Source of the DNA: Geosiphon pyriformis uo1
Lineage: Eukaryota > Fungi > Glomeromycota
Assembly (NCBI GenBank): GCA_016748015.1
Contig: JAAOMT010000134.1
Coordinates: 998,757-1,062,756 of the forward strand
Length of the DNA stretch: 64,000 bases
Direction: 5' to 3'
Shown here: in pieces, positions 1 to 64,000 of the stretch
How the letters are laid out: each line of letters starts with the position of its first letter
Position numbering within the stretch: the stretch's first letter is position 1
Made by a program: the position numbers and the translations under genes
The notes under the pieces: generated by a model
What the model was told of the DNA's origin: nothing
Databases searched by the model: none
The model's input: only the letters and a program-made list of their open reading frames with translations

Positions 1-960
1 ATTTTTTTTAAATAAATATTAAATTAAGATTTAACTTAAAAAATAATAAAATACTGCTAATTATAACATATTAAATAGAATTATTTTTATAAAAAAAATT
101 TATAAAAAACATCAAAAAATTAACTTAATTTATTAATAATTTAAAATATTACTTAATTTTAAGTTTAAATTATTAAAAGTTAAAAAAACCAAATTTAATA
201 AAAAAATATTAAAATTAATAAAACATTTTTTTATTTTAATATTTATTATATAAGCTTAAATTTTGTTATTAAATACAATAAAATAACCAATTAAAACATA
301 AATATAAACAAAAAAATTAAATTAAAAAAATAAACTTTTTAATAAAATTATATTTTAAAACAATATAATTAAAATAATTACAAATTATAAATTTAAATAA
401 GTTGAATTTTGTTTATATTAAAACAAATATTAAAATTAAAGCTTTTATCTAAAATGGTTTTTAACTTAAAACAAACTATAATATATTAATTTTTTATATA
501 TATAAAAAGATATTTATTAATAATACAAATTTTTTATTTATAAAAACTAAATATTTTTAAAGTATATAATACATATTTTTTTAATCAAAATTTTTTTATT
601 TATATTAGTTTTTATAATATATACAGTTTTTTTTAATTAAAATAATAAAAAAAACTGTTTTATATTTATTATATTATTTATTTTACCAAAGTTAAATTTT
701 TTAAAAAAAGTTATTAATATGTTTTTAATACAATTGGTTTTAAACATTAAAATATTTAAAATATTTAAAAATTTAATATTACTTTTAGTTTTAATGCTAA
801 AATTATTATTATTATTTTTGGATTAATTTTAACTATTTTATTCCTATTTACAATACTGTATTTATTATCTAAAATTGTAAACTTTTTTAAAAAAGCATTG
901 TTATTATTGTTAAAACTAAGAATTTTAATTTATTATAATAATAATAAAATTTTTAAAGTT
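1..960. repeat. Extremely AT-rich desert, probably a terminally mutated TE relic
   Basis: Roughly 10% GC, no CpG and no ORFs; surviving C/G lie mostly in ApC/GpT context. Confidence 0.6.
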
Positions 961-972
961 GCAATTTTTTAA

Positions 973-1253
973 GAGAATTGCTAAATCGACCCACCCGCAA
1001 CACGTGATATTAATATATATAGAATTTTAATATTTATTTATTAGTAATTCTAATAAATATTAGTTTAATTAAAATAAAAAATAATATAGATTATATATTT
1101 TAATTTTTTATTATGCCTTAAGTAATTTATAGTGTTTTATAATTAAAAAACACTTTGTTGTGGACAACCATAATATTCGTTATATATAGTTGAATACGAA
1201 ACTATGACGTAAATGATATCACGTGTTGCGAGTGGGTCGATTTAGCAATTTCC
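973..1253. mobile_element. MITE-like element with 35-bp terminal inverted repeats
   Basis: AATTGCTAAATCGACCCACCCGCAACACGTGATAT (976-1010) is the reverse complement of 1216-1250 with 1 mismatch. Flanks TTTTTTAA (965-972) and TTTTTCAA (1254-1261) look like an 8-bp TSD with one C/T change. Confidence 0.75.
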
Positions 1254-1305
1254 TTTTTCAATAGTATTTATTTTTATTTTTATTTTTCTAAAAGTTTGCT
1301 CCATT

Positions 1306-4300
1306 ATGACAGAAACAATTAAAGGTGATCCATTCTTTAAATTTTCTTTCAAATTTTATGTTTTTTAATAGCTTTTTGTTTTGCAGAACTTCACTTGAGA
1401 CGATTTTATATTGGTGGTTTGTCTAAAGATGTCACTGAGAAAGACCTTTATGAAAGATTTACTTCTTTTGGCGAGGTCGCTCGAGTAGACATTGTTCGAC
1501 ATCCAGACACAGGTAAACCTCAAGAAATCAAACAATTAGTGGATAAATTACATTCATTTGGAATTGAGTGATATTATTTCAGCAAGAAATTGTTTATTAT
1601 CATTTCTATTGATTATACATCAGGAGAATGTCGTGGTTTCGCCTATATTAGCGTTAATACAACTGATAGTGGCTGGCAAAGATGTAGGTTATTTTTTTTA
1701 TTCACTTTCTTGATGAGCCAAAGATTGTATTCTTGATTAGATTTTATTATCATTCTTATGTAAAATTGGACGCAACCCAAAATTTTTTAATAAAAATCAA
1801 TCGTACATACAAAAAATCAGGCATCAAAATATTTAATGGGGCAAAATGGAAGGGAATGACATTAAAAATCCAGGATGCAAAGCCTGATTACAGACAAAGG
1901 TCTGTTTCCCATATGGCTTACCTCTGAAATCTTATTTATATCTTAATACTTTCACTTTTGTTCAAATGAAAGATTAAAAGATGAGTGGGAACTTCAAAAG
2001 GAAAAAGAGAAACTTACCACTGCGGCTACCAAGCAGCAGAAAAAACGTAAAAAGAAGCGAGGTGATGCGAATGCCAAATTGGCAGAGGATATGAGCATAA
2101 TAACCGACAATAATATTCATGGAAGAAAGGTTTGAAATAAATTAATGTATGGTTTGGCGTTAAATAACCTCATTTCTAATCACATCTCCAACTATAACAG
2201 AATTGGAAACGAACGATAGATGGACGCGCTGTTACTATTATGCATATGCGTAAACCAGATGGGAGCAAGGTTTTTTTTTACCTAAATCATGCTATTTTTG
2301 TCCATGTATTTAGTTGAAGTGAGAATTGAGCTTCAATTATTTTTTAAGGTGATCATTGATCCGAGCCAATATAAAAATAACTTTCAGAAGCTGTTTGATA
2401 CCAGTCTTGTGAAGCCCAAGCCATTACATGAATTAATCTTTCAGTATGAGGAGAAATATGATAGGAGGTTTACTACAGAGAAGGGTTTGAGAGTGAAGAT
2501 ATTGGTTTCTCCTCGGGGCGATAATTCAACCAATCAAACTATGGAATATTTCAACGATCACTATGGAAATGAGGGATTGGAACATAAGTCAGGTTCTGGT
2601 AAGAGGCAAAAGCAAAATCAACAAAGAAAAATATAGCTTTTGGATTAAGCATCAACACCAATCTTATCAGGTGCATTACCGCTATCAATAATTGACGACC
2701 TTCGCAATCTAATGCCTAACAAAAACTCCGATGAAGTCTCTTCCCGGAAAGTAATTACTTGATATTAGAAAAAGAGTTTAGAATATTACATTGAAATATA
2801 AACTTAATGATGTCATCCTTGGCTATCTTGGTCTTTAGGAGCAATCAAATAATATTCGCCTTCAAGCATTGAAACAACGAGGGCAAGAAGAACGCGAAAA
2901 AAAAGCTAAAATTGGCCAGGCACTCCGCAAGGATCCAGAATTAAAGGCCAGTATGAAAATTACCCTCGTTTATGCGTCTTCATAAAAGCTAATAAGCGCA
3001 ATATATTAATTACCTTAGACAAGCAAGGGCCATATTAAATTTTCTGACAGTGAAAATGACGCCTCCGACAAGATGAGCTTATTTAGCACAGGAGACGAAG
3101 AGCTCATGGACGAAGTTCCAGAAAATATTGGTATCCTTAAAATATTCAATCATCATTTCAAGGCTTCTCACTCAAGTTTTACATGATGTATTTTCCTTTG
3201 TTTTTGATAGAAATCAATCCCATATTTGAGGGTGATCGAGGTCGCGAACGTCTCAACCTACAAAAAGGCTTTCGAGGCGATCAACGATTCAAATTAACCA
3301 AAGATTTTATGGATGACCTCGAGAAATTGGAAGATGAAAATTTTCAAGCAAATAAGGACTCTTCGAACCACAATATTCAAAAGCAAGATCGTGCTGATGA
3401 TAATATATCTGAAACATTGGATGAAGAAAAGTTAAAAAGTATGGGAATTCTAAAAAGCATGTTTGGCATGGACATAGACAAGCCGAATTTATCTTCGTAA
3501 GCAATTTCTACGTATATCACTTTTCAAATTCAACTTTTAATTCATATTTCAACTGTTAAATGAAGCCCGAATTTTCTATGGAATGAAATGATCCATTTTG
3601 ATCCTGATGGGCCAGCCGAAAAAATATTGAGAGCTAATAGGGAAGAGCCAGATGAGTTTGAAGGTCAAAATATGAATATTTGTGTAGCTGCATTTTTGAA
3701 ATGAACTTATCAAGAAACTTGACTTTTTTTGCAGAGATTCCCGTTTCAAAATCGTTCGTATCCCCTCTCCCTCAGGTTTCCAAAGACGTTAAAGTAGAAA
3801 TCAATACCAATTTGAAAACAGTCTTTGCTCAAAGCACATCTCAAGGTAAATGGATGATGTCTTTCAACCCAGAGATTTAAGGCTTGAAACACACCAATAA
3901 TAACCGCATTTTATTGATGCTCTATTCAGCTGCTTCCTTTTCACTTTTTGGTCATTCTGAGGATCAACAAGTTGATAAAATTGAGAAAGAAAATGCAACC
4001 GAGAAGCAGGCAAAGAATAAAGATGATAAACCCATTTTTTCTTCAGTAAGTCAAAAAATTATTCTCCTAAGAAAAATAAATGATTAATATATTCACAATA
4101 CTCTACTCCAGTTTATTGAAAAACTAGCCTCCCCAACAACAGCAAAAGCAACAGTGACAACAACAAAAACTCTTAATCCTTTATTCTTTTTTCATTTTGG
4201 AGATGAAGCCTTATCAAAGAGGTATAATGTGTATTTTTGTTCCAAAATTTTGTCACTATATTTAAATTTGATGGGAAATATATCAGGACACATTATCGAG

Positions 4301-4517
4301 AAACAAATATATTCATGCGAACCTCACCAATGTAAGTTTTAATAAATATCTATCTATTAGCTCATTATCCTATATATTGACCAATTATCCCGAATCAAAA
4401 TAAAGGGAAAAAATCATAGAACATTGGGAAAACACACGAGGTGAGATGACTCAAGAGTTCAAGCGAAAGCATCGATCTGTAACTCGCAAACGACGAAAGA
4501 TAATACGAAAAGATTAG
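1306..4517 (+). CDS. NOL8: Nucleolar protein 8 (NOL8/Nop8-like RRM ribosome biogenesis factor), multi-exon
   Basis: Spliced N-terminal RRM (RRFYIGGLSKDVTEKDLYERFTSFGEV...ECRGFAYI...FNGAKWKGMTLKIQDAKPDY), internal GDQRFKLTKDF, and C-terminal WENTRGEMTQEFKRKHR; GT-AG introns. Confidence 0.85.
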
Positions 4518-4778
4518 AATTCATATTTTTAAAATGGTTTTAATTCTTCTAAGTTTGCTATTACCAAATAATTAAATTTATTCGGTTTTTTATTTTACGA
4601 AATTTATAATGTACAAAATTTTCTAAACTAACAAAATAAATAAAGAATGATCTATACATTACTGATAAATATTTTTAATAAGCTCATAAATTAAAATCTA
4701 AGCTTTTCTGGATTATCATTTGAGCCTTTATATATGGCTTCTTTTCCTTTCAAATCTCCATATCGTTAAGTTATTACC

Positions 4779-6833
4779 ATGCCAATACATCAGTTTGAAG
4801 AAAAGACTTTTACAAAAATAACTTACTGTCACCATTGTCGTAAGCTCCTTTGGGGAATAGCCCGGCAAGGTCTTTGCTGCAAAGGTATTTTCCCTTTTCA
4901 AGAGCTACACCTTCCAAACATTTTCAGGCTCAAGACCCTTTTAATGTAATAGCTTGTGGCTTTATATCTCACACGAAATGTCAGGAAAATGTAAGTAATA
5001 ATTGTAGTGGAGATCAAGATACACTTTCACAAAAATCTAGAAGTTCGGAGAATGGTAGGACCGATAACAATAGTGCCATTAATCCTTCAACTGCTGAATT
5101 CAGTTGGTCAACTCTTACTGACGCTTCAGAATGCTCTATATCTGCTCAAACAAATCAAGAACCCCTTTCAGACCTTAACATAATTGGATCTTCACAAAAG
5201 ATTCAACACGTCTCATTCGAATCGGATAATTTAGTATCATCCCAAACTGAAAAGGAATCTTTAACAGCCCCTAAACTCACAAACCTCCGCCGATCTAGTT
5301 CAATGGACTCCTTAGTTCCCGGGTCCAAAGCCAAGAGACCACTAATTTCCTATTCAACTTTACCAAACATGCAAAGTAACTTGTCGAATTCTTCGCCGAA
5401 AGCATCACAGCCTTTAACCCCATTAATGTCTATCGGATCGAAGATTATTCAAGAATTAATTGTCTCATCTGCTATTAATATGAATAATGCTGCTAAATTA
5501 TCCTCCGATTCGGCGCATCCACCTCTAAACCTTCAGACTACCACTATAAATTTTAAAAAATTTGTCCAAAAATGCGGGTTTATTTTCGCATTACAAGATA
5601 GTGTTGAAAATTTGATTTTATGGAAAAATTCTGCAAATACCCTTTTGGCTATGGTTATATATGTATATATATGTAAGTATAAACACTTCTTACCGTCTTT
5701 TTTCTTATGAAAATTTCCGAAAACTCGGGGTTTGGTATTATTAACCCAAGATTATCATTTTTTCCAGGCATCTACCCTCACCTTATGATTCTTCTTCCGT
5801 TGGTCGGATTGTTATCCCTTTTGATATCTTTTTATCACAAAAGATTTCCCAAAGGACCGGCTCAGAAGCTTCATGGTAAACATTGGAAAAAGCACAGAAA
5901 AAGGCAATCAGATCCCTTTCTTCCAGCGGAAAACTCGGTTGATTATTTAAAGAATATGCAAAATATTCAGAACATGATGGGAATGATCTCTGATGCATAT
6001 GACGCACTCATCCCCGTCCTGAAACATCTCGATTGGAGCAATGAGGAAGAATGTTTAAGAATAACTCAGATTGCGGTTTTGACATTGGCTTTGTTGACCG
6101 GGACTGTCTGGTTTATCCCTTGGCGAAAAGTGTTTATAGTTTTTGGTTTAAGCATCTTCGTTGCCAACAATAAATTTGTCAAGGTGTTATTAAAAGAGAC
6201 CAGTCCCTTACTCTTTCAACGGATAAAAATTATGTTGGCCCTATGGAGCAAATCCTTGACACTTGAGGAAGAGGATGAATTAGAACAGGATGAAATTACA
6301 ATATCTGTTTTTGAAAATCAACGGTGGTGGTAAGTTTGCCTCTATTATTTTCTTAATCTCTCTTATACAGCAACCTCAATTTTTTGGCCTTTTCATAGGA
6401 CTGGCGATGGATTCCGTCCTTTATTGTTACGTTCTGAAAGGGCACCATGGTCTTCTATGTCGGGCACCACAGGACTACCCTCAAAAGAAGTATTGTTATT
6501 GTTACAAATAACCAATTTAGGAATTTAAAGATATTTTTGCTAAGTTTGTCATTTCAAATTTAGGATTTTCCAGTTCCACTAGGATATGAATGGGTAGAGG
6601 ATTGGAGTTTAGATATGGATAATCTCTGGGAAGATGAAAATGGTGCAGAAGAAATAGTGGACCCAGATGAAGGAGGATGGGTGTACACTGATCATCAATG
6701 GGAAAATACAGCGACAAAAAGTATTTCTGGTCCAAAGCTTGTGACAAGACGTAGAAAGTGGATCAGAAAAGCAAAGAAAGTAAATATTGGGAGTAATTCG
6801 AATTCATCCCCTATTAATGAGGGTGCATCATAA
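4779..6833 (+). CDS. C1-domain-containing Pex24p/Pex28-32 family protein (reticulon-like TM region + DysF domain), multi-exon
   Basis: Exon 1 (4779-4884) plus exon 2 (from 4953) give [50 protein letters not shown] (C1). Followed by [11 protein letters not shown] and hydrophobic hairpins, [13 protein letters not shown], and DysF motifs FENQRWW...EGGWVYTD...TRRRKWIR. Confidence 0.85.
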
Positions 6834-6987
6834 TGGATACAGAAATTCTGCGCAACATCTTCGATTTCATCACCTTAATCGAGATTATAAAAACAATAAA
6901 GTTAACGGACATATTATCCTAAAGTAATAAAAGTGGTAGATCTAAGATCAATTTCAAAGAGCTATTCTATTTAAACTAAACATGGTT

Positions 6988-8508
6988 TTAATTAGTCACC
7001 ATCAGAACGCCGGAGGGAACTGCAAGACGAAGTTAGTCGGTTTATTAAACTCAGAACATTCAAACTTCACAGGGTAAATACCTAGATCTGGTGAAAAATT
7101 AATATGTTAAAAAATATTAAATTTTAATCTTGAAAGAACTTCAAGAGGCTTACCAAGTTCCTTGAGAGTTTTGTTCTCAAAATTAATCCGGTCCAAAACT
7201 TTCCTGTTCATTGTAAAGTTTTTATATATAGTCAGAACTTTTAAATAAAACACACTAATCCTATTAATACCTTGGAAAAGTGGTCATTAGTCTGAATGGG
7301 TGAGTAATATGTTTGCCAACATAATCATAAACTATTCCAAGCGTGTCAGAAGATTGAAATGTCTGTGTGAAAGGGGTGCCTCCATCTTGCCGTCGTATCT
7401 TAAAAGAGAGAAAATTCAAAGATAAGAGATTTGCGGACGGTAGACAAAGGTATTATCTACCTGCAGCCTCGTTTCTGAATACTCTTTCACTACTCCAGGA
7501 GTAGAACTAGAAGCCGAGGGGACCTCTAAGCTAGGTGTTTGGAGAGTTGACTGCTTGGCAGCTTCGCGCTAAGCAAAAAAGGCCTTTTAATATCTATCAG
7601 AAATTAAATGCCGGTTTGAAGAATTTTCATTTATGATTACCTTCGCAGCCCTGTCTCTTTTATCAGCCTCAATCTGAGCTTTTATCTTTGCCTTTGCTAT
7701 TCTTTCTTCTTCTTTCTCCTTTTTCTTAGCAATCAATGTTTTTTGCAAATCTTTCTCTTCGAACTTTTCTTTTGCGTCGGTCAATTCTCTTCCAGACTTT
7801 CTACGAACTTTTTCGCGATTTTTTTCCTCTTCCTTTTCCGCCAAGAGTCTAATCTCACGTTTCTCCATAAGCCTTTGCTTGAGTTCCTGTAATTTTTCAG
7901 CTTTCTCCTCTTCCGTAAGAGGTTTTATAGCTGTCGTTGATTCGGAGAAATTTACATGACCAGTCTTTATCGCATGCCGTTCCGCTGCGCTGGCTATGTT
8001 ACGACAAATAGCGACAGTGTAAAGAGATGAAGAACCCTTGAAAGCCCACAAATACTAAAGCCCGATAATATGTGTTACCGTCCCGCAACAGTCTTTGGCA
8101 ATCATTGCATTGTAAGGACTGGGCTGTTTGTTCCCCATCTTGTATTTCATCTACCATAAAAACTAGTTATAGTGGCTTTCTAACCGAGTTAAACATACCC
8201 TTTAATACACTCACCGCCCTCATCAACGAGGGAAGATCTTTCTGGCATAACTGTAGTCTGAGAATTTGACGGCCCACTAACGGTTTGGGGCTCGGGTGTT
8301 TCTTCAAGATCACCAGGGTGTGCTAATAACCAATCCATAGCTGACTGGAGACCTCCAGTTGCTTTCAGAGCACGAACTCTGAAAGACATAAAAGATCAAC
8401 AGTGATTTAAAAGAATCTCGCGATTATAATTTTCTTTTGAGCTACGTACACTTTTTCGGGCTCAAAGCCCATGTCAACCAAGGCATCATGATCTGAACGT
8501 GCGCTCAT
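6988..8508 (-). CDS. UBXN1: UBA/C2H2/coiled-coil/UBX domain protein (UBXN1-like p97/Cdc48 cofactor), multi-exon
   Basis: MSARSDHDALVDMGFEPEK|VVRALKATGGLQSAMDWL (UBA), CNDC...AERHAIKTGH, E/K-rich coil, and UBX ETRLQ...MTTFPR...TLKELDLVPSGVLMVTN* using a 6-nt exon at 7082-7087. Confidence 0.85.
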
Positions 8509-8619
8509 AAGTACAAGTTTAGGGAAAAAGGTTGAACAGGAAAATCTATAAAAATCATGAATTTTATTTACTTTTGGAGATTTTCATTTTCAGAATGAAA
8601 TTTCCTTTATTCATAATAC

Positions 8620-10600
8620 AAAGATATATTTTATATTAAACTTTTAATATTAAAGATATTATTTTAAATTTAAATGTACCACTGTATTGTAATATATTGC
8701 AATACCATTTTTTAATTTAATTTTAATTATTAAGTATACGTTATGTTAACTAATTAGTTTTTTTGTAATATTTAATAACAATAAAACACTTTAATAAACT
8801 TATATTAACAATTTAAAAAATTAAAAAAAAACTTTTTAATAACTTATTATTATAAAAAACAAGATATTTAAATATTATATTAAAATAGCTTAAATTAACA
8901 AAAGTATATTATATCAAGTTATATAATTTATTAAAAAAAATAATTTAATAATTTATAGTTTAATAAACAGTAAAAAATAATAATTAAAATAATTATATAA
9001 ATATAATTATCACAAAAAATATTTTTTAAATTTTTAAATTTATTTATATATATAAATTAACAAAAATAATATTATTATTATAAATACTATAAAATATTAA
9101 TATATATTTTAGAATAATTAAAAATATTAAAAAATATTAAGATTGTTATAAAACATTTTGTATTATTAAAAAAAAATAGAGATATAAATAATATTAATTA
9201 ATAAAAAATAATTAAAAAATTAAAAACTGTTTTTATTTTTATTTAAAACTTAAAAATTTAAAAAAATATAACTTAATTAATATTTTGGATTAATAAGTTT
9301 TAAATACCAATTTTGTTAAAAAACAAAGTAAATTAAACATATAATTATTAAAAACAATATAATAAATTGAAATTTTGTTTTTTACATAAAATATTCAATT
9401 AACAAAACTTTTAAATATACTAAATTTTTAAAAACATTATTTATATAAAAATTTATTTAAAAAATACCTAAAATAACATACTTAAATTTTGTTAATATTA
9501 AATTTAAATTAAAATACTTAAAAGTTATAATTTATTTTTAAAAATTATTATATAAAAGTTTAAATAATTTGTTATTACTTTTAAATAACTATTATTTATT
9601 ATTAATTATTAATTAAATTTAAAAAATCTAAAAAAAAAACCAATTTAAAAACTTATTAAATCTTTTAAGTTAATAATAGCTATATTAATTTATTTTTATT
9701 ATTAATAATTTTATTAATATTTAAAATTATAACACAAAAAATATAAAAAAAACTTTTATTAATAAGAATTTTTTGTATATTAACTGAAAAATAATATCAA
9801 AAAACTTGTTATAAAAAAACATTTAATTAACAAAAAAAAACAAAAAAAAATAGAATAATACATTATATTTTATTTATAAAAATTTTTTTTTAAACTTTTA
9901 TAAAATATTTTCTAATTTTTTATAAATAAATAAATATGAATTTTAATAAACTATTTATAATTTAAACTGGTTAAATTTTATTTAAATTACTTAAAATTTA
10001 TAAATTTAAATTTAAATTGCTTAAATTTATTTTTGTATTTAAAATTTAAAGTTTTATTTATTTTAATTAAAATATTATATTATTAATACTTTTTAATAAA
10101 TATAAAAACAAAATTAATAAAATAATATATAATATTAAAATTAAGTTAATTTTTATTTTATATTATAATTTATAATATTAATAATTTTAATTAAATAATT
10201 TGGTTTGTTAATTTTGTAAAATTTAAATAATTTTTAAATCAGTAATATAAATAATTTTGTTTTAATTTTTAATTAATGATTTTTTTAATAAGTTATTTAA
10301 TTTTAATAAATTTATATTTATATTTATAATATTTATGTTTTTTATTAAGTTATTTGTAAAATTATATTTAATATAAAGTTATTTTTTCTTTATACAATAA
10401 TTTAATATTGTTTTAATATAAGTTTAAGTAAATAATTGTATTATTCAAATTTATAATATAATTTTATATAAAAATTAATATAGATATTAAAAAAATTACA
10501 TTTTATTAGAATATAATAAATAAATAAATATGAAAAGAATTATATTTTATTAAAGTATAATAAATAGATAAATAAATATTGAAAATATAAATATAAAGTT
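8620..10600. repeat. Extremely AT-rich desert (degenerate TE relic)
   Basis: About 2 kb of nearly pure A/T with an abrupt boundary next to the UBXN1 promoter. Confidence 0.6.
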
Positions 10601-10605
10601 TGGTT

Positions 10606-10641
<36 letters not shown>

Positions 10642-10740
10642 TACATTAGTTTTTTAATTTATTAAACAAAATTATTAAAATGTATCTAAATTAATTTATA
10701 TTTAAATATGTAAATAATCTATTCAATAAATCAAAATATT

Positions 10741-10744
<4 letters not shown>

Positions 10745-10805
<61 letters not shown>

Positions 10806-10807
10806 GC

Positions 10808-10853
<46 letters not shown>
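10745..10853 (+). repeat. Compound microsatellite (AAC)n(AAT)n
   Basis: Read directly from the sequence. Confidence 0.95.
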
Positions 10854-11510
10854 TAATGATTATTTTATTTTATTTTTATTAAAAAAACTTTAAACTTGTG
10901 ATTGATTTTTATAAAATAACGATAAAAAATTTCATTACATTTAATAAATGTACGTTATTATTAGCTAATTGAAGTTTAATTATATTTTATTAACTGGAAG
11001 TCTGTCCCTTTTCTGTATATTTGAATACATAGATTTTATTTAGGATGGGTAATATTTGATCTCTGAATATGGTTAGCGGAGGAGGAAAGTTTATTTCCCA
11101 CCTTATCATGTTCAATGCGTCATTTAAAGATCAGAGGCTTGTGAATTTTACCTTAAAATATTTATCACCGAGAATGATTGATGATTGAAGTTTTGATTTG
11201 GAATCAATTCAAACTTTACCCGATGTAGAAGCTTAATTCACCAATGAAATATATAGCCCGCGGGCTGGTTGGCTGGCTTATGTAACTCATATTTGCAGAT
11301 CAGAATCTTACCTATCAAAATTGGGAACAAATATCATAAGGTCAGTCTTCTCAAAAGGTTATATTATCTATAATATATAATATTACATTTTTCATTGGAC
11401 TCGATTTAATCTTTCTTTGGTAAAAGATCTATTAAAAGAGGTAAAAATGACAACTATATACACAAAAGATTGAGTTAAAGTGGAAATCAAAAATATCCAT
11501 TATTTTTTGG

Positions 11511-11628
11511 GATGGTGATGATGATGGTGGTGATGATGATGATGATGATAATGATAAGGAGGAAGGAAGGAAGGAAGGAAGGAAGGAAGGAAGGAAGGAA
11601 GGAAGGAAGGAAGGCAGGAAAGAAAGAA

Positions 11629-11663
<35 letters not shown>

Positions 11664-11687
11664 ATTTATATATATATATATATATAT
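11511..11687 (+). repeat. Compound microsatellite (GAT)n(GGAA)n(AAT)n(TA)n
   Basis: Read directly; it produces the spurious low-complexity ORFs at 11432-11769. Confidence 0.95.
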
Positions 11688-11815
11688 CAAAACTTCCGAG
11701 AATCAATCTATTGGAGTTCATAAAAAACTATTTGATCAAATGAAAAATGAAACAAAAGATAAAAATTAAAAGATCCAGAACAATTTAAACTCTTTTCTAA
11801 TTTTTAATAAAATTA

Positions 11816-12180
11816 TTATTCCTTTTGGTTATTGTTATATCTCCAATACCAAATTAGCATTGAGAATATTAATATGATTATAAAGAAGGAGATTAATGAC
11901 ATGAGGCGATTATATTTTCGCCATTTACGATCCGTTAGCGTACTAGGATGTAGAGGATATATGGCGCCAAACCACCAGAATGGAATTATTATGAACCCAA
12001 AAAGGAAACAAACGGAACCAAATGGACATAAAGCTACAGGTTCTGGAGGATGCAACATTCGACGAGGCGGTGATAAACTTGGGTATGTTACATCTTCAAT
12101 TGATAATTGTTTTGGAGGTGAAAGATTTTGTTCCCCTTTGCGTCTTTGATTACTACTACTACTACTACTACTACTAATAC

Positions 12181-12218
<38 letters not shown>

Positions 12219-12787
12219 GTGTTTTTTTTGTTATTTTTTTGTTGTCGTGACTTTCTTGCAATTTCTTCTTTTGCAGCGCCAGCAGCTGAAGTAGAAGCTT
12301 CTGGTTCTTGGGAAAATATTTTCTCATTGGTACGTTCTATTCTTTCTTGTGAGGTTGGTTGGTTCTCTGAATCAGGTGAATAAAATTGATATGTCCAGGA
12401 AGGCCATGAATTTGATGAAGTCTTTGAATTTCTTTTATCTGAATCATTAATACTATTTTCATTGGTACTAGTTATTCTTGCGGGTTCTAGCAGTGTTACT
12501 ATCGGAATCACAAATTCTTTTCCTGACCGGGGATTATTAGGAGTTAAAGGTGTTATAGGGGTAGTGGGTGTAGAGGTTTGAGGTGTTTTTGATCCGTCGA
12601 TAGTAGGAGGAGTAAAATTAAAAATTAAAGGAGCTGAACTACTGGTGCTACTAATTGAAACTTGTTTTAAGGTCGGTTTAGTAGCCGAACTAGTAGTAGT
12701 ACCGAAAGTGTGAAATTTGCCTGTCCCATAACCTCTTCCCATTAAAAGATTTTCCGTTACCTTGTAAGACCAACCTCCTGGGTTCAC
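11816..12787 (-). CDS. Hypothetical protein: disordered S/T/P/N-rich N-terminus with C-terminal transmembrane helices; start uncertain
   Basis: 323-aa ORF ending in CPFGSVCFLFGFIIIPFWWFGAIY...RKWRKYNRLMSLISFFIIILIFSMLIWYW. The frame stays open upstream to a TAG/possible splice acceptor near 12911. Confidence 0.7.
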
Positions 12788-13114
12788 TTCATGGATCGGT
12801 TGATAGGTTAAGGAAGGTGGTATAATAGGTCGAGGTATAGGGACCCGCCCCCCTCCAGAAGGCCTCCTTTGTAGTGCCGTGATTGTGTACGGTAATAAAG
12901 GAGGTTTTGCCTAGGTCAATGCTGAGAGTATATATGACACAAAAGATAGAGAAAGATTTTTGAAAAAGTTGGCGGTAATTAAGGAAAGGGTAGCTTTAAA
13001 AACTAAAGCTTGTGGTAGTTGCGGTGGTGGTGGTGGTGGTGGTGGTTTTCGCGTTACTGAAAATTTTAAGGTAGCGTTGGAGTTGACAGTGGTGGTGGTG
13101 GTGGTGGTGGTGGT

Positions 13115-13150
13115 GGGTTAGGGTTAGGGTTAGGGTTAGGGTTAGGGTTA
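13115..13150 (+). repeat. Interstitial telomere-type repeat (GGGTTA)6, abutting (GGT)n
   Basis: Six perfect GGGTTA units directly after a GGT tract (~13089-13114). Confidence 0.95.
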
Positions 13151-13891
13151 CGGAACAGCAGGAGTCGGTTTTTTTCAAGGAGGCGGAAAATAAAGGAGTG
13201 AATAAGCCAGCTTAAGAAAGTCCAAAAGCAAGTTTGGTAGTTCCAACCAACCTTTTTGGCATGGTGTTTAGATATTGGGAGACTGGTAACACTGAATTGA
13301 GCAGATTTTAATTATGTGTATGTGTTATATCCAATATTTATATATATTTTAAACTTAAGATAGTTTGATAGTGATGAAGTGTAAACGTTAAGATTAACTT
13401 GTGAAAAACGCGTTTCACATCGTGACGGTTCAAGAATATATGCGTGTGCGGACAAGTGTACTTGCATTTTTTTTTACACAACATGATGATGGTTATGATG
13501 ATGATGATGATGATGGCTATGATAATAATGATAATTATGATGGCTATAATGGCTATAATGAGGCCAGTTAACCTATTATATTATTATATTATTATATTTA
13601 AATTTTTATTTTTGGGAAATTTGTAGTATAACAAGTAAAAACAGGATTTTCATTTTTGGAATATATTAACTAAATAAGAAATTATAAAGCAACAAAGAGT
13701 TGCATATATATATATATATTTTTTTACATTCTCAAATATTTCCTACATTCCTACATCCTAACTTGGGAATAGTTTTTATCACCTTGTTCAACCATTAACA
13801 TAATTACACAACCAAGTCTATCACAGGTTAATAGAAAGTTCCTTTCATTGTATTTGCGGGAGAAGAATCATTATAATTGTTTGATTCATTG

Positions 13892-13927
13892 TTTGATTGG
13901 TTTGATTGGTTTGATTGGTTTGATTGG

Positions 13928-13958
<31 letters not shown>
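13892..13958 (+). repeat. (TTTGATTGG)n / (ATTG)n microsatellite
   Basis: Read directly from the sequence. Confidence 0.9.
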
Positions 13959-13961
<3 letters not shown>

Positions 13962-14488
13962 AGAATGGGGAACAAACGTTACATAAATCATAGAATATGT
14001 CAGGGATATTATGCAACGAAAAAAAATTTGTTTCATCTTTTATTATTATTTAACTAGGCAAAAATCTCCAATTGTACAGGGTTGTAATAAATTTAGATTT
14101 GGGAATCCTATTTTGTAATTTGTAATATATATTAAAAAAAAAAATAAAAAAAAAAAATAAAAAAAAGTTGAATATATGAAATTAAAAAATGTGTATTTGA
14201 AATACAATATGTATGTGTGTTTGAAATTATAATGTGTATATTTAAAATTCCAATAGCAGTGAATTTTTGATTATAAAGAAGTTTAAATATGAAAGGTCAA
14301 TTAATTTCAAATGATATTATACATAATTAAAAGTATTTATATGAGGAACAAGGAAAGGATACGAAAATAATTATTTATATTTAAATACTTTTTTTTTTTA
14401 TCGTTGAAAATTATTAAATTTTAAATATTTTTAGCTCTTTTGAATTAATTAGTTATTTAAATTTTGATTGAGTAGAATCATAAAGTAA

Positions 14489-14542
<54 letters not shown>

Positions 14543-14649
14543 TAAAATAAAAAAAATCAAATAGAAAAAGATAAAATAATTTGAATAAGAATTATTTTAT
14601 CAAAAGAAACATAAATTTCCTCTTCAATCTTCCCTTCAATTTTTGATTT

Positions 14650-16287
14650 TTAATCCTTGCATCCTTGAGGAGACATTAAATAACCAAAATATGGTCCCAA
14701 GTGCACATCCATTGCATTTTCTGGAAGTTCACCTTTTGGTTTTTCAAACTTTAGATTACATTCCTAGAAAAATATAAAAGAATAAATTTAGTTAAGAAGG
14801 AGAATTTAAACTAAAAATTTTCAAAATATTTAACCTTATTTTCAGAACGACTGAACAGTTGGAAACAAATATAAATATCGGGTATTTCTTTGCCTTCAGG
14901 ATCAAAGCAATCACAACCGTTATTGCTAGTAATCCATACTTCTAATTGAAAATGTCTCAAATATTTAGGTCCAAAGAAGAGAGGAACATGATCGTTGCCA
15001 ATTGTTATACGGGCACATTCAAATGCTGATAAAATCCAGTTATTCAAGTGACTAATTCCTATGCGTGGGGATCCATAGGTAACCAAGATCATTTCACGGT
15101 TGGGCCAATGACGTTTAAAAACAATTGCCACCAAAGTCGCCAATACTATGAGTGGAGTAAATTTAAAGAGAGTGAATGAATGTAAAAGAGTGAATTTAAA
15201 GAGAGTAAATTTAAAGAGAGTGAATGAATGTAAAAGAGTGAATTTAAAGAGAGTGAATTTAAAGAGAGTAAATTTAAAGAGAGTGAATGAATGTAAAAGA
15301 GTGAATTTAAAGAGAGTAAATTTAAAGAGAGTGAATGAATGTAAAAGAGTGAATTTAAAGAGAGTGAATGTAAAAGAGTAAATTTAAAGAGAGTGAATGA
15401 ATGTAAAAGAGTGAATTTAAAGAGAGTGAATGAATGAATGAATTAATTAATTAATTAATTAATTAATTAAAGAAATTTCATAGAAAATGTGGCTTTCTTA
15501 CCTCCACCACCGCCATGTCCAGTAAAAATAAAAGCATGACGCTTGTATAAAATATTATCTATGTATTGCTTCAATCGCTTATAAATATCATTAGACGCTA
15601 AATTCCAATATTTATTATAAAATTCTTCTAATATATAAGTATCCTTATTAACATAAGAAAGTTGTGTTAACTTTGGTTCTGGACCCATTTTAACAAGTTC
15701 ATCATATGTTAACTCTGGTGTTCTAAATCTTGAAATTACTGCTTTGCCAGAACTTTTTTTAGGACGTAATGGTAAATAAATTTTTTCGGTTATACTATTT
15801 ATCAAAGCTATTTTTTTTAATAATAAAAAAATATATATTTATATATTTATATTAATTTTTATCATCTTTTTTCCAAATAAAAATTATTGTGTATATATAG
15901 AATTTCGATTAAAATCGGGTTACCATAAATTCCTGGTGCAAGAATAATTGGTTGGTTTTTATCACAATGAACTTGTTGAGCATATTTTGTCACCAATAAA
16001 TAAAATGTTAATGATTCTGTAGGAATTTTCTTAACCCTAAAGGAAAGAAAATTTCTAGGCATATATTTTTGACTTATTTTTTGAGTAAGATTAAACATTT
16101 CATTTGAATCATTATTTTTGTAAAATATATTTGAAATATTTAAATGATTTTTTGTAAGATATGATTTTCTATTTAAAATATTTGAATTCTGATTCAATTG
16201 AAAATTTAAAATAAAAAAGATTAAGCATGAAAGAATTAGAAACAATAAGAATCGCCATTTGGTGATAACGTTAGAAAAGACTTCCAT
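14650..16287 (-). CDS. Class-3 lipase-like alpha/beta-hydrolase with N-terminal membrane anchor; nucleophile Ser replaced by Gly; 4 exons
   Basis: FIFTGHGGGG|VLATLVA, VTYGSPRIG, RITIGNDHVP, RHFQLEVWI, HLGPYFG; hydrophobic segment at aa ~13-29. Confidence 0.85.
15150..15468 (+). repeat. Intronic minisatellite of 15-bp (AATTTAAAGAGAGTG) and 18-bp (AATGAATGTAAAAGAGTG) units plus (AATT)n
   Basis: Fills most of lipase intron 15146-15501. Confidence 0.9.
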
Positions 16288-16314
16288 ATCAGTTTTTTAA
16301 GCGTTTAATTTATT

Positions 16315-16354
<40 letters not shown>

Positions 16355-16501
16355 GTGGAGTTGTGTGAGTTTGATAATTCAAAAAACCTTTCTTTTTATA
16401 TAGAATACATATTTTTTTTCATTCAGTTTCGAAACAAATTAAATAATTAAAAAAAAAGAATTTATCCTCAAACAAATAATAATTAACATCAAGATCATAA
16501 A

Positions 16502-16502
<1 letters not shown>

Positions 16503-16537
<35 letters not shown>

Positions 16538-16580
16538 GTTGTTGTTGTTGTTGTTGTTGTTTTTGCTGTTGTTGTTGTTT

Positions 16581-16613
<33 letters not shown>

Positions 16614-16665
16614 TTGCTGTTGTTGTTGTTTTTGTTGTTGTGGTTGTTGTTTTTGTTGTTGTTGC
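16503..16665 (+). repeat. (TTA)n(TTG)n microsatellite
   Basis: Read directly from the sequence. Confidence 0.95.
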
Positions 16666-18484
16666 TTTTCGCTATTTTCTTTCGAAAACCGTGTCCCTTT
16701 TTTTCTTATTCTATTCTATTTTTTTTTTTTCACGATAATAAACCTTGATTAGTGAACCAAAGTATTTTAAGATTGAAAATCTTGAAATCCTTTAAAATAT
16801 ACCTTTAAATTTTATTTTTTTAATAATGTCTTTAAAATAAAATATTACGTAATTAACCAAAAAAAAATGATTGATTATTTTATTTTATTATATAATAAAT
16901 CATTGATATATATATATATATATATCACATGAAGAAAAAATTTATCTAATTTTTTTATCATATGTACGAATGATAACGACGCGTCCTTATAATATATATA
17001 TCCATGTTTTTATATCTAATTATACTTTTTAAAATGAATATTTTTTACTGTAACTGACTTATATTTTGAGAATAAATTTTTTAAAATGTATAATCTTTCA
17101 AAATATCTTTCTTATTTGATATGTAAACATATTAATTTAGTTAATAAAAACAATAAGAGTAATAGTAATAGTAATAGTAATAATTAATTAAGAGAAAAGT
17201 AAGACTAAATCTAATAAAATTAAGAAAAAAAAATATTATACAAAATAAAACTTTTTAAATTTATTCTATTTAATATTATTTATTATTCTTAATGTAATTA
17301 ATATATGATAATTTAATTAAATTTTTAAAGAATAAGAAAATTAAAATTATTATTATTATTATTATTATTAAAATATATTCTTTTAATATAATAAATACTT
17401 TTTTTTAATATATTTTGTGTTAATAGTTAAACAATATATTTAATTTTTAAAAATCTTATTAATATAAATTTGTTATTAAGAAAAGTAATTTATTTATTAA
17501 ATATATATACTTGTAAAGAAATTTTTTAACAAAAAAAAATCAAAAAAAAAATTATATAAATTTATAATACAAATTAAAATAAAATATGTTTATTTATCTT
17601 TATATACTTGTATTTTAAACTTTTTTTTTATATTTTTTGTTAAAATTAAATACAAGATATTTATAAAATAAATTCATCCCTAAACTATTCTCAAACTAAT
17701 TCTCTTTTAAAAATCATAAATTATACAAAACCTTTCCTCTAGCAATTTCTTTTATATTCGATAAATGCTCTCATGGAATCTATTCGTAATAATTTAAAAT
17801 ATCATTATTATATATTCTCTATATTCATCTTCATTATTAGGTGGAATGTCTATATTGAATTCTTTGATTATTTTATCAATTACTTTATTGTCACTTGAAA
17901 AGTCGTGGTAAAAAGTTTTTCAAAAAAATATATGAAATAGCATGCACTACAAACATTATTTTCATTATTTTAAATACTCTATTGACAGTTTTCACACTGA
18001 TTGTAATCATGAACATATGAAAAAGTTCTTTTAATTTCTTTGTTTTCCATTATGTGGATAAGTGAGAATAAAATCTGAATACATTATTATTATTATTATT
18101 ATTATTATTCGAAAAGGCTTTTTTCAAAGCTTTGTTTGGATAATAAGTTTAGAAAGTAATTTTTCTATTTTAGTTAGCTATCCAAACACAATATTATTTT
18201 TTATCTCATTAAAATTATGTATCAGATTTTCATGTTTCCAAGTGTGAGATCACAGCAGAATGACAGATCGATACTAATTTTAAATTATTTAATGTTTCAT
18301 TTAATTTATAAACTGATTAATGCTATATTTTTTTTGAATTGGTTTTTTGTACTCTAGAATACACTAAATAAAAGCATTTTTAAAAAAAAAACATTTGTTT
18401 GAAATAATACATGTTACTTTAAGATTTTACAAAATAAAAAAAAGTAATTTTCTATTATTTCAACTTATTTAAAAACTTATAGAA

Positions 18485-20092
18485 ATGACAATATTAACTG
18501 AGGAATTAATTTTTTCGAGAACGCGTGTGAAAACCCTACAAGAAGTTCGCACTCTAAATCTTTGGGGTTGCGAACTTTCTAACGTTAGTTTGTTAAAAAT
18601 ATGTCCTAATCTTGAGGTGCTTAGTTTGAGGTGAAATTTCAGAGAGAAATTTATAAAAGTGGTTTTGAACCTGTGTGGAATGTTAAAAAAAAAAATGTTT
18701 GGTTTTATATTATTTGCAGTGTTAATAATCTTACTTCTTTGGCTGAGCTCTCAGAGTGTTAGTATGGTATTCCCACTTCTTTTTTTTTGACGCTGATTAA
18801 CAAATACTCTTTCGGCTATATCAATTAATCGTCTTTTTTACACTATTTACAGGCAAGAGTTTAATAGGTTTGACCAATTTATTGCATTAGAATTTTGCTT
18901 TCAAAATTATCATTATTTTTACTTAAACATAATCTAAAATTATGTATCTGACGTTAGTACAGAGCTTTACCTTCGAAAAAATTACATTGCCGATGTTGAT
19001 CAAGTTAAACACCTTTCCATGTTAAGAAATTTGCAGGTTCTGTGGTTGTGCGATAACCCTTGTGCTGAAGATGAAAAAGAGTATCGATACAAGGTAGTGC
19101 GGTATCTCCCTTGGATAAAAAAATTAGATCATCATGGTAAGAAAACAGTTAAATCTGGAAAATTGCTTGGATATTGATAATATTTACCATTTCTTTTCAC
19201 TATTTTTCTCTTTATTCTGGAATGCCTTTAGATATTACAGATGAAGAAGTCCTAGCTTCAATGAACTCAACATCTGCAACAATGCCGCCTAAAATTCGAA
19301 ACCGATTGACCTCAACTTCCAAACCATTGGCAGAGCCACTATCTACATTTTCACAAATTAATTTATTCAACAATTCACAATCTTCCGAAAAGGTGAACAA
19401 CGTTTCTAAAATGTCCTCTCCAATATCTCCGGTAGACTTTATTATTAAGAAAGATAGGTTTCCATCAGCAAAAGTGGATGATAACATGGCAGTAAATGGT
19501 AATGGAAAAACAGCCAATCAAAATTCGAGTTCTAATAACGGCCAGAAGAAATCTATTAAATCTTCTAGGACAAAGCAAGCCGTTCCTCTGGGAGCTATAA
19601 ATGGCAATCCAAATTTATCACCTAGTAAAATGAATAATGTTATGGCAGGAAATAAATCGCCTGTTAATAAAACGCGATCATCTGTGGTATCCCTCATGAC
19701 GCCCAGTCGGACTATTTCCCCGAATATTCTATCTTCAGTCCCCAAGTCATATAAATCAGTAAATAATAGTGAGGAACATAGTGAAATGGTTCTTACCCTT
19801 GAGGGAGAAACCGAGGCAATATCAAGAGAAAAAGTTAAACAGAACAATGAGTTTGATGAACCTTGGCAAGTAAGTTGATCTCACAAGTTTATTGTTAACC
19901 CAGAGCAAATAATCTTGAAAATTTCCTCATTTACTGAACCTTTTTCAGTCAAATGTTCTCATAGCAGTGCTGGGATTGTTGGATGAACTCAATAAAACTG
20001 AGCTGCAGACTGTACAACGTAAATTGCAGCTACTAATTTTGAACCAACAAAGAACCCTACTGGGGAAAGTAAAGGAATCCGAAATCAAATAA
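18485..20092 (+). CDS. CFAP410: Cilia- and flagella-associated protein 410 (C21orf2)-like LRR protein, multi-exon
   Basis: MTILTEELIFSRTRVKTLQEVRTLNLWGCELSNVSLLKICPNLEVLSLSVNNLTSLAELSECKSLIELYLRKN...VLWLCDNPC...YRYKVVRYLPWIKKLD plus C-terminal SNVLIAVLGLLDEL; both termini match CFAP410 as I recall it. Confidence 0.8.
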
Positions 20093-20366
20093 GTTGATTT
20101 TAAACGTGCATATTTCTTTTTCAATATCACCCTCTGTTATGGAATTTTCTCAATAGTATATTGAAGATTAGTATTTGAATACAAGACAGATATTTTACTA
20201 ATAATTATTTTTATTTATACAATCAGATCGACTATATATATTCTAACCAGAAGCGATAATTGATCAAACATTTCTAATTATTATTTTTTATTTACGTAAT
20301 TAATAAATACTTAGCTTTGGTGTTTCCTTTATCTCTCCCTCTACCCCATTATTTGGGTTTTTTTGA

Positions 20367-21901
20367 CTAATATTCATTAGAATTCAGAGGGTTAGCGGTA
20401 TTTGATGAATCATTAAAAGAATGATGTCCGATTCCTTTATCACGATAAAGCTCATTTCCTGAAACTTGAATAGAATTACTTCCATCCATTACACTTCCAC
20501 TGTTATTAAATCCCTTGTTTAGTAAACCTTTGTCCATCATTCGATTCAACAAATTACGAAGTCTGTCATTGTCTTCGCGAGTTTGATTGAGATGATGCTC
20601 TAATTGATCTTGAAACTTATGATTTTTTTCTAAATTAGAGCGTAGTTCTGCCACTTCCTCTTTTAATTTACCTATTGTTTCATCTATTTGATAGTTTCGT
20701 TCTTTATTTTGTTTGTAAGTTCTAGTTCAAATTGGACATAAGTATAATATGAATTGAATAAGAATGCATTGCAAAAGAATAAGTATCATGAAATGTTCAT
20801 TACCTGGTTTGTTCCCATATTATAAGTGATCCTGCAACACCAAAGATTATTGCTTCCCCTATAAAATTGGCACCGACTTCAATTGCTCTGTTTAGAAAGT
20901 TCACAAGAATTGTATGTGAGAATTGATATGTGTATATATATATATTTCCTAAATTAAAAAAAAACCGATAATATATAACATATCGTACTATTTTTTTTGT
21001 ATCTCAATAACAGAAAAAAAGAGGCAGATAGGATTTTTTTGATACTAAAATCATGCCCTACTTGCTTTGAAATAGTGCTCTTCTTATTTAAGCTGTTTCC
21101 TTCCCCACCCTTAACAACGCATTATCATTTATTATATTAATCTCATCATCATCATGCTTACTTTACATCATTCAATGGTCGAATTTTCTCAGATGGCAAA
21201 TTCAAAAGATTTAATTTTAATTGCATTTCAATACGATGGGTGGCCTGAAATATAGATCAGAATCATCAATGAATGTTAACAAAAATATATTGGGATTGGG
21301 AAACTTCAAAAAATTACCTGAGCTATGGAAATACATATACTCCGAAATCGTGGATGGTTTTTACAATGTTCCTATGGTTAAAAATTATCAATTATAAAAA
21401 TAATGGCCATTAGAAAGTTAAGTATTGGAGTGAGCATAAAAATCTTGAGGAGTGGTAAAAGGTAACTAAGGAAGAAAGATTAACATTATAAGAAACGTAC
21501 CTATATAAGAAGGTTGGCACTTTGAGGGATCGTGTCAAAAAACAATATTGGGGATTTATCCCGTAGGTGTTGAATTGAGGTGGAAAGGAAAAAGATATGA
21601 GATTATGCCCAGCAACCACCTACCTACCTACCTACCTACCTACCTACCTACCTACCTACCTACCTACCTACCTACCTACCTACCTACCTACCTACCTACC
21701 TACCTACCTACCTACCCACCCACCTACCCACCTACCCACCTACCCACCCACTCACCCACTCACCAGCAGCATAGCACTGAACCTTTTGCCGAAGGTATAT
21801 GTCAAGTACCACAAAAAGATTTTACCACGTACTTTTAAACTACTCGCAATTGGTTTCGCAATGGTCCGCACAAGCAATACACCGAGTTTTGTAGTGCTCA
21901 T
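20367..21901 (-). CDS. OPA3: OPA3-like mitochondrial protein, 5 exons
   Basis: MSTTKLGVLLVRTIAKPIASSLK|EHCKNHPRFRSICISIAQ|ATHRIEMQLK...IRPLNDVK|AIEVGANFIGEAIIFGVAGSLIIWE, then a coiled coil. Confidence 0.9.
21617..21762 (+). repeat. (CCTA)n/(CCCA)n microsatellite in OPA3 intron 1
   Basis: Read directly; it causes the spurious PTYL ORFs. Confidence 0.95.
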
Positions 21902-22253
21902 TTTGCTTATTGATTTAGCCGAACGTATGTGCTTCTGGATTTTGGGTGTAGAGAGTGGTGAGGAAATGAATTGGTAACTTAAATCGTAGGCCCAGAGGTT
22001 TGATAAATTGTGAAAATGACTCATTAAATAGCTGTAAGTTGAATATCTAACAATAGAAGACAAATTAGGAAAGAATATGACACATCAAAGTTCGAGAACA
22101 AATAACAGCTAAGTGTAATGTAAAAAAAATTGGCCAATTCAAATATCTCTGCGTCCAACAACCCTCTCTTTCATAACGCCCGGTTCGACAGATCAAAAGC
22201 GGGGCAGCTTAATGACAACCTATTTTTGTCGTACCACAAAGGCCTCACGCAAC

Positions 22254-23487
22254 ATGGGCTTAGCCTTTCAAATACTATTTATTGTCTTGTTTACTGAGGC
22301 TATCCTTTGGTTTGGGTACTCGCAGATCGCCAGCTTGGTATGTAAAATAAAAGCTATGGGGAGTCTAGAGAGTAATGGAAACTTGCACTTATGAAAATTG
22401 GAGCTATAAAGTTACATGGAACCCTTTCTCACCGAAACTCGGCGGTTCCGTGATTTTAGGCGTATGGGGTGTACTTATTTTATTTTAAAAAAGAACACGT
22501 AGAGAAACAAAGACGGATAAAGCGCGACATTCTGAATGTCAAGCATGAGTTGGGGAGGACAAGCTCACAGGTAAGTGGTGCGTTAGTGGCTTTTGTTAAT
22601 TGATCTCGTGTTAAAGTCCCATTAGTCTTTTTGGGTGCCTTGCCAATATCACTTTTTAATGTCTCTTATTTCCTTGTGCCTGGCTATTTGGTCCTCTCTT
22701 GCTTGGGTAAATTTTAATCCTAGGACCAATTTGCAAAATGGGCGAAACTACGACGAAAATTGGACAGCAAGATGAATGACTTGGATAACATTTGTAAATA
22801 ATTTTCAAATTTTAATCTTCCCTCTTGTCTTATTGCTGCCACCATCATACAAATATAAATTCTTAATTTATCAATATTCTCTAGCAAAATCACTTAATTA
22901 CATGAAAACCTCGTTTGAAGTGAAATTTACCACATTTTTATGGATCTTGACCAATTTCATACAATTCATAATAATCAGTTGGTATATATCCGCTCCTGTA
23001 TTTTATCTACCGCAAGGCTGGTTTCGTCCTGCGACATGGATCTTTTCATTACCTTTCGCTCCAGCAGGTAAGATAAAACATAATTTTATTTTAAGATCGG
23101 AATTTGGGTTGGGAATTTTATATATTGGTTTCCATTAAACCTTCACCAAAATAAGGATCTGTAAGCGTGCCAATGTGGTTTGTGATTTGCCGGAAGTTTT
23201 CTCGAAAACTTATGGCTGCTGCGAGGGACGGTTGGGAAACATACCTTAAATATGTACCAGAACCAGTCCGGCAACAGGTCACATTTGTAACAACTACTGT
23301 GAAGGACTGGCTTAAATCGAAGATAAAAATAGCTGTCACAAGGGCGAAATCTTCCCAGGTCTCAAATACTTCCACATTAATACCAACAACAGGAATGGTT
23401 CACTCCCCATTATCATCATCTTCTATTGGAGGCGATGATGTGTCAACACATTTTCGAAAAGAGAACCCAAATCATATTGGAAACTAA
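22254..23487 (+). CDS. GET1: Guided entry of tail-anchored proteins receptor GET1 (WRB/CHD5-like), multi-exon
   Basis: TM1, coiled coil TSSQ|DQFAKWAKLRRKLD, and PVFYLPQGWF...LPFAPA|GSVSVPMW. Confidence 0.9.
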
Positions 23488-23831
23488 GTCAGAGCTCATA
23501 AAAACTAATTCATTGAAAAAATGGCCATTTTCGATAAAGGAAATTGTCTCTTTTCTGATGGCTATGAGATGAATAAGTTCAGGACATTCAAGGTTACAAG
23601 CAAATTAAGTGTATAGGCTGGTCAACGCGATAGAATGTGGCAAAATCATGTAAATTTCGAAGAACAGAATGTATGTATTCCTTTGCGTTACCCTGTATAA
23701 ATTCTTAATATTTATGAAGTCCGTAAAATTCTGCAGCACCTACCTGATGGTGTTGATGTTTCCAAACTTATTGATTTATAAATGGGTTTTAGAAATTGAA
23801 CTCTGCCTTTTTTTCAAAACTGGGCAAATCG

Positions 23832-26800
23832 TTAATAGCTTTTAGAGATTAATCTCTGCTTGCCGTTGAATAAAATGTCGGCATAATTTTTGAGTTGGCT
23901 GGAAACTTTTTCATGTTGCAACACCTCATTTAACGCACATTGAATTTTTTCGTTTAATGATGGACAATAAAAGAGAAATTCCAAGGTTTTCCGTTGAATA
24001 TGATATGGCAACATGGGGAAGGGTCCGAATATCGACCCTAATTAACCATAAGATCCCAAAGGTGAATTACAGGCCGACATAGCTTTGATAAATAAAGTGA
24101 GTATACCTTTGTTTGGAACATTTACAAAGAGGAAGGGAACAAATGCCATCTGAAGTTCATTAAAGGCCTGTTTAATATATAGAGTTGACACAAGCATTTT
24201 TAGATTATAATATGCAAAGATACAAAAAGACGGGAACGTTGGGCTACATTTACTCGCCTCTTTGTCAAATCCACCTTTCGTTCCTCGTTTAACAATATCA
24301 CACATAAATTGAAGAATTTTCTATTCATTATAATATAAAGGATTAAAATAATGATAAATCGATTCTAAACGCAGACACATATATTACCTCTGTAGTTTCA
24401 AGGTTATTGGATTTAAGCTCCCACAGTACTTTAGGGAGGCTCAGAAGCCAACGGCGTACCGAAGAGGAGAGTTTCGAATCGATATGAAAACTGCCAGTGG
24501 AAAAAGGATGACTTTGCAGCTAATAAAATGTTAGTAATAAGAATCAGTTTCATGAAAATAAAATAGAAATCTTCTTCCCTTCCCACCAAAATACCAGAAA
24601 ACTCTCAGCAATGAATTCAATACAAGTTCTCCTTGCGATGGATTGATTATGGCATTTGTTTGAATATTCAATTACAGCCTGGATTTACAAGAATCCTATG
24701 TTATTGATAAGTGACTACTTCAAACTAAGCCTCAAAAGCACTATCAACATAAAGTTGGTAATTGCCTGAAAAACTATTGATTGCTGCTCTTGATTCACAA
24801 GATTAAGCATACACCAAATAGTGGGAAATAATGTTGCAAAAATTTCTGGATTGAATTTTGGCAAGCCCCGTCCCATATTATCTCCTGGTTGCTAAATATA
24901 AAATCAGTTGTCATTTTTAATACTAAATTTAGAAAGTTGAAATCATACCTTCCAGCCCAAAATGTGCAAGACATATTCCCCAATTCGATCAACCAAAACG
25001 CGATGAAATGGAATCAGTTTTGTTTCGATACTACGCGGTGTTTTATTATTTGGGAGATGCGGGGTATGTGAATTACTGTGGTTGAATTCATCGTGGCCAT
25101 TAATGGCTAAAGAATACAGAGCTATCAATTCGCAAAATAGGATATTCATTTCTAAAAGGGTTGATTCGACCTTGGGAATAGCATTAATAATGAGCCTTGA
25201 TAATTGATACTTTTTAAAGATGCCTAATTTACCTTAGCATCATAATTCTGGAAAGTTTCCCAACCAAAGGGGAAATATATTGCGAGATGTTTCAAGAGCT
25301 GTTCCCCGTAAGTATCTATGAAAATCTTAGATTAGAGAATCAATTTAGATTTTGCTAGTTAAGATCTTGCCTCGCAAAAAGGCAACTTACCTTGGGCCCA
25401 GATTCAATCACAACGGCTTTCCAAATGATATCTAGAATTTTTATTATAAAATGGAGAATGCGCAGTGATGATGTTTGGTAGATAGACGCAGAAGCCGACC
25501 CAAAAACAGAGGGTGCAGCATCGAGCCACATTGAAAGAAGTACCGGATGAAGATAATTCAAATGATCCTAATACAAAGGAATTATGAGCCAAAGAATTGA
25601 AGAACAAGATCTTAGCTATAAGAATTATTGAATTATAATCAATTACCATAGAGCTGTGGAGCCGAGTCTTGATTGAAGAGATGTCGTCTTTGTTCAAGAA
25701 GTTTTCAGCTGTGTTAGTCGAAAAAGATGATGACCCGATATGAATACGTTCTGCTTTTAGAGCAGAGTTATTAGACTGAAATAAATTTATTTGATTTCTG
25801 GAGGAAGTCCACAGATCAGAACAATTCGAAATAAGGGAAGTTCTCAGCGGGTGGGGTGGTGAAAAATTAACCTTTGATATATGGAGATTTATTTAATTCA
25901 CATTGGTTTTGAAAAACAAATTCAAATAATATGAAAAATTGTTACAAAGTACTTTTCCATATGTTTTCTCCCAATCCACGATCGTCTCTTGGGTCTCTTT
26001 GTAGTGATCAAAAGACCGCTTTGATTCCTCATTTGATAAGAAATGCAAAAAATACCAGCGACTAATGAAAATTTTTGTCTTGCAAGTAAATCAAAAATTT
26101 TATTGTTATAATATCATTAAGAGAGATAAGTGAAAATTTCCTTACGAATTATTATTTTGCACCAATCCAGCTTCCAATAATGTTCGTAAGCTCTGCAAAA
26201 CATTTATTTTTGCCTGCAAAAATGAAAGATCTTTGTTTAGAACCTAGAGCCACAGAACTTGATAAATTCAATACAGAGAAGATCAACATAGTAACCTCGT
26301 GTGATAAAATTTCACTCCGAGTATTGGGAAATAATGGTTCTACTAAAATTATAGCATTCCGATTAATCTTTCTTGGAATCTCATAGTTTTATTTAATAAT
26401 ACAATTGATAACGAAGTTGGTTAGAACCTCTCACCCGAGAAAGGCTGATTGGGCGACATTCCTATGCTGGGATTTGATGTCAAAAGGTTGATGTAATTAG
26501 GGAGAATCTGGAAATCGAATGAGCCGTGGACTTTGGGTTAATCTATATTCACAAATTTTCTCATCATTGCCTATATAGTTATACCTTGTCCCAAAATCCA
26601 TTCACAATTACTTCAGGAGCAATCAATAACAACGTATTCATAAAATGAAGGGCATCAACTCTTATGTCATCATGTATGTGCGTCATTGCGGAACAGGTGT
26701 ATATAGTTAGAAGCGGAAAGAAAGGAATTAAGTCTACCTGATTGCCATATGTGATATAAATAAATTTTATAAAGTTATGAATCGAATAGTATTGGAAAAA

Positions 26801-27729
26801 AGAGCGGAAAACAATGGTTTACTTTTTTCAACCCGGGAAGGAACTCAGAAAAAAATGAGAAAAGGGACTTTCTAACATCTTTATCCTATTTAAATTAAAA
26901 AATTAATAAAGTTTCATTGAAAACAAGCAATTAGAATCCAAGATGTTTTACCTCATCAATGATAAGACAGATAGATGCGTTCAAAACCGTGCCTAGTGAA
27001 CTTGATAGTGCAGACGCGTGTTTTTTGAAGAGATCTTTAAGACCTTGAATCGCATCTTAGTAAAATCAAGATTGGTTTTTGATAAGAATTAGTCAAGAAT
27101 ACAAAGCACAAAACAATATGAAATTTTCGACCACCAAAAGCTTTAAAATTAAGCAAGCGAACTTTCTACCCATCAAACTTAAAATATATATTTTTTTAAT
27201 TAAATGTTTTAAATTTTATATGGATTTTATTTTTGTGGTTATTGTTTTGGGATAATTGCTTGTGCGAGATATTCACAATTACATATATATCCAAAAAAAA
27301 GGTAATACGATCAAATATAATTCACCTTTTCTCGTTCCAGAATTATGATGCCTAAATTGTATTAATAAGTCTTTTACCGTTAACTTCCTCGAGTTAGTGA
27401 TTGCTTTTGATTTGTCTTCACTGATGCTTTGAGTAGGTAAAAGAATTGCTGTGGATTGAAAATCTATTGTTTATATATAAGTTCATAACTTGGGGGATTC
27501 CGCAAGGAAAATTGTTTACCTCGTGATTTGAACGAAAGATCTGTATAATTGCTGGATTGTGGTTTCTTTTTGCCAACTTTTAGTTTGGCTTTCTACTGAG
27601 ACAGAAAGTCAATTCAAGAAGAGGCACAAGAAATAAAGAGCAAAAGCAATTGCATTTAGATCCACGTGAAAATTTTACTTTGAAATCTTCTTGCTTTGCT
27701 TTCCTCTTCCGTTGGCTTTTTTTTGGCAT
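23832..27729 (-). CDS. IPI1: Rix1-complex pre-rRNA processing protein IPI1/TEX10, multi-exon; 3' end approximate
   Basis: MPKKSQRKRKAKQEDFK|KTKLKVGKKKPQSSNYTDLSFKSR|AILLPTQSI...FRHHNSGTRK|DAIQGLKDL, CSAMTHIHDDIR, LHPVLLSMWLDAAP. Confidence 0.88.
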
Positions 27730-27919
27730 TTCGAATTCTTCGTATTTGAGTAAAAATTTCGGTGTCAGGGTATTATTATATGACACATTGATCACGTGGA
27801 ATCAGTGCTATAAATAAGGTCTTTCTCTCAAATTGGTTAACGAACCAAAGATCCTTCCTTCAAATAACAAATCTGCAAATCAGTTTAAACTTACAATTTT
27901 CGCTCTAGTCACAACGGTA
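27730..27919. promoter_or_regulatory. Compact bidirectional promoter between IPI1 and ING
   Basis: 190 bp between divergent ATGs; TCACGTG at 27792-27798 and TATAAATA at 27809-27816. Confidence 0.5.
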
Positions 27920-29354
27920 ATGACACAGAAAGAACTTACAACCGTCGTGCCTAAGGCTAATGCTAGTCGTGGTAGTGATTCCACAACAAGAAAAGAGAAA
28001 GACAACCTGGCATACCTTGATGATTATATGGATAGTAAGGAGTCTTCCCTATTATTTCATTCTTTTACGGGAACCTTTCCTCTTCGAGTTTTTAATTTTT
28101 TTCTTTTACAGCCATTGAAGCACTTCCCACTGAACTACAACGCAATTTTTCGCTGATGCGAGAATTGGATAGTCGCGCTTATAGTAAGAGGTTCAATTCG
28201 AAATCTACTTTAAGTTTATCCTAACTCAATCCAAATATTTTTAACATTAGATTTCATTTGCGTTTAGATTCTATGGAAGTTGTAGCTCAGCGTGCCGTGA
28301 ATTTGATAAACACTCTGCAAGACATGACCCCTTCCCAGAGAAAGGAAGAGCTACAGCAACTTGGCTTGGCCATGAATGATAGTCTTAAGAACGGCGAAGA
28401 GAAAGTTTCCCTAGCTACTTCAACATATGATACAGTAAAAGCCATTGCATTAAATCCAAATGGCTTTTAAGTTCAAATAACCTTAACAAATTCTGAATTT
28501 ATAGGTTGACCGCCACATTCGACGTCTTGATGATGACCTACAGAAGTTTGAAGACGAACAAATGACTGGTCCTGGTAGAATCAGTGCAACTGTTGCTGCG
28601 AATGCTTCAAAAGAAGATACCGTACGTAATAAGAACTCGAAAAGCGAAAAAGAAAAAAAAGAGAGTTCACGGACTGAAAGGCGCAATCAACAAGGTACCT
28701 ATTTTTCTTTTAATTTAGTTTGTTGATATTTTAGCCATTTTTAATAGCATTGCAACTTTTTTTCATCTCATTCTTCACTTACCTTGAGTCTCGCTGTTTT
28801 TTACAGCCCCAGAGGCACCAGCTCCTAAAAGTAATGAATAATTTTCTAATAAAATGCTAGTTTGTTATCGGAGAGTATATAATCTAACGCTTATTATTTA
28901 TAAAAAGGACGTAAACCCGTCAAAGATAATGGTACTCCACCTCCATCCACCGCACGTGCCAGTCAAGGAGAGAGGGATCGAGAAAAGTCTAAACCGAAGG
29001 CCCGAACCCAGCCAAAAGCAAATTCTAAACCGAAATCTGCTAAGATGTGTGTCATTTTTTTTCCACTTACCATCCAAGTGAATTTATCGAATAATATATT
29101 ATCAATGAACATTTAGTACTACCAATGGAGGAAGTAGCAACAGTACAACACAGCCAAATGATATGCCAATCGATCCCAATGAACCTGTCTATTGTTATTG
29201 CCAACAAGTCAGTTATGGTGACATGGTCGCTTGTGACAATGGCGAATGTAAAATTGAATGGTTCCATTATGCTTGCGTTGAGCTTAAAGGCCCACCAAAA
29301 GGTAAATGGTATTGCAAAGAATGTTTGGAGAAACTCAAGAAGCAAAGGCGTTGA
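27920..29354 (+). CDS. Inhibitor-of-growth (ING/Yng2/Pho23 family) PHD-finger chromatin protein, multi-exon
   Basis: [50 protein letters not shown], and [39 protein letters not shown]...WYCKEC. Confidence 0.93.
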
Positions 29355-29898
29355 TCACGGTATTTCGATTTTTCTATACTATTTTTTTATATTCACATCA
29401 TCTGTACAACTTTCCTTTCATTTTTAATTCATTGAATGAAATCTTCTCATATATTAATTAGATTTGAATATTTTCTTGAATTTTCACTCGATACTTTGGT
29501 GGATCTCATATTATTCTCATTTTTGTTCGTAGCAAACTTACTAGTCAAACACTTACATCTGATCTCTGACTTAAATTACATGGTAAATAATTTATTGGCG
29601 ACGTCCAAAGATTTTAAAAATATTACGCGTGAAAAATTTTCATATCTCTTATCTGTTGTTTAATAATTCCGCGTCTATGCGGTTGACCAATCATTATAAG
29701 TTTGATAACTTAATTTGATCATCAGGTCCAGTAGTTGGTATCAAATTGACCAAGGGGGTCAAGCCTGGTGCGACTGGACACCAGTTCGCAACCACAAAAT
29801 TACAACGAAAAGGGATAAAACGACTACTCCGTTCTTCTATACTAGAAATAAGCAAAATTTTCGATTCTCATCTTTTCCTTTAAAACTATATTTATATA

Positions 29899-32707
29899 AT
29901 GAATGCCGAAGTAGAAGGAGATGACTCACTTTACCCAATTGCCGTACTTCTGGACGAGTTGAGAGCTGACGATGTCAACTTTCGACTCAATGCGATTAGA
30001 CGCCTTTCTACAATTGCTTTAGCTCTTGGAGTTCAAAGAACGCGTGTTGAACTCATACCCTTCCTTGATGGTAAGTACCGGGGACACTCATCACCCACTT
30101 AAACCCTTTTTCACGTTGGTAAGAATTTCAAAGGCTTCCCCGAGACAAAACTCCTTTTTCGAGAGCTATTGATTTTTATTTTAAGAGGAGAAATCATGTC
30201 AATTTACAAATTTGGTTCTTAGAAAAAGATGAAATGACGAAATTGAACTCTTCAAAACTTATGCTTTCATGTATTATGAAGCAATCAATTAACAACTTTG
30301 AATTACTATCCTATTCGATGACAGTCAATTAATTCCTTCTCAATTACAGAATCTATTGATGATGAAGATGAAGTTCTTCTTGCTTTGGCGGAAGAGTTAG
30401 GTAGTTTTGTAGAATATGTTGGCGGGAAAGACTTTGGGCACGTTATTTTGAATCCACTCGAGAATTTAGCTGCCGTTGAGGAGACATTGGTGCGAGAAAA
30501 GGTATGGATTAAGGACAATTTCCATTTTTAGTAAGCCACACGATAATCAAGACACAGTATTATAGGCCGTCGAATCCTTGACAAAAATTGCTGAAGTCCT
30601 TTCCCAACAACAAATTGAAGAGTATTATATACCTCTTCTCAAGCGTTTAAGTGTTGGTGATTGGTTCACTAGTCGTACAAGTGCATGTGGTTTATTTGCA
30701 GCTGGCTATGAAATGGCAACACCAGCCACCCAGGAAGAATTGCGGAATATCTTTAAAAAATTGGCTCAAGACGATACACCGATGGTGCGAAGGGCTGCCG
30801 CTTCAAATTTAGGGGTATGGGTATAATCAATCATTGATAATTCCGAAGCTTTCATTTGTGCCTTTTAATGCATTGATTGATTTCTAAAATATCATAATTT
30901 ATTGCTATATTTTTGCCGGGAAAGAAATTCGCAAAAAAAATTCCAAAAGATATAGTGATTGCCGATATTATTCCCGTTTTCAGTAAACTCGCTCAAGATG
31001 AGCAAGATTCAGTGCGATTATTAACCGTCGAGGATTTGGTAGCTATTGCTGAAATTTTAACTAAAGAAGAAAGCAAATCGTATCTTCTACATACTTTAAG
31101 GAGTATGGTGTCAGACAAGAGTTGGAGAGTTCGATACATGATTGCTGAAAATTTCGTGAAGGTTTGTTGATTAACTAAATCTTACGTATGCTTTGTAAAA
31201 TTAGTATTGCACACAGATAATTAAAAGAATTTCAGATAGCGAAAGCTGTCGGAGAGGAAGTAACGCGGGATGATTTGGTTCGTGCTTTCGTTCATTTGTT
31301 GAAAGATAATGAAGCCGAAGTCCGGACTGCTGCTTCGGGTCAAGTTCCAGGTATTTTCATAAATTTATTTAGTCGTTTTTATGAGAATTATTTAATTTAA
31401 ATCTGAAATTTCTGCATTCATTAATCATGCAGGGTTTGCGCAATATGTTGATAAGCAAACTATTCTCGCGCACATTTTGCCATGTGTAAAAGATTTAGTT
31501 ACTGATACTTCTCAGCATGTCCGAGCAAGTTTGGCCAACCAAATAAGCGGGCTAGCCCCAATTTTAGGCAAAGAAGCGTATGTGATGTCGTGATCATATA
31601 TTCCATCAATAGTTTGTTTCTTACTTTCTAAATCAATGATTTGTACAACATATTAGTACAACGGAACATCTGTTGCCCTTGTTCCTACAGTTGTTGAAAG
31701 ATGAATTTCCTGATGTGAGATTGAATATTATCTCTAAACTTGAACAAGTTAATGAGGGTAATAATTTTTATATTATCTTTGTGAATGTTCCATTCTTATT
31801 CTCATATCAACCGCAATTTTTTAGTCATCGGAATTGAGCTCTTATCACAAAATCTTTTACCTGCCATCGTTGAGCTTGCAGAAGATAAACAATGGCGCGT
31901 TCGTCTTGCCATTATTGACTATATTCCACTTCTAGCCAGTCAATTGGGGGTTGCCTTCTTTGACGAAAAACTTGGAAATCTCTGCATGTCCTGGTTGGGA
32001 GATCCTGTATTTTCTATCCGTGAGGCCGCTACAGTTAATTTAAAAAAATTGACAGAGGTTTTTGGCGTTGAGTGGGCAAAGACAACGATTATACCCAAAG
32101 TCTTGGCCATGGGAAATCATCCAAATTATTTGTATAGGATGACAACGATTTTCGCAATCACGGTAACTATGGATTCTTTCCCAATATGTGAGATTGTTTA
32201 AAGAATTGATAATCGTGCTAACAAATGATCTTTTTAATAGACGATGGCACCTGCTGTTACCCCAGAAGTCATCCGAGATTATATTCTTCCTACAGTGAAT
32301 AACCTTGTATCCGATCCCATCCCAAATATTCGTTTTAATGTCGCCAAATCGTATGAGGTCTTAATACCAGTGTTGAAGCAAAGCCCAGAAACAGTTGTGC
32401 TACTAGAAACACAAGTAAAACCTGCTTTAGAAAAGTTTCGGGAGGATTCAGACGCCGATGTTAAATATTTCGCTGAGAAGGCACTACTTGCAGGTGGGTG
32501 AATTAAGATTAACATGTTTCATATCCATACATTTTGACTTTACTTAGGAACTTCCCATTTGTATCCTACTCATTTTACAACCAAATAAAAAAATGTAATT
32601 AGTTCAATAGCACATTATAAGATTTTTCTAGTTTGTCGAATTTGTTTTCAATCATTTGATACTTTTTTTTTATTCTTTGGGTCACTACAGGTTATCAACA
32701 ACAATAG
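29899..32707 (+). CDS. TPD3: Protein phosphatase 2A scaffold (A) subunit, HEAT repeats, multi-exon; last exon tentative
   Basis: [77 protein letters not shown]. Confidence 0.97.
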
Positions 32708-33179
32708 GCTTCAGCAGGCAAGAAGAAAATGTTAGTAAATTATAAAGGAGCGTCGCCGCGTGTTTTTCGTATTTTTATTTGAATTTTGTATAGAAAAACC
32801 CTACGAAAAACTAGATTTGGCGCGCGTACATTCCATTCTTTGTGTTTAATTTGATCCGGACAATTTTCTCCTGGTGTAATAACAATATTGTCGTGGAGGT
32901 TGTGCGTTGTTCAAGTTGGATTCCCTATAGAGATTTCTATGAATGAAAAATATTGGTGAGTATGGTTGGGCTTGTATCCATCGATATCTTGATTTTTAGA
33001 ATTGTGGATGGGAACATTTGGCCACATTAGAGGTCGGAATGGTCTGTTTTTGGACCTGCTCATTTCAAATAAAGATTTTTCTGAATGTTTTGAAGGGGGC
33101 TTCATTTCAATTTAGAATATTATCCAAAATCGGGTTTAATATTCAATTTAATTTTGTTCATACGTATTGTAAATATTAA

Positions 33180-34740
33180 TAAAGAATGAAATCATAAATA
33201 TCACATTATTAAAGGCCTAAATATTTAACATATAAATGTTATTAATTATAAAATATAAATTTAATTATTAAAAAAAAATTTTTATATAGTTTTTGTTTAC
33301 CAAAAAATTTCATCTAAGCAACAATATGGTTTAATTACTATTTATTCAGCACCATATAAGATATTATAAATGTAGTTGATGTATTTTTTACACATAATCA
33401 GTTTGTTAAAAACATAAGTTAATTAAAAACTAAAAAACAAAACAATAAATTAAATTCTTCTTAAAACAAATTTACTTATTTAAAATTAAGCAGTTTTTTA
33501 AAAAGTATTTACAACAGTCTTTTTTATTATTATTTATATTATTATATTATTAAATATATATTTCAAGATTTTTTTTAACTTTTGCATAAATTGATTAAAA
33601 ATTTATTCTTATTAATTAAAAAATAATTAAATAAAGTAACTTTTGTATTTAACTTAAAAAAACCAATTTAAGTTTAAATTTTGTATTAAATACAATAAAA
33701 CAAAATATAACAAATTTATACATATAAAATAAATTTAATAAATTAATTTATAATAATTTTAAACATAATAAATAACTTAAAAACAGACTTTAACAAACCA
33801 AAAAAAATGATTTTATAAACCAAACCAAATAATTTATATTTTGTTATTTGTAATAATATTAATATTTAAAAAAATTTTATTAAACATAAATTTTAAGTTT
33901 TTAAAATAAATAATAATATATTATTATAAAATAATTTACTTGCTAAAAAAATTTAAACTAATAATTAAGTTTTTAAGCAGTAAAAATTTATATAGTATTA
34001 ATTTAATATTAATATATAATTTTTATTTTTATAATATGTATAATTTAAGTAATTTTACTGTAATTTATAAGAATTTAAAAAATACAAATTTAATTATTAT
34101 TAATAAGTTTTTAAAAAAATTTGGTATATATAATATTGTTTATAATATTTTGGTTTTTTTGCAGATTTAAATTTAAAAATTAATGTTAAAATAAATAATT
34201 TTGGTTTTATTAACAATAATTAAATTATAAACAATTATATTAACTTAAAATATATTTTAATTATAAGCAATATATTAATAAGTTTAAATAGTTAGATAAC
34301 TTTAAATATATATATATATTAAATTAGATTTAATATTATTAAATAAAAAATAATACATAATAAATATAATTAATAATAAAACTTAATATTATCTAACTTA
34401 AAATTAAAGATTATTTTGGTGTTTTTAAAAACAAATATGCTGATAAATTTATTATTTTTAACTTAATTGCTTTAAAAAATTTTTGTTAAAACTAATAATA
34501 CAATAATTTTTAAATTTTATTTAAAAATATTTGTTAAATTTATTAAAAAATTGGTTTTAATATTAATATTATTAATAAAATTATAATAAAAAATATAGAT
34601 TAAATTTATATTTTTTTGGTATAATATTCTAATTAACATATAATTTTAAGTTTATAAATAAGTTTTTATTAATTTGTATATATTTTTTTATTATTATTTT
34701 ATAAGTGCAGTTTAATTATTATTTAATATATAGAAACAAA
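33180..34740. repeat. AT-rich desert / degenerate TE relic
   Basis: Almost only A/T; marks the transition from the gene island to the TE block. Confidence 0.6.
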
Positions 34741-34744
34741 TTAA

Positions 34745-37700
34745 ATATATTAAACTAAATATGACTTATGTGCTTACTATATATAACTAGTTATTCAAGT
34801 CAATCAAAACCATACTATACACTCATATTAACTCTTAATTTATTATCTAAACTTGAAAAAAATAAACAAATTTTGCATAATTTAAAATTAATAGTAAATA
34901 ATTCAATAATCTCAAATATATGAATTATTTTAGATAAAAAAAATTCAGACAGATTATTGTATGTCTTAGACAGAATTTCTGTGTCTTTTACTAAACCATT
35001 TTTTTTTATATTAACCTTATATTTAAAACTAAAATTCATAATCTACTATAATATGCATTAGTCAAATATTGAATAAAATTAACCATTATTATCATAATAT
35101 TTTTTTTATTCTTAATCCTAGAAACAGCTTTGCTAATCCAATTCTTGAAAACAAACTCTTTACATAAAATTTTATAAATGTTAACATCTAATATCTTTAA
35201 TAAAAGAGTACACAATATTAAAAAAGTTAGTAAAAAACAAGATTTTATCAAGAAAAGCCACAATTTGGCATAATTTAACAAACTTTCAGAATGTGTTAAA
35301 GTGTTTTTTGAACAGATAAAAACATGATCAAATAGTTTAACATTACTATAAAACAAACACAATATATCTGAATACTTTATGTCATAAAGTCTTTTTTTAA
35401 TTATAGTTGGCAATTTGTTATAAACTGTTTTTATTAAATATGTGTAGAAAATTATTGAAAATCTGCTAGTGTAATCAGAAAACATATGAAAATCAGAGTG
35501 CTATACTGAAGCAATACAGTGCCAATCAATAGTCTAAATAAAAGAGTTTTGTAAAATTCTCATATCTGAATCCACCTTTTATTAAGCATAATTAATTATC
35601 TAATATATATTGTGAACAAAATATTAAGCATTGTCCAAAACAATTGATCCATCTACCAAAATAAATTTTTTATATATATCAGTAAGTAAAAAAATACAGA
35701 ACTGTATCATAATACTTGTAAAACTATCAGCTTTATCATTGTCAACATTTTCTAAATGGTTTTTGATTTTTATCTACTTAACAAAAATATTTTTAAATCT
35801 AATTAAATTAGCCACATAATATCTTTTAATTTAGTATTTATTTCGGAAATCAGATACAAATAACATAAACTTTAATATATATGCATTTATGGCAGCTTGG
35901 CTGTTTGTATATAAAACCATTAAGCATAATAAGAAGACATATTCTAAAGCTAAAGTGATAGTTTGCAATTTCAATAATGTTGATAATAACAAATTAAAAA
36001 CTTTTATACCAAAATCTACTTCAATCTTAGAAAAATACACTGCTGTTCTACTTGCCACATTAATAGTATCTAAATTGTACAGAAAATTATTAGTGTAAAC
36101 ATCAACTTCTCTTGCCTAAAGTTTATATAAATACTCTCAAACATCCAAGAATTTACTCAAGCTATAAAATTCCAAACTGTTAAGATTAAAGCTGTATTTA
36201 ATAAAATTAACAGAAGAGTTGTTTATATAATTAGCAGTTTTCACAAATTATATTGACATAGAGCTTTTTGAACTCAGTTTTTTTTAATAATAAAAGGTCT
36301 TCTAATTCATAATAGAACCATGTTTGTTCAATAATTTATTATTACAACCAATGCCAAAATGTTTTAAAGAGTAAATTACATTAAAGTAACATAAACCACC
36401 CAAAATTTTTAACATAGAAAAGCAATCAAAGAATCAGAATACACAAGATAACTCATTTGCCAAAGAAATATTATTATCCAAAAAAAATTTTATTATGCCT
36501 GTCAGAAAATTGTTTATGAGATAGACTTTCAATTTAACAGAAAATTGTAATAGATTTTTTGGTATTCAGTTTATAATTTGCAAATCCAGAAATTGATACA
36601 CAAATAGACTACTAAGAATTTCTGTTATATTAGAGAACCAAATTAATAAAACTATCTTGTCTTCAGCCTAGAGCTGTTTAAATAATTTAAGCCTATTGTT
36701 ACCCAAGTAGAAAAACTGATCCAAAGTTATGAAAAAACGTGACCAAAACGTAACATAACACAGAATATCATGCAATAATGTTGGATAACATGTTATAACT
36801 TAGAATAACATAGGATAACACAAAATAACATGTAATAACACCAAATAACATATTATAACATAAGATAACTAGTAATAACATAAAAAAACAAAGCAATTAC
36901 AAAAATAGCAAAGCAATAGTTAGCAATAACAGAACAATCAGAAGTAATTTTGTAAAACAAAAAGAATGTATAAAATGAGTAGCTGTAAAAGTTAGAAAGA
37001 CATCCAGAGAGAAAATTAGACTTTTAGAAATTAATTAAACTCTTAGAGTCAATTAGACTTACAAGTCATAATTATTAAATACTCTTCCTTTCAAAAATAA
37101 TTGCTATCAACCAAAATAGAATTATATCAATAAAATATCCCTTTAATTCTTCAAATCCATGTTATTATTCATTACTTAATCTGCTGGCACAATAACTCTT
37201 GATCACAGCTATTGACAGGACACTTATTTCTTATTTTTATTTTCTTTATTTTCTTTATTTTCTTTTATTTTCTTTTTTTTTCTTTTTTTTTTTTTTTTTC
37301 TTTTGGAATGGCAACATAAAAAAATTGACTGTTTGGAAATAGACTTCATAATAGCCTGGTAAAAGAGGGAGGCTCCCCCTAGATTTTGGATATTAACATT
37401 ATCTTGATAGCTTACCAGAAAGGCAAAAAGACAATACCAGACCCTAATGACTGTGCTTGTTAGCTCGGAGAAGAAAGCTTACATTTACAGAAAATGTTGC
37501 AATTGACAAAAAACAAACTCTGTGCCTTATAACCAAAGAACTCAACAGGTAAATTTACATCCAGAAATAGATCTTTAGAGACTGATAACCAAGATTAAGC
37601 CAACAGAATTATGTGGAAGATGCATCCCCAATAATTGAGAGCACCAAATGTTATTAGTTCCATTACTTACAAAATTTACCTGTAACACCATAAAATAATA

Positions 37701-40660
37701 GATAATACAAAGTCTTACTGAAAAAATCTTTTGGCAAATTAGCTTTTGACTTAAGCTTTTTCTTAATCATAACATCACACTTTTAACATACACTCTTAGA
37801 CACAAAACCAAATTGCATTTAATAATTAATAATAGACTGCAAAATTACTAAAACTAAATAGAAAAATTGCTTATCTAATAGAGCTTTTTTGAAGATTATG
37901 TTTGAGAAAAACCTGATATCTAAATATGTTTTAATAAAATTTGGCTTAAATATATTTTCTGTTGACAAAAAAATTTCTAGATATTTGTAAAATTTTCTAT
38001 GCTTGGTAATAGAAATAAATTGGCTATCAATGTATAATAAAGCAGATACAACTCTCTAATTAATAGAAATTACAATTATCTTTTCATTATTGATATAAAT
38101 GTTATTAATCTTAAAAAACTAATTAGCTAAATCCAAAATATATTGTGTTGAAGTCTAATTATTCTTTATTTAAATTGTATTATTCATAAAAGCACCAGCT
38201 GCAAAAAAAAAGTTTTCTCTCTACTGACTTTTATTCTGTTTGTCTTAACCACAAAATTAATATTAATTCAATATTTACACAAATGTTTTTAATGTTTTAT
38301 TTTACATAATAGGGAATCATAAAAAATTTTCCAAAAAAATGATAAGAAGATTTTACTCTGATCTAATTTATTGTGTATTTTATAACTACTTAAAAGACCA
38401 AAATCTGTCATAACTTTGTTGATCCTGTTTTTATATATGTTTCCAAAAAAGTTAATAAACCTGTTACATATTCTAATCTGCTTTAAACTAACTTCTAAAT
38501 GATATTACTTAATTGAGTTATAAGCTTTATATATGTTCTATAAAACCAGTCAGAGCTCTCATCCCTTTTTCAAAGCATTTTTTACAATAGAACCAACAGC
38601 AAATATTGGGAATTAAGTTGAAATACTTTTTAAGATTAATAAATTGTTATCATAAAAAACATTGAACTTGTTACAGACAGATAAGATACAATCTGATAGA
38701 ATTTTAAACAAAATTTTTTTGACAGTTTTAATTAACACAATAAATTATGTATTAATTAAAACTCTATTCCAATCATATGGCTTGGAAATCATTAAAATTC
38801 ACATATTTTTTTTGAGAATAAGAACATCTTTAAGCATTAAACAAGCATTTAACAAGACCAAGAAACAGTTTACTATCACATTGTTGTAATGTTTCCAAAG
38901 TTTATTAGTTATGTCAAATAAATCAACAGTTTTGTTATTAGGCAAACTACTAATTACTAAGATCAAATTTACTTTGTTGATAACATTTATTATATCAAAA
39001 AAAACGTTTTTATTTATGTATGTCAAAGATACATATTAACAAGCCCATAAATCAGACAGAACTAAAAAAATTTCATGATTTTTTGTCTAATATTTTATAA
39101 TTTTATTAATCTTTTGTTTTATTTTATTTGGCTTCAGAACCAACTCCTTTTTAATTACCAGATAATTTAGAACCACATTTTGAAATAGCTGCTTTAAAAC
39201 ATTTCTGATTATGCTGTTTTTATTAAAACTGAAATTTTCTATTCTTTTATCAATTGTACTTTTAATATTAACTGCTTTTTTAGTATTAAATTTTTGATAC
39301 TTAGATTTCTGATATCTTTTTTTAAATCTTAACAAATACAAAAAGACTTTTTTATTCTTAGTTCTACATTTAATTAGAGAAAACAAACCACTTAAACTAT
39401 TAGTATCTAATTTTGACCAATTTGTTTAAGGTAATCAAACTTAGTAACATTCTTGGAAGTGAAGATTTTAGCCATTCTTAAAACCAGAATTTCCAGTTTA
39501 TAGTACTTAAAAAACTGATTGTTCTTAAAATTATTGAAATCCTTAAATCAATTCTTAGAAAATATTTTGTTTGCTAATCCAATAATAACCAATTTTATAA
39601 AATCTCATATTGTATCCAAATTATTCTTTTTTTTGTACTCTAAAATTCATAATATAATTAAAACATTTTAACTAATAAATATTTCTTAAACTAAGTCTAT
39701 TTTAATGGATTAGCATTCTTAAAACCAAACTTCTATCAATTTTTATTGACATGTTTTTAAATAATATTTAAATTTGCATTCAAAAGATTGCCTAAACCAA
39801 ATGAAATCACAACAGCCAAATGATTAGTATCAAAAAAATCAGAAACATTACTAATCTCTTATTTGACTACTGTTATCAAAAAATGTTTACTAACCAAAAT
39901 ATAATTAATAGTTTTTTTAATGTTTTTTGAATTATCTTATATTAAAAGCTTACTTACTTTAATATCTAATATAGAATTATATAAACTCAAATCAAAACAT
40001 TTTTTTAAGTTCACATATTGCTTTGTTCTATCTTCATTAAAGTTATTTTCTAAAACCACATAAGAACTTATGTTGATTGTTCTGGTAATACATGAATTTA
40101 CCTTATTAGCTTGATTAAATTGTATTTTAGCAGAAGTATTTACATAAAGATTCAAAATAGTTACTAAAACTTTCTTGTTAAATAATAATCAAAATAAAAA
40201 AAAATGATTAAAGATTTTAGAGATTTTATACATGTGTTGACAAGAAATTTATTCATTACTATTGCCATTTCTAAACCCAAATAACTAGTGTTCAAACCAG
40301 ATACAAACATTCTCAAATTTACAAATCTGTTCTTAATTTAAGATTTGATTTGTTTTTTTAATTTCATTTCAGTTACAATAAAAATCAAATTGCCAAATTT
40401 TCTATACCACCTAATAATGTTTTTTTGTTTTGTCAAATTGTTTATGTCTTTAATATTACACATAGCAATTTTTTAAACAAAATTAGTTATTAAAATAAAA
40501 AAGTTTTAAAACCAAACCAAATTTGTTTATCTTGACCAAAAGACCTAAAACTATATCTAAAAAACACTTCAAACTGTTTTCTAACATATAAATTACTAAA
40601 AAGTCTAAAGATGTTACTTATACTACAATTTTACTACTAGTAGTCAAACTTGAAGTCTTA
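34745..40660 (-). mobile_element. Degenerate non-LTR retrotransposon (LINE): ORF1 tail, APE endonuclease, RT, RNase H, C-terminal zinc-finger region
   Basis: Minus-strand remnants: KIAMCNIKDINN..TEMKL (APE, ~40470), RT region 37700-39100, AVYF...LALEYV...YTNSQAAI (RNase H, 35831-36058), LPTIIKKRLYD...CLF...DHVFIC (35036-35485). Many stops. Confidence 0.8.
36697..37687 (+). mobile_element. Solo LTR (divergent relative of the element-A LTR) inserted in the LINE
   Basis: TGTTAC...GTAACA ends; TSD CTAT (36693-36696)/CCAT (37688-37691); removing it restores the LINE reading YGLK; shares motifs with LTR A in reverse orientation. Confidence 0.8.
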
Positions 40661-41500
40661 TTTGTATATTTATATTATAAAAATAATTTATAAACTATTA
40701 TAATTAAAAAATAATTATATAATAAATTATATTTAGTATTTTATAAAAAAATTATAAAAAAAAATTTTTTTAATCATGTATTTATATATAAAATAGATGT
40801 AAAAATATATAAAAATATGCTAAATACTTATATTATTCTTTAAAAATTTATAACTAATATTTATATTTTATTATTATTAGTATTATAAATATTAAATTTT
40901 AATATAATTAATAATAAATTATATATAATTTTTTGTAAAAATATAGTTTTTAAAAAATAATATTATAAAGCATATTTGGTTTTAATAATATTAAAATTAT
41001 TATTTCTAAACTAATTAAGTTTATGTATAGTTTAATTATTAAATATTAAAATAAAGTTTAATTAGATAAAATTAAATATTTAATATAAATAAGAAAAAAT
41101 TTAATTAGTAATAATAATTTTGTATTGTTTTTTGTTTATAATATATTAATAATTTTGTTAAATAACATAATATAAATATTTAAAATTGTTAAAATATTTA
41201 AGATATTTTTTATATTATATAAATTTTATTGTTTTATTTGTTTTTTGGTTTAGATATAATATTATAATTGAAATAAATATATAATATAGTTTTATTTAAC
41301 TTAAATACATATAAAAAATATAAATTATATTTAATTTAAAATACTTATTATTATATTGTCTTAAATAATAATTAAATTTTACTTATTAATATAAAAAATA
41401 TTTTACAAAAAACAATAATAACAAAAATAAAAAATAAAATTTAATAAATTTAATTTAATAATAATATTAAAGGGAAACTTTTTTTTTGTTAATTACTTAG
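40660..41500. repeat. AT-rich desert between the two divergently oriented LINEs
   Basis: Nearly pure A/T. Confidence 0.6.
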
Positions 41501-42761
41501 TTATAATAAGAGCATAGAACTGCCAAAAAAATGGCTTTTTTTATTCTTTTTTTTTCTTTTTACTTTTAGTTATTTTTCAATATGCCTATTTTTGTTGATA
41601 TAAAACCAGTAGGCTTTTCTGTTGGTAACTTTAATTCTGATTTGGCTGGATTGAAAATCCAGTTTGGCACTAAAAAGAAAGTATGCATTGAGAGTGTTTA
41701 CTTTTGTGGTCTCTTGTACAAAAAGCCAAAAAAATCTGATGTTTCTGGTAATATGGTGGAATTGTCAGCTGGTCTTTTATTTGTTAATATGTTACAAACT
41801 GATAAAAATGGATACAAAAAATCTTGGAGTAATAAGGTAGACAATAAGAAAGTCAGTGTTAATAAAGTATTAAATGTTAAAAACATAAGAAACACAATTG
41901 CAAAGAAAATAAATTATGTGAATTTTAATACTTCTAAAACAGATGACATAATAGATAATACAATTTTAAGAAAAATATGAACAAAGACATATGTTTTAAG
42001 ACAACTGCTAAGTGTGTTTTCCTTTAAAGTTTAAGTAACAATAATAATGCTGAATTGGTGCTTCCAGCATTTAAGTTTATTAATTCCAAAAATTACTATT
42101 AACTGAGTTGTAAAACAAGAATATTAGGAATTTTGGTTTGATAAAGTTTTTTGCACTAAATATTAAACTTTCTGCAGTGTTTGGCAAAATCTCTAAAGAT
42201 AAGTTTTTGTTTATTAAAAAAAAATTTTATTATGTTAATGGTTTGGAAAGGCATTAACTTCCTCTAAATTTTCAGATATTATTAAATCTATCTTTACTTT
42301 TGAATTAAGCTTAAATAAAGCTAAGAAATTAACTGTCAGTAAGAAAATTTTAGTAAATAATAAAGTTAAAAGAACAAACAATTGTACAGATTGAAAAGTA
42401 ATTGTTAAGAAGATCCTAATAAATTTTTCCAAATTGGTAGTGAAATTAGTTTTCTTCAAATTTGATAAGATAGTTGTAATTAAAATACAGTTAATTGGTT
42501 TTTAACAAAAAGTCTTAGTAGAGTTTAAGTTATTAGATATTGTTGGTTTGATTGCTTTCAAATAATCAATTCTTATGGAAAAAAATTCAGTACATGTGGT
42601 TTTGGTTGTTGATGATAAATAATTATAAATATCTAAAGATCTTTATTAGACTTTGTTATATACTTTGTCAATTGGTATTACTGTTCATAATTTTTCTGGT
42701 TTGTTAGAATTGTATAATAGAAAAACTTGTTTCATTGATTGTAATCTAAGTTTATATGTAT

Positions 42762-43687
42762 TGTTACAGGTAATTATTTGGAGTCTTGAAACAAATAACA
42801 AACCTGTAACTTGGTGCTCAATAGCTGATATAATGATGTTGGTATCTGAAAGTTTTGGTTGTTTGAAAATTTAGGTTGAGTCTTTTATATAATAAACAGA
42901 AATTCCTGTGTTATTTTATCTGTAGCTTCTTGGAATCACAATTCTGTCAATTTCTTTCTCAGCTTAATGGCCAGTAATCTTCTGGTAAACAATCCATAAT
43001 TTTTATGTATTCTACCCACTTACAGGAGTCTTTTACCAAGCAACTCTTGACATTAATAACTTAGTACTTAATCTTTTAATCAATTAGTCAACAACAAAAA
43101 ATAACAAAATAAAATAAAATAAAATAAAATAAAATAAAATAAAATAAAATAAAATAAAATAAAATAAAAAAATAAGCCAAGGCAATAAATATTAGTATCC
43201 TGTCAATAACCATGATCAAGAGCTATTGTTTTAGTGTAGTTAAGTATCAATTACTATCAACATTTAGAGTTGATAGTGAGCAATTGGATTTAAGATGCTG
43301 AATAAATATATTTATTGATATTTTGGAATGATATATTTCTAACTAGAAATAATAACTAATGAATTTTTGTCTGGAGATTCTTTTTTTTTTGCTTCTACTG
43401 TTACTGCTATATATACATATTTTCTAGTTTTACAGGATTGTTTTGGATTGTCTGTTCATACTAGCTATTACTTTGTTTTCTTATATTATAACTAATTATC
43501 CTATATTATAACATGTTATCAAATATTATTACATATTATTCTGTATTATTCTGTATTATAACATATTATTTTATGTTATAATATATTATCCAATGTTATT
43601 GTATATTATTCTGTCTCTCTTCATGTTTCATCATGTTTTTTAGGTCATGTTTTTTTTTTCTGATAGGCTTTCTTTTTTCAAGTAATA
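42762..43687 (-). repeat. 3' LTR of Gypsy A
   Basis: Colinear with 61572-62475; contains an (AAAAT)n tract and ~11-bp tandem repeats. Confidence 0.9.
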
Positions 43688-43701
43688 TTATTTATTTTTT
43701 T

Positions 43702-44491
43702 TTAATATTGAGCTTCTGTGAAATTGGTTATATTTGTTAATAGAACTTTGTCTGTGTAATGTTTGATGGTAATGTTGACTATGGTTTTTTGTAGATCTTT
43801 GAACTGTTGATTGGTCATTTGTCTTATGTTGTTAACTGTTATCTTTTTCAAAGATCCATCCAATAGTACATTTGGACAATATTGGAAAGCAATATATAAT
43901 TAACATGCTGCTTTATAGTGTAATATTAGGTTGCTTCTTCCTACAAATTCTTTCACTTGTTACATTGCTTTTTTGTTGAAAGTTTTCCGATTGTAATTTC
44001 CATATGGGTTTTTTAAGTTTAGTTGTTCCCTAATTTTGTAAAACTAATATGTTGAAGAGAGTCTTTTTTTTTTACTTCTGGGTTTTATCTGGTGTTCACT
44101 TTCCTGTTTCAGAAAGTTCAGTCCTACAAGTTAAAGATTTTTTAATTTTTTCTAGCTTGAGAGCCAAATATATTGTATATAATTGTTTTTGTCTTTTATC
44201 CAATTTTCTCACTTCTTTTTCTTCCTTCCCTCTTTTTTCTCTATGTCTCATCCATAAAGTATATTTAATTCTTTTTTGTGAAATTTTTTTCCCAGGCAGA
44301 GTGTAGAGATAGAAATAGTTAGTTCTAATTGAACTCTTGCCTATTTCTCTCTTCCCCTTATCTTTATATCTTATCTTTTTTTTATTAATTATAATCTCTA
44401 TTTGAGATGTAGATTTTTGAATTTCATTAAATAATTGTTTAGATAATTTTAAAATTTGGTCTGAAAAGTCCATGTTTGAAATTTCTATCAT
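43702..44491 (-). pseudogene. Extra ORF between integrase and 3' LTR of Gypsy A (disrupted)
   Basis: MIEISNMDFSDQ... through ...ITVNNIRQMTNQQFKDL...NFTEAQY*, ending at the decayed PPT. Confidence 0.6.
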
Positions 44492-44941
44492 TCTCTTCTA
44501 TGTGGTCTCGAGACTTATATGTATGTAATATCTAAATTTCGGCATGTGTGTAGCTATGTTTTGATGATTATAATTGGTTTCATATTTTGTGATATATATT
44601 CTGATCTGATTAATGAAATTTGTGCTTCTAGTTGTGGTACCAATGATGTTAATCTTTGTGTTGTTTGATAAATTTTTAAATGATTTCTATGTGCTGTCTT
44701 TTTCAGAATTCTGTTTTTTAATCATAACTTGTAAGATCTGTTTTCCAAAATTTTGTGTATGTAAAATAGTTCATCACATTTTGGATCAAACTTTCTATTC
44801 TACTGTTTTTCCACTTTGGTACAATGTAACAGTACCTTGTCTCCAATCCTGAATTCAACTGGTTTATTTGGTAATTGGTTATTATGTCTTTCTTTTTGTT
44901 TTTTTTGTGACTTTTGAATGTTATTAGCTGCTTTTCACCAT

Positions 44942-45950
44942 TGTTACCAGTAAAATTTTAGCTATTAATTAGTATGAAATTACTCTTATAATTCCTATAA
45001 TTAATTAGTATATCAATATTATTTTAAATTATCATTTATCATTTAATCAATTATCACATATCACAATTCAATTAAATAATCTAATTAGTATAACAGAAAG
45101 TAGGATAATCAAATTACACAATACCCTGAACTTTGTAACATTCTAAAATTTGCCAAAATTTACAGAAATTCGCCAAAATTTATAAGAAATTCACCAAAAT
45201 TTATAGAAATTCACCAAAATTATGAATAGTTCATCCAAATTAATCAATAGTTCAGCAAAATAATTTGTAGTTCATCAAAATGTATCTTTAGTTTGCCGAA
45301 ATTTGAGCAAAGAGAAAAAGTGCAAGTTCATAGACTAGTACTACAACAAGTTGTATAAAAAAAGAGCTTTTCTTTTCAAAGAAATGTATCTTACTTTAGA
45401 ATTATCACTTAAAACCATTCCTACACACACAAAAAAAAATAAATATCAAATAATTCGAAAACCAAATTCTTTAATTATTGCACTTGGAAAATCCTCAAAA
45501 CCCAACTAACATTTTAAAATTGATTAGCTACCAATTTCAGTAAACTGTTAGTGACTCCAGGCCTGGATAGAAAACGTTTCCCTTGATAAAATTCCATTTC
45601 TTTTATATTTCTTTTATTTTTCTTTTCTTTTCTTATTATAATCATTAGAGTAGCCTACAGACAAGATTCCTGTAGAAAAGTTGACTTTTACAGTAAAGTA
45701 ACTACACATTTTAGTGAGTTTCCAGAAGAGCAATTCCTGGAAAAGAGTTGATGTTTACTACAATGTGACTACACAAAGTAACTGGCATGGAATTAGCCAT
45801 TCCACTCATAAGCCTAGCAGTTCAAATTATAGGAGATAATTTGAAGATAAATTCAGTTATTGGAAATTCAACTGCTTCTAGAAAACGTGAATTTACAACA
45901 AACAGACATTGACAACATTTAAGAAAAAAGACCAAAAACCTCTGGTAACA
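44942..45950 (+). mobile_element. Solo LTR (unrelated family) inserted in the integrase tail of Gypsy A
   Basis: TGTTACCAG...CTGGTAACA ends; TSD CCAT/CTGT; ~20-bp tandem repeats at 45143-45300; TATA-like box ~45354; removal restores the host reading frame. Confidence 0.8.
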
Positions 45951-48035
45951 CTGTTTGTTTTTCAGCATTTCTATTAAATTATATGTTTTTCTTAGCAATG
46001 TTTCTTAGAAATTGTCTTTTGTTATTGGTTCTATTGAATATGTATTAACCTCTATCTTAACTGGTAATGTTGCTGTTCTACTATATACTAATTCAAATGG
46101 TATTGCTTGTGTAGTATCTTGTTTTATTGTCTAATAAGCAAATAATACTGATGGTATAAATAAATTTCATTTGTTCTGGTTTTTTTGGCTGATCTTGGCT
46201 ATCACTTCGCACAATGTTTTATTGAATCTTTCAACTAATCTATTGGTTTATGGATGATATGATAATGATAATAGTCTCTTTATTCTGGATCTTTAACTCA
46301 GTTCTGTTAATGTTCTATTCACAAAGTGAGTTTTTTGGTTGAATAATAATTCTTTTGGACATTTATGTCAACAAATTAGATCTTAATGGATGAATTTGGC
46401 AATGGATTCTGCATCCACTCTTTGAATTGCTTTTGCTTCTGGTCATTTAGTGAGATAATCCATGGCTACTGCAATATATCTGTTCCTTTTACTAGTTATT
46501 GTTAATAATCCAATTAAGTCAATTCCAATATGATTGAATGATTGTCCTACTTTAATTGGTTTTAATGGCTTGCTGAGTCTTGTTTTTCTTCTTTTCTAAC
46601 AAAGATTACAATTTTGAACAAATTGGATGATGTTTAGATACATGAATGGCCAATAGTATTTATTTCTGGTTCTTTTTATGGTTGCTTTTTTATGGAAATG
46701 TCCTGCTGTTAGATTTGAGTACATATTAAATAGTATTGTTTTCTTCTCTGGTTCTGTGATTACTTTGGTTGGTTGTTCAAGATTCTTTCAGTTCTTTCAA
46801 TAGAATAAATTGTGATAGGTGATAAAATATTTTGATTGTTGTTTTATGTTGTTTTGTTTCTTTTGAGATAATTTCTCCTTGAACTGTTTAGTATTTATAT
46901 AATGTTAAAGCTGTTGGTATTTTTGTGTGTTCATTTTTTTATTATATTTTTGGGTTTAAAATGTTTTTAGATTTGTTTTATTCACAACAAGCCATCAGCA
47001 TTTCCATTTTCTTTTCCCTTTTTATAATATACAATATAAGTATATAGTAAAAGTGTTATTTTTTATCTTGCATGATGATTGTCTCCAAATTCTTGCTTTT
47101 AAATTAATATTAATCTTTTGTGATCAGTATACACCTCGAATTTTTAACTTAAGTATTCTTTCTATTTGATGACTGCCCAATAGATAGCTAAGTATTTTAA
47201 TGCTGGTGTTCCATGATTTTTTTTAGCTAAACTCAAATTGCAGCTAGTGTATACTACTGAGTGTTTTCTTTCATCCAGTTTTCTCCGAGATAGTACAGCT
47301 CCCAGTGCTTGGCCTAATACATTAGTAGTAATAATGAATGGTTTGCTGTGATCTGGATAGATCAATACTGGTGCTTGAATAAGCTTTTTCCACAGTATAT
47401 TGAAAGCTTCTTGCTGGGTTTCAGTCCACTTGTACTTAACATTCTTGGTTTGAAGCTAATGAAGTGGTTGAGCCAGTTTGGAAAAATCTCTAATAAAGCA
47501 GTAGTAATAACCTGCAAATCCCAAGAATACTTATAGTTTGGTCAAGTTAGTTGGTATTGGAAATTTCTTTACTATCTTGATCTTATCTAAATCTGTTTTA
47601 ATATCATCTTTGTTCACGACATGTCTCAAAAATTTTAATTCTGTTTTGCCAAAAAAGCACTTGTTTGCATTCAATTTTAATTCTGTCTGTCTGAGTCTTT
47701 CAAATACTTGCTGGAGGTGATAAAGATGATCATCAAATGTTTTTGAAAACACATTGATGTTATTCAAATATACGACTACTGATTTCTATAATAGTCCAGT
47801 ATACATAATTTCTATTAGCCATTGGAATGTGACTGGAGTATTTATTAAGCCAAATGGTATTACTTCAAATTCAAAATTTTCCTCTTTTGTTGTGAATGCA
47901 GTCTTTTTTTTGTCAGCTAGATTTATGGCTATTTGTCAATAACCACTATTTAAATTCAATATTGAAAACTATTTTTTTCCACTGAAAGCATTAAATAATT
48001 TTTGGATCTGTGAGGTCAGATAACTGTCTCTATGA

Positions 48036-48914
48036 TGTTACAGATAATTATTTGGAGTCTCAAATCAAATAACAAAACTATAACTTGGTGCTCAGAGCTT
48101 TCGTGATGATGGTAATCTGAAGGGGTTGTTTGTCTGAAGGTTTTGGTTGAGTCCTTTGTATAATAGACAGAGATTCAAGTATTGTCTTCTCAGTAGCCTT
48201 CCAGAATTGTAATTCTGTCAAATTTTTTTTTAGTGTAGTGGCCAGTAATCTGGCAAAAATGTCTTTCTGGTAAGCTATTCTGAAATTCTCAATGCTATAC
48301 CCTTTCTTTAAAGTCTATTACCAGGCTTATCTTTGATGTCAATAACTCAGTGCTTTTATTTTTTTTTAATCAATGTAGTTAATAACAAAATAACAAAGCA
48401 AAAATAAAAAAAATAAAAAAAAAATAAAAAAAAATAAAGAAAATAAGCCAAGACAATAGAAGTTAATATCTTGTCAATAGCCATGATCAAGAGCTATTGT
48501 TCCAGTGTGATTAAATATTAATTATTATCAACATGAAGTATTAATAATGGAAAGTAGATGAAAATAGCAAATAATTATTTATTAATTTATTTGTGAATAG
48601 AAAGATTGCTTAGATCAAATTTAAACTGAAAGGTTTGTCTTTTCTACTTTTAATGCTACCACTATATATACATAATTGAGATTCCTCAATTCCTCAATTC
48701 TTCATACCAAGAATCCTGGAATTTCTGGAATCTTGCAATTCCTTTGAGAAGAATCCTGGAATTCTGGAATCCTGTGATTTCTTGTATAAAAATTCTGAAA
48801 TTTCTGGAATCCTGCAATTTCTTTGAGAGAAATCCTAGAATTCTATATTTACTACAGTTACTTCTGATTGGCTAATTTATATGCTAATATACTTTTTATA
48901 TTTTATAAGTAACA
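48036..48914 (-). mobile_element. Solo LTR related to LTR A, inserted in the RT of Gypsy A
   Basis: TGTTAC...GTAACA; exact TSD ATGA (48032-48035 / 48915-48918); first ~500 bp homologous to LTR A. Confidence 0.9.
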
Positions 48915-49669
48915 ATGAGTAACTCTATTGAGTTTTTTATAATCTCCACAAAAGCAGATTTTCCCATTCTTTTTATAGACTAGTACCATTGGTAATAATC
49001 ATGAACTTATAAATAGTTGAATTAACTCATTGTCTAACATCCGATTGATTTCTTGTTAGATGATTTTATGGCTGGCTGGTAGTATCCTGTATGCTCTTTG
49101 TTTAATTGGCATAACATCTCTAGTCTTGATCTGATGCTGAATAATGTCAGTTCTACTAAACTTATTTTCACTCGCAAAGATATCAGTGAATTTGTTAAGT
49201 AGCATCTTGATATGTTGTAGTAGGTCTAAGTTTCCCAAGTTTATTTGTTCTAATTGTTTTGATTGGAGCAAATAGTATTTATTTCGTCTGTATATAGCTT
49301 GTAATGTAATGTCCACATATCCATATAGTTGTAAAAAGTCTGAAATATGATTTGGTGATTGGTCCTCAACTTCAGTGGTTAAATATTCAATAATGGTTTC
49401 TTCTGATATTTTAATAATGTTTCCAGTTGTATTATAGATGGGAATTTTGATATGATAGTAGTTCTTGGCTAGTATATAGAGATTAGTAAATCCAATCTCT
49501 CCTAATTTACAAATAGTTGGCTCTGCTTCAAAAATCTGGGCTTGATTCTTCACTTTCCTTTCTATTATTACCATGTATTGGTTATATAGTAGAATAAAAA
49601 TTGCTTAACAGGTGAAGATAATTTCTCTCTTGTTAATAACTTTTTTTTCTGCTATATTAACTAATATGT

Positions 49670-50070
49670 TTATTCTACTCATGAATCTAAATCCACTAAT
49701 CTCTTTAGCTATAATCCCTAATTTTTCTCAGTTTCCCACTAATACTAACTGAGCTATTTTAATCAGAGGCAGGAATATTGCCTGTGCTATTTTTTCATTT
49801 GGTTTTATGATGTAGGTCTTTTCTGAGTCATTTTATAGCATTGCAATAATATTTTCTACATATTCTGTATTAATTATTCTTTTTTGTATATTGATTCTCT
49901 TTTTTGCTAGACTATTTCTAAATACTAGTTGAATTATGGTAATTGTTAGAATTTTCAATACTATTTTGAGATCAAGCAAATGTGTGAATGTAGTTCTAAT
50001 TTGATGGCTTTTTTTTCTGAGTATCTCAGATCAAATTCTACATTAGTATCATGTACATATTCTGGCATAA
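49670..50070 (-). pseudogene. dUTPase domain within the pol of Gypsy A (degenerate)
   Basis: DTNVEFDLRY (motif 1, AGFDL), RNSLAKK (motif 2, RSS), IINTEYVENI (motif 3, IDxxYxG), KIAQAIF (motif 4), AKEISGFRF (motif 5, RGxxGFGS). Confidence 0.8.
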
Positions 50071-51401
50071 TATTTTTATTATTATCATTGAACTATTTCA
50101 GTTTCTGCTTCTTGGTAAGATTAGGAAGCACAATGTATTGTTTGGAATTTAAATCAGAGTTTGAATTGTTGTTATTTTGGTTGCTATTTTGGATGAAGCT
50201 GGAACTATTATTATTGTTGTTGTCAATGTCAGAGTTTGAATCAAGATTGAATGTTAATTTTGATTCTAATGCACAGCAGCTAATTGGTTTTTCCTCCTCT
50301 GGGATTGTGTAGATTATGTGTAGTAGTGGATTGTAAATAAGATTGCACTCATTACAATATTGAAAGTCACAAAAAATTAAGCAGTATTGACAGAGTCAAG
50401 TGTTTAGCTGTTTTAGATACTGCTTCTGTTTTTTTCGGGTGGGTGCTAGGTTCTGGTAATGTTTGTGAAAATGTTCTGAATTGTCTTTAATGTTGTCAAA
50501 AACATCAAAAGTAAAAATATATTCGGGTTCTGAAAGAGAAAGTGGATTGTTTTTAATTTTTAACAGTTTACTGAGTGTAGCACTTTTAACTTTGGCACTC
50601 ATTATTCTCTAAATCTTATGCTTGTCATATGGGCAACCTTCTAAATGTCTGAATGCTTGTTTCCAAGCATTGTCAATTGGAGTTTCTTTTCTTATCCAGT
50701 TGTTTATAAGAATTATGTATTGGCATTGTTATGGTTGAAACTTATACTTCTTATTAATTATCACATGTATTAGCCACTGATGTCACATAAATTAGCCATT
50801 TTATTTTTAAAAAGTGATTATTAACCTGATCAATAACCTGACCATTGACTTGATTATTGACCACTTTTGACAGCTATATAAGTGATGAATCTCTTAGCTG
50901 TAGAAAAGCATGTAGAAAATCAAGGAAATCAAATAAATAAAAATAACAACTTTTATCTCAATCATTCTCTTATTGCTAATTTCTCTTTTCCTATCTTCAA
51001 GTATCTAAACATTTTGGGATAAAAAATTACTTGTTGGTTATTCTTTACCCTTTTCCTGACTTGTATAATTGTAACATTTGAAGATTATTAAATAAAACAT
51101 GACTAAAGAGTACATCTGATACCTAATATTGAATTCTAAGAATACCAATGTGAGGCATAGAATTATATCAGTGTGTGATTATTTGTTGACAGTATGGATT
51201 ATCTCTCTACCTTCAGATTTCTGGTTATCCTTTAAAAAGTATAGCAACTGAAATATTTTATGAGACTGATCTTGCATATTGAATTTATACTTATTCAATT
51301 CACTTATTGAAGTTGAAAGCCCTTTGATTATTTCTATCACTCTACAATTCTGTTCTCTCTTGCTATCCATTAGCTTGTTACTCCAACCTGTAACATAAAA
51401 G

Positions 51402-51418
51402 TGGTGCTTTCTGTGAGG
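51402..51418 (+). promoter_or_regulatory. Primer-binding site of Gypsy B
   Basis: TGG-initiated 17-mer 6 nt after the LTR; resembles the complement of an elongator tRNA-Met/Ile-type 3' end (identity not verified). Confidence 0.75.
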
Positions 51419-54400
51419 TTGTCAAATTCTACTTTGTTTCCTATTGTATGGGTGATTATTCATATCTGCCACAACAATCAGAAGAACATTTTAAAGCATA
51501 CAACAAAAACAATCTAGACTCTATTGAACTCAATCCTTTGCCCTTCTGCTTGATTTGCTTCCTCATTGAAGAACAATCCAGCAGACAATTCCAAGACTTT
51601 TGGAACTGGTTCCTGAATGAGCATTTAGCTGAAACCTATACAGCTTATACAACTTATTACTTTGACCAAGCTTATTTTGAAGACAACTTTGAAGAAAGAA
51701 ACAACAGTATCAATCAGCTCTTATATTCTACAATCTTTGAACAACAGTCCCCTGATTTCGAATATCTGAATCATCAAATTCACATTTGAATTGCTGCCCA
51801 TCAATCAACAGAAACTCTTCTTAAAACAGAAGAAGAAAGCTATCAAACCACTTCTGTTTTTAATCTCTTTTCAAGTAAATTAGAACACTCCACACAAATA
51901 GTTACACCTGAACCAATGGCTCAAGACCCTCTGCAACAAAACATTTTGATTGCTCTCCAAGGTATACAGACTGCTTTAGGGTGAAGAAACAACATCTTAT
52001 TACTATTATTCAGAGGTAATGCCCAAGATCCAATCAAATGACTGGATGATTTTGAAAGAACTGTCACAGCAAACCAATATGATAATGAATACAAGTTCTA
52101 AATTGTTGATGGCTATCTTCAAGGCTCTTTTGCTACTTGGTTCTCACAAAAAACCAATACCAATGCTCAACAAAGAATCATTAGATGGGCACCAGCAAAT
52201 GCTGAAGAAGACAACACTTCATTTACTACTTGGTTTGAAATGAAATTTAGAATTCCTATCTTAATCTCAAAATGACATATAAAATTAGAAAAAAGAACTT
52301 AAGGCCTTGGTAAGGTTGTAACAAAATATGCCAAAGCAATAAAAAAACTCATTAAATAAGTAGACTCTGGAAAAAATTAGACAGAAAAACAAAAGATTCA
52401 TTCCTTTACAAAAGGACTGAAAACTGATCTATCATATGCTTTTTGGCCTCTTCTGGCCTTGAAAGATAATCCCACAATGGATATGGCCATTGAACTTGCT
52501 TAGAGAATAGAAGACAATCAAAGAATACACCTAGGATCCACACTTCCAGTTTTTGCTCCTGCTCCCCAAATGGCTGTTACCTCTTTTGCTGCCCAAACTC
52601 AAGACCCAAATGAACAGTTAATAAATAGACTTACAGCTAATTTTGTCCAGCTATTAGAACTATTAGCCCAAGCAGTTAGAGACAACCAGCAACCCCAAAG
52701 ACTCAGATTTGAACTTCACTTCAATCAGCTTCAGCAACCACCATATCAAAGACAACAAAATCATGGCCCACCTGTGTGCTATTACTGTGGACTAACTGGA
52801 CACTTTTCCAAAGACTGTAACAATCTTCTATTGCCTCCTCCAGCTCCCAGAAATAATGACATCCAGAATAACAGACCCAACAATAATAATGTTCCAATTA
52901 TGCCAATATCAATTTCTTTGGAGAGGATCCCTTGGTTGAAGTTACTGTTTATCAGCCTTTAAACTGGTAGGCGCATCTTCAAAGGGTGAGAGTACAAGCC
53001 AATCAGAAGAAAACCCCTTTTATGCTTTTAACCTAACTGATAATGATCATAATATAGATAAACTAGTAATCAACCTCTCTGAATCAACCAGAAAGAAAAA
53101 GAAAGCCAAGGTTGATTTTGTCTTGAACCCAAACAAAGCATCCAAATCATCTGCTAATAACAATAAACCACCAAAGGCTAAGGTTTTTAAAAATCTCTCA
53201 AAGTTGAAATCCCCAGAAATTATACAAAAATTTAGGCCCTATTTTGTTAAAAATCTTATGGAAACTCCAGCACACATTATATTTGGCCAACTGATGACTC
53301 ATCTACAGTTCAGAAAAAATCTTTGCAAATCATTGATACCAAAGAAGAAAACACCAAAAACCAACAAATGCTTTTGTCAAGCTGAACTTGCTGATAACAG
53401 CAATGTCACTCCTCTGATTTGTAAAGCCCAAATGGCTGGTTACTTTATTGATCTGATCCTAGACAGTGGATTATCTGTTAGTGTAATTGCCAAACATTTT
53501 CTTGAAGCAATTGGCAGAAAGATTAATGAACCTTTCACAAGATCAATGACCAACATATATGGTGACAAGAAGAAAGATCTGGACATAGCCAAAGCTATTC
53601 CTATTCGCATCAATAATATCAGTATTGAAACTGATATGGAAGTATTTGAAACAAAAAAGTACACCATCATTGTTGATAATAAATAGCTTAAAAAAGCCAA
53701 AACACTACTTGACTATGAACTTTGTAAGCTAACCATCAGATGTGATAAGAAATCTATTGTGGTTAAATGCCAACATTGGACAACTCCTCCAGTACCCAAA
53801 CAGAACCAAGAAGAAGAACAATCAAATGAATCAAATGATAATGAGAGTGATGATAAAGATCAAAAAGAACAAGAAGAAACTGCTGAACTTGTCTATACCA
53901 TCTTCACCAGCAATAGCAAGCCACTAGATAATATTAAAGCTAACAAAAAAGGAATTATGATAAATGGCAAGTTGATCTGTTGGCCCTACTATGATATCCT
54001 CAGAAGAATCTTTGACAGAAAACCTGACAAGAAAGCAAAATACAGTTATTAGTAGCATGGCTCTTGTGTACAGTGCTAGTATAATAAACTTTTGTATTTA
54101 CCAAGTAATGAATGTAAATTCTGCCTAATTTATTACAAAAATTGAGAACCAATTAGCTTAATACCTCGAGAAGAACTTAAAGAAATACAAAAGTTTTTTG
54201 AGAATAAACCACCTAAAATCCAATCATTAGTTATAGAACAAAGAGAACCTTCTCTTAAAGAAAAAAAAGTGAACATTGAAAATTTGTTGGTTAGAAATAG
54301 TCCAGTTATCTTAAAAGAAGATGATATTCTTGGATGAATCCATGTAATACAACACACCATCACCACAAAAAAAACTCATCTCATCTATTTGAAGTCTTAT

Positions 54401-56968
54401 TAATTCAATTGACATAATGATGAATTTATCAAGAAAGAAATAAACCAGATGAAAGATCTTGAATTCATACAAAAAACCAAGAGTAAATGGGCTTTTCCAG
54501 TTGTAGTGGTATCCGAAAAAGATAGAACTCTATGCTTCTGTGTTGACTACTATCAATTAAATGCCATCACTATAAGAGACATATACTTACTCCCCAAAAT
54601 TGATGCAATGCTAAATAAATTCAATAGTGCTGCTTTCTTCTCAACCATTGACTTAACTGCTAAATTCTGGCAAGTAGAGATGAATCCAGAAAGCAAAAAG
54701 AAAACTGCTTTTATTACCAAGTATGGCATCTATGAATTCACAGTCATGCCTTTTGGTCTCACCAATGCTTCTTCCATCTTTCAATGCCTAATGGATAAAG
54801 TTTTTGAATCAGTAAAAGAAAACTTTGTTCTGGTTTACTTGAATAACATAATGGTATATTCAAAAACCTGGGATGAATACCTTGAACATTTACAAAAGGT
54901 TTTTGACTTGCTCAAAAATGCTGGCCTTAAGATCAACCCAATCAAATCTTTTTTTGGACACCAATCCACCCAGTTTCTTGGTTATCTTATTACAAAAGAT
55001 GGAATCTTTCCTGACCCAGCTAAAGTTGAAAAAGTCCAGAATATTAGACAACCAATGAATGTTCCTGAACTATGCTCTTTCCTTGGTTTGGTCTTTTACT
55101 ATCGCAAATTTATCAAGGATTTCTCAAAAATCATCTTTTTTCTCAATTAGCTACTCAGAAAAAATGTCAATTATCACTGAAGCACTCATCAACAAAAAGC
55201 TTTTAAATTTCTAAAGGAAAAACTTGTTACTGAACCAATTCTTAAACAACCTAATCTGAACCAATCTTTTATTTTTCACATTGATGCATCTGGTTATGGA
55301 CTTGGTGCTATCCTTTCACAAAAAGATGAAAATGGCAGAAAACATCCCATAGCATATGCCAGTAGATTCCTCACACCAGCAGAAAAAAACTATTCAGTTA
55401 CTGAACAAGAATGTTTAGCAGTAGTTTGGGCTACTAGCTACTGGGATCAATATCTTCTTGGTGCAAAATTCTTAGTGGTAACAAATCATTAAGCTTTGGT
55501 TTGACTGTGCAAAAAAAAGAAGCTGGAATACAAATGAATAACTTACTGGATACTTCACTTGGATGAATTCGACTATGATATTCAACACTGCAAAGGAGCA
55601 AATCATCAAAATGCCAACGCTCTCTCTAGACTTACCATCTAGTGATAGTACAATCTCTCAAACCAAACCAACTTAATTATTAGTAACCCTTTTACAAACA
55701 AACACAATAATAAACTTGGACAACTAATCTGCTTTAATGGAATTTTTGGGTAAAAGACAATACCCACCAGAATACACTCAACATCAAAGAGAACATTTGC
55801 ACAAACAATCAAATTTTTATTTGATTTATCAGAACCAATTATACAAAAAAAACAGAAAAGATTCTAATCACCCCCAGAGAGTCATCAGGTTTAAAGAAAA
55901 AGAAATTGTAATATACAATATACACACTGACCCATTAGCTGAACACTTTGGAAAAACAAAAACAATTCAGAAAACTTTAACTCGTTATTATTGGCCTATC
56001 TTGGAAAAAGACATTGCTGAATACATTAAAACCTGTAACATCTGTTAAAGAAAAGGCAAATCCAATTGCAAAGAAGATATCCATCCAATCTCTGTTGGTC
56101 AACCATTTGACAGAATTGGTATAGATGTTGTTAGAGCTTTAACAATCACTCTTGATGACAACAGATATATTATCACAGCTACCAACTATCTTACAAAGTG
56201 GGTAGAAGCAAGAGCTATTCCAAACCAAACAGCAGTCTCAATAGCCAATTTTATTTATGAAAATATTATTTGCTGTCATGGCTGTCTCAAAGAACTTTTA
56301 TTTGATAGAAAAAGAGCTTTTCTCAGTACACTGGTTGAAGAACTTTGTAGAAAAATGGAAATATGTCATAAACTTTTCTCCTCTTATTATCTCCAAACAA
56401 ATGGCCTAATGAAACATTTCAATAGAACATTATGTAAAACCCTAGCCAAAACCAGTAAAGAAACAAACTTATGGGACAAAGTACTGCTTTTAGCTTTGTT
56501 TGCTTATAGAACTGTGAATTATGACATAACAAGTTATGAACTTTTTTATCTGCTCTATAGATGTATAGCAATACTACCAATAGAAATTGACATTGAAACA
56601 ATACTTTTTGAAGAAATCACAATAGGAAATTACAAAGATATTTTGCAAAGAAAACTTGGTATCATTCTTGACTCCTTGATAGAAGCATGAATAATTGCTT
56701 TTGAAAAGATAAAACAGTTTTAAGAAAAGCTTAAGAAAAAAAAAATCTATAAAACACTTTTTTTAAGTGTTGGTGACTTGGTACTAGAATACTGTTCAGA
56801 CAAAGACAATGTCTATGGTGATAAATTTTTTAGTTGATAGAAAAGACCCTATATAGTCAACAAAGTTTTAAATAATGGCTCTTATATTCTTCAAGATCAA
56901 TCTGGAACAATCTTTAATGATCATTTTGTTTATAGTACACGACTCAAGAAATATCATAAATGACCTAA

Positions 56969-57690
56969 TTGGCTGTCTGTTGTGATAATACCGACCCAAA
57001 TGATCAGCAAAAATCAAGTATAAATAAATGCACCATTCCCAAAACAGAGGTATCTTCAATCGACATAAACAATTATTTTCTGGATCAAAACATCCAAAAT
57101 GCCTTCTATACTTTTTATGAGTATTGGATCAAAAACTACCCAAATACTACTCTGATTATTGGAAAACAGACCACTATAACTGATAATAGTGGAACACATA
57201 CTGTTATCAGACCAAAGAAAACTACTACCAGAAGAAAAAAAATTGGTAGTAAAATGGATAAATATCTGTTGGAAAGTATAACAGCAGTTATACTTCTACC
57301 TTTCAATACAATTGAAAAAACACTCCAAAAAATTTTACTCATAGACAAAAACTTGTTATATAAAAGATAATTAGAACTCTATGGTCATCTTAGTGAAATT
57401 ATAGAGAATATAAAACTCATAAAAAAAACAACTTCAAAGATACAGGCAAAAATTTTGGGCATTATACAGTTAGATATCCCAAGAGTTTTAACTATTGCTA
57501 AAAGAGCCAAAACTTTAATACAAAGATTTGGTCTCTTGGATATAAAACTTATTTCGCCTTGAGTATTATATATTTTATTCACAAAAAACTTTAACAAACT
57601 AGTTAGCTTTGAGTTAAATAAAACTCTTTAAATAGATTACACCATAAATAGCTTGATTTTACTGAAGTTCAATCTCTTTGGAGAGGATGA
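56969..57690 (+). pseudogene. Extra ORF between integrase and 3' LTR of Gypsy B (disrupted)
   Basis: The 133-aa ORF continues past in-frame stops to ...IAKRAKTLIQRFG...ISP*VLY...FNKL...DFTEVQSLWRG*, overlapping the PPT. Confidence 0.6.
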
Positions 57691-60600
57691 TATTATGATT
57701 AAAACTTATACTTCTTATTAATTATCACATGTATTAGTCATTAATATTACATAAATTAGCCACTCTATTTTTAGAAAGTGATCATTGACCTAATCATTAA
57801 CCTAATTATTGACCACTTTTGACAGCTATATAAGTGATAAATCTTTTAGCTGTAGAAAAGCATGTAAAAAATTAAGGAAATCAAATAAATAAAAATAACA
57901 ACTTTCATCTTAATCATTCTCTTATTGCTAATTTCCCTTTTTCTACTTTCAAGTATCTGAACATCTTGGGATAAAAAATTACTTGTTGGTTATTTCTTAC
58001 TCTTTTTCTGACTTGTATAATTGTAACATTTGAAGATTATTGAATAAAATGTGACTGAAAAGTACATCTAATATCTGATATTGAATTTTAAGAGTGCTGA
58101 CATAAGGCATAGAATTATACCAGTATGTGATTATTTGTTGACAGTATGGACTATCCCTCTACCTTTAGATTCCTGGTTATTCTTTAAAAAGTATAGTAAC
58201 TGAGATATTTTATGAGACTAATCTCACATATTGAATCCATATTTATTTAATTTGCTTATTGAAGTTGAAAGCTCTTTGATTATTTCCATTACCCTACAAT
58301 TTTGTTCTCTCTTACTATCTATTAGCTTGTTATTTCAACCTGTAACAGCATGTTTTGTTGCATGTTCCTTCTTGTCCAAGAATGTCATTTCACATTTTTT
58401 TGTTTGGTAGAGTGGTTCTACATGTGAGACAAGATTTGTTGTTCCATTTTCCTTGTCTTTTTGGTCATCCAAAGCATTCAAAAATGCATAAGTGGCAATA
58501 AAACTTTGTTGCAGTTTGCCATTTCTTATCATTGCCACAGCATGTGCCCATTGTGGACAATTTCTTGCCATATTCAACACATATAAGCTTGGATTGATGA
58601 TAATTGGTTTGATGGTATAGTGTATAAGTGGAGATAATGACTGGTGTTGACTCTTCTTTTCTTTCATTTTCTTTTTCTTTTTCCTTCCATGTTAAAATTG
58701 ATGATAGCTTGTTGTGATTGTGATTAGTTCATAAGACTTGGTAGACTTTCCAAGTGGGTTTTTTTTCTTCTTTCTCTAACTCAATTAGTGGTTTTTTATT
58801 GGTGGTGGTCTTGAAATATCCACACATTGCTGGTGCTTGTGTGTGTTGTCCATTTGATTGAGTTGTAGTTTTTGGATGTTCTAGTTGAGCACAGCATTGG
58901 TCTTGAACAGCCAGTCATTATTAACTAGTGCTTGATATTGGGTGGCTTTTATGATGAGGACTTTGATTGGCATAACAATGCCACTGATTTCAAAGGGAAA
59001 GTTGTCAATTTCACCTATTGAAGTCTTTGTTGTCTCATCAGTGGTAATTATTCATGTACTGGTAATATGATTAACTTGGCAATCTAATTGATTCATAAGT
59101 TGTTGGGTGATGATGCTGCCAACTGATTTACTGTCTAGGATCAGTTTAATAAGCTGACCATCAACTTTGGCATCTGTATATATGGTCATAATGAGTTTTG
59201 ATTCTAAGGTGGCTCTACTGAATAGCAGTGTTTCAATTGGTTCTTTGAGTTCAAAAGAAAAAATGGCAGTAAGTAATTCATCTTCAGTAATGGTTGCTAA
59301 CAGTATGTTGTTGGTAGGTGGCTGCTTTTGTTTGGCTTCCAAATTGTTAGATGTGGTGTCTTTTGGAGTAACCAAAAGACTTAAATAGTTCTGGGAATTC
59401 AGATTTTAAATATATTCTGTTTTTAAACTCCATTGTCATGATCCTGAGGATTGGGTTGAGAAACTGAAGATTGGTTGATGCATAACCATTGCTGATTTTC
59501 AGTTTTGTTGAGTATAGGTGACTTTCAGCTTTTGGGTTTCAGTAATTAATTGAGCTGAGTTGGATGGCAGTATTTGAATTTGTTGGGGCTAATAGATTAC
59601 TTAAAGCTATAGCTAATAGATAAGTTGAGGCTGTAGTGGATAAACTACAGGTGCTGGAGGCTAATAAATTGGTGGTTGATAGATTGGCTGCTGCATTATA
59701 AGTAAGTAATTTGGTTGATATGGTTCTGGGTTTGATTAATAATTCAAAGTTTGAAACTGGCAATCAGGATTTTGGTATTGATTTCCCAATTGTGGAATAT
59801 TGCTATAAATTTGGTAACTAGCTCTAATGTGTTCTTGTTTACCACAATTGTAGCAAACACATATCTCTGGTTGTCACAGTTGATTGGTTAATGATGATGA
59901 ACATGTCTGATTTTAGAAACAATTTGAATTTCTTGAATTATTACATCATTGTGGAGGTTGATAGATTGTCTGATTGTTAGCTAAGTATTTATCTAATTTC
60001 TGATTAATTAAATCACTGAACTGCTTTAATTTGAAATCCAAGTCAGATCATTCGTTTATTACTAGATTTATGGCTTGAACATGATTGGCTTCTAGTTTGA
60101 TAGCTTTAAAATCTCTGGTGTAAATGACTGCTGCTCATAAGTTTGCTGGATGCAATAGGCATATATGTTGAAGAATACTACTGCACAGGCCTCTAATGAA
60201 CTGATTTAAGATCTGTAGCATGGTGAAATAATCAGCTTGGATCATCTGAATTTGGTGCAGATTTCTGTAAAAGCATTCTAGATAAGTAGTGACTGCTTTA
60301 GTTTCTTCTTGCTTGATAGTGGTGAAGGTATTGGCTAGACAATTAATACTATTATTGTTGCTAAAATATTGTAGAAACTCAAGCTTAAATGTGTTGAAAT
60401 CCTGAGATTTGTTGGCTAAGCTTTGATACTATGAGTTGATGGTATTCTAAAAAAAATACGAGATGGCTTAGAGCATTCTGGCATTATTCCAACTGTTGGC
60501 TGCAATGGCTTTTTCATATTGTTCAGCCATACTTGGGTGTCATCTTCTTCACTGGTAAATTTTTCTATTTTGGCAATTGGAGCATAGGTTATTGGTTGTT

Positions 60601-61553
60601 GTTGTGGCAGTTGTTGAAATAGTTGTTGTGGTTGTTGTTGAAAGAATACTTGCAACTGTTGAATAAGTTTGGCAATTAGTTTAATTGGTAGCTGATTGAT
60701 TATGATTACTGGAGATAAGTGTTGTTAATTAATTATGTTGGGGTTTGGATTGTTCTGATTTTGTGGAGTTTGAATATTTGGGGTTTCAACTTCTGGGTTT
60801 TCTAAAATCGAATTTCTCTTATTATTTTCTTGATTACTATCTTTTTCTTCCTCGAAATTGGTTATTTCCCAAGGATTAACGGTTTTGAAATCTGGTTGTA
60901 ATGGTAGTAATTAAGTTCCTGATGGCATTAAGAATTATAAATTAAATTTCTCAAAGTAATTGCCATATGTTCCCAATAACTCTGTTTTCTTTTGTTTATT
61001 TTGAAATAGGATTCTGTTTAGTGGTATTGTCATGTTTATAGTGAATGCATCTGTTGATGTTATATTGATGGTGCTTCTGGATATGTAATAGTATGATGGA
61101 TTAGCAGGTAAATTGATTTTCTATTTCTTTCAAATGAGTAATTGTATTTGTTTTGGAGTTTCTACTGGTGTTTGTAATCTTCCTTTTTCTTTGTTGGCAA
61201 AGGTGATAAGGAATTTTTGTTTGGTGTATTTTTCTATTTTTCTATTTATTTCCATAATTAGTAGTGCAAATAAATAATTCTGTAGCAGTGTAATGCTTTA
61301 GAGTAGTTCACTGAAAAAATTGTTGAAGGCAAATTCTGAATCTTCTTGGCCTCTTAAGTAATATATTATTTTTTTGTTGATGTAGCAATTGAAAGCTGAT
61401 TCTGTTGGCCAACTATTATTTGTTAATTAAAAATAGGTGTGATAATGTTGGAATAAAGATTTTGCGAATTCTAGATGGTTTGTCTCTGTTTCTTTGAATT
61501 CTGCTACTGTTTTGGATGGGTGTTGTTGGTACCAGTTCTCTATTGGATTATAC

Positions 61554-61571
61554 TTTACAGAGAACACCAAA
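61554..61571 (-). promoter_or_regulatory. Primer-binding site of Gypsy A
   Basis: Minus strand TTTGGTGTTCTCTGTAAA directly after the 5' LTR; a transition-decayed version of a B-like PBS. Confidence 0.7.
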
Positions 61572-62475
61572 TGTTACAAGTAATTATTTGGGGTCTCAAA
61601 ACAAATAACAAACCTGTAATTTGGTGCTTAATAGCTAGTATAATGATATTGGTATCTGAAGATTTTGGTTGTCTGAAGGTTTAGGTTAAGTTCTTTGTAT
61701 AATAGATAAAGATTCCTTTATTATTTTATTTATAGCTTTCCAGAATTACAATTCCATCAATTTTTTTCTCAGTTTGGTGGCCAGCAATTTTCTGGTAAGC
61801 AATCCATAATTTTTATGTATTCTACTTACTTGCAGAGATCTTTTACTAGGCAATTCTTGATGTCAATAACTCAGTACTTAATTTTTTAATTAATTAGTCA
61901 ACAACAAGAAATAACAAAATAAAAAAAATAAAAATAAAAAAAAATAAAAATAAAAATAAGCCAAGGCAATAAATGTTAGTATCCCATCAATAGCCATGAT
62001 CAAGAGCTATTGTTTCAGTGTAGTTAAGTATCAATTACTATTAATATTTAGAGTTGATAATAAGCAATTGGATTTGAGATGCTAAATAAGTATATTTATT
62101 GATATTTTGGAATGATATATTTTTAACTAGAAATAGTAATTAATAAATTTCTGTCTGGAGATTCTTTCTTTTTTGCTTTTACTACTACTATTATATATAC
62201 ATATTTTCTAGTTTACAGGATTGCTTTGGATTGTCTGTTTTTGCTAGTTATCACTTCGTTTTTTTACATTATAACTAATTATTCTATATTATAACACATT
62301 ATCTAACATTATTATACGTTATTCTGTATTATCTTGCATTATAACATGTTATCCTATATTATAATGTATTATCCAATGTTATTGTGTATTATTCTGTGTT
62401 CTTTTATATTTTATCACATTTTTTAGGTCATGTTTTTCTTTCTTTTTTTGATAGGCTTTCTTTCTTTAAGTAATA
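61572..62475 (-). repeat. 5' LTR of Gypsy A
   Basis: Colinear with 42762-43687; followed by the TSD GTAT. Confidence 0.9.
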
Positions 62476-64000
62476 GTATATAACAGATGTATTATGGTTT
62501 GTTTTGTTGATGAAGCATCTAAGAAAACTGCTATTGGTTTTACTTCAGTTTTTAAAAGTGTAAATTTGTATTGGGCTGGTTTTTTTTTGGTCTGTTATGC
62601 TTAATGCAAACAATTTGGTTATGTTTCTGATATGTGTTTAGTAAATAGGAATATGAATAATTGCAATAAATAAATGATCAATTCTTTGAATCAAATTTGT
62701 CTGGTGAATATTTATAAAAAAAAACAGATGTTAATTGTTTATCCAGTTTTTTTTGTTATAAAACTTGGACTTAAATTGCTAATAGTTTTACTTCTTATAT
62801 AGTTTTTTTGGTTTTTTTTGATGCTGATTTATTTTTAGATGTTAGATTTATCTTACTAATTTTTTTGAACATGAATAGTAAATTTGCTACTTTTAAGTAT
62901 AATTTCATTAGTCTTGCAAAGCAAGTTAACAAACTGGCTAAAAAGTTGGATGTATTTGGGCCAATGGTTTCCTAGTTTAAACCTAAATGTCAGCTATTGG
63001 TAACTCTTTCATTACAGAATCAAGAGGTGAATATAGTAATAAGTAAAAGTTTAGGTGCAATCACTAGTAATAAGACTGTTGCAGATATAATAGTTATGGA
63101 TTTGTTAATAATTTTTAAATTGGAAAACAGTTTAATAAGTTTTTTAGATATGATTATAAGTCTTTTGGCCAAAGTAGACAATCTTGTTTTAGGATCAAAG
63201 TTTCATTCTTCTTAATAACCAGTCTTGTTTAGAAGTTTACTATATATAATATTAAAAGTATTAATATTTTTGCTAGACAAAAAGATGTTGTTTGTTGATA
63301 TACAGATATTGGTAATATGGTTTTTTTTATTATGGAAACAAAATTGAAGATTAATATTAAGTCATAAATTGTTAATAAGTTTAATAAAGTATATATCTTT
63401 ATATTTGAATTGAATAAAGATTTTTTTGATGCTGAAATGGTTATTATTATAAACAATTTTTTGGTTAGACATGTTTTTAAAATAAAAAAGATCTCTAATT
63501 ATGTTGTTTTAGTGTGGCTTCTATTTAAAAACAAGCTTTTAGTCATATTTTTAGGCTTGTATGCTGGTGTTTCTATTGAAGCTAAGTTTGATCAAACTTT
63601 AAATGTCAATTTTTTTATTGTCAAGACTGTTAACTTTAGCAATTTTGTCTTAAATAAAGATTTCAATAAAAATAAGTCTGGAAAAATACTAGTTTTAAGT
63701 TCTGTTTGAAATTGGGTTTGGTCAACTTGTTTGGTAAACATCCATTAGTCAGAGCCTTTACTTAGAGCAACTTAAAAAATGTTAAGAAAGTTATTGATTA
63801 CATTTTTGTAAGTAAAAGTTTGACATTAGCTATTGCTGATTATAGAGTTGACTCTGTATTCAACTTTTTTAACACTAATTACAAGACTGTTTTAGTATTA
63901 ATTGATTTAAGTGGTCTTTTGAATATTTATTTAAATAGTATGTACAAGCAAGTTAATATAGATTATTGAAAGTTCAAAATCAAAAATGCTAATAGTATTA

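What the first reader, a model, noticed from the sequence alone, without database searches (positions are those of the whole stretch)
61554..61630. U5 carries a tRNA-3'-end mimic (GAGCACCA) that can fold over the PBS, conserved in three LTR families
Seen: on the sense (minus) strand the LTR-A end reads GAGCACCAA-GTTACAGGT-ttg-TTATTTG-loop-CAAATAA-tt-ACCTGTAAC-at-TTGGTG(T/C)TC (LTR part from the cleaner copy 42762-42819, PBS from 61554-61571). This is a ~70-nt hairpin pairing the att end and the TGG start of the PBS. The motif recurs in solo LTR 48085-48093. In the much more divergent solo LTR, GAGAGCACCAAATGTTA (37637-37653) is complementary over 17 nt (one G:U) to A's LTR-end/PBS junction although its loop sequence is unrelated. 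Element B has only a short TGTTAC/GTAACA hairpin. Known: Tf1/sushi elements self-prime by annealing the transcript 5' end to the PBS, and retroviral U5-PBS hairpins gate tRNA annealing. Inference: either a self-priming system built on a tRNA-like CCA end, or a PBS-occluding switch.
Basis: partly seen in the sequence, partly recalled or inferred. Interest (0 to 1): 0.75.

Follow-up and report, generated by a model that had tools for sequence, protein, structure and literature searches.

The report
Hairpin lid over tRNA primer site
In a decayed Gypsy-type jumping gene of a likely mycorrhizal fungus, the end of the terminal repeat is predicted to fold back over the first half of a primer site that matches a methionine tRNA, so it is likely a lid that controls tRNA priming, not a self-made primer.

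Summary
The hairpin is real. The native LTR end plus PBS of element A folds with z = -4.0. The GAGCACCAA arm lies 41-50 nt before the LTR end in three related LTR subfamilies, 55-65% identical.

Self-priming is the weaker reading. From the PBS of A and of nested element B I predicted a tRNA 3' end and found it in an intron-bearing tRNA-Met(CAT) from another organism. The PBS matches it 14/18 (A) and 16/18 (B), and every mismatch is C>T or G>A. The U5 arm covers only PBS nt 1-8 or 1-10. A is not a chromovirus (AU p = 0.00014), has 4-bp TSDs, and its conserved TATA-like box lies over 600 nt upstream. The 'tRNA mimic' follows from the arm being an inverted copy of a tRNA-derived PBS.

Best reading (0.6): tRNA-Met priming behind a PBS-covering U5 stem, as in retroviruses. 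Corrections: the divergent LTR's loop is homologous (30/39), and B and a fourth solo LTR lack the arm. Untested: transcription start, the host's own tRNA, any full-length copy of the divergent subfamily. The scan's earlier self-priming notes on other DNA concern elements described as lacking a tRNA PBS.

The parts
61572..62475 (-). 5' LTR of Ty3/gypsy element A; 4-bp TSD ATAC
   Evidence: 86% identical to the 3' LTR; TSD read; loose contig ends pile up at 61572
61621..61629 (-). U5 anti-PBS arm (this copy AAGCACCAA; GAGCACCAA in the other three LTRs)
61573..61620 (-). U5 inverted-repeat stem-loop: 9-bp stem on the att end, inner 8-bp stem, 11-nt loop
   Evidence: the same stem folds alone in the 3' LTR (z -4.35) and in solo A2 (z -2.53)
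61552..61569 (-). 18-nt PBS of A, after a TT spacer; complementary to the 3' end of an elongator-type tRNA-Met(CAT)
   Evidence: 14/18, all mismatches C>T or G>A; sister contigs mostly carry the tRNA-matching letter at PBS nt 6
61535..61543 (-). possible second arm downstream of the PBS, predicted to pair with PBS nt 5-13
   Evidence: z -2.2, 6 of 200 shuffles as good; weak, seen in one copy only
62194..62201 (-). TATA-like box, with AATAAA 101 nt downstream at 62100; suggests (inferred) a start site about 550 nt upstream of the arm
   Evidence: conserved and aligned in A, A2 and C LTRs
42762..43687 (-). 3' LTR of A, with the cleanest arm at 42811-42819
48036..48914 (-). solo LTR A2 inserted in A's RT; TSD TCAT; arm at 48085-48093
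36697..37687 (+). divergent solo LTR C; TSD CTAT/CCAT; arm at 37637-37653 predicted to pair over 17 nt with an A-type junction
50727..58347 (+). nested Ty3/gypsy element B (gag zinc knuckle, protease, RT, RNase H, integrase); TSD GCAT; no anti-PBS arm
51402..51419 (+). PBS of B, 6 nt after its LTR end
   Evidence: 16/18 to the same tRNA-Met 3' end
44942..45950 (+). solo LTR D inserted in A's integrase; 46-50% identical to the others in a forced alignment; no anti-PBS arm near its end
43688..61571 (-). decayed interior of A (gag, protease-like stretch, dUTPase, RT, RNase H, integrase without chromodomain), interrupted by B, A2 and D
   Evidence: Retrotrans_gag E 2e-5; dUTPase E 1e-5 and no chromodomain; RT-RNase H by tblastn; protease and integrase core read by eye

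Best explanation
Element A is a decayed non-chromoviral Ty3/gypsy retrotransposon whose PBS matches an elongator-type tRNA-Met and is therefore likely tRNA-primed, and whose U5 carries an inverted copy of its own LTR-end/PBS junction that is predicted to fold over PBS nt 1-8 and likely acts as a lid on primer annealing. Shown: the complementarity, the match of the PBS to a tRNA-Met 3' end, the conservation of the arm in three subfamilies, and the phylogenetic position. Inferred: transcription starts near the TATA-like box far upstream, so the arm lies inside a long 5' leader. The hairpin keeps the CCA-binding half of the PBS closed on free RNA. Gag's zinc-knuckle nucleocapsid would open it and load the tRNA in the particle. 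The inner stem on the att end would remain as a U5-IR-like stem in front of the initiating RT. Closing PBS nt 1-8 could also blunt silencing by 3' tRNA fragments; this is speculation.
For: A tRNA pattern predicted from the two PBSs retrieved 1 locus among the genome contigs. It is a tRNA with a CAT anticodon and an anticodon-loop intron (Rfam 53.6 bits, E 1e-10). PBS matches are 14/18 and 16/18, with only C>T or G>A differences. That is the decay seen between A's two LTRs: 113 of 124 differences are transitions, and 116 of 279 G/C columns differ. A and B agree at 14/18 in the PBS and at 1/18 in the next 18 nt. The 17-mer occurs twice in the window within 3 mismatches, both times right after a 5' LTR, against 0.02 expected. 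The arm complements only PBS nt 1-8 (A3, A2) or 1-10 (C). GAGCACCAA is one of four invariant runs of 9 nt or more among A3, A2 and C, against a three-way invariance of 365/790 columns. A and C keep the pairing with the att end through different registers across a 9-nt indel. Majority letters in sister contigs restore Watson-Crick pairs at 61564, 61620 and 61579. A TATA-like box lies 630-721 nt before the LTR end in A, A2 and C. Opening A's PBS costs 14.5 kcal/mol, against -21.8 (decayed PBS) to -37.2 (perfect PBS) for the tRNA duplex, tRNA unfolding not counted. Precedent: nucleocapsid exposes the paired U5-PBS of MLV (PMC11181671, section 8 and passages), and the Ty3 5' PBS tends to be paired intramolecularly (PMC11381356, passages).
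Against: The tRNA found is a stray eukaryote-type contig in a bacterial MAG, not the host's gene. No host genome was held and the window has no tRNA. The family letters at PBS nt 14 and 16 were not shown, so A's match beyond nt 13 rests on assumed decay. B uses the same PBS without the arm, so the arm is dispensable in this lineage, and B's PBS still costs 10.5 kcal/mol to open. C's LTR does not fold on its own (z +0.45), so the inner stem is not conserved. No substitution covariation could be tested: only one full junction with the arm is in hand. The start site is inferred from a motif, and AATAAA is common in DNA this A+T-rich.
Confidence: 0.6

Rival explanations
1. Tf1-like self-priming, alone or beside tRNA priming. 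A transcript starting at the GAGCACCA motif anneals to PBS nt 1-8/10 and is cut by RNase H, and the tRNA-matching PBS is a relic or a second route.
For: The geometry resembles that of chromodomain elements: 3 of 3 controls have a 9-10-nt PBS complement 73-94 nt before the LTR end, against 8-10 nt at 41-50 nt here. The arm is among the best-kept LTR blocks. A's PBS is more decayed beyond nt 13 than B's. Tf2 switches start sites (PMC5341516, passages).
Against: The PBS begins TGG and matches a tRNA beyond the arm's reach, whereas the three controls have a non-TGG PBS. The AU test rejects A with the three chromodomain elements (p 0.00014) and with all 8 chromovirus-side rows (p 0.017). No aligned TATA-like motif lies just upstream of the arm; the conserved one is over 600 nt from the LTR end. 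Cleavage at the arm would leave a strong-stop DNA of about 50 nt that must contain R (inference). Tf1 uses the first 11 bases of its RNA (PMC7175516, passage); A's arm has 8.
Confidence: 0.17
2. A neutral or nearly neutral quasi-palindrome. A fold-back or template switch during reverse transcription copied the primer-cDNA junction into U5 of one ancestor, and such switches keep perfecting it.
For: The three carriers are homologous. B and D lack the arm. The 9-nt A-versus-C indel is an exact complement of the att end, as template switching would give (mechanism recalled).
Against: A G+C-rich 9-mer stayed invariant in three LTRs that are 55-65% identical, where the column rate of 0.46 gives about 0.001 for a given 9-column window (arithmetic; alignment-dependent). 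Its distance to the LTR end is kept at 41-50 nt.
Confidence: 0.18
3. The inverted repeat works at the DNA stage. In minus-strand strong-stop DNA the copy of the arm pairs with the attached tRNA's 3' end, or the plus-strand strong-stop DNA folds over its PBS copy, which times primer removal or second strand transfer.
For: Both strands are predicted to fold as DNA (z -3.77 and -2.83).
Against: Any inverted repeat folds on both strands. No precedent was found in the passages read. Early primer removal would endanger PBS regeneration (inference).
Confidence: 0.05

Closest known systems
Retroviral U5-PBS structures: MLV U5-PBS opened by nucleocapsid (PMC11181671, section 8 and passages); Rous sarcoma virus U5-IR stem-loop (seen only as cited in PMC3601003 and PMC5445492 passages)
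   Same: tRNA-matching 18-nt PBS; U5 inverted repeat overlapping the att end; PBS predicted to be paired until a zinc-knuckle Gag domain remodels it
   Different: Here in a fungal Ty3/gypsy element. One continuous arm complements both the CCA-binding end of the PBS and the att end. Nothing here is tested by experiment.
Tf1/Tf2 (S. pombe), Tj1 (S. japonicus) and Tf1/sushi-Tcn1 chromoviruses (PMC7175516, PMC4600332, PMC6317226; passages)
   Same: LTR sequence complementary to the start of the PBS within 100 nt of the LTR end, with a U5 stem between
   Different: Those lack a tRNA-complementary PBS and put the primer at the RNA 5' end. A has a tRNA-Met PBS, no chromodomain, a dUTPase, 4-bp TSDs and a distant TATA-like box.
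Ty3 of S. cerevisiae (PMC11381356, passages)
   Same: tRNA-Met-primed Ty3/gypsy element whose 5' PBS tends to be paired intramolecularly
   Different: Ty3 uses initiator tRNA-Met, with an 8-nt 5' PBS plus 3' parts and downstream pairing partners. A matches an elongator-type tRNA-Met over a single 18-nt PBS, with an upstream U5 partner.
Ty3/gypsy polyproteins of Rhizophagus clarus and R. irregularis
   Same: nearest named RT relatives (45-49% to B's RT), no chromodomain listed
   Different: Their LTR and PBS DNA could not be fetched, so whether they carry the arm is unknown.

Membership tests
Ty3/gypsy (Metaviridae) LTR retrotransposon | LTR pair with TG..CA-type ends and TSD; gag-PR-RT-RH-IN order | tested here: met
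   A's 5' TG has decayed to TA in both LTRs
tRNA-primed LTR element | PBS starting TGG within a few nt of the 5' LTR and complementary to a tRNA 3' end | tested here: met
   14/18 (A) and 16/18 (B) to tRNA-Met(CAT) of L001
tRNA-primed LTR element | the matching tRNA is encoded by the host | not testable with these tools
   no genome held; none in the window
Tf1/sushi self-priming group | RT groups with chromoviruses | tested here: not met
   AU p 0.00014 and 0.017; A lies in a 12-row non-chromoviral clade at 98/97; no named Tf1 or sushi sequence was in the tree
Tf1/sushi self-priming group | chromodomain after integrase (most members; recalled) | tested here: not met
   none in 6 frames read for A or 3 for B (decayed sequence); PF00385 in 1 of 120 listed longer relatives, a plant protein
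Tf1/sushi self-priming group | PBS not complementary to a tRNA | tested here: not met
Tf1/sushi self-priming group | LTR stretch complementary to the first 9-11 nt of the PBS | tested here: inconclusive
   8 nt in A3 and A2, 10 nt in C (9 and 12 with the spacer Ts); none in B or D
Tf1/sushi self-priming group | that stretch is the 5' end of the transcript and is cut by RNase H | not testable with these tools
   no RNA holder listed; only motif positions available
Tf1/sushi self-priming group | 5-bp TSD (recalled, from no call) | tested here: not met
   4-bp TSDs: ATAC, GCAT, TCAT exact; CTAT/CCAT 3 of 4; D 2 of 4
Retroviral-type U5-IR/U5-PBS structure | U5 inverted repeat overlapping the att end and pairing into the PBS | tested here: met
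   predicted fold
Retroviral-type U5-IR/U5-PBS structure | structure forms in RNA and affects primer annealing or initiation | not testable with these tools
   needs probing and mutants

The most novel reading that the evidence does not exclude
The A/A2/C lineage is caught between the two known priming modes. It keeps a full tRNA-Met PBS but has gained, by fold-back copying of its own primer-cDNA junction, a U5 arm that can serve as a self-primer from an alternative start site. It would then show how self-priming arises from tRNA priming outside the chromoviruses.
Probability: 0.15. Interest if true: 0.75.

Novelty: new variant of a known kind. Interest (0 to 1): 0.35.

Why it matters
If the lid reading holds, a retrovirus-style U5 control of primer loading also exists in mycorrhizal-fungal Gypsy elements, with sister elements (A with the arm, B without) on the same tRNA as a natural comparison. 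It is also a warning for annotation. The rule used in PMC6317226 (methods passage) calls a self-primer from at least 10 bp of LTR complementarity to the region after the LTR, and subfamily C would pass that test despite a likely tRNA PBS. If instead the arm primes, the lineage would be a rare intermediate in the origin of self-priming.

Tried and rejected
No whole genome was held, so no copy census was possible.

The LTR-end+PBS pattern gave 0 hits in viral contigs. It gave 21 hits in metagenome contigs: 18 are one G+C-rich, probably bacterial gene, 1 is a tandem repeat, and the 2 others tested gave no Pfam family. So 0 of 21 are usable junctions. A 15-base junction pattern gave 22 viral hits; none has a second inverted copy and none matches more than 3 of the next 7 PBS letters. 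The tRNA pattern gave 0 hits in viral contigs.

B's RT found no related viral loci. An RT alignment found 17 loci, none in the window's clade; they served only as tree references and controls.

Sequencing runs: no RNA holder listed. Only X1 of 3 runs laid, and it may be the window's own sample. The second laying listed 7 places and missed two known differences nearer the edges, so it says nothing on PBS nt 14 and 16 or on conservation of the 5' arm. Depth peaks over the hairpin were not used, since the tool says depth is no copy number.

The 56-row tree finished only as a quick tree. The test used 22 rows; near-duplicates and long-branch L037 were left out.

A covariance model was not built: there is one full junction with the arm, and the 3' side is fixed by tRNA and integrase.

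Lin and Levin 1998 was not held and was seen as a title only.

Literature searches listed nothing on a PBS or U5 hairpin in Glomeromycotina elements. The library lacks most subscription papers, and I opened no supplements; those of PMC6317226 hold PBS tables that may bear on this.

Full report
Setting. The window is A+T-rich eukaryotic DNA. A host Pex24p-domain exon has 8 homologs, 7 named and all from Gigasporaceae genera, at 43-55% identity, so the host is likely a Glomeromycotina fungus outside that family. No whole genome was held. Self-alignment gives element A on the minus strand (LTRs 61572-62475 and 42762-43687), nested element B (50727-58347, +) and solo LTRs A2 (48036-48914, -), C (36697-37687, +) and D (44942-45950, +). 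B has a zinc knuckle, RT, RNase H and integrase in gypsy order. A has gag, a dUTPase and RT-RNase H. TSDs are 4 bp.

Observation. The native stretch 61552-61632 folds at -22.6 kcal/mol, z -3.97, with the arm 61621-61629 on the spacer and PBS start, a stem on the att end, an inner stem and an 11-nt loop. The 3' LTR and A2 fold the LTR part alone (z -4.35, -2.53). C does not (z +0.45), nor does B (z -1.29). GAGCACCAA occurs three times against 0.16 expected. In each of A5, A3, A2 and C the best partner of A's junction is the arm, 52-65 nt from the end. B has no partner better than -15.2, and D's best lies 792 nt away. C's loop is homologous to A's (30/39), and the three carriers are one lineage at 55-65% identity. 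The real difference between A and C is a 9-nt indel. A pairs with the att end through GTTACAGGT and leaves a 2-nt bulge. C pairs through ATGTTA with no bulge.

The PBS is a tRNA site. B's PBS (51402-51419) and A's (61552-61569) agree at 14 of 18 positions and at 1 of the next 18. Their reverse complement has the layout of a tRNA T-stem, acceptor stem, discriminator and CCA (established tRNA structure, recalled). I searched for such a gene before seeing one. Viral contigs gave 0 hits. Genome contigs gave 1: a tRNA with a CAT anticodon, an anticodon-loop intron, a G1-C72 pair and a TTCG T-loop. By these features it is a eukaryote-type elongator tRNA-Met (criteria recalled). ARAGORN in bacterial mode missed it. 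It lies on a stray contig of a bacterial MAG and is not the host's gene. With CCA added it matches A 14/18 and B 16/18, and every mismatch is C>T or G>A. One of them is position 18, where both elements have T, so the host tRNA may differ there. Such decay is ordinary here: 113 of 124 differences between A's LTRs are transitions, and 116 of 279 G/C columns differ. In run X1, contigs laid on A carry the tRNA-matching letter at PBS nt 6 in 159,323 of 168,724 depth units; X1 may be the window's own sample. PBS nt 14 and 16 were not listed. The arm complements PBS nt 1-8 in A3 and A2 and nt 1-10 in C. With the majority letter at nt 6, A's PBS matches the tRNA through nt 13, five bases beyond A's arm. 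The 'tRNA-3'-end mimic' is thus an inverted copy of a tRNA-derived PBS.

Lineage. The nearest named RT relatives are Rhizophagus polyproteins; 1 of 120 listed longer relatives has a chromodomain, and it is a plant protein. In a 22-row RT-RNase H tree, A and B sit in a 12-row clade (98/97) apart from three chromodomain-bearing elements (L028, L029, L033). Forcing A with those three is rejected (p-AU 0.00014), and with all 8 chromovirus-side rows at p 0.017. No named Tf1 or sushi sequence was available. The three controls all show the self-priming signature: a non-TGG PBS with a 9-10-nt complement 73-94 nt before the LTR end. The geometry in A is similar, which keeps self-priming alive; the PBS is not.

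Where the arm lies in the RNA. A TGTATA(T/A)A motif is aligned in A, A2 and C, 630-721 nt before the LTR end, with AATAAA 81-162 nt later. B has a TATA-like motif 523 nt before its end. This is the TATA-then-AATAAA layout described for Metaviridae LTRs (PMC3601003, passages), which also notes that AATAAA lies close to the 3' end in Sushi LTRs. It would put the arm deep in U5 and not at the 5' end, where Tf1 has its 11-nt primer (PMC7175516, passage). This is inference from motifs. No RNA holder was listed, and Tf2 shows that start sites can shift (PMC5341516, passages).

Is the arm kept by selection? It is one of four invariant runs of 9 nt or more among A3, A2 and C (one is a T-tract), against 365 of 790 invariant columns. 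Majority letters in sister contigs restore pairs at 61564, 61620 and 61579, although 61580 shows a C>T change in about 37% of depth. Against this, B and D lack the arm, C lacks the inner stem, and template switching can build and perfect inverted repeats without selection (recalled). Substitution covariation could not be tested. Searches for further junctions gave 0 usable of 21 in metagenomes and 0 of 22 in viral contigs.

Mechanism. In 421 nt of native context PBS nt 1-6 pair with the arm at probability 0.96-1.0, and nt 7-13 pair at 0.5-0.9 with 61537-61543 downstream. That second arm scores z -2.2 alone and is only a lead. Opening A's PBS costs 14.5 kcal/mol and B's 10.5; the tRNA duplex gives -21.8 to -37.2. 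A tRNA could therefore displace the arm once chaperoned, as nucleocapsid does for MLV (PMC11181671, section 8 read whole, plus passages). The Ty3 5' PBS is likewise prone to intramolecular pairing (PMC11381356, passages). The PBS is the target of 3' tRNA fragments (PMC7472051, passages), which gives a possible benefit to hiding it; that is untested. I put 0.6 on the lid, 0.17 on sole or dual self-priming, 0.18 on a neutral quasi-palindrome and 0.05 on a DNA-stage role.

Novelty. Paired U5-PBS structures and self-priming are both known. Ten library searches listed no description of this arm, or of the PBS, in Glomeromycotina elements; the library is partial. PMC4600332, PMC6317226 and PMC5445492 were seen as passages. 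Eight earlier notes of this scan on hairpins at the PBS in other genomes concern elements described as lacking a tRNA PBS; they are unchecked and did not change my reading. Verdict: a real, modestly conserved feature and a new variant of a known kind; interest 0.35.

Noticed in passing
window 61985-62025 (-), and the homologous stretch in A3, A2 and C: A second conserved block of the LTR (CTCTTGATCA and TATTGACA invariant in A3, A2 and C) folds as a small hairpin (z -2.74). Laid contig depth is highest here.
   Followed up: partly
window 61535-61543 (-): A 9-nt stretch just downstream of A's PBS is predicted to pair with PBS nt 5-13, so the two arms together would cover nt 1-13. It may lie in gag coding sequence.
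   Followed up: partly
window 51396-51401 (+): B has a 6-nt spacer between its LTR end and the TGG of the PBS, against 2 nt in A.
   Followed up: no
window about 55630-55650 (+) and 46960-46990 (-): RNase H ends in stop codons before the integrase in both B (three stops in a row) and A. This agrees with earlier notes on a stand-alone integrase in this genome, but both copies are decayed.
   Followed up: partly
window 49640-50100 (-): dUTPase domain between protease and RT in A (E 1e-5); none found in the same interval of B.
   Followed up: partly
window 42762-62475: Three insertions nested in A: B, solo A2 in RT and solo D in integrase. Four of five TSDs read contain CAT, TAT or AT, which may reflect a target preference.
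   Followed up: no
L001 301-409 (-): An intron-bearing eukaryote-type tRNA-Met gene on a 4.5-kb contig of a bacterial MAG, likely a binning contaminant.
   Followed up: partly
L028, L029, L033: Three circular chromodomain-bearing Ty3/gypsy contigs with intact pol frames and apparent self-primer signatures.
   Followed up: partly
L024 948-8108 (+): One 2387-residue frame joins gag, pol and a baculovirus F-like domain.
   Followed up: no
window 40154-40641 and 63063-63551: A 490-nt inverted repeat pair at 67% identity, unrelated to the LTRs; probably another decayed repeat.
   Followed up: no
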